This document shows, in pieces, positions 1-43,543 of a stretch of DNA of 43,543 bases (the stretch's first letter is position 1; the number at the start of each line of letters is the position of its first letter). Source of the stretch: a virus (lineage: Duplodnaviria > Caudoviricetes); the IMG/VR virus record IMGVR_UViG_3300020044_003057, positions 1 through 43,543 of that record, one strand, 5' to 3'. The position numbers and the translations under genes were made by a program. The notes under the pieces are model-generated. The model searched no databases and had not been told where the DNA came from. It saw only the letters and a program-made list of their open reading frames with translations.

Positions 1-172
1 CGTCGATTACTTCGGGACACCAGACAGTTATCGCTTCAACAGTTCCGTCATCATGGTCAGTACAACCACCTTGTAACTGTTCCAGCACCTCAAGCGCCAG
101 CTTCAATGCTTCACGTTCCATGCCATCTAGCTTGTCCCGCGCCGCAGCGCGTTTGCTTTCGTAGCCTGTCAT
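1..172 (-). CDS. Hypothetical early protein (partial, runs off the left end; MTGYESKRAAARDKL...)
   Basis: ATG at 172 overlaps the stop of the 169..384 ORF (ATGA coupling); open to position 1. Confidence 0.7.
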   Translation of the reverse strand, partial: MTGYESKRAAARDKLDGMEREALKLALEVLEQLQGGCTDHDDGTVEAITVWCPEVID

Positions 173-384
173 GCACTGCTCCTTGGTAGTTCAACGTTAA
201 TACAAGTGCCTTCAAGTAAAGTAATCTTGCCTTGGTTAGCTTCATTGGAAATTACAGTCATGTAAGCCTTTTGCAGATCAATTGATGCTCTGCAACTAGC
301 TTCTGTTTTATGTGGCGTTTGACCCTGCATGAAGTTACAAGTCTCGGCTATGCACACAAACAAAACGGGAATGTAGATAGTCAT
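169..384 (-). CDS. Hypothetical Cys-containing small protein
   Basis: 71 aa; ATGA-coupled on both sides. Confidence 0.75.
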   Translation of the reverse strand: MTIYIPVLFVCIAETCNFMQGQTPHKTEASCRASIDLQKAYMTVISNEANQGKITLLEGTCINVELPRSSA

Positions 385-641
385 GTTGTCCCCCTTGCTG
401 TGATTTCATCATGTATATCCTTGAGTGCGCCGTAAGTCATCTCACACGCTATTTCCCCAGCGCTTGAATTGCCTACTGGTATTTCGTACCGGTCAATGAT
501 TTTGAGGCAGGCCTCACGCTCTGCCGCCACCGCAACTGCAACAGTCTTTTCAAGCGCTTTAATCGCTTCTTGCTTTGCGTCTTCAACGCCCGTGATGTAG
601 CTTTTCATCATTAGCTTTATAAGTTCGTCTTGATGACTCAT
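381..641 (-). CDS. Hypothetical early protein (AEREAC...ARGTT type)
   Basis: 86 aa; ATGA coupling; motif shared with 817..1083. Confidence 0.8.
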   Translation of the reverse strand: MSHQDELIKLMMKSYITGVEDAKQEAIKALEKTVAVAVAAEREACLKIIDRYEIPVGNSSAGEIACEMTYGALKDIHDEITARGTT

Positions 642-820
642 GTTGTTACTCCTAGCATTTCAGATACATCTTCAACTTTCACGTAGTCATATTCATTTGT
701 GGCTTTCAACTGCTCCGCAATTTCAAGTGCTTCATCTAGCGTTTCATGTTGAGAATGCACGTTCCCCAAACCCCCGCAGGGATAATATTGACTCCACGCT
801 AATACCCAAAATAATGTCAT
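638..820 (-). CDS. Hypothetical protein (MTLFWVLAWSQYYP..., 60 aa)
   Basis: Likely start is the ATG at 820 coupled to the stop at 817-819, not the track start at 946. Confidence 0.75.
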   Translation of the reverse strand: MTLFWVLAWSQYYPCGGLGNVHSQHETLDEALEIAEQLKATNEYDYVKVEDVSEMLGVTT

Positions 821-1083
821 GTTGTTCCCCTTGCACGGATTGCGTTTGCTAGGCCCATTGCCGTTGCAGCAGAAAGCGATTTCTTGGTTCCCTTCCAAAT
901 ACCTATGTCGATAGGTATTTCTGCTGTCTCGCACAGCAATGCACACTCCTCACGCTCATGTGCTGCTACCAAGTTCGCAAAGGCTTCAAGGTCTTCCCAA
1001 TTACCAACTACACCATCAATACCCGGCGCTTGCTCTTGGTATGTCCTAAGCCCCGCTTGCTTTGCTAGTTCAATCATGTTCAT
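817..1083 (-). CDS. Hypothetical early protein (ELAKQAG...AHEREEC...ARGTT)
   Basis: 88 aa; ATGA coupling; resembles neighbours. Confidence 0.8.
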   Translation of the reverse strand: MNMIELAKQAGLRTYQEQAPGIDGVVGNWEDLEAFANLVAAHEREECALLCETAEIPIDIGIWKGTKKSLSAATAMGLANAIRARGTT

Positions 1084-1301
1084 GCTTCAACTCCAAAATG
1101 TTTTTCAATATCATCGGTGATTTGGATAACATCGTTATCACCTACACCGTTGGGTTGATTGATTATGTAGATACATTCCTTCACAATCAACTCGGCAAAC
1201 TTTTCCAAATTATCAGAGAGAGTTCCGGTGGTATATGTGCCGCCTAATGAGTTAAATTCAAAGCCAGCCTGCTCAGCAAGTTCTTTAACTCGTTCGTTCA
1301 T
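1080..1301 (-). CDS. Hypothetical early protein (MNERVKELAEQAG...LEKFAELIVKEC)
   Basis: ATG at 1301 coupled to the upstream stop; motif shared with 817..1083. Confidence 0.8.
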   Translation of the reverse strand: MNERVKELAEQAGFEFNSLGGTYTTGTLSDNLEKFAELIVKECIYIINQPNGVGDNDVIQITDDIEKHFGVEA

Positions 1302-1456
1302 TTGTGCCACCATGCTGCAAACAACATACCGATTACACCGGCTACAGCAACTATGGCGATCAGCAGCTTCACGGATGCAAACACTTCGTCTGCTGAATTT
1401 GGGTCATGCAGTTCGGGCATTTCTTTGTTCATATAGGCTTTGTCTACTTCGTTCAT
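1298..1456 (-). CDS. Small membrane protein (52 aa, one C-terminal TM helix)
   Basis: ATG at 1456 with AGGAG RBS; hydrophobic LLIAIVAVAGVIGMLFAAWW. Confidence 0.7.
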   Translation of the reverse strand: MNEVDKAYMNKEMPELHDPNSADEVFASVKLLIAIVAVAGVIGMLFAAWWHK

Positions 1457-1677
1457 TTGACACGCTCCTTGAGCATTGCGTCTGCAATCAAATAGGCGCA
1501 TTTGGCAATGTCAGTAAAACAATATGAACTTTTATACACAAAACCCTGCATAGCCAGCCCCGCAAAGTGGTCACGCATGGTCATGTCCTTTGCGTAGCCG
1601 CCGGTCTTCACTAGCCAGTCGGTGTACTGCTTGGGAATCGTTTCATCAATCGTTTCATCAATCGTTTCATTCCTCAT
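1453..1677 (-). CDS. Hypothetical phage protein (MTMRDHFAGLAMQG...AYLIADAMLKER family)
   Basis: Motif characteristic of a widespread small phage protein; ATGA coupling. Confidence 0.85.
   Translation of the reverse strand: MRNETIDETIDETIPKQYTDWLVKTGGYAKDMTMRDHFAGLAMQGFVYKSSYCFTDIAKCAYLIADAMLKERVK
1636..1670. repeat. 12-bp tandem repeat (AATCGTTTCATC, about 3 copies) encoding ETID-ETID-ETI
   Basis: Read directly from sequence. Confidence 0.9.
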
Positions 1678-1868
1678 TTGTATTCCTCGATTCGTGTGTT
1701 AAGTCGTTCAATACGGGTAGTGTTGTAGTTCACGATACTCTGTGCATACTCCACAGCAGTCTCAGCTTCCAACTTGCGCAAGTGCGCGTCAGCCAACTCG
1801 GATGCAATCATCTCCAAGGGGGTCGGCTTCTTAAACGGTTCGCGTAGTAACTCCATTAACTTATTCAT
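1674..1868 (-). CDS. Hypothetical coiled-coil protein
   Basis: 64 aa; coupled to the downstream gene. Confidence 0.8.
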   Translation of the reverse strand: MNKLMELLREPFKKPTPLEMIASELADAHLRKLEAETAVEYAQSIVNYNTTRIERLNTRIEEYK

Positions 1869-1875
1869 GTAGTGC

Positions 1876-2388
1876 TCACTTAAAGAATTGATTGAGTTTG
1901 TCGCGCAGTTCCTTAGCTTGCAGTATGGTCAAGTTCTCAATGAATGCATTGACATCGAAAGCAGGGTCGCGTTTAACAACAGGCGCGGCATGATAGGTGC
2001 GCGGTTTTACCACCTTCTTGGCTTTCTTACTAGCTACGCTCTTAGGTACACCCTTGCCATACACAAGCGGGTACACATCACCCACGGCATACCATCTACG
2101 TACTCCGTTGCTGTCTGCATTACGGATAACCTTGCCCCCAGTTAGCATCTGATTAAGCCGCGTCGATACGCCAGCAGCGTACTGCGGAAGTCCTTCCTCA
2201 ACCTCCTTGGTTGTAACGCCAGTCTTGCTCTTGACATACGCCCATATAGTTTGGGTTACGTTGACCTTATTATCTACCAGCACCACCTCGGGGGCAGCAG
2301 CCGAAGCGCCTACGTCATCGTCAAAGGTTAAGTTATTAAGTGTCATCATGGGGATTACTTTCTGTAGTGCGGTTTGGATTGATGGCAT
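1876..2388 (-). CDS. Putative winged-helix DNA-binding protein
   Basis: IWAYVKSKTGVTTKEVEEGL...VSTRLNQMLTGGKVIR...RWY fits a wHTH pattern; basic linker follows. Confidence 0.6.
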   Translation of the reverse strand: MPSIQTALQKVIPMMTLNNLTFDDDVGASAAAPEVVLVDNKVNVTQTIWAYVKSKTGVTTKEVEEGLPQYAAGVSTRLNQMLTGGKVIRNADSNGVRRWYAVGDVYPLVYGKGVPKSVASKKAKKVVKPRTYHAAPVVKRDPAFDVNAFIENLTILQAKELRDKLNQFFK

Positions 2389-2390
2389 GG

Positions 2391-2564
2391 TTAGTCACCT
2401 TGAATCATCTTCTTGCGAAGTTCGTTCATTGCATCCTTGAAGTTTGTTTGGGCTTGCTCTAAGGCTTCCTGCTGCTCTTGCATACGTAGGTATGCTTCTG
2501 TACAGAAGTCAGCCAAGTTCTTGTTAGACCAAGAGGCGAAGTTAGGTATGTCTTTGGTTTCCAT
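2391..2564 (-). CDS. Hypothetical protein (METKDIPNFASWSNKNLADFCTEAY..., 57 aa; not in ORF track)
   Basis: Translated by hand; AGGA RBS upstream; fills the gap between neighbours. Confidence 0.75.
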   Translation of the reverse strand: METKDIPNFASWSNKNLADFCTEAYLRMQEQQEALEQAQTNFKDAMNELRKKMIQGD

Positions 2565-2691
2565 GTGATTTTCCTAGTGGGTCAAGTCCCAAGTGCATCA
2601 TCAGATTAACAAGGCGGGACTCAATCCTTGTAATCCGTTCGTTCATCGCTTCAAGAAGTTCGAACAACTCGTTAACATCAGCTTCAGACAT
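2542..2691 (-). CDS. Hypothetical coiled-coil peptide (MSEADVNELFELL..., 49 aa)
   Basis: ATG at 2691 overlaps the end of the upstream gene; GGGGA RBS. Confidence 0.65.
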   Translation of the reverse strand: MSEADVNELFELLEAMNERITRIESRLVNLMMHLGLDPLGKSHGNQRHT

Positions 2692-3343
2692 TGAAAGTCC
2701 CCTGTGCAGTAGACATGAATCGTGCAGTCGTAGCTGCTGCAATTGCTGCGTCAGTATCCACACTAGCCAAGGCTTGCTGCGCTGCGCTTGCCTTCACCTC
2801 GCGCTCAACCTTGCGGTTAACACGATCTAAGTACTGCTTAGGTATATAGACACTAACAGCAGGCCACAGCTTGAGTGCCTCATTAAGTGACTTGCAAGAC
2901 TGCAAGAAGGTAGTGATCTGTAGCTTAACCTTTTCCCATCGGGCTTTGATCTCCATCATTTCCCTTGCGTGTTTAACAGTAGCCGCCATGGGTGGGTATG
3001 CATCCTCTTCAACATAGACATCGTGACGATACCTAGAGAACCCCGGTGGGCTCAACATGGGGTAAGTAAACTTTACGGTGTACATTACGTCCCACGAAGT
3101 ACCCTCATGCTCAAGCTTAACCCGCATATTCACTGAGTTATTCTCAACCAACCATTCTTTTGGCATTTGATTCCTCAAGCCAATGTGCTGGCCCCATACA
3201 AGCTGCACAATATCATCCGGTGCTTCATGTACATTTACCTCAGTCTCAGGCTTAGTAAACGCATTCTCCTCAGCCTCTTTCATCCGTGCGATCTCACGCT
3301 TAACTGCCTGTATAAAGTCGCTAGAAATTCCTACGTATGCCAT
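2684..3343 (-). CDS. Nmad5-like protein (nucleotide-modification-associated domain 5)
   Basis: 219 aa; C-terminal 'FLQSCKSLNEALKLWP..YIP' resembles the Nmad5 signature. Confidence 0.55.
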   Translation of the reverse strand: MAYVGISSDFIQAVKREIARMKEAEENAFTKPETEVNVHEAPDDIVQLVWGQHIGLRNQMPKEWLVENNSVNMRVKLEHEGTSWDVMYTVKFTYPMLSPPGFSRYRHDVYVEEDAYPPMAATVKHAREMMEIKARWEKVKLQITTFLQSCKSLNEALKLWPAVSVYIPKQYLDRVNRKVEREVKASAAQQALASVDTDAAIAAATTARFMSTAQGTFNV

Positions 3344-3344
3344 A

Positions 3345-3917
3345 TTAATTCTCCAATTCAGTAAGTTCGATGTTGTTACTATTCATCCATTCAGATACCA
3401 CCTCGTCGCTGGTCAAGTGATCGTATTCCTCAAGCAGCTTTCTATACAACCCCTTCATGCCTTTTCGTAAGCCCTCCTTTATTTCTTCACATATGCCAAG
3501 TAAATCAAACGTGTTCATTACGTTACGCCACATGTCGTGCCTCATTGGTTCCTCTTCTTCGTCGTAAGGGTTGAGGCTAAACCATATCTGATCGTCGTAA
3601 ACCACGCTGCGCTCATGGGTGTAAAGGCCTGCCTGTTTCCAACTTAGCTTCCACTCTGCGTCTGCAATGTGATGTAGTGTCGGGTTGTCGTATCCTAGAT
3701 GCAATAGGTATAAACCCCAATCATATACATGTCCCTCGTAGCACGCTCCGTCCCCCTGTCCGCCGTGTAGGGAGTAGTAAACATCCCCCACAGTAATTCC
3801 TATCTTGAGCATCTCTACCTTAAAGTCATGCTTTATGTGTTCACTCCAGTCCTCCCACCCTACAAGCACATCACGGTACTTGTCGATGTGTTCCTTTTGG
3901 TACAACCTTGTATTCAT
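3345..3917 (-). CDS. Conserved hypothetical phage/plasmid protein (QGDGACY.G...LYRKL.EEYDHLTSDE)
   Basis: Start at ATG 3917 with GGAAGG RBS (190 aa); motif familiar from mobile-element proteins. Confidence 0.75.
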   Translation of the reverse strand: MNTRLYQKEHIDKYRDVLVGWEDWSEHIKHDFKVEMLKIGITVGDVYYSLHGGQGDGACYEGHVYDWGLYLLHLGYDNPTLHHIADAEWKLSWKQAGLYTHERSVVYDDQIWFSLNPYDEEEEPMRHDMWRNVMNTFDLLGICEEIKEGLRKGMKGLYRKLLEEYDHLTSDEVVSEWMNSNNIELTELEN

Positions 3918-4710
3918 AGCTTCCTTCCGTTTGTGAGTAAATAAGTCTGCGAAGTGCGCGTAAGCCTGCTTCAATTGCGTTTTCCTTAATCGTATTAATA
4001 CGTTCTTCTTCACTAAACGAACGCCATACGCCGTTGATATGCCCGCTATGTCTTGGGAAGACACACTTGGTCAACCCGACGCGAAACAATAGGATAGCAT
4101 CGTCACCCAAGGGGTCTTGGTAGTTAATGCCTTGCAAATTATTAGACACTACATCTTTTCTAGTGTGGTAGTTCAACGCCGCCTTAGCCATCTCATCGAA
4201 CATACCAAGCCGCGTTGATACCTTTGCCAAGTGGCGTATTGCTGATGTCCCATTTTTAGCAATTGTCTTAGCTTCCTTGGCGACTAATTTGGATACATCA
4301 TCGGGCACATTGTGGTACGCAATAGGTACGCCACGATAGTCAAGCTGAACTTGTAAGCCGGGCGCATAGGGTATTGAGTCACGCCCTACTAACGGGCTGA
4401 TACGTATGGTATTCAGCTTGTTACGATGACGCGACTTATCGGAATAAACAAACATACCGACTGCTGCTGACAACCTGTAACACTTTGTCACACTTAAGGC
4501 AAGACTATGCAGCGTCACCAGATTGTTTGGCGCTACAGTAAACATCAACTCCTTGCTGCCCCGGTTGTAGTGAACTTCAAAGTTGTCACCCCGCTTGGTC
4601 AGTAGGCAGTCACGGAAGATAACCTTGGCGTCACCCCTACGTCGAGCGAACAGCGCCTCGTAGTCTTTGTACGTTCGCGCTTGCTTATATTTCATATCAG
4701 TTGGCATCAC
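3871..4710 (-). CDS. Hypothetical protein
   Basis: 279 aa directly after the vWA gene; no recognisable motif. Confidence 0.8.
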   Translation of the reverse strand: MMPTDMKYKQARTYKDYEALFARRRGDAKVIFRDCLLTKRGDNFEVHYNRGSKELMFTVAPNNLVTLHSLALSVTKCYRLSAAVGMFVYSDKSRHRNKLNTIRISPLVGRDSIPYAPGLQVQLDYRGVPIAYHNVPDDVSKLVAKEAKTIAKNGTSAIRHLAKVSTRLGMFDEMAKAALNYHTRKDVVSNNLQGINYQDPLGDDAILLFRVGLTKCVFPRHSGHINGVWRSFSEEERINTIKENAIEAGLRALRRLIYSQTEGSYEYKVVPKGTHRQVP

Positions 4711-4713
4711 AAT

Positions 4714-5835
4714 TTACTCCATCGCAAAGTGTACGTTCTCGCCATGCGGCGCTACAACATCGCTGCTGATACACCACACCACGGGATAGCCGGGGTCATC
4801 GCCGAAGTCGGTATAGCCATCGGTCAAGCACACGAACAACTCAGGCTCGATGCCATGCTCGGCACAGTAGTCGAACCCTGCTGGCATATGCGTACCGCCG
4901 CCGGAATAGAACGACAGACTGACCTCCTCGCCGCACTCGAACTCGTCGTGACGTACAACCTGTGTGTCGGTGTACAGAACATGAACGCTCTCGGGCCGCG
5001 CTTGCTCGATGATGCGTGATAGGTGACCGTTGTAGTAATCTAACTCGCGCTTGGACACCGATCCAGACACGTCAACTTGCACAACAAGTGCGCCCATCTG
5101 TGGGAACTTATCTATGCTGGGCATGTACACATCGGTATACCGCTTGCTAGGACGCCGCCATGACTGACCCTGACGCACACAGCTAGTCATGTACTTCTCG
5201 ACGATCTCATACCAAGGCGTCTTGACATCGAGTACCTCTGCGACGATATCTGCCAACGTACCTGATAACTTACCCTGCATCTTGGCAGCTTGGGCAGCCT
5301 CGGCTATCTGTACCTTGATCTCACCGTCGATCGCACGTTCCTCGTCCTTGGTCATAGGCTTGCTGCCCTCACCAACGCCATCGGTGTAATGCACATCGTC
5401 GCCAAGGCCATCGCTACCACCACTGTCATCGTCAGGCAGTCGGTCATAGATATTCTCTACAGTGTCGTCCTTGGAGCCCGGCATATTTACGCAGCCCGGT
5501 ATACGCTCACCCATCTTGGCCTCATCAAGCGTGTCGTTAATCCACGCATCACCAGCCCAGTTCCACTTCTTGCGGTTACGTGTACCTACACGCAGAGCGT
5601 GCTGGCCTACGACATGGAACACCTCATGACACAAGCCCCACACTAGCTGCTGCACAGTAAGCGTAGCCACGAAGTCAGGGTTGTAATAGATACGCGCCTT
5701 ACCATCTACTGCCAATGTAGGTATCTCCTTGGTCTCAATGAACGGACGCCGTAGCAGTATGCTTGCCACGAACGGATGGTCGAGCACGATCAATGACCGC
5801 GCCTTGTCCATGTTACTTGCCTTCTTAATTAGCAT
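4714..5835 (-). CDS. DUF2201-type metallopeptidase + vWA domain protein
   Basis: HEVFH zincin motif, acidic Gly linker, MIDAS DVSGS...GGGT...LTDG. Confidence 0.9.
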   Translation of the reverse strand: MLIKKASNMDKARSLIVLDHPFVASILLRRPFIETKEIPTLAVDGKARIYYNPDFVATLTVQQLVWGLCHEVFHVVGQHALRVGTRNRKKWNWAGDAWINDTLDEAKMGERIPGCVNMPGSKDDTVENIYDRLPDDDSGGSDGLGDDVHYTDGVGEGSKPMTKDEERAIDGEIKVQIAEAAQAAKMQGKLSGTLADIVAEVLDVKTPWYEIVEKYMTSCVRQGQSWRRPSKRYTDVYMPSIDKFPQMGALVVQVDVSGSVSKRELDYYNGHLSRIIEQARPESVHVLYTDTQVVRHDEFECGEEVSLSFYSGGGTHMPAGFDYCAEHGIEPELFVCLTDGYTDFGDDPGYPVVWCISSDVVAPHGENVHFAME

Positions 5836-6046
5836 TGTGTTTCTCCTTTAGTTTGTTAACCTCAATATTGCCTGCCGCATCCCGCTTGACACTTACCCTG
5901 TTGTCAGCAACACCACGCAGGGCATCCATCAGTTGCAGCATTGCCTCTCTCAGTTGATCTGTCTCACGCCACTGCATGTACACAACAAAGCACAAGTACG
6001 TGACTGCGACAAGTAGCACTAGTTCCAACTCGGATAGAGTAATCAT
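5825..6046 (-). CDS. Small membrane-anchored protein
   Basis: N-terminal TM helix, then a helical soluble tail. Confidence 0.75.
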   Translation of the reverse strand: MITLSELELVLLVAVTYLCFVVYMQWRETDQLREAMLQLMDALRGVADNRVSVKRDAAGNIEVNKLKEKHNAN

Positions 6047-6918
6047 CGGTACAGCGCTCCCATCTGACGTGCGATCTCGTCAAGCTTCTTGGCAGCCTGC
6101 TCCCGCACAATGGGCGACTCGCGTAGTACGTTAGTGCCTGTATACACGTTCACTGCGGACGACAAGGTATTAATCATCTGCGTGATCTCAGGGTCGTCGG
6201 ACACGTTCAGCTTCTTGGCACGGTTGATGTTCTCTACCACGTTCTCGATGGCAGACTCGCGGAAGATAGAACCCTCAGTACCAATGGGCTTGTTCAGCTT
6301 CTCAACCAAGTGACCTAGTGGCTCAAGCATCATCTTGATAGTCTCGTTACGTGCGCCCTGCTCTATGGTTGTCATCATGTCGGTGAACGCTGACTTGTCG
6401 TCCTCGCTGATGTCGAACAAGAAGTGACTGGCGTCTGGTAACGGGCTGAACCTCAAGTCAAATCCGATACGGGATTCGAACTCCTGCGCCGTAGGGTAGT
6501 CCTCAAGTTTGGCGCGGCTATTGGGGCTCATGCTGCGCTGTTGGATATCAAGCTGCACATACTTGTCGTAGTTAGGCATATGCATTGCCTTCATGTTATC
6601 CACAGCCGCAATGACACCACGCATTAAGCTGGAGTAATCGAAGTACTGTACGTTTGGCAGGATGCGCGGCCCCTTGTCCGCGTAGGGTAGTGTGTTCTCC
6701 TTGTGCTTGGTGTATACCTCGCTGACCTTGGTCATAAGCTGGTTGATAGGGTTGGACTTGTCGCGGAACAGCTTGCTGCTTACGATCAGGGATGTGTCGT
6801 CCAGTTGATTCTGCACGAACGATTCAGCCACAGTGTCGCGCCGTGATAGGTTAGCCCTACGTACGGTTAGCTTGACTAGCATTGCTTTGGCATTGAGGGG
6901 GGTGACGTTAAGTTCCAT
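6043..6918 (-). CDS. DUF3150-like protein
   Basis: 291 aa; TLPY.DKGPRILP, YPT..EF and F.PLP motifs; position between AAA and vWA genes; AAGGAG RBS. Confidence 0.6.
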   Translation of the reverse strand: MELNVTPLNAKAMLVKLTVRRANLSRRDTVAESFVQNQLDDTSLIVSSKLFRDKSNPINQLMTKVSEVYTKHKENTLPYADKGPRILPNVQYFDYSSLMRGVIAAVDNMKAMHMPNYDKYVQLDIQQRSMSPNSRAKLEDYPTAQEFESRIGFDLRFSPLPDASHFLFDISEDDKSAFTDMMTTIEQGARNETIKMMLEPLGHLVEKLNKPIGTEGSIFRESAIENVVENINRAKKLNVSDDPEITQMINTLSSAVNVYTGTNVLRESPIVREQAAKKLDEIARQMGALYR

Positions 6919-6938
6919 GATGATGTTCTCCTTGGTTG

Positions 6939-7943
6939 TTACAGATAAGTATTGCCATTAGCTACAGTCCACTTGACATACGCCTTGGTGTTACGCACAC
7001 CGGGCTCCTTGCGCATCGCATCCATGATGTACATGGTTTGGAAGTCTTGAGGCATACGCTCGATGAACTCCATGCAGCGGTCGAAGTTGTCCTTGTTAGT
7101 ACGATGGGCGATCGCACCAGCCAGCGCGAAGCGCACCGCAGGGTCAGCAGGAACGTCTGCCTTGGCAGGATTCATGAGCAGCCCGTCGATGTTGGGCAGT
7201 GACTCAAAGATACGCTTGAACCCTGTGTACTCGGCAGCAGAGCCCTCGCCTACGCACCCAGCCACGTTGGCAAAGTACAAGTCAGTGGGCAGCGTCTCCT
7301 CGATCTGATTGACCATCTCCCAAGAACGTGGTGTCGGGTTGATCTTGCGGTTGGGGTCGAAGTCAGACAGCAGTGAAGGACGGAAGCGCAGGAACTGAAT
7401 GATCTTCAGGTCAATACCCTTGTCGAAAGCCCACAAGCACCAGTCGTCAAGATTCTCGTCGAAGGTCAGCGTCTGCATACGATTGCCTAGCTTGGTACTC
7501 ATGCGGGTAGCCCCAGACTTGTCCTCTGTGCGATTACCTGTGGCAATGATGTGCAGCTTGCTATGCAGCTTGAGTTCGCCCGCATACCTGTCCAAGATAA
7601 CTCGGCACATGGGGTTTTGCATCGGCATGGGCGCATCGGATAACTCCTCGATGATGAGCGCACACGGCTCGTCAGTACCATCGTCACGGATGCGGTAGAA
7701 CTCGGGCATCGGTATCCACTTGGCTACATCGGCATCGGTACGCGGCACACCCATGATGTCCACGGGGTCACGAAGCGATGGGTTGAACTCGGTAACACGG
7801 TTGGGGTTGATGCCAAGCTGGGAGATGATTTCCCGTGCAAGTGAGGACTTGCCGCCGCCCGGGCGACCCTCGATGTTGGGCACAAGCTGGCTACCCTTGG
7901 CGAAGTTGGCAAGGCAGGATTGGAGTATGTCTGAATATCGCAT
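6939..7943 (-). CDS. MoxR/CbbQ-like AAA+ ATPase
   Basis: Walker A GRPGGGKS, Walker B ALIIEE, TGNR sensor, PTPRSW. Confidence 0.9.
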   Translation of the reverse strand: MRYSDILQSCLANFAKGSQLVPNIEGRPGGGKSSLAREIISQLGINPNRVTEFNPSLRDPVDIMGVPRTDADVAKWIPMPEFYRIRDDGTDEPCALIIEELSDAPMPMQNPMCRVILDRYAGELKLHSKLHIIATGNRTEDKSGATRMSTKLGNRMQTLTFDENLDDWCLWAFDKGIDLKIIQFLRFRPSLLSDFDPNRKINPTPRSWEMVNQIEETLPTDLYFANVAGCVGEGSAAEYTGFKRIFESLPNIDGLLMNPAKADVPADPAVRFALAGAIAHRTNKDNFDRCMEFIERMPQDFQTMYIMDAMRKEPGVRNTKAYVKWTVANGNTYL

Positions 7944-8065
7944 AAGGTCTTTCAATAAGTAAGTTAAGGTCAGGGTTTACCCTTACGGGCGTCTACGGGC
8001 ACAAGTTCTACGCTTGTGTTCAATTTAATGCTGTAGTTTGGGTAGCTCAGCTCATGAGCCGGTCG

Positions 8066-8188
8066 CTAGTCGGTTGTCCACCATCGGCGCACTACTTCCC
8101 GCGCATCGAGTCGGGTTGCAAACCATATTGCTAAGTCTCGGTCTATGTCCTGCATTAGGTGGGCGCTGTCCCATACGTTGTTAGTCAT
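8066..8188 (-). CDS. Small hypothetical protein (MTNNVWDSAHLMQDIDRDLAIWFATRLDAREVVRRWWTTD; not in ORF track)
   Basis: 40 codons; start overlaps the end of the upstream gene. Confidence 0.6.
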   Translation of the reverse strand: MTNNVWDSAHLMQDIDRDLAIWFATRLDAREVVRRWWTTD

Positions 8189-8381
8189 GCGGTTTTCCGA
8201 ACGTGATAGGTGGATGCTCTGCCTTGATGGTGAATCCAAGGGCAATGATGTTGTGGATGTCCCGTGGGGTCAAAGTCTTTTGGTGCAGCATTTGGGCAAA
8301 CAGCTTGGACTTCTCACACTTAGGGTAGATACGCATCTCCCCGTATTTGTCGCGGGGCTCTACTATTAGTTGGGTGTTCAT
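8181..8381 (-). CDS. Hypothetical protein (MNTQLIVEPRDKYGEMRIYPKCEKSKLFA...KTLT)
   Basis: ATG at 8381 with AGGAG RBS; YG...YP.C..S.LFA..KTLT is a recurring phage motif. Confidence 0.8.
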   Translation of the reverse strand: MNTQLIVEPRDKYGEMRIYPKCEKSKLFAQMLHQKTLTPRDIHNIIALGFTIKAEHPPITFGKPHD

Positions 8382-8560
8382 TCGTCTTCTCCTTTGTTCA
8401 GGTATACAGTGAAAAGGTATCCGGCGTTCATGCCAGCCCACACTAGGCCAGCGTTGAATACCCAGCCTTCCCCACCCCAACACAGGAACAGGAAGCTAGT
8501 GGCTAGGATGGCGATGCCGATGTCGGCAATCACCTCTGATTTGGATGTGGTGTATGTCAT
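8378..8560 (-). CDS. Small two-TM membrane protein
   Basis: 60 aa, two hydrophobic segments; coupled. Confidence 0.7.
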   Translation of the reverse strand: MTYTTSKSEVIADIGIAILATSFLFLCWGGEGWVFNAGLVWAGMNAGYLFTVYLNKGEDE

Positions 8561-8751
8561 TTCAGTTCCTCTGTAAATTTGAGTATGGCCTTATCAAGTT
8601 GCTTTTGTACGTAGGACATGTGGCGGATGGTGTCTATCGTGTCGTCAGGGCCAAGCCCAGCTTTCAGCATACTGCGCATCTGCTCCCTCCACTGCTGGTC
8701 GAGGTGCTTCACCTCATGTAAGGCCACTTGTATGGCTACTTTGTTGTTCAT
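8557..8751 (-). CDS. Hypothetical protein (MNNKVAIQVAL..., 64 aa)
   Basis: ATG at 8751 with GGAG RBS, coupled to the upstream stop. Confidence 0.7.
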   Translation of the reverse strand: MNNKVAIQVALHEVKHLDQQWREQMRSMLKAGLGPDDTIDTIRHMSYVQKQLDKAILKFTEELK

Positions 8752-8909
8752 GCTTGCTCTCCAAAGTTGGGCTCGTCGGTCATAAAGGGGTTGGCGGGTC
8801 GGTAGGGCAGTTGTTGCCAAGGCTCGGGGGATTCAATCCGTGCGTAGTTGGGCTCGATGATGATGAAGCTGGATTCGTCGATTTCCAAGAAGATGAGGTC
8901 GTTAAGCAT
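8748..8909 (-). CDS. Small acidic protein (MLNDLIFLEIDESSFIIIEPNY..., 53 aa; not in ORF track)
   Basis: GGAG RBS; TGA overlaps the next ATG. Confidence 0.7.
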   Translation of the reverse strand: MLNDLIFLEIDESSFIIIEPNYARIESPEPWQQLPYRPANPFMTDEPNFGEQA

Positions 8910-9086
8910 GTAGTGCTCCAGTTGAGTAAGTAAGTTGAAGGAACTCCCGCCATTCCGCTTGACTGCGCGAATTTAATGTGTTATGCTTCAGCCATAGGCT
9001 GAAGTAGATGTGAAAGAGAATGACGCAGCCGATGCCGCGCATGATAGGTGAAGATACTTATTTATTCTTATAGCATCTCGCACTGG

Positions 9087-9370
9087 AATATTCGAAGTGC
9101 ATTGCAAATCAAGGACTTACGAGGGGAATATTCCAATATTCCAATATTCCACGATTTTCACGCAGAGACAGACCTTTTGATGTGTTACGTGCGTATGTGG
9201 ACTACGTGATGCAGGCGTTTCGTACGTATACACACGTCATACACGCTCGCCTGAGCGCAGCCATTTACGTAAGAATATTGGAATATTAGAATAATACCCT
9301 TGTAAGTGGATGATTTATAAGGCTTTTCAAATATTCTGTAGTTTATTCCGACACTTTTCAGTGGAATATT
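9087..9370. other. Dyad-symmetric origin-like element: AATATT(CC) repeats, inverted IHF-like sites, RY-rich core
   Basis: 8 AATATT hexamers; AATCAAGGACTTA at 9107-9119 matches WATCAANNNNTTR; inverted 1-mismatch copy at 9303-9315; dyad centre about 9211. Confidence 0.6.
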
Positions 9371-9517
9371 CTAAAGTTGGCGGTGGAGAACGATGGTGGC
9401 GAGGCTTATTGATTGCGTTAAGGGCTTGCCAATTCCCATGCTTCGTTGGACTCTGTGTCCAACATAGCCGCCTGATTAAGTATTGAGCAGTTTGTACGCT
9501 TACTCAGGCGTCTTGGG

Positions 9518-9916
9518 TCACGCTTCGATTGTGGTCACTTGGGCTGCGATGCGCTCGACGATGCCGAACACGAAGCCTTTCTGACCCTTGACTTCCTTGC
9601 CACTAGCCTTGACCGCAGCGGTCACTTGCTGGCACAACGTGAGCAGCATCTCTTTGGACACAGGGCCAGTCGCAGGCAGTGCGACATTCAAGTAGGGCAG
9701 CGCAGCCTTGGCTACCAAGCCACAGTTCAGGATATCCTCAACCACGGGGCGATACTGCCCATTAGCCAACCACTTGGCGTAGAGCGCCTGACCCATAGCC
9801 ATGCGAGTATCACGTGACGCGAAGGCGATAGCCCGTGCGAATGAGCCCGTCTTGCCAGTCTTAGCGGACAGAACTACTTGACCATTGCCTTCAACGAGTG
9901 CGATTGCATTTTCCAT
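9518..9916 (-). CDS. Hypothetical protein, first gene of the leftward operon (MENAIALVEG..., 132 aa)
   Basis: GGAG RBS before the ATG at 9916. Confidence 0.8.
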   Translation of the reverse strand: MENAIALVEGNGQVVLSAKTGKTGSFARAIAFASRDTRMAMGQALYAKWLANGQYRPVVEDILNCGLVAKAALPYLNVALPATGPVSKEMLLTLCQQVTAAVKASGKEVKGQKGFVFGIVERIAAQVTTIEA

Positions 9917-9949
9917 TTTGATTCTCCAGTGAATAAGTAAGTAAAGGGT

Positions 9950-10430
9950 TGATGTGCACACTGTCACTGCGCACAATAAACCCCTCACGTGAGTGAGGGT
10001 TGATACCAGCTTGCTGTTCTTGGTGCTGGCTTTTATGTGACCTCATCGTTCCTTTAAGTGAACGCTACTTGCTCACGTCTTTCCGTGAGGCCTCACCATC
10101 GGCGGATTCTTACCGCATACAGTGTCGCAGTCCCGTACTCGCAAGCCAGTGTTTCATGCGATGGGTTTGCCCTGCCACTACCGGCGCAGGGATGCTCTGT
10201 CATACGTGCTTTGTTCTCACGTCACGCCACGCGCTACCATGGCGGAATCAGTTTAGATTGTTAAATAACATGCACCACATAATGTCGTTCACTTTGCCCA
10301 AGCATGAAACCGATACCGAAGCATGGTCGCGATACTTAGAATGAAATACATTGTGTTGTTAATGAACTCGGTGTTGGGTAGCACGATCACTACCTACACT
10401 AACGGCATGAATCGGACAATGTGGTGCAGG
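9950..10430 (-). ncRNA. Candidate structured leader or non-coding RNA
   Basis: No credible ORF; long-range inverted repeat 10271-10287/10413-10428 plus many consecutive hairpins. Confidence 0.4.
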
Positions 10431-10433
10431 ACA

Positions 10434-10479
10434 GGGGACGGGGTGGGGGGGAGGGCCACGGACATGCGGAGGGGGGCGG
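10434..10479 (+). other. G-run tract (G-quadruplex-compatible); candidate packaging/terminus signal
   Basis: GGGG-AC-GGGG-T-GGGGGGG-A-GGG then GGAGGGGGGCGG, upstream of the terminase operon. Confidence 0.4.
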
Positions 10480-10560
10480 CTCTCTACCCATTACGCACAC
10501 GACAAGGCTAAAAATTTCCTATATACACACGTCTACATACATGCCAGCACCCCCCTGCGC

Positions 10561-10588
10561 TTGACACACCACGAATCTTTGCTACCAT
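10561..10588 (+). promoter_or_regulatory. Sigma70-type promoter for the rightward operon
   Basis: TTGACA-16 nt-TACCAT with extended -10 TG. Confidence 0.65.
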
Positions 10589-10619
10589 ACACACGTTATT
10601 AACCAACTAAGGAACCCAC

Positions 10620-10790
10620 ATGGCTACCAAAATGCCCCCGGCCCTCATGGCTAAGTTCAAAGGTAAAGAGTCAGCTAAGGAAGAAAAAGCTGAGAAGAAG
10701 ATGTCCCCAGCCATGTACAAGAAGGGCGAGAAGATGGAAGAGGCCAAGATGAAAAAATCTGGCAAGCCCGTCATGAAGGGCAAGTATTGA
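10620..10790 (+). CDS. Small Lys/Met-rich basic protein (MATKMPPALMAKFKGKES..., 56 aa; not in ORF track)
   Basis: TAAGGA RBS; open frame; stop overlaps the next ATG. Confidence 0.8.
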   Translation: MATKMPPALMAKFKGKESAKEEKAEKKMSPAMYKKGEKMEEAKMKKSGKPVMKGKY

Positions 10791-10927
10791 TGATTCGCCA
10801 CAATTTCTTCCTACCCGAAGACCTTGTGCATAAGATGAAGGAATACTCGGCTAAGACCGGTGTTTCTTTGTCTGAGATTGTTCGCCGAGCGATTGCGCAA
10901 TACCTAAAGAACGATGAACGAGTTTGA
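10790..10927 (+). CDS. Ribbon-helix-helix (CopG/Arc-like) DNA-binding protein (45 aa; not in ORF track)
   Basis: MIRHNFFLPEDLVHKMKEYSAKTGVSLSEIVRRAIAQYL: strand, helix, GxS turn, SEIVRRAI helix. Confidence 0.85.
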   Translation: MIRHNFFLPEDLVHKMKEYSAKTGVSLSEIVRRAIAQYLKNDERV

Positions 10928-11411
10928 AGTCGATGACCTGACAGCACACCTGAATCACTCAGAGTTTGCGTTATCGCCACAGGCGTCAGACCCCCACGTT
11001 ACTTTGGACATCCCGCCCCAGTTGGTATGGGAGTGCGCTGCTGGGTTAGAAGACCCTGTTGCTATTGCGCAACGCTTTGGCTTTGAGGGTGAGAAGTGGG
11101 AACGTCTATCCCAGTGGAGTCCGTTCATTACCGCAGTGCAGACACAGCGTGCTGAGTTTGAGCGTAACGGGATGACCTTTCGGCTCAAGGCCGGGCTCAT
11201 GGCTGAGGAGATGATGGCGATGATGTTCAAGCAGGCCATAGCCAACGACACCAGCGTGATGCAGAAGCTATCTGTGTTCAACGCGCTCACGGACGTGGCA
11301 GGGCTCAAAGCACCTAAAGAAGACAAGAACGCTGGGGCAAGCGTTGCACCGAAATTTAGTATCACCATAAACATACCCCAAGGGGCGCAGCCTCTGACCA
11401 TAGATGGCTAA
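10914..11411 (+). CDS. Terminase small subunit (putative)
   Basis: 165 aa immediately before TerL; HTH-like N-half, helical middle, C-terminal FSITINI strand. Confidence 0.7.
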   Translation: MNEFEVDDLTAHLNHSEFALSPQASDPHVTLDIPPQLVWECAAGLEDPVAIAQRFGFEGEKWERLSQWSPFITAVQTQRAEFERNGMTFRLKAGLMAEEMMAMMFKQAIANDTSVMQKLSVFNALTDVAGLKAPKEDKNAGASVAPKFSITINIPQGAQPLTIDG

Positions 11412-12804
11412 CCTTGTCTACACTCCGCCGACATCGGTGGTTCCGTTTCTTACAGCAGACAAGTTTGCTAACTTCATCGTAGGGCCAGTGGGTTCAACTA
11501 AGACCACCGCTGCGCTCATAAAGATCGGGTATGAAGCCAAGCGCATAAAAGCATCGCCTGATGGCATACGCCGCAGCCGAGTGGCAGTCATCCGTAACAC
11601 GCGCCAGATGCTCTGGGATACGACCATACCGGACTTTATCAAGTGGTATCCAGACGGTGAGGCCGGAATACTAGAGAAGACGAACAGCAAGTTTCAGTTG
11701 AAGTTTGACGACGTTGAATGCGAAGTCTTGTTCCGTGGACTGGACGATGCCAATGACGTACGTAGGCTGTTGTCACTACAGTTGACTTTCGGCGTGATGG
11801 ACGAGTTTCGGGAGATTAACCCTGACATTTACAACGCGCTGACGGGTCGTCTGGGGCGATACCCAGATAAGACGATGAATGGGGTCGGGGCTTGCGATGA
11901 CAAAGGCAAGCAGATTCACAAAGTTTGGGGGGCAACTAACCCGCCGGACATGGACACGTTCTGGGAAAAGATACTGACCGAGCCTCCGCAGAATATGCAC
12001 GTCACTATCCAGCCTAGCGGCTTGAGCCAAGAAGCTGACTGGGTGCAGTACCTGCCTGAAGATTACTATGAGAACCTGTGCGAAGGTAAGACAGACGACT
12101 GGGTAGACGTATATGTGCACGGTGAGTTTGGTAAGTCGCTCAGCGGACAGCCAGTGTTTCGGGCGTTTGACCGAGATACACATGTTGCGAAACAGACACT
12201 GACGCATATAAAATTGCAGACGCACCCCTTGATGATTGGGATGGACTTTGGGTTAACCCCGGCCTGTACTATTAATCAGGTGGATGCCCAAGGGCGGCTG
12301 CTGACATTTGCCGATTTAGTATCTGAGGGTATGGGGACTTTGCGGTTCTGCCGAGAGAAACTAAAACCCATGCTGGCTAACCGGTTCCCGGGTATGAACG
12401 TCCTGATTGTGGGTGACCCGGCTGGTCAGCAGAGGGCTCAGACCGATGAGCGATCGGTATTTGATATATTACGGGCTGAGGGATTTAGGGTTATTTCTGC
12501 TAAGTCCAACAGCATTGTTGCACGTATTAATGCAGTTGATAAGATGCTCACACGTACGGTGGATGGTAAACCTGCCCATTTAATTGACCCGTCATGTACA
12601 CACCTTATTGCTGCACTAAGAGGCGGATATAGGTATAAAATCCGGCAAAATGGCGAGGCAGACGACAAGCCAGAGAAAAATTCGCATTCCCACATTGCAG
12701 ACGCGCATCAATATGCGTGCCTACACGCAGACGGTAACGTAACTGGGGATTCTTGGTCGCGCAAAGCGGTTGAAGTCAAGAGAGTAGATTATGTCTGGAC
12801 TTGA
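11404..12804 (+). CDS. terL: Terminase large subunit
   Basis: Walker A GPVGSTKTT, Walker B GVMDE, ATNPP coupling motif, nuclease IGMDFG and HIADA. Confidence 0.95.
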   Translation: MANLVYTPPTSVVPFLTADKFANFIVGPVGSTKTTAALIKIGYEAKRIKASPDGIRRSRVAVIRNTRQMLWDTTIPDFIKWYPDGEAGILEKTNSKFQLKFDDVECEVLFRGLDDANDVRRLLSLQLTFGVMDEFREINPDIYNALTGRLGRYPDKTMNGVGACDDKGKQIHKVWGATNPPDMDTFWEKILTEPPQNMHVTIQPSGLSQEADWVQYLPEDYYENLCEGKTDDWVDVYVHGEFGKSLSGQPVFRAFDRDTHVAKQTLTHIKLQTHPLMIGMDFGLTPACTINQVDAQGRLLTFADLVSEGMGTLRFCREKLKPMLANRFPGMNVLIVGDPAGQQRAQTDERSVFDILRAEGFRVISAKSNSIVARINAVDKMLTRTVDGKPAHLIDPSCTHLIAALRGGYRYKIRQNGEADDKPEKNSHSHIADAHQYACLHADGNVTGDSWSRKAVEVKRVDYVWT

Positions 12805-12853
12805 CACGTAAACCAAAATCGTTTACACCCCCCATATATAAGATGTGACGCAT

Positions 12854-14989
12854 ATGCAACTTGGCTTAAATATTACGAACAGCAACGCGCCGGGAGTAGT
12901 TTCGGCAGGCGGTCTTGTCACTATTAAGTCTATCAAAGGGCTTCAGGACGAGGCAAAGGCCGAAGCACAACGGGCTAATTCTCAGCCTGTAGTACAAGCT
13001 TTGGCTGGGTATATCCGTAAGAAATGGATGTCTGCCATGCTGGCAAAGCAGCAGACTTCTGAAATCAAGATGCTCAAGTCTGTTCGGGCACGGCGCGGGG
13101 AATATGACCCTGATAAGCTGGCTCAGCTACGTGAGCAGGGTAGTGCCACTATCTACATGATGCTGACTTCGAACAAGTGTCGTGCGGCTTCTAGCTGGCT
13201 GAAAGATACCCTTGTCACCGCTGCTGAAGATAAGCCTTGGACTATTACGCCAAGCCCGATGCCAGACCTCCCGCCTGACCAAGTGCAGTCGATCATGGAG
13301 CAGGCGCAGCAGGAAGTGCAGCAGCTATACATGGCTGGTACACCCCCAACAAATCAGCAGGTGCGTGAGCGTTTGCTTGAGATGAAGGACATGGCGCTGT
13401 CCCACTTACAGGACGTAGCCAAGCGCACGGCTGAGCGCATGGAACTGAAAATGGAAGATCAGTTGTATGAAGGCAGCTGGTCTAAGGCGTTCAGCGATTT
13501 CCTAGACGACATCACCACGTTCCCCTCTGCAATCATGAAGGGGCCGGTTGTCCGCAAGCGCCCAAAAATGAAGTGGGTTCCCGGTGCGGCTGGGCATTAC
13601 AAGCTTGATGTAGTTGATGAACTCTGCCTTGAGTGGGAGCGTGTTGACCCATTTAATCTGTATCCTGCTGCGGACATGACAGATATTGACGATGGCGGTG
13701 CGCTCATTGAGCGCCATAAGCTGTCTCGGGCCGACTTGCAAGCCATGATCGGGGTTGAGGGTTACAGCGAGAATGCCATCCGTGGCGTACTGGAAGAATA
13801 CGGCAAGGGTGGTCTGCGCGACTGGATTTACGTTGACATGAACAAGGCTGCGGCTGAAGGCAAGTCAACCATGGGTGTTCAGCAGAACCCATCTGAGCTT
13901 ATCGACGCGCTCCAGTTCTGGGGTAATGTTCAAGGGCAGTTGCTTATCGACTGGGGTCTGACTGGGGAAGAAGTTCCAGACCCACTGATGGATTATCCGA
14001 TTGAGGGCTGGGTCATAGGCCACTGGGTGATTAAAGCCGCAGTAAACCCCGATCCATTGGGCCGCAAGCCGTACTACAAAGCATCCTACGAAGAAGTGCC
14101 CGGTGCATTCTGGGGTAACTCCGTAGCCGACTTGTGCCGTGACACACAGGACATCTGCAACGCAGCCGCACGGTCGTTGGTCAATAACATGTCCATTTCA
14201 TCCGGCCCACAGGTGGTTTACAACATTGACCGACTGCCACAGGGTGAGAATATCACTCAGTTATACCCATGGAAGGTCTGGCAAGTTACGTCTGACCCAA
14301 TGGCTGGCAGTGCGCCCCCAATGCAGTTTTATCAGCCAAATTCGCTTGCACAGGAGCTGATGGCGGTATATGAGAAGTTTGCCACGCTGGCGGATGAATA
14401 CACGGGTATACCTAGGTATATGACTGGCGATAGCCCTGCGGGTGGCGCTGGACGTACCGCTTCGGGTATGTCTATGTTGATGACCAATGCAGGTAAATCT
14501 ATTAAGCAGGTTATTGCCAATATTGATAACGCAGTTATTGAACCCGCGATTAATCGGCTGTATTTTTATAACATGCGTTACGGCTCTGACCCTGACCTGA
14601 AGGGCGATGTTAATTGCCGCGCCCGTGGTGCTGCTTCGCTGGTTCAGAAAGAACAAGCCCAAGTCCGCCAGAATCAATTCCTGCAAATTGCGCTGCAAAG
14701 CCCAGTTGTCCAGCAGGTGGTTGGTATGGAAGGTATTGCGGAGTTGCTACGGCAGTCGGCTAAAACCCTTGACCTTAACCCAGACCTTATTGTCCCCCCG
14801 GTTGAGATTATCAAGCAGCGCATGGTTATGCAGCAACAGATGGCGCAGCAGCAACAAATGATGGCTAACCAAGCAAATGGGCAATCCCAAGCTGGCGGGT
14901 CACCCCCGGCTCCTGCCCCCGGTGCGCAACTTGCAAATGGCGCAGCAGTGACAAATAATTTTGCACCGCAAGCTGGTATCCCCGGTTGA
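12854..14989 (+). CDS. Portal protein
   Basis: About 710 aa after TerL; ERVDPFNLYP, FWGNSV, TGIP motifs; Gln-rich C-terminal tail. Confidence 0.9.
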   Translation: MQLGLNITNSNAPGVVSAGGLVTIKSIKGLQDEAKAEAQRANSQPVVQALAGYIRKKWMSAMLAKQQTSEIKMLKSVRARRGEYDPDKLAQLREQGSATIYMMLTSNKCRAASSWLKDTLVTAAEDKPWTITPSPMPDLPPDQVQSIMEQAQQEVQQLYMAGTPPTNQQVRERLLEMKDMALSHLQDVAKRTAERMELKMEDQLYEGSWSKAFSDFLDDITTFPSAIMKGPVVRKRPKMKWVPGAAGHYKLDVVDELCLEWERVDPFNLYPAADMTDIDDGGALIERHKLSRADLQAMIGVEGYSENAIRGVLEEYGKGGLRDWIYVDMNKAAAEGKSTMGVQQNPSELIDALQFWGNVQGQLLIDWGLTGEEVPDPLMDYPIEGWVIGHWVIKAAVNPDPLGRKPYYKASYEEVPGAFWGNSVADLCRDTQDICNAAARSLVNNMSISSGPQVVYNIDRLPQGENITQLYPWKVWQVTSDPMAGSAPPMQFYQPNSLAQELMAVYEKFATLADEYTGIPRYMTGDSPAGGAGRTASGMSMLMTNAGKSIKQVIANIDNAVIEPAINRLYFYNMRYGSDPDLKGDVNCRARGAASLVQKEQAQVRQNQFLQIALQSPVVQQVVGMEGIAELLRQSAKTLDLNPDLIVPPVEIIKQRMVMQQQMAQQQQMMANQANGQSQAGGSPPAPAPGAQLANGAAVTNNFAPQAGIPG

Positions 14990-15013
14990 CAGTGTAATTT
15001 TTTGGTATATTAT
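14986..15013 (+). promoter_or_regulatory. Sigma70-type promoter for head genes, overlapping the portal stop
   Basis: TTGACA-16 nt-TATTAT. Confidence 0.6.
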
Positions 15014-15032
15014 CAACACAAAGGAGTTTTCT

Positions 15033-15242
15033 ATGAAAGCAATTAGCCCCAAAGATTCCCGCCCATCAGTTGGCGCAAGCGGTAAAGAATATGGTCAAGA
15101 GTCTGCCAAGACTGACGGTATGTCTAAAGGCCCAGCGTCGCAAGGTGCAGGCGGCGATAACGGTAATATCGTTTCGCTAGGTATGCGCGGCGGTGCTGAA
15201 TATTCGGCTGGTACTGCCAAAACCGACGGAATGTGCAAATAA
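15033..15242 (+). CDS. Small Gly-rich protein with duplicated EY....AKTDGM motif (69 aa)
   Basis: AAGGAG RBS before ATG 15033. Confidence 0.8.
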   Translation: MKAISPKDSRPSVGASGKEYGQESAKTDGMSKGPASQGAGGDNGNIVSLGMRGGAEYSAGTAKTDGMCK

Positions 15243-15476
15243 GTGGTTCGTGTCGACGATCGGGTAGCTCGGTGTTTTTCACTGATGCGCACCCAAGACA
15301 TGCAACCGCTGGTAGAATATTTAAAAGCGCGACGCCAAGAGACTCTTGAAAGACTTGGTGAAGCAACAGGTGAAGAAATGAAGAGTCGGCTGCAAGGCCG
15401 ACAAATCGAACTCAAGGAAATCCTTGAGATGGTGGAACAAGGGGAAACCCTGTTTGCCAAAACCCGTAGACAGTAA
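15243..15476 (+). CDS. Small helical protein between portal and scaffold (LQGR..EL..IL motif)
   Basis: 77 aa; position conserved in podovirus head modules. Confidence 0.8.
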   Translation: MVRVDDRVARCFSLMRTQDMQPLVEYLKARRQETLERLGEATGEEMKSRLQGRQIELKEILEMVEQGETLFAKTRRQ

Positions 15477-15591
15477 TCAGACCGTTAAGTCGGAGATTAC
15501 AGTCAAATTTGAAACCCTAAAGTAGCAGACCGTAAGCGAATAGAAACTGACCGTAAAGTCGGAGTTTCAAAGCGTAGTCGGAGCGAAGGAG
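15474..15591 (+). promoter_or_regulatory. Repeated-hairpin RNA element in the scaffold 5' leader
   Basis: Two stem-GAC-CGTWAA-GTC-GG-stem hairpins (15474-15499, 15543-15568) plus a split third copy next to the RBS. Confidence 0.55.
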
Positions 15592-15599
15592 ATAGAGAT

Positions 15600-16541
15600 A
15601 TGGCATTGCCACGAGTAATTCAGCAGCAAATTGATGACGCAGATGCGTATGTAGCCCAGATGAACGGTCAGACCGCACCAAATGCGGAGACTAACCCGAA
15701 TCCAGACCTTCAGTTAGAAGCGAACGACCCGCCGCAACCAGTCTCGCAAGAGCCGCAAACGAAAACGGTGCCCGAAGAAACGTGGGAACGAAAGTACCTT
15801 ACGCTCAAGGGAATGTACGACGCTGAAGTGCCACGACTGCACGCACAGACACGAGAGTTGAACCATCAGGTTCAAAACTTGATTGCTGAGAATGCTGCTG
15901 CCAAAGCCCAACAGATTAGTGCGCCATCGACGACGAAATCGACTCTTATCACTGAACAAGACAAAGAAGCATTTGGTTCTGACTTGTTGGATTTGATTGA
16001 CCGTGCCTCTGAGCAAAAAGTTTCCGAAGTTCGGAATCGCAATGCTGAGTTGCTTTCGGAAATCAGAGAGTTAAAAGGTAAGCTTGGGAACGTGAGTGAC
16101 CGGCAGGTGGTATCTGATAAAGACAGATTCCTAGCCAGCTTGAGCACAAAAGTTCCTGACTGGGAAGCCTTGAATGTAGATTCAGGTTTCTTAGCATGGT
16201 TGGCTGAAGTAGACCCCGTTTACGGACTACCACGCCAGTACGGATTGAATAATGCTTATGAGGCATTTGACGCAGACCGAACGGCTGCGATTTTCAGTCA
16301 GTACAAATCTATGGTTACACCTAAGACCCAGCAAAGAACGCCAAGTCTTTCGAGTCAAGTAGCACCGACTCGCTCTCGTAGTACGCCTGCTCAGAATTTG
16401 GGAACCGAAAAGCCGAACTTTAGCCAAGCTGAAATTTCGCAGTTTTACGACGACTGGATGAAGAACAAGATTACGAACGATGAAGCGGTGAAGATTGAAG
16501 CAGAAATCCATGCCGCCTACGCTGAAGGACGAATTCGATAG
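15600..16541 (+). CDS. Capsid scaffolding protein
   Basis: 313 aa; acidic/Pro N-term, coiled coils, C-terminal EI.AAY.EGRI; directly before the capsid; AAGGAG RBS. Confidence 0.85.
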   Translation: MALPRVIQQQIDDADAYVAQMNGQTAPNAETNPNPDLQLEANDPPQPVSQEPQTKTVPEETWERKYLTLKGMYDAEVPRLHAQTRELNHQVQNLIAENAAAKAQQISAPSTTKSTLITEQDKEAFGSDLLDLIDRASEQKVSEVRNRNAELLSEIRELKGKLGNVSDRQVVSDKDRFLASLSTKVPDWEALNVDSGFLAWLAEVDPVYGLPRQYGLNNAYEAFDADRTAAIFSQYKSMVTPKTQQRTPSLSSQVAPTRSRSTPAQNLGTEKPNFSQAEISQFYDDWMKNKITNDEAVKIEAEIHAAYAEGRIR

Positions 16542-16591
16542 TCCCCAAAGCATGGTGGCCTAAGCAAATCATTTTTAATTAGGAACATACC

Positions 16592-17614
16592 ATGTCTACT
16601 ATTACCGCAGCAGCAGCCTATCCCATTAACTCGGGTGGTTTTAACACCCCCGGCGGTCAGGTTGCTTATTCTGGCACCGCTTATTCCGGTTCCTTTATCC
16701 CCGCCCTCTGGTCTGGCAAGCTGGCCCAGAAGTTCTATGCTGCCACCGTCTTTGGCGAAATCGCCAATACCGACTGGCAAGGTGACATCACCGGCATGGG
16801 CGACACCGTGATTATCAACACGATTCCCTCGATCACGATCAACAGCTACAGCATCGGTCAGAATCTGGCTTATGAAGTGCCTGCTCCTAGCACTATCCAG
16901 TTGGTTATCAACAAGGGTAAGTACTTCGGCGTGAACGTTAACAACGTGCTGGAACTGCAAGCTAAGCCTAAATTGATGGACATGTTCACCAATGACGCCG
17001 CCATGCAGATGAAGATTCAGATCGACAAGGACATCTTGTACACGAACTTCAACCAAGGTGCTGCTGCTAACCAAGGTGCTACCGCTGGTGCTATCTCCGG
17101 CTCGTTCAATCTGGGTACTGATCTGGCCCCCGTTACGTTGACCGCTTCTAACATCCTGCAAAGCATCACCGCTTTGTCCAGCGTGTTGGATGAAAACAAC
17201 GTGCCTGAGACTGACCGTTGGTTGGTTATCACCCCCACTGAGCGTCAAATCCTGATGCAATCGAACTTGGCTCAAGCCCAGTTCATGGGTGATGCTGCTA
17301 GCGTTCTGCGCAACGGCAAGATCGGTATGATTGACCGCTTCACCGTGTACGTTTCCAACCTCGTCCCACGCGGCGCTGCTGGTAAGACCTACATGAACCC
17401 CAACACTGGTACAGACGCCAATTTGACCAGTGCTCTGAAGCGTCACGCAGTTATCGCTGGTCATAAAGCAGCCATCACCTTTGCATCGCAAATTGCCAAG
17501 GTTGAGTCCCTGCAAAACCCCAACGACTTCGGTACGCTGGTTCGCGGTCTGAACGTCTATGGCACCCAAGTAGCTCAGGCCAACGGTCTGGCTCTCTTGC
17601 AAGTCGCTGGTTAA
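16592..17614 (+). CDS. Major capsid protein (P22 coat-like, HK97 fold)
   Basis: FIPALWSGKL...GDTVII...FGTLVRGLNVYG; strong codon bias. Confidence 0.92.
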   Translation: MSTITAAAAYPINSGGFNTPGGQVAYSGTAYSGSFIPALWSGKLAQKFYAATVFGEIANTDWQGDITGMGDTVIINTIPSITINSYSIGQNLAYEVPAPSTIQLVINKGKYFGVNVNNVLELQAKPKLMDMFTNDAAMQMKIQIDKDILYTNFNQGAAANQGATAGAISGSFNLGTDLAPVTLTASNILQSITALSSVLDENNVPETDRWLVITPTERQILMQSNLAQAQFMGDAASVLRNGKIGMIDRFTVYVSNLVPRGAAGKTYMNPNTGTDANLTSALKRHAVIAGHKAAITFASQIAKVESLQNPNDFGTLVRGLNVYGTQVAQANGLALLQVAG

Positions 17615-17628
17615 TCCAGCTTAAACGA

Positions 17629-17657
17629 GAGGGGGCTTCGGCCCCCTCAGTTGGTTT
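17629..17657 (+). terminator. GC-rich c(UUCG)g hairpin after the capsid gene; weak U-tract
   Basis: GAGGGGGC-TTCG-GCCCCCTC followed by AGTTGGTTT. Confidence 0.6.
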
Positions 17658-17674
17658 GATAACAGGAGGCTACT

Positions 17675-17914
17675 ATGGCTATCATTGACGATTTAGTTGC
17701 TAGTGGGTTGTCTCTACCCCAAGCACAGCAAGTTATTCTTGAAGATACCACTTCAAATATTGATGGCTTGGTTATTGCAGGTTTTTCTTATGTAGAAGCC
17801 GTAGCAATCGCCGCCCTTGATGCTGGCACTGGAACTCAAGCAAATCTGGCTGCACAAGGTGCATGGGCTGGAACACAAGTCCCCGCAATCGCTGCTGCAC
17901 TTGCTGTTACTTGA
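17675..17914 (+). CDS. Small hypothetical virion protein with internal repeat
   Basis: 79 aa; AGGAGG RBS; IDDLVASGLS / IDGLVIAGFS repeat. Confidence 0.75.
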   Translation: MAIIDDLVASGLSLPQAQQVILEDTTSNIDGLVIAGFSYVEAVAIAALDAGTGTQANLAAQGAWAGTQVPAIAAALAVT

Positions 17915-17922
17915 GGTAACGC

Positions 17923-18609
17923 ATGGGAACAGTAACCGCAGGCACAATTATTGATAAGGCTGCCGCGCAGCTTATTGATATTGCAGGTGTCCGATGGACA
18001 AGGGCTGAGCTGCTTAAGTGGCTTAATGACGGTCTGCGGCAGATTGTTCTTATGCAGCCTACTGCGACTAATACTCCAGTAGCTGTAAAACTTATCGCAG
18101 GTACACGGCAGCTTCTACCTACGGGTGGGTGGCTGCTTCTAGGTATCTACCGAAACATGGGGACTACAGGTACGACTCCGGGTCGCGCTGTACGTGTTAT
18201 TTCTCGTGAGTTGATTGATGGGTTTAACCCAAGCTGGCATACAGCCACAGCAAGCGCAGTCACGCAGAACTATATTTATGATCTGCAAGACCAAACGGCT
18301 TACTATGTTTACCCCCCGAGTACGGGGACAAACTACCTTGAGATAAATTACTCAGCACAGCCATCTGACTTGACTTCTGAGTCACAGACTATCCCAATGT
18401 TCGATGTATACCAAATGCCGCTTTTGGACTACATCATGTACAGGGCTTGCACCAAAGATGCTGAGTATGCTCCGGGCGTAACACTTGGTCAGATGTACTT
18501 GACTACGTTTACTGCGTCTGTTGGCGTTAAAGAGCAGTCAGAAATTAAAGCAGGCCCAGAGCAGGCGCTTTTGCCGCGCAATCCTAACGTTGGTGGGTCT
18601 ATGTCATGA
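17923..18609 (+). CDS. Head-tail adaptor (DUF6682 / tubular protein A-like)
   Basis: RWTRAELLKWLNDG, YYVYPP, YRA..KDAEY motifs. Confidence 0.75.
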   Translation: MGTVTAGTIIDKAAAQLIDIAGVRWTRAELLKWLNDGLRQIVLMQPTATNTPVAVKLIAGTRQLLPTGGWLLLGIYRNMGTTGTTPGRAVRVISRELIDGFNPSWHTATASAVTQNYIYDLQDQTAYYVYPPSTGTNYLEINYSAQPSDLTSESQTIPMFDVYQMPLLDYIMYRACTKDAEYAPGVTLGQMYLTTFTASVGVKEQSEIKAGPEQALLPRNPNVGGSMS

Positions 18610-19256
18610 GCGAAGTTACCTACGACAATTTCTTGGTTGAGGTTATGCCCTACGTTCGGGATGTACCCGAGATCGTGGCTATTCAGGCCATACGAAATGC
18701 GTGTATTGAATTTTGCCAAGAAACCCGGTACATCCAAGACAATTTGGATTACATGACTGGGATTGCCAAAATTGGTAAATACGATCTTATACCTAACGAG
18801 GGTACATATAAAATCGCTGATGTTGTTGAAGTGTGGTATGGAGATTCGTTTCTTGTACCCAAGTCAATTGAACAACTAACGCAGATTTACCGTAGTACTA
18901 ACTGGAATACGTTAGGTGGCAATCCGTATTACTATTTCCGCCCGTCGTCTCAAGAAATCCAACTAGTTCCATACCCTCAAGTAACTGAGGCTAACAAAAT
19001 TCGTATTCGGGCAGCGCTTACTCCAAGTCGGTCATCTACTGGAGTGAAAGAAGAAATCTACGAACGTTTCCTTGAAGATATTGCCTATGGGGCACGTGCG
19101 CGTTTGTACAACACACCAAACCAGCCTTACTACGATTTGAAAACATCCCTTGAGTACTTAAAGCGGTTCAACGATGTAATGGCTGATGTTCGCACGCAAG
19201 TTAACAAAGGGTTGACTCGCGCATCGGTACAGATTGAATTTCAAAGGCTTGTTTAA
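18606..19256 (+). CDS. Second adaptor-like virion protein
   Basis: AIRNACIEFCQET, LVPYP, L.PSRSST motifs typical of podovirus neck proteins. Confidence 0.65.
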   Translation: MSEVTYDNFLVEVMPYVRDVPEIVAIQAIRNACIEFCQETRYIQDNLDYMTGIAKIGKYDLIPNEGTYKIADVVEVWYGDSFLVPKSIEQLTQIYRSTNWNTLGGNPYYYFRPSSQEIQLVPYPQVTEANKIRIRAALTPSRSSTGVKEEIYERFLEDIAYGARARLYNTPNQPYYDLKTSLEYLKRFNDVMADVRTQVNKGLTRASVQIEFQRLV

Positions 19257-19257
19257 T

Positions 19258-19590
19258 ATGGCTGATAGAATTTTTCTTGTAAAAGGCGACACTGGCCCTG
19301 CATTGGTATGCACTATTGTTGACAACGTTACTGGGGCGGTAGTTAACCTAACCGGGTCAACTATACACCTACATTTTCGCGCTGTTGGTTCTACTACATT
19401 ACAAGCTGATGTACCGGGCGTAATCACTGACGGGCCAAATGGTGTAGTTACTTTCTTCCCATCGTCAACACCAGCTATGCTTCAGGGTGACCCCGGAGAT
19501 TATGAAGGTGAAATACAAATTGACTTTCCAAGCGGACAAACCCAAACTTTATACGACCTTTTAAGATTTAAGGTGCGGGAAGAGTTTTAA
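19258..19590 (+). CDS. BppU-like Ig-fold virion protein
   Basis: KGDTGP...VNLTGSTI...GDYEGEIQIDF. Confidence 0.6.
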   Translation: MADRIFLVKGDTGPALVCTIVDNVTGAVVNLTGSTIHLHFRAVGSTTLQADVPGVITDGPNGVVTFFPSSTPAMLQGDPGDYEGEIQIDFPSGQTQTLYDLLRFKVREEF

Positions 19591-20576
19591 TGGCTAATGA
19601 AGTTAACAATAACTTCCCCAAAGTCGGAAATGTAGTATATGCTAGGCTAACAGCAAGTGTTTCTACAGTTTCGCCGGTTGTTAGTGTTTCCTACATACGG
19701 TCAAATGTTGATTTAGCGCTACAAACTTTTGTTGCAAAAGTCTATGCCCAAGCCCTTGGTTCTAGTGTTTCTTATACTGATCTTGCAAGCAACATAGCGT
19801 ACACCTTATTCTCAGCCAGAGTTACCTATGGGGTTGATGATGGTACGGTAAGGTACATTGTAGATAGCAGTAGCTTGTCAGATGCTGTTAGCCTAGTACT
19901 CGATAAGCTTCTGGGTGGTGATGATACCATTACATTGAGTGATGGTACTGTTATTGAATTTGTTAAAGACTTCAGTGATGCTGTAAGTGTTGCCGATACT
20001 TGCCTTGTTATCTTTAGCGCTAATAAAGATGTACTAGACACTATTACGCTGACAGATAGTGCGGTAATTAATTTCAGTACAGCATATTATGAAGATATAG
20101 CAACTTCTGAAGTTATAAACGTCGGGGCAGATAAATTTATATCGGATAGCATAACCGCTACTGATTCTATAGATTTATCATACCCTCAGACATCTAATGA
20201 CACGACTAGTATTGATGATACGTTAGCATTTAGTTTTAGCGTAAGTTATACAGATTCAGTAAATACTAACGACGCTACGGCATTTAGTTTTAGCACAAGC
20301 TACGCAGATGTAGTAAGTAGTAGTGATGATATAACGCTAGTACTTTTATATGCAAGAAATTTTGACGACAGCATTAGTTTTGCAGATGACTTAGCTATAT
20401 CTTCTGCTGTTGTTTACTCGGATACTATAAGTATTGACGACGAGAAAATACTAGACATTGGTAAGAACTTTGCTGACACATCAGCGCCAACAGACGCTGG
20501 GGCTCTTATAGCTCAAGGGTATTGCGACATCACATATTTTGCCTTAGACTATGTTGGTGAGTACAGAACTTTTTAA
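19590..20576 (+). CDS. Acidic Asp/Ser/Thr-rich repetitive virion protein
   Basis: 328 aa; recurring D-S/T-I/V-x-x-x-D units. Confidence 0.7.
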   Translation: MANEVNNNFPKVGNVVYARLTASVSTVSPVVSVSYIRSNVDLALQTFVAKVYAQALGSSVSYTDLASNIAYTLFSARVTYGVDDGTVRYIVDSSSLSDAVSLVLDKLLGGDDTITLSDGTVIEFVKDFSDAVSVADTCLVIFSANKDVLDTITLTDSAVINFSTAYYEDIATSEVINVGADKFISDSITATDSIDLSYPQTSNDTTSIDDTLAFSFSVSYTDSVNTNDATAFSFSTSYADVVSSSDDITLVLLYARNFDDSISFADDLAISSAVVYSDTISIDDEKILDIGKNFADTSAPTDAGALIAQGYCDITYFALDYVGEYRTF

Positions 20577-20589
20577 ACAGGAGTAAGTT

Positions 20590-21036
20590 ATGGTTAACGA
20601 TAACGTCAAGATTACTGGCAACGTCAAAATTGACGTGTTTAGCCAAGACGGTTTACTAAAAGAAAGCCAAGAAATTAAAAATCTAGTTGTAACTACTGGA
20701 AAATATTTCATTGCTTCACGCATGGTCGGAACAAGCGCTGCCACCATGGGTTGGATGGAGCTTGGTACAGGTACCGCAGCAGCAACCGTGGGCGATACTT
20801 CGCTTCAGTCCGCGATTAGCGGTTCTCGCGTTACTCTAGCTACAAGCACAGCTTCCTCGAATGTTGTTACATACACTGCTACATTTCCTGCTGGTACTGG
20901 TACTGGTGCGGTTACTGAAGCTGGTATTTTTAATGCTTCGTCCGCAGGAACAATGTTGTGCCGCACAGTGTTTTCCGTAGTCAACAAAGGCGCATCTGAT
21001 GTTATCAACATCACTTGGACGGTGACTGTCAACTAA
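20590..21036 (+). CDS. Tail-associated structural protein
   Basis: NLVVTTG...GTG....DT.L...TEAGIFNA motif of fibre-base proteins. Confidence 0.75.
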   Translation: MVNDNVKITGNVKIDVFSQDGLLKESQEIKNLVVTTGKYFIASRMVGTSAATMGWMELGTGTAAATVGDTSLQSAISGSRVTLATSTASSNVVTYTATFPAGTGTGAVTEAGIFNASSAGTMLCRTVFSVVNKGASDVINITWTVTVN

Positions 21037-21046
21037 AAGGTAAGCC

Positions 21047-24000
21047 ATGTCCATAATTGTTACCCGTGCCGGGAAGGGGTCACCCTTAACTAACACTGAA
21101 GTAGACGCGAACTTTACCAATTTAAACTCTGATAAATATCAGTCTGGTGATAATCCTACTTTTGGTACCCTAACCGCCACGGGTGATTCTGCCTTTACCT
21201 CAACTGGTGCGCTCACTGTAAGTAAAGGTGACAATGCTGCCCGACCTGCATCACCCGTCAAAGGGATGTTGCGGTATAACACTTCGTTAGATGCATTTGA
21301 AGGGTATAAAGGGGTCACACCTAGTTGGTCTGCTATAGGCGATAGTGGTGTAACTTCTTTTAGCGCCGGGGCAACAGGGCTTACGCCTTCTAGTGCTACT
21401 ACTGGTGCTGTTACTCTTAGTGGGACACTGGCAATCGCTAGTGGTGGCACAGGAGCTTCTACGGCGGCAACTGCTAGGACTAGTCTTAGCGCGGCTCAAA
21501 GCGGCGCAAATACCGATATCACCTCGGTAGCATTGACTACTGGCACGATTAGCACGGCCCCAAGCTCAAGCACAGATATTGTCAACAAGTCTTATGCTGA
21601 CTCTATCTCTTCAGGTGTTAATTTCCACCCGGCTTGTAACTATGCAACAGCAGCAGCTTTGTCTGCGGCTTACACGTACAACAATGGTACAAGTGGGGTA
21701 GGCGCAACGATAACCGCTAATGCGGTTGGTACGCTGACTATTGACGGATACACCTTTACATCTGGTGATGTTGGCAAACGTATCCTCATAAAAAACGAAA
21801 CTGGTGCTTACTCTAACAACACAACACCTAGTGCCGCGTTCAATGGTGTATACACACTAACTACTGCCGGTACGGCTAGTGTTGCGTATGTATTAACCCG
21901 CGCCTCGGACTACGATACCAGTGGTGCTGGTACAAATGAAGTAGACGTAGGCGACATGCTTTTAGTCCTTAGCGGTACGGATAACGCTAATACTTCTTGG
22001 GTGCAACAAACCCCACTACCAATTACTATTGGTTCTACATCACTAGTATTTATTGAGTTTGCAGCAATCCAGACATACACTGCTGGCACAGGGTTAACCC
22101 TAGCCACCAATCAGTTTTCTATCACTAATACTGGCACGGCGGGGACTTACGGTTCAGCTAGTCAAGTACCGGTAATTGTCACCAATGCCCAAGGCCAAGT
22201 CACCAGTGTTACCAACACAAACATTGCTATTGCTGGTAGTGCTGTATCTGGAAATATTTCAGGAAATGCTGCTAACGTAACTGGCACGGTTGGCGTAGCC
22301 AATGGTGGAACTGGACTGACCACAACTCCCGCCAACGGAGCATTAGATATAGGCAATGGTTCAGGTTTTACCAGAACTACTTTGACAGCCGGTAGTGGTA
22401 TAGCGATCACTAATAGTGCCGGGTCGATTTCTATCGCGAGTACGAGTGCTGGCGGTACTGTCACTTCTGTTGGTTTGACACTGCCATCAATCATGACAGT
22501 GACGGGTTCTCCAGTTACTACTAGTGGGACGTTGACCGGCGCATTAACCACTCAAGCCGTAAATACACTCTTCGCTGGCCCAAGTAGCGGTGGGGCTGCT
22601 GTACCTACTTTTCGAGCTTTAACCTCGGCTGATGTTCCGACGTTAAATCAGAACACAACAGGAACAGCATCAAACATTACAGCTACCAGCAATTCAACGC
22701 TGACTACATTAAGCGCATTAAGCTTACCTTACTCTCAGTTATCTGGGACAGTTCCCACTTGGAACCAAAGCACAACTGGAGTTGCTGCTAACGTAACTGG
22801 AATTGTGGCTGTTGCAAACGGCGGTACTGGTACAACAAGTTTATATAACGCAAAACTTCAGCCATTTGGTGCTGCTACTGTAGCTGCCGGTTCAACTACT
22901 ATTCTTGCTGCAACCGATTACCCTTATATAGTTGTTCAAGGTGCTTCTACTTCAAACACAATAGTAAGATTACCAGCCGTAGCAAATGCTGGCCTTACGT
23001 TTTTCATTTCTAATGACTCAACGGCTAGCACACTTGTTTTGCAGGACGGTAGCAGTGGCACAATTCAGAACGTCCCACCAAAAACAATCGCTCGTGCAAC
23101 TAATGCCACTACTAATTCTTGGTTTATCACAATTGGTTTTATAAATTCAACAGCTTATTCTGGGGTTGAACGAAATACTTATTTATCAACAGCTTCATCG
23201 GCAACAGCAATACAGCTTACTGATACTAGCAGTGTTATCCAATACATAACCGGAAGTACAGCACAGGCAATTTATTTACCATCTCTCGGTAGCATATATT
23301 CAGGTCAAAGCTGGACTATTATTAACAAATCAACAGCAGTTATTACTGTTAGTGATTACGCTAATGTAACAACATTAACGACAATACCGGCAAATTCAAA
23401 AGGTATATTTACTTATACCAGTAGCAGTTGGTATTACAACGTAATACCAATGACAAGCAGCAGCGGTAGCGGCACAGTTACTTCAGTTGCAGCTACAGTC
23501 CCCGCATTCTTGTCTGTCAGTGGTTCCCCAATTACCACTAGTGGTACATTAGCAATTTCGTATTCAGGTACGGCCCTCCCCCTTGCTAATGGTGGTACAG
23601 GTGCTACTACTGCACAGGCTGCGATGAATGCGTTAGCAGCGGCAGTAACCAGCGGGTCTTACCTGCGCGGGAACGGCACTAACGTAGTCATGTCCACGAT
23701 ACAGGCTGCGGATGTCCCAACGTTGAACCAGAATACAACAGGTACAGCAGCTAACGTAACTGGCACAGTAGCAATTGCTAATGGCGGCACAGGCACAACA
23801 ACTCGTCAAGACGCAATGGATGCCCTAGCTGGGGCGACAACTAGCGGGTATTACTTGCGTGGGAACGGCACTGATGTGGTTATGTCCGCAATACAGGCTG
23901 CCGATGTTCCCACACTGAACCAGAATACAACAGGTACAGCAGCTAACGTAACTGGTACTGTGGCGATTGCTAATGGTGGTACGAATTCAACTGCAACAGC

Positions 24001-24349
24001 AACTGCCGGAGCAGTGGCTTACGGAACAGGAACTGCCTATGCTTTTACAGCCGTAGGTACAGCAGGACAAGTTCTTACTTCTAACGGAGCAGGTGTACCT
24101 ACATGGACATCTGTTTCCGGAACTGGCACAGTAACTTCAATTGTTGCGGGTACTGGCCTGACTGGCGGTACTATTACTACTACTGGCACAATTGCATTAG
24201 CAACTACATCAGTTACTGCCGCTAGCTATACAAGCGCAAATATCACTGTTGATGCCTATGGGCGAATTACAGCAGCTTCTAACGGGTCAGGCGGTGGCGG
24301 CATTACAACAGGCAAATCTATCGCAATGGCGCTTATTTTTGGCTATTAA
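21047..24349 (+). CDS. Long tail fibre protein (1100 aa)
   Basis: TRAGKGSPLT..EVDANF N-term; many ANGGTG and GTVTSV repeats; ITVDAYGRITAASNG near the C-term. Confidence 0.85.
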   Translation: MSIIVTRAGKGSPLTNTEVDANFTNLNSDKYQSGDNPTFGTLTATGDSAFTSTGALTVSKGDNAARPASPVKGMLRYNTSLDAFEGYKGVTPSWSAIGDSGVTSFSAGATGLTPSSATTGAVTLSGTLAIASGGTGASTAATARTSLSAAQSGANTDITSVALTTGTISTAPSSSTDIVNKSYADSISSGVNFHPACNYATAAALSAAYTYNNGTSGVGATITANAVGTLTIDGYTFTSGDVGKRILIKNETGAYSNNTTPSAAFNGVYTLTTAGTASVAYVLTRASDYDTSGAGTNEVDVGDMLLVLSGTDNANTSWVQQTPLPITIGSTSLVFIEFAAIQTYTAGTGLTLATNQFSITNTGTAGTYGSASQVPVIVTNAQGQVTSVTNTNIAIAGSAVSGNISGNAANVTGTVGVANGGTGLTTTPANGALDIGNGSGFTRTTLTAGSGIAITNSAGSISIASTSAGGTVTSVGLTLPSIMTVTGSPVTTSGTLTGALTTQAVNTLFAGPSSGGAAVPTFRALTSADVPTLNQNTTGTASNITATSNSTLTTLSALSLPYSQLSGTVPTWNQSTTGVAANVTGIVAVANGGTGTTSLYNAKLQPFGAATVAAGSTTILAATDYPYIVVQGASTSNTIVRLPAVANAGLTFFISNDSTASTLVLQDGSSGTIQNVPPKTIARATNATTNSWFITIGFINSTAYSGVERNTYLSTASSATAIQLTDTSSVIQYITGSTAQAIYLPSLGSIYSGQSWTIINKSTAVITVSDYANVTTLTTIPANSKGIFTYTSSSWYYNVIPMTSSSGSGTVTSVAATVPAFLSVSGSPITTSGTLAISYSGTALPLANGGTGATTAQAAMNALAAAVTSGSYLRGNGTNVVMSTIQAADVPTLNQNTTGTAANVTGTVAIANGGTGTTTRQDAMDALAGATTSGYYLRGNGTDVVMSAIQAADVPTLNQNTTGTAANVTGTVAIANGGTNSTATATAGAVAYGTGTAYAFTAVGTAGQVLTSNGAGVPTWTSVSGTGTVTSIVAGTGLTGGTITTTGTIALATTSVTAASYTSANITVDAYGRITAASNGSGGGGITTGKSIAMALIFGY
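23587..23980 (+). repeat. 192-bp (64-aa) tandem duplication in the tail fibre
   Basis: 40-nt identical block TGAACCAGAATACAACAGGTACAGCAGCTAACGTAACTGG at 23724 and 23916. Confidence 0.85.
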
Positions 24350-24358
24350 GGAACAAGT

Positions 24359-25165
24359 ATGGCAAACCCAAATATCGTCAACGTATCTTCCATTTACGGC
24401 AATACGTCTTATTTAGTTCCTTCGGCAGCGTCGGTAACAGGTTCTATTTCAACGACTACGCTAACGGTTACTGCGGTAGCTTCCGGGGCAATTGCCCCTA
24501 ATCACTTTATTACCGGCACTGGCGTAACCACTAATACAAGCGTTGTTAGTCAGCTAACTGCTACAAACACGGCTACGGTTACAGCTACGTTTACCCAAGC
24601 AACTGTTGGTTCAAGCACAATTGTTTTGAGTACCTATACCCTTGGTACAGTTGCTTTAATAGCGGTTGGGCAGTTTGTACAGCCTGTATCTGGAATCCCT
24701 GCTGGTACTTACGTGACTGCGGTTAACCCAACAACCAACACGATAACAATCAGCAACGTAACAACCGGCGCAGTCAGCGGTTCTGCAAGTCTTTACACCG
24801 CCGGTCAAGCGGGTACGTATACGGTCAGTTCATCGCAGACAGTCTCATCCACTACCCTTACTTTGGGTGGCATGATCTGGACTGCACTTACACCCGCGTC
24901 GAACACAATCAACAAGATTGACAACATTGTCGCGTCAAACGTAACCGCTAGTAACGCCATAGTGACCGTTGCAATCAGTAGTGCAGCGGGTGGTGTTGGA
25001 ACAAACTACCGACTGATCTACCAAGTACCTGTGCCGGTTAACGCCTCAATTGTGATCGTAGACAAAAGCACGGCCTTTTACTTGGGCGAAACGCAATCTA
25101 TTGTGGTTACGTCAGGTACTGCCGCTGCAATTGAAATGACTGCATCCTACGAAGCAATTACCTAA
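24359..25165 (+). CDS. Fibre-associated protein (MANPNIVNV family) with a large internal insertion
   Basis: Termini MANPNIVNVSSIYGNT / ...SYEAIT flank about 145 aa of beta-rich insert. Confidence 0.75.
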   Translation: MANPNIVNVSSIYGNTSYLVPSAASVTGSISTTTLTVTAVASGAIAPNHFITGTGVTTNTSVVSQLTATNTATVTATFTQATVGSSTIVLSTYTLGTVALIAVGQFVQPVSGIPAGTYVTAVNPTTNTITISNVTTGAVSGSASLYTAGQAGTYTVSSSQTVSSTTLTLGGMIWTALTPASNTINKIDNIVASNVTASNAIVTVAISSAAGGVGTNYRLIYQVPVPVNASIVIVDKSTAFYLGETQSIVVTSGTAAAIEMTASYEAIT

Positions 25166-26325
25166 TGTCCACCCAATACAAGGGGTCTGTTCTTTCGTCA
25201 ACTGAACAGGCTACGTCAACTTCTAGCGCCACTGGTATTTGGACTACCAGTGATGTAATGCAAGCGCAGAAAATAAGCGTGTGGCCTACCATGATACCCC
25301 CTGTAGAGTATTTAATTATTGCAGGCGGTGGTTCAGGCGGTGGTGCAGGTAGTAATGGTGCCGCAGGCGGCGGCGGTGCAGGTGGATTACGTAATGGCTT
25401 TATAGCGCCACTTTCTGGTGGGTATTCCGTAACAATTGGTGGTGGTGGCGCAGGCGTTAATAACACCATCGGTGCATCTGGCACTGGCACTAGTTTTGGT
25501 GGTCTTAGTACCAGCGGGGGAGGGGCTGGTTCAGCATTTAGTAATGCCGCAGTTTCTGGCGGCTCTGGCGGCGGTGGTGCTCAAATTACTAACACCGGTG
25601 GTTCTGGGACAGCAGGGCAAGGTTACGCAGGCGGCAACGGTATTAGTACAGCATCATATGGTGCTGGTGGTGGCGGCGGTGCTGGAGGTGTTGGCGTAAC
25701 TGGAACATCAACCTTTGGTGGGAATGGTGGTATTGGCTTTCTTAGCAGTACGCTATACGCCCCTTTTGTCGGTGTTGCAGATTTTGCCGCCTCGACAACA
25801 ACGATGACAATTACCAGTGTTACTACAGGCGTAATCAGGATTGGTACTCAAGTTACCGGAGTAAATATACCCGCAGGTACTTTTATCGTATCTTTTGGCA
25901 CAGGTACTGGGGGGGTCGGGACTTATATTATGAGCGCTGCGGCGACATACCCATATTCAAGTGTAGCTATTACAAGTTCTGGGGTATATTTTGCCGGAGG
26001 CGGTGGCGGTAGTTCTTACATTGTGACAATGGGTAAAGGTGGTGCAGGTGGTGGTGGTGCGGCTGGTGTTGCAACCCCTAATGCCACTGCGAATACTGGC
26101 GGTGGTGGTGGAGCAGCTTATTCCGGGGGCCCAACTGGTGTTGGCGGTAATGGTGGGTCTGGGGTTGTTATCATCTCATACCCAAATTCTTATGCTAATG
26201 TAACTACCGTTAGTGTTGGGTTAACTGTTAATGGAAGTACTGGAAATACTACTCCAGACACTACATCCAAACCCGGATACAAGATATATAGAATTACTGC
26301 CGGTACAGGTACTATGACGTGGTAA
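25165..26325 (+). CDS. Glycine-rich tail/receptor-binding protein 1
   Basis: VEYLIIAGGG...ANTGGGGG...GGSGVVIISY. Confidence 0.8.
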   Translation: MSTQYKGSVLSSTEQATSTSSATGIWTTSDVMQAQKISVWPTMIPPVEYLIIAGGGSGGGAGSNGAAGGGGAGGLRNGFIAPLSGGYSVTIGGGGAGVNNTIGASGTGTSFGGLSTSGGGAGSAFSNAAVSGGSGGGGAQITNTGGSGTAGQGYAGGNGISTASYGAGGGGGAGGVGVTGTSTFGGNGGIGFLSSTLYAPFVGVADFAASTTTMTITSVTTGVIRIGTQVTGVNIPAGTFIVSFGTGTGGVGTYIMSAAATYPYSSVAITSSGVYFAGGGGGSSYIVTMGKGGAGGGGAAGVATPNATANTGGGGGAAYSGGPTGVGGNGGSGVVIISYPNSYANVTTVSVGLTVNGSTGNTTPDTTSKPGYKIYRITAGTGTMTW

Positions 26326-26331
26326 ATAATA

Positions 26332-27369
26332 ATGTCTATTAGGTATAAAGGTTCTGTTTTATCTTCTACAGCGCAGACAATTTCTGTTTCTAGCGCAAAA
26401 GGTATTTGGAAAAAAGCTACTGTTTTACAAGCTAAAAAAGCTGGAACATGGCCTTCTCTATACACGCCCATAGACATGACGTATTTGGTTGTGGCTGGTG
26501 GCGGCGCAGGTGGTTCTTATTACTACGGCGGTGGCGGCGGTGGCGGCGGGGTGCTATCCAATTTTTCTACTACACCGTTTTCAATTCCGGCAGGGTCAGG
26601 AGCCTATGCGGTTATTGTTGGTGCAGGCGGGGCGGGTAGTATTGGTACCCCCACCAGTGGTAACACTTCGTCACTTATTGGTACAGGCTTATCTGTATCA
26701 GCCACAGGCGGTGGTCGCGGCGGTGCGGCTATCTCTGCCAACCCGGGCCCATTAACAGGCGGCTCTGGAGGCGGTAGCGGCTCACAAAGCGGCGCTAATG
26801 GAGCCGCAGGAACTAGCGGACAAGGTAATGCTGGTGGCAATGGCGGCACTACCGCAGGATATGGTGGAGGTGGTGGAGGCGCTTTAGCTTCTGGGTATAG
26901 TGGTCAAGGTACAACAAGCCCTAATACGGGTGTTGGTGGTTTAGGGACTTATTTCGTTAATTTTATATCTACAGCACTTGCTACAAGTGCTGGTGTAGGC
27001 TACCTAGGAACAGGTATTTACTTAAACAATGTGTTGTGGGCTGGCGGCGGGGGCGGCGGTAGGGATGGTAATTTGGGGTCAGGAGGGGCAGTTGCCGTAG
27101 GCGGACAAGGTGGTGGTGGAAGTGGCGCTACCTACACACTGGGGGTAAACGCTACTTCGGGTCAAGATTACACTGGTGGTGGTGGCGGTGGCGCTTGCCA
27201 TAGCGGAATTAGTACAGCCAATGCGACTAGCGGTAACGGCGGCAAAGGCGTGGTCATTATTAAGTACGCTGGAACATCAGCCCGAGCCACTGGCGGCGAC
27301 ATAATAGATATTAGCGGTGGGTATGTTACCCACATATTCAAAAACAGCGGGTCGTTTACACCGATATAA
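26332..27369 (+). CDS. Glycine-rich tail/receptor-binding protein 2 (paralog)
   Basis: YLVVAGGG...GGKGVVIIKY...THIFKNSGSF; N-term similar to 25165. Confidence 0.8.
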   Translation: MSIRYKGSVLSSTAQTISVSSAKGIWKKATVLQAKKAGTWPSLYTPIDMTYLVVAGGGAGGSYYYGGGGGGGGVLSNFSTTPFSIPAGSGAYAVIVGAGGAGSIGTPTSGNTSSLIGTGLSVSATGGGRGGAAISANPGPLTGGSGGGSGSQSGANGAAGTSGQGNAGGNGGTTAGYGGGGGGALASGYSGQGTTSPNTGVGGLGTYFVNFISTALATSAGVGYLGTGIYLNNVLWAGGGGGGRDGNLGSGGAVAVGGQGGGGSGATYTLGVNATSGQDYTGGGGGGACHSGISTANATSGNGGKGVVIIKYAGTSARATGGDIIDISGGYVTHIFKNSGSFTPI

Positions 27370-27373
27370 ACAT

Positions 27374-27730
27374 ATGGCACATTTTGCAGAAATTGATGAG
27401 AACAATATTGTTACACGAGTAATTGTGGGTGTGGATGAGCCTCTTGATGGCGAGGCTATCTATGCAGAAACAACGGGCACAGTCTGGAAAAAGACCAGCT
27501 ACAACACAGTGGCAGGGCAGCACGTGCTGGGCGGCACACCATTTCGTAAGAATTACGCTGGAATTGGGTACACTTACGACCCAGACAGGGATGCGTTTAT
27601 CCCACCGCAACCATTTGCAAGCTGGGTATTAGATGAACAAACCTGCCAATGGAATCCGCCAGTAGCAGCTCCTAATGACGGTAGGCAATATTATTGGCAT
27701 GAGCAGACAAGCCAATGGGTTATGGCCTAA
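27374..27730 (+). CDS. Conserved fibre-associated protein (MAHFAEIDENN...RKNYAGIGYTYD)
   Basis: Recognisable family that follows Gly-rich genes in aquatic phages; start at ATG 27374. Confidence 0.85.
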   Translation: MAHFAEIDENNIVTRVIVGVDEPLDGEAIYAETTGTVWKKTSYNTVAGQHVLGGTPFRKNYAGIGYTYDPDRDAFIPPQPFASWVLDEQTCQWNPPVAAPNDGRQYYWHEQTSQWVMA

Positions 27731-27751
27731 TTAATAACGTAAAGGCAAATC

Positions 27752-28123
27752 ATGGATTCAAAATTAATAGGCCGGTTGATTGCGGTGCTTTTCCTGAGCC
27801 GGGAGATTGCCCATCGTGAACACCTACGCACAAAAAGCTTTTCGCAGCATATGGCACTCAATACGTTCTATGACGAAGTCATTGGTATTGCAGACAGCAT
27901 TGCCGAGGCATATCAGGGTAGGCACGGAATCATTGAGAGCATTCCCATGCTAGATAACCCCATGACCAAGGACATAGCTGACATACTAGAAGAGCAGCTT
28001 GCCTTAGTAGAAAAACTGCGGTACAGTGCCGTGGACAAGACTGAAACCGCAATCCAGAATTTGATTGACGAAGCAGTTGCTCTGTACTTAAGCACTTTGT
28101 ACAAACTGCGTAACCTGTCGTAA
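27752..28123 (+). CDS. Ferritin/Dps-like four-helix protein (DUF5856-like)
   Basis: AHREHL.T.SFSQHMAL..FYD...D..AEAYQG...STLYKL. Confidence 0.7.
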   Translation: MDSKLIGRLIAVLFLSREIAHREHLRTKSFSQHMALNTFYDEVIGIADSIAEAYQGRHGIIESIPMLDNPMTKDIADILEEQLALVEKLRYSAVDKTETAIQNLIDEAVALYLSTLYKLRNLS

Positions 28124-28135
28124 TAAGAGGCCACT

Positions 28136-29470
28136 ATGCCAGCTAAATTTACAAATAATGCTTCAGCCCCATTGGCGGCTAGCATTAATACCACTTCCGC
28201 TAGTATCACAGTAACGACTGGTTATGGTGCTTTGTTTCCCAGCTTAGCCGCTGGTGAGTACTTCTACGCTACGCTAACCAATTCGAGCAACGCAATTGAG
28301 ATCGTAAAAGCTACAGCACGTTCAGGCGATACTTTGACCGTTACACGTGCGCAAGAGGGTACAACTGCGCTTTCGTGGGCTGCCGCAGATAAGATTGAAC
28401 TGCGTATCACTGCTGCTGATCTTGCCAATTTCCCTCAGCTTGATGCTGGCAACACATTTACTGGCAACAATACTTTTTCAGGTACGGGTACTTTCTCAGG
28501 CCCAAATAATTTTTCAGGTACAAATACTTTCTCAGGTACAAGTACTTTCTCAGGTACAAGTACTTTCTCGGGAGCCGTAGCGCTTCCTGCTGCACCTACT
28601 TTTGGCGGTGGGGTACTCGGCGTACTTTACGGTGGTACAGGGGTAAGCACAGCAGCGGCATTGGCGACGGTACTTGGTAACCTTTTGTTCCCTGTCGGTT
28701 CAATTTATACCAACGCCTCTAGCGCTACTAACCCTGCAACCTTGCTTGGTTTTGGTACTTGGACTGCATTTGGCACGGGAAAAATTCTACTTGGTAATGG
28801 CGTAGGCGACACGATTACAGTTGGCTCCACGATAAATGCGGTTGTTACAGGTTCTATTTCGGCTACTACCCTTACGGTAACCGCAGTCACATCAGGTTCT
28901 TTAGCTGTAGGCTCGTTCATCACTGGCACAGGTATTACTGTCGGAACGTATATCACAGCGTTAGGTACTGGTACGGGTGGTGCAGGCACATACACAGTAA
29001 ATACATCTCAGACTGTTGCGTCTACTACGATTAGCGGACAACCTGTAGGTAACCTTGCAGTAGGTTACAAGTACACCATTGTTTCCGTTGGCACAACAGA
29101 TTTCACTGCGTTTGGCGCATCAGCAAACACAGTTGGGGTAGTATTTACAGCAACAGGCACTGGTACAGGTACTGGAACGGCAAGTAAAACATTTGTTGCT
29201 GGTGATACGAATGGTAGTGCTGATGCTATTACCCCGTACCACAGGCATACAAATACGCTCACAGACCCAAGCCATTCTCACTCTTACACAACTCCGCTTG
29301 GCCCCTACACCTTATCAGGAGGCGGCGGAACTGGTTCTAATCCCGGAACTACGGGGGGAGCTTATACCGGCATCACAATAACCAATGCTTATACGGGCAC
29401 ACCGGGTAATGCTACAAATGCCAATATGCAGCCATACGTCGTTGTATACATGTGGCAGCGCACGGCGTAA
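28136..29470 (+). CDS. Short fibre / T4 gp10-C-like virion protein
   Basis: VTRAQEGT N-term; xxFSG repeats; FPVGSIY...NP..LGFGTW; HxH motifs; [16 protein letters not shown]-term. Confidence 0.8.
28451..28573 (+). repeat. 18-bp (6-aa, xxTFSG) tandem repeat, about 7 units
   Basis: TACTTTCTCAGGTACAAG-like units. Confidence 0.85.
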
Positions 29471-29479
29471 AAATGATGT

Positions 29480-29617
29480 ATGCGCCTGCTTGTACTTGTT
29501 CTAGGGCTTACAGTTCCGCAGGCTCCAGTCAAGTACATATGCGTCAAATGGTATTGGGTAGGCGACGTATTTGATCGTAAGGTTTACTGTTTGAAATGGG
29601 AAAAGGTGGGTAAATGA
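29480..29617 (+). CDS. Small Cys/Trp-containing peptide (MRLLVLVLGL...YICVKWYWVGDVFDRKVYCLKWEK; not in ORF track)
   Basis: 45 codons; stop overlaps the next ATG; hydrophobic N-term. Confidence 0.65.
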   Translation: MRLLVLVLGLTVPQAPVKYICVKWYWVGDVFDRKVYCLKWEKVGK

Positions 29618-30084
29618 TTGACCCGATCACTGCATTTGCCGCCGCCCAAGCTGCTGTTAAAGGAGTCAAAGCAGCGATTGCTTTAGGTAAGGATATACAG
29701 GCCGTATCCGGCGACTTGATGAAGTTCTTTGAGGCTAAGGACGTTGTCCAGAAGGCAGCTTCCAAGCCCAAGTCGAGCTTTGCAAAGTCAGATACTGCGG
29801 CTGCATTTGAGATTGTGATGCAGGCCAAACAGCTTGCAGACGCCGAGAGGGAACTGAACAATTACTTTGTCATGTCGGGTAATGCTGACCTCTGGCAGCA
29901 ACTGCTGGTGGAGCGTAACAACATCATTCAGCAACGCAAAACGCAGGAAATATTGGACGAGAAAAATGCCAGAGTCAAGAAAGAAGAAATGGAAGACTTG
30001 CTTACTTGGCTGATGGGAGGGGCATTGGTTATCTTGCTGCTGGCAATGTGTTTTTGGTGGTTCACACTTTTGATGGAGAAATAG
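29614..30084 (+). CDS. Membrane protein with C-terminal TM (lysis-region hypothetical)
   Basis: MIDPITAFAAAQAAV N-term, coiled coil, TM helix. Confidence 0.75.
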   Translation: MIDPITAFAAAQAAVKGVKAAIALGKDIQAVSGDLMKFFEAKDVVQKAASKPKSSFAKSDTAAAFEIVMQAKQLADAERELNNYFVMSGNADLWQQLLVERNNIIQQRKTQEILDEKNARVKKEEMEDLLTWLMGGALVILLLAMCFWWFTLLMEK

Positions 30085-30085
30085 T

Positions 30086-30361
30086 ATGTTTGACGTTACA
30101 GCCATAAGTCCCGACGATAAAACTGCCAAGCATTTCATTTATTATTTTGCTTGGTTCTGGTCAGTAACCTCGGTTATTTACTTCTTCTGCGTGACGTTTA
30201 TCCATCTGCCGGAAGGTGGTAGGGACTTCGCCAATATCATTTTGGGCTTTCTGTTGGGCACAGCCGTTGCCACCATCATTTCGTTCTTTTATGGGTCGAG
30301 CAAGTCGAGCAAAGATAAAACTGATGCCATGATGAAAGTCGATGATGTTAAGCCTGTTTAA
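30086..30361 (+). CDS. Putative holin (2 TM)
   Basis: Two hydrophobic helices, FFYGSS, charged C-tail; next to spanin and endolysin. Confidence 0.7.
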   Translation: MFDVTAISPDDKTAKHFIYYFAWFWSVTSVIYFFCVTFIHLPEGGRDFANIILGFLLGTAVATIISFFYGSSKSSKDKTDAMMKVDDVKPV

Positions 30362-30815
30362 CCCTTGGGTAATCCTTGGCATCGTGTTGACGGTGCTAAG
30401 TAGCTTTAGTGCGGGGTATTACAGTGGTAAACAAAACGAGTATGCGCGCCAGCAAATTGAAATTGCTAGTTTAAATCAGCAAGCACGAGAAACAGAACAG
30501 CGTATGGTTGAGGTCGCCCAGACGTACGCTGAAACTTTAAGGAAATCCAACGATGTTGCAAAAGCTAAAGAAACTAAGCTGCGTACTGATATTGCCACTG
30601 GTGAGCGCAAGCTGTTCATTCCTATCCAAGCCCCCACCTGCCCAGTACATACCCCCGCAGATACCACCGTTGCCAGTGGAAATACAGAAACAAGAGCCGA
30701 GCTTGACTCAGGAATTGCTCAAGCTCTTGTCGATCTCGTCAGCCGAGGAGATCAAGCCATCCGCAACCTTAACGCCTGCATCGACCAGTACGAAAAAATG
30801 AGGAGTTGTAAATGA
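30342..30815 (+). CDS. Rz-like inner-membrane spanin
   Basis: N-terminal TM, coiled coil, GD.AI..LNACIDQY C-term. Confidence 0.85.
   Translation: MMLSLFNPWVILGIVLTVLSSFSAGYYSGKQNEYARQQIEIASLNQQARETEQRMVEVAQTYAETLRKSNDVAKAKETKLRTDIATGERKLFIPIQAPTCPVHTPADTTVASGNTETRAELDSGIAQALVDLVSRGDQAIRNLNACIDQYEKMRSCK
30553..30801 (+). CDS. Rz1-like outer-membrane lipoprotein spanin embedded in Rz (+1 frame)
   Basis: Basic N-term, hydrophobic stretch, VSAS-C lipobox-like site, Pro-rich mature part; AAGGA upstream. Confidence 0.7.
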   Translation: MLQKLKKLSCVLILPLVSASCSFLSKPPPAQYIPPQIPPLPVEIQKQEPSLTQELLKLLSISSAEEIKPSATLTPASTSTKK

Positions 30816-31240
30816 ACTTGACGCCTAACTTCACGTTGGAAGAGCTAACCGTAACCGACCACCGAGAATTTAAAAATGAACCTAACCCTGCTGAAACAGA
30901 AAATCTCAAGCGCTTGGCTGGCCTTTTGGAGCAAGTTAAAGTCGCTATCGGTGGCAAGCCGGTCATGGTTAACTCAGCGTTTCGGAGTAAACAAGTAAAT
31001 GATGCAGTGGGCAGTAAAGACACTTCTCAGCATCGGGTCGGTTGTGCTGCTGACATTCGTGTACCCGGCATGGCCCCCGACGCTGTTGTAAAAGCAGTGA
31101 TAGCTGCTAAACTACCCTTTGACCAGTTAATCCGTGAGTTTGACCGCTGGACGCACATTAGCGTGCCCAATGACCCTAAGGGTAAACCCCGAGGCCAGAC
31201 GCTAATTATTGACAAAGCAGGGACTCGCCCTTACGCTTAA
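30812..31240 (+). CDS. Endolysin, peptidase M15A-like
   Basis: NSAFRS..VN.AVG...SQH..GCAADI...FDQLI.E...WTHIS. Confidence 0.9.
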   Translation: MNLTPNFTLEELTVTDHREFKNEPNPAETENLKRLAGLLEQVKVAIGGKPVMVNSAFRSKQVNDAVGSKDTSQHRVGCAADIRVPGMAPDAVVKAVIAAKLPFDQLIREFDRWTHISVPNDPKGKPRGQTLIIDKAGTRPYA

Positions 31241-31296
31241 AGTACCATGCCGATTACTGGCGTAAAATAAAATTTTCAACCAACCGGAGATTACTT

Positions 31297-31536
31297 ATGG
31301 CAATGACTTTTGACCAGTTCATGGAAGCATCAGGCGCAGAGTTTGTAGCAGGCAACATCATTCATGGCGTCATGGGTGATCGAAAGTTCCTTGGCACTTA
31401 TGATGGTGTATTCCAACTTAATGAAGCTGGACAGGCCATGCTAGAGGAATTGGAAGCTGCTGAAGGTACAAGCACCCCACGCCGTGGACGCCCCAAGGCT
31501 GAGAAACCGGCTGAAGTAGACGCAGCTTCTACGTAA
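31297..31536 (+). CDS. Hypothetical protein with C-terminal RRGRPK motif
   Basis: 79 aa; GGAG RBS. Confidence 0.75.
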   Translation: MAMTFDQFMEASGAEFVAGNIIHGVMGDRKFLGTYDGVFQLNEAGQAMLEELEAAEGTSTPRRGRPKAEKPAEVDAAST

Positions 31537-31554
31537 TAAGACTCAGGGGGCGCT

Positions 31555-33393
31555 ATGTCGCACATCACACTGGAACAGTTTTCTGGCATCGCCCCCCGCA
31601 TTGGGCCAACTGAGCTTGGCCCCAATCAAGCCCAAACAGCGGTAAACGTAAAGCTTCAGTCGGGCGAAATCCGCCCATGGCGTAAACCCACAGCCGTTTA
31701 TACGCTTGGGCAGTCCGGCGTTACGACTATTTTCAAGCTGGAAAACACTACCCTTGGCGAGTTCCGGTGGCTGGAATTTACTGCTGATATAGACATAGTC
31801 CCCGGCCCTGTAGCTGATACGACTGATTTTCGAATTTACTATACCGGCGACGGGGTTCCGAAGAAGACTAACTGGGCTGCTGCAACTACTTCAGGCACAG
31901 GTACTAAGCCGTTCCCTGATGCTACATACCCATTAGGTGTACCTACCCCAACAGTTGCGCCGACGCTTACAAAGACTGGTGGCTCTGGGACTGTTCATGA
32001 AGATCGTGTATATGTGTATACATACATAAACACATTCGGGTCAGTACTTGAAGAATCTGCACCTAGCCCACCGACCACTATATCAACTGTTGAGCCTAAT
32101 GCAACGGTTACAGTCAGTGCGTTCGGTACTGCACCAACAAGTTCTGCTGGGTACAACGTTACGGCTATTCGCGTATACCGGGCTGTAGGCGGCACATCTG
32201 CTGTTAACTACTACTACCTCGGTCAAGTCACTGTAAACCCAGCTACTGGAGTAGCGACAGGTACATTTGCAGACACAGTGCTTTCTGCCAACCTCGGGGT
32301 AATCCTCACTTCGCTGTATTACACACCACCGCCTACCACGCTTAAGGGTCTGGTGGCTATGCCTAACGGCATCTTGGCTGGGTTTACCGCGAACCAAATT
32401 TGGTTCTGTGAGCCATACCTACCCCACGCTTGGCCTTCGATATACACACTAACGGTCAATGACCCTGTAGTGGGGTTAGGCGTATTCGGACAGTCCCTTG
32501 TTGTGTGTACAACTGGCAGGCCATACATTATTTCTGGCTCTACTCCGGGCGCAATGACACAGGAAAAGCTGCCTTTGTTTGAGCCTTGCTCGTCCAAAAA
32601 GTCTATTGCTAGTGACCAGTACGGGGTTGTGTACGCAAGCCCTAACGGAATCGTGTCCATCGGGCCGGGTAGCCAAGACGTAGTTACGCGGGGACTATTT
32701 ACCCGTGATGAGTGGAGTACGTACATTCCTACGTCTATGGTGGGCACTATCTACCAGAATATGTACATAGTCTCCTACGCAACAGCGGGGGGCGGAGCGT
32801 CCTTGGTCATTACCCGTCAGGATAGCCCACCTTTAGTCAATCTTGATTTTGCGACAACAGGTATTTATATCGACCGCAGCACAGCCATTGTTTACTACAT
32901 AAACTCAAACGACAACAAAATTTACTCGTTGGATACTGACCCGGTAAATAACTTGTTCTACGAGTGGAAGTCAAAGAAGTTTGTACTGCCAAACCCAACT
33001 AACTTTGCAGCCTTTAAATTGCAGGCTAATTGGAATTATATAGATGACGTAGCAGCAGCAAATGCAGTCGTTGCTGAAATTATCGCGGCAAACCAAGCCA
33101 TTTGGGCTGCTGGGGGTTCGCTTAAAAGCACTGTAAATTCAGTAGAACTAAATGGTATGTTGCTAAATGGAAGTACTTTAACCCCCATACCCGATGTTGC
33201 TGATGTTAGGAACGTCAACGTAATTGTTAATGCCGACAATGCACAACTGTACGGAAATGGTGTTCTTAACCAAGAGCCTGTCCGCTTGCCAGCTAGTAAC
33301 AAAAATTATGTGTATGAAATCAAACTGACCGGTAATGCGCCCATTCGGCAGTTCAAGATGGCTACTGGAATCGGTGAGTTGCGTCAGATATGA
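31555..33393 (+). CDS. Tail nozzle / tubular protein B-like (beta-propeller)
   Basis: F.GIAPR, FCEPYLPHAWP, VYASPNG, YEWKSK.F motifs; precedes ejection genes. Confidence 0.8.
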   Translation: MSHITLEQFSGIAPRIGPTELGPNQAQTAVNVKLQSGEIRPWRKPTAVYTLGQSGVTTIFKLENTTLGEFRWLEFTADIDIVPGPVADTTDFRIYYTGDGVPKKTNWAAATTSGTGTKPFPDATYPLGVPTPTVAPTLTKTGGSGTVHEDRVYVYTYINTFGSVLEESAPSPPTTISTVEPNATVTVSAFGTAPTSSAGYNVTAIRVYRAVGGTSAVNYYYLGQVTVNPATGVATGTFADTVLSANLGVILTSLYYTPPPTTLKGLVAMPNGILAGFTANQIWFCEPYLPHAWPSIYTLTVNDPVVGLGVFGQSLVVCTTGRPYIISGSTPGAMTQEKLPLFEPCSSKKSIASDQYGVVYASPNGIVSIGPGSQDVVTRGLFTRDEWSTYIPTSMVGTIYQNMYIVSYATAGGGASLVITRQDSPPLVNLDFATTGIYIDRSTAIVYYINSNDNKIYSLDTDPVNNLFYEWKSKKFVLPNPTNFAAFKLQANWNYIDDVAAANAVVAEIIAANQAIWAAGGSLKSTVNSVELNGMLLNGSTLTPIPDVADVRNVNVIVNADNAQLYGNGVLNQEPVRLPASNKNYVYEIKLTGNAPIRQFKMATGIGELRQI

Positions 33394-33593
33394 AAAAACC
33401 ATCTATCCCGGCTACTGGTAATCTCCCACCAGAAATAGCCCGAGTTATTGAGCCAATTAAGACCAACGTGGAAATAATGACCGGCGCTCGTCCGGGCTCT
33501 GTATCCCTGCAAGCACTTAACTCGGCTGCCACTTTGGAAGAGGCAGTTATCAAAATCAACCAAATACTTTCCAGAATCAATCAAAGCGGGTAA
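33390..33593 (+). CDS. Small virion protein (plug/needle-position gene)
   Basis: 67 aa; ATGA-coupled; helical C-term. Confidence 0.7.
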   Translation: MKKPSIPATGNLPPEIARVIEPIKTNVEIMTGARPGSVSLQALNSAATLEEAVIKINQILSRINQSG

Positions 33594-33604
33594 GATACAC
33601 GCCT

Positions 33605-34030
33605 ATGAAATCTGTGGTATACGGGCAGGACAAACGAGTACTTGGCTGGGTAGCAGACAGGACAAATGAAGGCAGCTTCGGCTCGGGTAGTATCGGGATA
33701 GGGCTAGAGGAAGACGGTGAACTGATTGCGGGTGTTGCGTTTAATATGTACACAGGAGCTTCAATTTCCATGCACGTTGCGGCTGTACCGGGTAAGCGCT
33801 GGATGACCAAGGACTTCCTGTGGCGTTCATTTGCATACCCGTTCATCCAACTTAAATGCAACCGTATCACTGGACTTGTACGTGAAGATAACCTAATTGC
33901 ACAACGGTTTGACGAACACTTAGGTTTTAGGCGAGAAGGGCTACTACGTGGCGCTTGCCTTGATGGTTCCAATATGGTTATTTACGGCATGTTGAAAGAT
34001 GAGTGCCGATTTCTGAGGATTAAAGTATGA
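33605..34030 (+). CDS. GNAT-fold protein in the morphogenesis module
   Basis: F.YPF.QL.C.RITG.V..DN..A.RF.EHLGF..EG.LR...D.VIYGML. Confidence 0.85.
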   Translation: MKSVVYGQDKRVLGWVADRTNEGSFGSGSIGIGLEEDGELIAGVAFNMYTGASISMHVAAVPGKRWMTKDFLWRSFAYPFIQLKCNRITGLVREDNLIAQRFDEHLGFRREGLLRGACLDGSNMVIYGMLKDECRFLRIKV

Positions 34031-34905
34031 GTAAAGGTAATACAGACGCCCCGGCAGCAGACCCGAATATTGGTCTTGCTCAAAAACAAATGGCTCAGCT
34101 AGCCACTGAGCAATGGAATACATTTAAGACTGATATTTATCCTGAACTTAAAAGGGCTACGGCTGCTCAAGAAACTAGGCTTCAAGGCGCTTACGAACAA
34201 GACCAGACAATTTCTAAAGAGCAGCAGGCTCGGGCAAAAGAAAACTACGACCTTTATAAGACTGAAGGTCTACCGCAATTACAAAAAATACGGGCTGAGG
34301 CTGAACAATACAACGAAGGCGCGTATCAAGAAGAGATGGCACTTCGTGCTGGTGCTGATGTAGCCACGGCTTCTGAGAACCAGCGTCTACAGATGGAGAT
34401 GCGCAATCAGCGGTACGGTATTGACCCAACTTCTGGAGTTGCCCAAGGGCAAAGTAACGCTAATGCAGTCATGACCGCCGCCGCACAAGCCCAAGCGCAG
34501 AACCAGACTCGCCAAGCGGCACGTGAAATCGGTCTGCAAAAACTAAGCAATGTGTACAACGCTTACGCAGGCTTCCCAGCACAGGGTAATGCTGCCACTG
34601 GACTCGCCCTTGGGGCAAATGCACAAGGTACTGCTGCCGGTCAAGCATCAGTGGGTAACGCTACTAACACATCGTCTACCTATAACGCTGGTGTTGGCTC
34701 AAATTCATCTGGCTGGAACTCAATTGGTCAGTTAGGTGTACAGAAGTATCAAGCTGATGTTGGTGCATTTAAAGCTCAAACAGAAGCTGAGTCTGCGGCT
34801 TCTGCCGGTCTTGGTAGCGCAATTGGTGCAATCGGTGGCGCATATCTTGGTTCTCCTGCTGGCGGCGCAGCAATTGGCAATTTGTTTAGCAAAAAAACAG
34901 CTTAA
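34027..34905 (+). CDS. DNA ejection (internal virion) protein
   Basis: Ala/Gln/Gly-rich, RYGIDPTSG, C-terminal GxxxG helix. Confidence 0.7.
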   Translation: MSKGNTDAPAADPNIGLAQKQMAQLATEQWNTFKTDIYPELKRATAAQETRLQGAYEQDQTISKEQQARAKENYDLYKTEGLPQLQKIRAEAEQYNEGAYQEEMALRAGADVATASENQRLQMEMRNQRYGIDPTSGVAQGQSNANAVMTAAAQAQAQNQTRQAAREIGLQKLSNVYNAYAGFPAQGNAATGLALGANAQGTAAGQASVGNATNTSSTYNAGVGSNSSGWNSIGQLGVQKYQADVGAFKAQTEAESAASAGLGSAIGAIGGAYLGSPAGGAAIGNLFSKKTA

Positions 34906-34925
34906 GTACGGAAAGGTACTGAATT

Positions 34926-37517
34926 ATGGGATTTAATCTAGGTGCATTTGCTGGAGGTATTGCCCAAGCTGGCGTATCGTCTTATAAAACCCAGCAAGAA
35001 ATTGCATTAAGGCAAGCTGCTGAAGAACGGGACAAAATTCGCTTTGCTGAGGAACAGCGACAAATTCAGCAACGGATTGGCTCTGAAGAAATTCAACGTC
35101 AAGCTACTATCCCTTCAACTGGCGGTACATCACTTGATGAAGTTGCAAGAGCGCTTCCTATTTATGCAGGGGCTGCCAATGGCGGACGAGACTTACCTGA
35201 AAACTATGGTGCGACGTTCAAAGAAACGTTTGATAAGCTAACACCCCAACAACAAGAAATGGTATTGCGTGGGTATGGCGATGCGGCAACTCCCGGTGGC
35301 AGGGTAATTGCTGACGCTGCTAAAGGCGATACTTCTATGGTAGAGGGTGAAGAAGTTCCATTTGTACCTAAAGATAAAGAACGGTTTGCAGGACTTGCAG
35401 CCCTTAATCTAGGTTCAACCTCAGTACGTCAAGGCGCTGAGGGTAACTACGCAGTCCAGCCCATAGCTGATGAGAAAGATATTATTGCTAACCACAAAAG
35501 GTTGGCTATGCAGTCTGGTAACCCTGTTGCTATTAAAGCAGCCCAAGACGCAGAAATTTCTTATTTAACTCGTGAAGTCGGTAAGCAAAATATTACACTT
35601 AATGACTACAACATTAAGAAAGCTGAATCAGCCCAAAAATTTAAAGAAGATTGGGTTAAAGAAATGCAAAGGGCTAAAGAAGACCACTTTGAGTTAATGA
35701 AAAAAATTGACACAGCATTGACTGACCCAAATGTTTCTTTGGACAACCTTGTGTCTAAATTTGGGCCACAACTTAAAGACGTTACAGGTCAATCGTATTC
35801 TGTTAAAGACGGGAAAATTGTAACTGTTGGAGCTGATGGTGTCCCTACTATTGTTGCTTCAGATATTAATCAAGCTGGGCAATTACTAAAAGAAGCTGCG
35901 GCAAATCATTTCGGGTTAGATTTCCAAAACAGGGTTTTGTCAAAAGGTTTGTTTGAAACACCGGCTGATTTAGCTGCTTTTATTAAAGACAAACAAGATT
36001 TTTTTATTAAAACTGGCACATTAGCAACAGCAAGATTATCTGCCCAAGCTGCTCAAACAAGTGCCAATGCTGCTGCTTCGAATGCAGCAACTAGTGCAAG
36101 CGAACTCCAACAAAAAATAACTGCTGGCCTCTTTCCAGCACAAGCAAAAAATTACGAAGCTATGGGAAGGGCTGCGGAGAAAAATGCTGATTCTGCTGCT
36201 TCGAATGCAGCAACTAGTCAATCAGAATTTCAAGCAAAAAAGGACGCTGGTTATTTCTCAGCACAAGCAAAACATTGGACAGATATGGGGGCAGCCGCAG
36301 TAACAAATGCCGCTAATACAAAAGACCATTACGCCTATTTGAAACAACAAGCGGAAGACAAGAAAGCCCTTGATGCAGAAACACGTGCGGACATTACCAA
36401 GATTACCGATGCTTATGAAAAATTAAGCCCAGCAGATCAGCAAGGCGAAAAAGGTCAAGCCTTAATGGTACAAGGAGCAATGACTATCGCTAAAAAGTCT
36501 GGGGATATAACTGGCGTTCTTAATGCTATGAGAAAACCTGACAGGTCAGGGGCAGAAGCTGATTGGTCTGCTATTGAAAAAAGTATGTACGCAAATAGTA
36601 CACCACCAGATCAAATTGCTGCTGCAAGAACTAACTTTTTTGCTTCACGTGGTTTTGCACCAACCGCTGCTGTTAGTGCTGTTATGTCAGGTGTGATGCC
36701 GGATGGTAAACCGCTTACTGAAGCTGATGTAGACAACTTTAATAGGCAGTTTCCAAATAGTAAAGTAGATAAAGCTTCATTGTCGTGGATTAAGCCGGGT
36801 GCTAGTTCTGCTACGACTACTACACCTTCTGCTTTACCTGCTAGTACCAAGCCTGCCGCATCTAAATCTGCTGTAGAACGCGGAATACCACTTAGGTCAA
36901 CTGATGGCGGCAAAACATACACAGTAGATGTCCCAGAAACAATAAAAGACCCGAGCGTTAAGTACTATAAGGAAATACCAAATCCGGCGTATAAAGAACT
37001 AAACGGGAAAACTTTTAAATCTGCGGCTGAAGCTGAAGCTGCTTATAACGCTGCTACTGGTAAAACTGCAATTCCTACCAGTTCAACAAAAATATCAAAG
37101 GAAGATCAAAAGATAAAAGACGTTGACCGCGTCGGTATCCTTGCAAAAGAACTTAGAGATGCAGAAGCAATGGCAGCCGACAAAAATTTACCTGAAGCAC
37201 AACAGGCACGAGCGCAAGCAGATATTGCTTCTTTGAAGCGTGAGCTTGGTCGTGAGCCAAAATCAAAAGATACCGCAATACCTACATCTACTGCGTCTTC
37301 TAAACCTGCCGAGAATGCAACCAGACTTGCTTCACAAAAAGAAGCTAGCGAATCAGCTCTTCGCCTAAAAAGAGAAGACTTATTTGTTGCTATGGATACC
37401 GCAGAAAAACGCTTAGCTAAAGACTCAAAAAATGGGGCGCTTGAAGATAAGTACAAAGCCGCCAAAAAAGAGTATGATGATTTTATGCGCGATAACAAAT
37501 TAAAGCGAAGCGAGTAA
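34926..37517 (+). CDS. Internal virion / ejection protein (863 aa)
   Basis: MGFNLGAFAGGIAQ amphipathic N-term; helical Ala/Lys-rich body; 41-aa internal duplication. Confidence 0.75.
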   Translation: MGFNLGAFAGGIAQAGVSSYKTQQEIALRQAAEERDKIRFAEEQRQIQQRIGSEEIQRQATIPSTGGTSLDEVARALPIYAGAANGGRDLPENYGATFKETFDKLTPQQQEMVLRGYGDAATPGGRVIADAAKGDTSMVEGEEVPFVPKDKERFAGLAALNLGSTSVRQGAEGNYAVQPIADEKDIIANHKRLAMQSGNPVAIKAAQDAEISYLTREVGKQNITLNDYNIKKAESAQKFKEDWVKEMQRAKEDHFELMKKIDTALTDPNVSLDNLVSKFGPQLKDVTGQSYSVKDGKIVTVGADGVPTIVASDINQAGQLLKEAAANHFGLDFQNRVLSKGLFETPADLAAFIKDKQDFFIKTGTLATARLSAQAAQTSANAAASNAATSASELQQKITAGLFPAQAKNYEAMGRAAEKNADSAASNAATSQSEFQAKKDAGYFSAQAKHWTDMGAAAVTNAANTKDHYAYLKQQAEDKKALDAETRADITKITDAYEKLSPADQQGEKGQALMVQGAMTIAKKSGDITGVLNAMRKPDRSGAEADWSAIEKSMYANSTPPDQIAAARTNFFASRGFAPTAAVSAVMSGVMPDGKPLTEADVDNFNRQFPNSKVDKASLSWIKPGASSATTTTPSALPASTKPAASKSAVERGIPLRSTDGGKTYTVDVPETIKDPSVKYYKEIPNPAYKELNGKTFKSAAEAEAAYNAATGKTAIPTSSTKISKEDQKIKDVDRVGILAKELRDAEAMAADKNLPEAQQARAQADIASLKRELGREPKSKDTAIPTSTASSKPAENATRLASQKEASESALRLKREDLFVAMDTAEKRLAKDSKNGALEDKYKAAKKEYDDFMRDNKLKRSE

Positions 37518-37520
37518 ATT

Positions 37521-40500
37521 ATGCCAATAGATTGGAATGAGTTTATTAGCAAACCCGCAAGTGGGGCAGCGAAGTCTAGTACTACAGGCGTTAATTGGGG
37601 TGAGTTTGTAAACCCGCCTGCTCCTCGTGCCGGTGGTATTACCTCAAACCAGTTCTCAGCTTCTATTGACCAGTATCAAGCGGGGCTTTATGGCGTTGGC
37701 GAAGCCGTAACTGGTGCAGTAGGCGCTAATAGCATAAGTGATTGGGCAAAGCAAAAGCGGGAAGAAAATGAACGTGAGGCTGAAAGAGCCTCAGCTCGTG
37801 CCCGTCAACTTGGGGCAGTGGATTCTTGGGAAAACGTCCACGGCATAGGCGATTTTGGTAGCTTCGCCAAGAGCATGGCTGTCCAATCAGTGCCCTACGC
37901 TGTTGAAGCATTTACAGGCGGACTGGAGGCGCGTGCTCTTATGGGTGGTACTCGTGCTGCTTTGTCTGAGGCGCGTGCCGCTTTGCAAGCAGGTAAGGCT
38001 GCCGGAGATGCAGCAGAAATTGCCCGCGCAACACAGGCTGTAGCGCAAGCTGAACGCAGCTTAAATATTGGGTCGCTAGTAGGTGGCGCAGCGCAATCAT
38101 ACCCATCCTCTGTTGGCGATATCCTTCAAAACCAACGAGAGCAAACTGGGGGTAAAACTGATTTAGGCGCGGCTGGTTTATTAGGTATACCTTATGCGGC
38201 ACTTAATGCTGTCGGCCCTGAAGCAGCATTATCAAAAGGAACTTTGTTCCGCAATACCATTAACCTCCTTGATCGCCCCGGCGGCATTGCTGGTGGGTTG
38301 GCCCGTGCTGGTGCGACTGCTGTAGGCGAAGGTTTCAAAGAGGGTCTTTCGGAAACCGGTCAAGAAATGCTGAACCAAGCAGGCCGTATGGCTGTGGATG
38401 ATAAGGCTCAGTTCTTTAGCCAAGATGCCCAAGATCGGTATAAAGAATCCTTTATTGGTGGTGCTACCCTTGGTGGGCTTATGGGCGGTGCTCTTGGTGG
38501 TTGGCGTCGAAGTGAAGGCTCCAAATCAGGTAATGATATCCAGCAGGCCTTTACTCAACCGCAGACCAGCGGAACACCAGTGACTGGGCAAACCCCACCA
38601 GCATCACCCAACACTACAGTTACTGCGCCGCCTGCTCCTCCAAATGTAGCACCCGGTGGGGCAGCCGTAGTTCCCGGTCAAACTGCTGCGACTAATCAAA
38701 CGGGCGCACCTATCACGCCGCCATCGGCTCCAGCAGTCGTAGGCGGTACAACAGCAGTTGCTCAAGGGGCACAGGCACAAACCCAAGCTCAGTTTGCTGC
38801 ACAGCAGCAACAACAGATTCAAAAACAACGTGAGAAAGTAATTGACCAGTTCGGCCTGCGTGGTGAGAAAGAAGGCACGGGCCAGTTCTTTAACCGCCCC
38901 ATCTTTGGCCCAGCTATTAACCAAGTTGCGGATGCACTCGCACCTATTGCAGCTAAGCTAGACCAGCAAGAAGCCACTGTGATGGACGCTATCGTCCAAG
39001 CAGATAAAGCCACTGGCGGTAAGTTAGTGAACTTCAAGTTCAATGGCGACAAGATTCCCCAGTCTGTACAGAAAGGCGTTGAAGCCGTACTGGCTGTTGC
39101 AAACAAGTTTCAAATCGGGCATGTCGCGTCAGCCGAAGAAGCAGCCCAAATCCTCAACACGCTATCTCAGTCTGCCAAAGGCGCTGAGCTTGAGCAAATC
39201 AATGCCATCCACCAAGTCTTGACAGGTAAGGACACGGAAGGTTATGTTACGGCGCAAGCCCCTAAACCCACGAAAGGAAAATCAAATGTACGACAACAGC
39301 AATTGCCAGAGCAAGTGCCTGCCGGGCTGGGAACAGTACCAGAGCAAGGCGGAACAGTCCAAGGCAATGGCGGACTCACTGGGCTTTTACAACCCGGCGC
39401 AGTTCAACCCATCGGGACAGGAAGTAACGTTGGAACAACGACTAACCAGCAAGCTGGACAGCCATCAGGAGAAGGAGTACGGCCTAGCGCCAATATCGCC
39501 GCCGACACCGGTAGTCCTGTCCTTACGCCGCAAGTAAATCTCACAGCACCAGCGCCGGAAACTAATCAACTTCTGCGGCAAGTATTTGGGGGCGAACCTA
39601 CCTCCGGCGAACTGGTTACCCCTACTACTATTGGTGGCCCTGTCCGGGCTGCTCAGCCACAAGCAACTGGAGCATTAAATGAAGCAGGTACAACCCAAGG
39701 CACTATGGGTCGGAGGCAAGCACCCGGTCAACCTAGCCAAGCCAGCCAACCCCGTGTGGATAGACAATCTATACAAAATGGCGGCGCAACAGGCGCAGTC
39801 GTCGGCGCAAGGCAGTACGACCAGCGTCTCCAATACTATGGAACCGACCTTAGCCACATCTCCAGCCCCCGCCGCATAGAGGTTATTCAGCAGCTATTAC
39901 TTTCTGTACTTAGCCCGAAACGCGATAGCTCAACACCTGCGGAAACCCGTGCAGAGATTCTGCGTCTTGCTCTTATTGAGCAATTCCCCATGAAGGAAAT
40001 CGCAGAACTTACAGGTATTAAGCTAGATACAGTAAGCAAGCAATTGCAGCGCATGGGGGTTGCACTTAAGGACGGTGAGTTCCAAGTCGTTCGCCCTGCA
40101 TTTGCTGAGCAGATGGTTGCAAAAGCCGAAGCCTTCCGTTCCCCTGAATTCCCTGATGGTATTGGCGTTCACGAACTCAAAGGTTTGTACTCTACTCGGT
40201 ATGAGGGTAAAGAAAAACCCACTACTAACTTAGCTGAAGAACTGGAAGCTGGTGAGCAAGAAGGTGACCGCAGCAAGCTATTGGCTGAAGAACGTTTTGG
40301 CGGTGAGACTGGTGAGGCTCAGTCCATGGGGACTATTGGTTCTGCTGGTGGTAGCCAAGGTGCCGTTGACTCTGATGAATCGAAAGCTCTGTCTAAGGTA
40401 GAAAAGTTGCAGAAGCAACTTGATGAAACTCCAGATACAGACGTAGCAGGCAAGGCCAACTTGTCCAAGCAATTGGCTGCCGCATGGAGCGCTTACGAGA

Positions 40501-43500
40501 AAGAACAGAAAGACCGTGCCAAGACTGGTGAAGCTAAAGTCAGGTACAAGGAAGAGAAAGCCACCGAGTTAGGTGAAACCGAAGGGGAAGAAGATGCCGT
40601 TCAAGTCGAAAGCGCAGATGAGGGAAATGTTCAAGAACCAGCCGGAGGTGGCGAAGAAGTGGGCAAAGCTAACGCCGAACCCCAAAAGCCTGCCCGAGCA
40701 CGTAAAGCCAAAGCAGAAAGCAAGCCTGCTGAAGAAACCGCTGGAAAAAAACCGTGGGAAGGCGTAACTCGTAAAACAAAAGGTACTATTGAACTGGTCG
40801 ATACTTCTTTGTTTGATGGGGTCAGCCAAAGAAACAAAGCAGACACCAGTACGCCTGAATACGCAGCGCTAAAAGCCAGCATTGCGGAAACCGGGATAGT
40901 TGACCCAATTACAATTACCACAAACTCGTTGGGCAAACCAGAAGTATTTGAAGGCAACCACCGCCTACAAGCTGCAAGAGAACTAGGCATTAAGCAAGTT
41001 CCTGTGGTGTTGCATTCCCGTATCAATCAATCTGAGTCGCGCCCTGTAGTTGGAACAAAACCAAGCAGTCTTTTAGCCAAGCCAGAAATAAAAACTGCTG
41101 AAGAACAGTGGACAGCGTTGGCTGACCAGTTCCCGCAGATGCCCCCTTATGCAACACTGAACAAAGATGAAAAGATTCGCTGGGATGATGTGGCAGAGCG
41201 TGGGGTTGCTAATCTTGCGGCTGCCGACAAAATCCTTAGCACGGTTGTCAAAGCTGCCCCTGCCGAAAAGGTGGAAACACCGGCTGCTGCTGGAACTACT
41301 GAAGCGGTAAGCCAAATCAATGGCACTGATGAGCAGAAGAAGACTGCCCAAGAGTTAGCAGACTCCAAGGGCGGTTCTGTTGTATGGCAGGAAGGTGATC
41401 TTGCCCTTATCCGTGGATACTCAGTACTAACTGGTCAGCCCGTTTATGCTGGGGCCAAAGGTAGTTCTATCACTAGGATAGATATTGAGTCCTTCACTGG
41501 TAGCGCATTTACTCCCGTCGAGAAGGCCAAGCTAGTCGGAGCTAAGCAGCAGGCCGAGAAGCAGGATGCAGAGAAACACGCTGCCAATCCATTTGTTAAG
41601 TTTGACTCTAACGGGGTAGCCGTATCTAAAGGTGTGTCGCCTCAACTGGCAGGGGTCATCTCCGGCTGGAAGCAGATGCTCGGCATTAAGGCCAACGTCT
41701 ACGTAACCACTATTGAGGATGCGAAAGCAGACAAAGATAATTTCACCGGCCCTCAACGCGCTGTTGGGTCTGCGGGATTAGATGCTAACGAAGCTGGTTC
41801 GATGCGTAAGCTGTCAGACGGTAGCTACTACATTGCGTTTACCAAGGGAACTAGTGTCGCCAAGATGCTGGAAACCATGGCGCATGAGATTGGGCATGTC
41901 CACGAAAAGGAAGCCTTCGCCAATGCAAGCCCTGAAGACCAAAAGGCAATTCGGGCTGAATTTGAAAAATGGAGAGCTTCTACCAAAGGCAAGTCGGCAA
42001 AAGAAGTAGTCGAGTCTCTGCGTGCTAGGGCTACAGGCCGAAGCACTAAGGGCTTTGAAGGTAAAACTTCTGAGGATATGACCGCTTACTGGAAGTCCTT
42101 CAGTGAGTGGTACGCTGACCAAGTGTCCCGCTGGGCTACTACTTCTGAGAAGCCACTGACCGTTGTAGAGAAGTTCTTTGCCCGGTTGGGTGCAGCGCTC
42201 AAGAAGTTTTACTACAGCCTCAAAGGCCAAAAGTATTTGCCAAGCGATACCATGAAGTCGTTCTTGGACAAGATTGCTGAGGGCACGCTTATCATTGACG
42301 ATAAATCTGCCGAGGCACTTGATAACGAGTTTGCTAGTCAAGCCCTGTTTGTTGGTGTTAAAGGGGTTGAGCAACGCGGCATGACCGATAAGCAGGTAAG
42401 TAACCTGACCACTGCCAAACTGATGGATGCAACTGGTGCGCTACGTTCTGATGTTTGGTATGACACTGGTTGGTTGCGTGGTGCTGATAGTCAGTGGCGC
42501 ACTGAGATTTCCGATAAGAACGCTAAGCTAAAAGCACCCCTACCTAATTTTGGTACTGGGAAACTTGGCGACTTGTTAGACCACCCAACTTTGTACAAGC
42601 TATACCCACAGCTTACTGGCTACACACTAGTTGTAGACCCGAAGATGGAGCCTAATAGCGCTGCATTTATACCTGACCAGCAGGAAATTCACATAGCTTC
42701 TGTGCAGAGTTCGCCAGTTACAACGCTACTGCATGAAGTCCAGCACGCTATTCAAGAGATTGAGGGCTTTGGTAAAGGGGCAAATCCAAAAGAAATGGAT
42801 ATGTTCAACGTCAATGCAGCAGATAAATTTGCAGCAGCTTCCCATGTATTTGGGTATGTAAGCCCTGAAGCCCAAGAAGCTATTGCTAAGTATCGTGCTG
42901 CTGTTGAGGCCAAGCACTTGGCTGTTGTTGCCCGAGATATTGGTAGCTTCAAGACTGTTGATGAAGAACGTGCAGCAGTCCAACGCACGATGGATACAGA
43001 TAAAGCAGCGCGTAGGGCTCTAGGCGAAATGCTAACTGTTTTAGATAGCACCGAAGGCAAGTTTAAGCAGCAACTGTACAGCATGGTTTCCGGTGAGATT
43101 GAAGCCCGTGACGCGGAGGCTCGCCACCAATACGACGATATGCTGCGCAGGCAAGTAGTCCCCGGCGAAGCTGAAGGCTTTACACCTGAGACTCAGTTAG
43201 TCTATGACAAGGCTAGTGAGTCATACATGAAGGTTGGCAAGACCGCCGACGAACGTGCTCGGGAGCAGATCAGCAAACTACCACCCAAGTGGCAACCCGC
43301 TGCACGGACAGTAACTACTACCTTGATGCACACGCTGCAAAAGGCGGGGCTAGCTTCCATGATTACTGAAGATGTAATCAATGCTGCCACTAAGTACATG
43401 AAGTCGGCGCAGAACTATTTGACTGCCCAATACGCACGTCAGGCTACCCGGCTTGCCCATGAACTCAAGATTGAGAAAATCCTTCAGCAGTTTGATAAGC

Positions 43501-43543
43501 TGCCTGAGAACTTGAAGGGTACTGGTAGGGGTAGCGTGAACGA
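37521..43543 (+). CDS. Giant polyvalent internal virion protein (>2000 aa, truncated by window end): HTH, ParB-like, zincin HEIGH, LPD23-like HEVQH
   Basis: ATG 3 nt after the previous stop; frame open in all segments translated by hand (MPIDWNEFISKP...); absent from the track, consistent with no stop in the window. Confidence 0.9.
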   Translation, partial: MPIDWNEFISKPASGAAKSSTTGVNWGEFVNPPAPRAGGITSNQFSASIDQYQAGLYGVGEAVTGAVGANSISDWAKQKREENEREAERASARARQLGAVDSWENVHGIGDFGSFAKSMAVQSVPYAVEAFTGGLEARALMGGTRAALSEARAALQAGKAAGDAAEIARATQAVAQAERSLNIGSLVGGAAQSYPSSVGDILQNQREQTGGKTDLGAAGLLGIPYAALNAVGPEAALSKGTLFRNTINLLDRPGGIAGGLARAGATAVGEGFKEGLSETGQEMLNQAGRMAVDDKAQFFSQDAQDRYKESFIGGATLGGLMGGALGGWRRSEGSKSGNDIQQAFTQPQTSGTPVTGQTPPASPNTTVTAPPAPPNVAPGGAAVVPGQTAATNQTGAPITPPSAPAVVGGTTAVAQGAQAQTQAQFAAQQQQQIQKQREKVIDQFGLRGEKEGTGQFFNRPIFGPAINQVADALAPIAAKLDQQEATVMDAIVQADKATGGKLVNFKFNGDKIPQSVQKGVEAVLAVANKFQIGHVASAEEAAQILNTLSQSAKGAELEQINAIHQVLTGKDTEGYVTAQAPKPTKGKSNVRQQQLPEQVPAGLGTVPEQGGTVQGNGGLTGLLQPGAVQPIGTGSNVGTTTNQQAGQPSGEGVRPSANIAADTGSPVLTPQVNLTAPAPETNQLLRQVFGGEPTSGELVTPTTIGGPVRAAQPQATGALNEAGTTQGTMGRRQAPGQPSQASQPRVDRQSIQNGGATGAVVGARQYDQRLQYYGTDLSHISSPRRIEVIQQLLLSVLSPKRDSSTPAETRAEILRLALIEQFPMKEIAELTGIKLDTVSKQLQRMGVALKDGEFQVVRPAFAEQMVAKAEAFRSPEFPDGIGVHELKGLYSTRYEGKEKPTTNLAEELEAGEQEGDRSKLLAEERFGGETGEAQSMGTIGSAGGSQGAVDSDESKALSKVEKLQKQLDETPDTDVAGKANLSKQLAAAWSAYEKEQKDRAKTGEAKVRYKEEKATELGETEGEEDAVQVESADEGNVQEPAGGGEEVGKANAEPQKPARARKAKAESKPAEETAGKKPWEGVTRKTKGTIELVDTSLFDGVSQRNKADTSTPEYAALKASIAETGIVDPITITTNSLGKPEVFEGNHRLQAARELGIKQVPVVLHSRINQSESRPVVGTKPSSLLAKPEIKTAEEQWTALADQFPQMPPYATLNKDEKIRWDDVAERGVANLAAADKILSTVVKAAPAEKVETPAAAGTTEAVSQINGTDEQKKTAQELADSKGGSVVWQEGDLALIRGYSVLTGQPVYAGAKGSSITRIDIESFTGSAFTPVEKAKLVGAKQQAEKQDAEKHAANPFVKFDSNGVAVSKGVSPQLAGVISGWKQMLGIKANVYVTTIEDAKADKDNFTGPQRAVGSAGLDANEAGSMRKLSDGSYYIAFTKGTSVAKMLETMAHEIGHVHEKEAFANASPEDQKAIRAEFEKWRASTKGKSAKEVVESLRARATGRSTKGFEGKTSEDMTAYWKSFSEWYADQVSRWATTSEKPLTVVEKFFARLGAALKKFYYSLKGQKYLPSDTMKSFLDKIAEGTLIIDDKSAEALDNEFASQALFVGVKGVEQRGMTDKQVSNLTTAKLMDATGALRSDVWYDTGWLRGADSQWRTEISDKNAKLKAPLPNFGTGKLGDLLDHPTLYKLYPQLTGYTLVVDPKMEPNSAAFIPDQQEIHIASVQSSPVTTLLHEVQHAIQEIEGFGKGANPKEMDMFNVNAADKFAAASHVFGYVSPEAQEAIAKYRAAVEAKHLAVVARDIGSFKTVDEERAAVQRTMDTDKAARRALGEMLTVLDSTEGKFKQQLYSMVSGEIEARDAEARHQYDDMLRRQVVPGEAEGFTPETQLVYDKASESYMKVGKTADERAREQISKLPPKWQPAARTVTTTLMHTLQKAGLASMITEDVINAATKYMKSAQNYLTAQYARQATRLAHELKIEKILQQFDKLPENLKGTGRGSVN
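39286..39537 (+). CDS. Candidate overprinted gene A (+1 frame, 83 aa, MYDNSNCQSKC...)
   Basis: AAAGGA RBS 7 nt before the ATG; lies in a low-complexity linker of the giant ORF. Confidence 0.45.
   Translation: MYDNSNCQSKCLPGWEQYQSKAEQSKAMADSLGFYNPAQFNPSGQEVTLEQRLTSKLDSHQEKEYGLAPISPPTPVVLSLRRK
39679..39879 (+). CDS. Candidate overprinted gene B (+1 frame, 66 aa, MKQVQPKALWVGGKHPVNLAK...)
   Basis: GGAG RBS 6 nt before the ATG; linker region of the giant ORF. Confidence 0.45.
   Translation: MKQVQPKALWVGGKHPVNLAKPANPVWIDNLYKMAAQQAQSSAQGSTTSVSNTMEPTLATSPAPAA
40594..40767 (+). CDS. Overprinted small basic protein of MPFKSKAQ type (+1 frame, 57 aa)
   Basis: GAAGGGGAAG RBS; MPFKSKAQMREMFKNQPEVAKKWAKLTPNPKSLPEHVK resembles a recurring free-standing phage peptide. 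Confidence 0.7.
   Translation: MPFKSKAQMREMFKNQPEVAKKWAKLTPNPKSLPEHVKPKQKASLLKKPLEKNRGKA

Follow-up and report, generated by a model that had tools for sequence, protein, structure and literature searches.

The window, by which we mean the whole 43,543-nt stretch analyzed here, is a 43.5-kb linear virus record (IMG/VR record IMGVR_UViG_3300020044_003057; Duplodnaviria; Caudoviricetes) that is approximately 75% complete. It carries terminase, portal, capsid, tail-fiber, lysis, and internal-virion genes, and ends within a giant gene for a polyvalent-type virion or ejection protein (Table 1), which we call the host gene. The host protein contains a sigma70-r4-like HTH (residues 808-844), a ParB-like domain (1113-1166), and LPD23 (1622-1671); LPD23 scored above cutoff (E 7e-13) and ParB_N just below it, and relatives of the host carry ART-PolyVal, LPD38, and LPD39. 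By its annotation the host gene is of the polyvalent type, being large, multi-domain, furnished with LPD/ParB-type domains, and placed in a late context. The genes before it stand in the usual ejection-protein order, and gene order together with the PHROGs labels of related hosts suggests that the host protein is packaged and injected with the DNA. In one relative (L139, 5824-12788) the N-terminal part of the giant gene stops at 726 aa; next come a lysis cassette and then a separate large gene. A phrog_858 gene (“starvation-inducible transcriptional regulator”) lies among the tail genes of the window, at 27752-28123.

Table 1. Positions of the genes and signals discussed in the text, in window coordinates.
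Feature	Position	Strand	Remarks
Head module: TerL, portal, scaffold-position gene, major capsid protein	11404..17614	+	
Acetyltransferase-like gene, 292-aa virion structural protein, 863-aa gene	33605..37517	+	Upstream of giant gene
Giant polyvalent-type virion/ejection protein gene (host)	37521..43541	+	2007 codons, open at contig end
Nested gene B, 83 aa	39286..39537	+	+1 frame; Shine-Dalgarno AAGGA 39274-39278
Nested gene C, 66 aa	39679..39879	+	+1 frame; Shine-Dalgarno GGAG 39669-39672
Shine-Dalgarno of A	40581..40590	+	GAAGGGGAAG; AAGGGG 6 nt upstream of ATG
Host-frame reading of A	40593..40766	+	Low-complexity A/E/G/K/V linker; open in all relatives, without purifying selection
Nested gene A, 57 aa	40594..40767	+	+1 frame of giant gene; TAA 40765-40767

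Three small genes, A, B, and C, lie inside the host gene. A preliminary description of this DNA had placed a ribosome-binding site and an ATG at the head of a 57-aa basic ORF within an ORF of more than 2000 aa, had read the main frame there as an acidic, Gly-containing linker, and had pointed to two other +1 ORFs; the coordinates, the peptide, and the host-frame translation all agree with it, and the two other ORFs, B and C, are real. The A peptide is basic (16 K+R vs 4 D+E; net charge +12), with a conserved core at residues 1-37 and a variable, Lys-rich tail. Its open frame and ATG are weak proof by themselves, because when the host stretch was recoded synonymously 20,000 times, 29% of the recodings retained both. 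Chance does not account for the peptide, though. When an HMM was made from 32 free-standing family members, it gave 70.3 bits to the first 36 codons of A, bearing out the likeness to free-standing small phage proteins that the preliminary description had proposed; none of 2000 recodings reached that score (maximum 39.6), and in a six-frame search of the window with the same HMM A was the sole match (E 9e-22; next 1.6). The Shine-Dalgarno sequence of A pairs with the anti-Shine-Dalgarno at -7.9 kcal/mol, placing it in the top 0.7% of 1863 other +1 ATGs from 30 host genes, and is stronger than the median of 23 plus-strand gene starts in the window (-4.5). Directly downstream of A (40800-41040) lies a ParB-like domain that aligned relatives lack at that place; it is a recent domain insertion.

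Gene B is present in all 37 loci found with the host domain (see below), one copy being cut by a contig end, and its Shine-Dalgarno preserves the GGA codon for Gly of the host frame in 29 of 29 cases. The 45 loci found with B itself are all nested and, as far as checked, belong by contig or context to this phage group. Fold and Atlas searches with B gave no usable match and PHROGs gave none; its structure model is of low confidence (pLDDT 65). For C, compared with 14 aligned relatives, pN/pS was 0.54 in the +1 frame versus 0.95 in the host frame. The C slot is held in relatives by a variable small gene, usually starting directly after the stop of B, and other relatives have unrelated small ORFs there, just downstream of B. 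The segment between B and C (39540-39680) is missing from most relatives; L003, L088, and L104 have a similar segment, followed by a different +1 ORF of 74-75 aa with a Shine-Dalgarno, and slot C therefore looks like an exchangeable cassette. We rejected a candidate internal promoter upstream of B (TTGACA-18-TATGTT, 39219-39248): TTGACA occurs in 4 of 29 relatives with the motif, and 2 such promoter sites were found against 2.4 expected.

Retention and selection in relatives of the host gene

We measured retention of A by searching with the host domain upstream of it (aa 405-575), A itself not being the query. This found 37 viral loci, of which 33 were long enough to reach A and 4 ended before it. 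A is intact, with its ATG and an open +1 frame, in all 33; 7 of these were contigs already found through A, and the new ones all keep it (26/26). A Shine-Dalgarno of -4 kcal/mol or better precedes 30 of 30 copies, compared with 12% of the 1863 other +1 ATGs. An N-terminal host query found 27 loci, and we examined the 10 with contigs outside the 37-locus set: A is present in 4, the contig ends early in 2, and A is absent in 4 (29-47% identity). Whole-record searches covered 27 records with a nested copy, five of them bearing terminal repeats, and each record gave exactly one match. The same search of five distant host-gene relatives, two of them at least 90% complete, returned no copy, nested or free, and gene A is therefore not universal. 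No sister genome carrying the predicted free ancestral copy was found in whole-record searches, and 24 fragments with the capsid gene of this group gave 1 match, a nested copy. From the whole-record and capsid-fragment searches together we conclude that the nested copy is the sole copy in this phage group. A metagenome scan yielded one locus, ending upstream of A, and a search for a close cultured relative of this phage found none.

Selection acts on the nested frame. Over 36 codons of 30 distinct copies, dN/dS was 0.24 in the nested frame versus 1.59 in the host frame (all pairs, which are not independent; one copy with a codon deletion excluded), and mean amino-acid identity was 78% in the A frame versus 59% in the host frame. 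Fifteen disjoint nearest pairs hold 134 differences, of which 90 replace a host residue while being silent in A and 20 do the reverse, with 23 replacing in both frames and 1 silent in both; these are simple pairwise counts, with transition bias outside the model. None of the 134 differences makes a stop in either frame, where about 6 would be expected in each. Host-frame pN/pS in 30 windows along the host gene was 0.39-0.76 in 26, was 0.19 in one poorly filled window, and exceeded 1 in 3 only, two over B and one over A. Given dN/dS of 1.59 against 0.24, the host frame at A is a passenger linker. It is still kept open, because the TTC codon at Phe3, used in 41 of 41 nested copies versus 30 of 43 free ones, avoids a host stop.

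The similarity to free-standing proteins, the start signals kept by relatives, the comparison of dN/dS between frames, and the stop counts, all of which the preliminary description had named as checks, uphold the nested gene. A is almost certainly a real gene under selection. It very probably initiates on its own, and selection on its frame makes translation likely.

The MPFKSKAQ family and its host genes

A protein search with A gave 21 matches among 46 candidates, with identity of up to 90%, and a profile search gave 4508 representatives of clusters at 50% identity (E ≤0.001). The family spans phages of several phyla as well as bacterial chromosomes, far wider than any host gene. Residues M1, P2, F3, A7, Q8, and A20 are invariant, and an AlphaFold2 model of A has helices at 6-15 and 17-26 (pLDDT 84). 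Free-standing members in cultured phages are Mycobacterium phage Barnyard gp9 (36 bits on the family profile), Streptomyces phage FlowerPower gp48 (41 bits), and an unannotated ORF of P-RSP2. Barnyard gp9 and FlowerPower gp48 belong to phrog_1375 (PHROGs v4; labelled as of unknown function), which was matched by 19 of 22 aligned members (best E 2e-8) and weakly by A alone (E 0.02; nothing at 0.01). The phrog_1375 members have the core in common with A, but are separate annotated genes, whereas A is unannotated and lies wholly inside another gene.

Pfam returned no match for A and its 21 relatives at E up to 1. Identity with DUF3008 (PF11450) was rejected, as no Pfam match supported it and the sole lead was an Atlas score of 0.84, with 37% of members carrying DUF3008. 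Fold and sequence searches of solved structures with A gave nothing usable, and a viral structure library returned only uncharacterized family members; an Asteriusvirus “virion structural protein” reached 6 bits on the family profile and was dropped as a member. A chromosomal subfamily from soil-bacterial genome bins (Gemmatimonadota, Acidobacteriota, and others; L314, L317, L328, L330, L332, L336, L340, and L342, at about position 4001 in each) has a six-residue insertion and long K/R tails. Its neighbors are housekeeping genes, such as those for recA, isochorismatase, and carbonic anhydrase, so the module is also in use away from phage heads.

Nested copies recur. Three scans gave 231 loci (best 80 of each viral scan; some contigs repeated), and 58 of these, about a quarter of a biased sample, are nested, all in the +1 frame and none in +2; 45 lie in giant frames and 13 in frames of 300-999 codons. 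The remainder of the 231 comprise 152 free copies, 13 loci with only a long antisense frame, and 8 that were unparsed. Doubtful among the 58 are L338, where a long GC-rich frame runs over a chromosomal-type copy, and L361 and L362, where the frame enters terL. Most hosts of nested copies are giant virion or polyvalent proteins. The 35 hosts that we sampled fall into 12 clusters without a BLAST link across 600 aa on either side, and by this comparison the cassette appears to be nested in about 11 unrelated host genes, always in +1. The preliminary description had proposed that the gene was absorbed whole, and the small family is indeed spread far more widely, as absorption would have it; the nesting is more than a one-off event, however, as it recurs in unrelated host genes.

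One host cluster, from another phage group, is a gene of about 400 aa that lies between the portal gene and one for a virion structural protein, and its position suggests a scaffold. In L059, L300, L305, L318, L321, L329, L331, L341, L393, L396, L411, and L412 the family copy lies 50-75 codons into this gene. In cultured Elemovirus, the +1 frame of a 3694-aa structural gene holds a 42-aa copy that is unannotated (68 GenBank records; ATG at position 54224 of NC_055852). Over 30 aa it shares 90% identity with copies in the ~400-aa gene. At the DNA level the identity sets in at the ATG, and between the two hosts nothing but the 42-residue host-frame reading matches significantly. A second Elemovirus copy, in the giant gene of NC_055852 (L189:6605-6637), stops after 10 codons while its host-frame reading persists, and is likely a decayed duplicate. 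The Elemovirus giant gene also holds, at L189:5987-6109, an ATG-started, Lys-rich +1 ORF of 40 codons, preceded by the same AAGAAG context as the family copy. Elsewhere, a free-standing copy (L017:4214) starts 11 nt past the stop of a gene of more than 1400 aa, an arrangement that is possibly a step towards capture.

Possible function and origin of the nested gene

Among 37 non-giant loci, a terminase, portal, protease, or capsid gene is nearby in 24 and none in 13 (98 neighbor ORFs scanned, most of them cut to 380 aa). The head module of the window itself holds no family A copy, though free copies elsewhere occupy such modules. The family module begins at residue 1 in 126 of the top 150 profile matches. 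These matches include 65 fusions of at least 100 aa, in 52 unrelated cargo clusters, and in all 65 the module lies within the first 25 residues. It is joined to DUF5661 in P0090, P0115, P0197, P0201, and P0219, and in other fusions to ParB-like or kinase-like P-loop domains. After the module, K-x-A occurs in 42 of the 65 fusions versus 16.1 in shuffles, L/I/V/F-x-E in 11 versus 6.5 (a weak enrichment), and GG in 5 versus 0.8, all three motifs having been picked after viewing the sequences; K-x-A may be a protease site. A predicted complex between A and the major capsid protein scored 0.00, which is uninformative either way. On this genomic evidence we put a role of A in the phage head at about an even chance.

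A may instead be a real nested gene for a general nucleic-acid-binding or DNA-condensing basic protein, resembling a histone tail, that acts within infected cells or on packaged DNA without docking specifically to the prohead. The charge of A would suit such a protein, as would the K/R-rich tails found throughout the family and the long-tailed chromosomal subfamily of Gemmatimonadota and Acidobacteriota with its non-phage neighbors. Yet the conserved part is the 37-residue two-helix core with its invariant residues, not the tail, and this core stays extreme N-terminal on 52 unrelated cargo types, like a targeting leader. We consider the nucleic-acid-binding reading possible but somewhat unlikely; it is compatible with head targeting, and the two are not exclusive.

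We favor as likely the reading that A is an internally initiated head protein on a mobile two-frame cassette, belonging to a widespread family and not arisen de novo by overprinting; its work would probably be in the assembly or packing of the head. Internal initiation on the late mRNA would yield the 57-aa protein, while the other frame of the ~110-nt core would serve as a stop-free hydrophilic linker; because that frame is such a linker, recombination could place the core, in frame and harmlessly, within flexible parts of virion proteins. The nested cassette would have replaced a free-standing copy, which other phages keep beside terminase, portal, or capsid genes. The two-helix core probably docks inside the prohead or onto DNA undergoing packaging, and by likeness to the T4 internal proteins the module may bring itself or its cargo into the prohead. 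Such docking would account for the module serving unrelated cargo proteins as an N-terminal leader.

The cassette likely moves between phages, because the same two-frame cassette sits inside unrelated genes. In-frame capture would be easy, since the host-equivalent frame already lacks stops in 16 of 43 free copies. When two subtypes of A are placed on host trees, at least 5 changes are required, the pattern that exchange would produce. On a peptide tree of 40 columns the starred branches force just 2 changes between nested and free states, and origins are not separable; the giant hosts without BLAST links could be old homologs that have diverged beyond BLAST. Overall, we consider mobile capture of the cassette quite probable.

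Under a third account, A was born once by overprinting in an ancestral giant virion gene and later escaped as free genes, the nested state being ancestral and vertically inherited. All nested copies are in +1, the frame most used by de novo internal overlaps (as given in excerpts of PMC8227390), most hosts are the same kind of gene, and B, known only nested, may itself be such an overprint. Against this, the family is much wider than any host gene, the unconstrained frame is that of the host, and the same subtype occurs in non-homologous hosts with identity confined to the cassette. The coding sequence alone accounts for the +1 bias, as the share of free copies open in the other frame indicates. 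We regard birth by overprinting as improbable, and a moved cassette as much more probable than one born in place.

Programmed frameshifts are common in phage structural genes, and the +1 frame is already open for 7 codons upstream of the ATG of A in the window, so that ribosomal frameshifting might give a shortened giant protein with a basic C-terminal tail. We think this very unlikely: M1 is invariant, a Shine-Dalgarno lies at initiation distance in 30 of 30 copies, the module begins at residue 1 in free and fused members alike, and the upstream sequences have no common slippery motif, only purine richness. That A is a dead remnant or an assembly artifact, kept because the host protein needs the stretch, is scarcely credible, for although the truncated second Elemovirus copy shows that copies can decay, all 33 independent contigs have A intact, selection on the nested frame contradicts the idea, and the Elemovirus copy is present in 68 records of cultured phages.

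Going further than this, and only tentatively, we suggest that a ~110-nt mobile two-frame cassette, with a widespread prohead-targeting module in one frame and a harmless linker in the other, may hop between flexible parts of virion genes that are unrelated to each other. Across many tailed phages, giant ejection-protein genes and scaffold-position genes would thereby come to carry hidden operons of small genes (A and B, with C as a variable slot).

Comparison with known systems

In phage lambda, Rz1 is embedded inside Rz, and the Rz1-type inner gene encodes an outer-membrane lipoprotein with a signal peptide and a lipobox Cys. We rejected a Rz/Rz1-type spanin identity for A, which has no Cys and no hydrophobic stretch; the Rz-like gene of this phage is at 30342-30815. 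E of phiX174, inside D, is another embedded same-strand phage gene (excerpts of PMC8227390). Like both of these, A is a same-strand gene wholly inside another, with its own start; unlike them, its cassette occupies unrelated hosts, and it has no lipoprotein signal. In the prevailing view, viral overlaps mostly come from overprinting, which pairs one old frame with one new, and the new frame usually has no remote homologs, according to the same excerpts (PMC8227390). In overprinted genes the inner frame is new, whereas in A the inner frame is the older and wider family and the outer is the passenger: 4508 clusters stand against a host domain found in 37 viral loci, and the inner frame is not the younger, narrower one of a de novo overprint. 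An old, widespread gene inside unrelated hosts with a passenger frame would be a second route to nested genes, besides overprinting.

The host of A resembles the polyvalent proteins (Iyer et al., 2017, PMC5512222, in part) in being a giant multi-domain late-region protein with LPD23 and ParB-like domains. A word search of the main text of PMC5512222 finds neither “overlap” nor “disordered,” and as far as such a search shows its description of polyvalent proteins is without nested genes. The excerpts of PMC7077304 likewise hold nothing bearing on the arrangement. In the main texts of the literature searched we found no description of the nested arrangement or of the family. The family may be listed in small-gene catalogs, for example a 2022 survey of small phage genes. 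Being nested, such copies are invisible to gene callers, including in the 68 GenBank records of cultured Elemovirus, and protein-level studies of polyvalent or ejection proteins will misread these “conserved linkers.” The copy in cultured Elemovirus makes translation and function testable now.

The closest functional parallel that we draw is to phage T4, in which the internal proteins IPI-III and Alt have a common N-terminal capsid targeting sequence of ~10-20 residues that is cut after L/I-x-E (excerpts of PMC9026906 and PMC7411985). As far as those excerpts go, both the T4 sequence and the A module are short N-terminal modules common to unrelated cargo, often followed by a short recurring motif, and both have their genes among head genes. 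They differ in that the A core, at ~37 residues with two helices, is longer than the T4 sequence and also exists alone; in what was compared the two have no sequence similarity, and targeting by A is proposed by analogy. If the A module does direct cargo into the head, phages would have a second portable tag for loading capsids, in addition to the one of T4.
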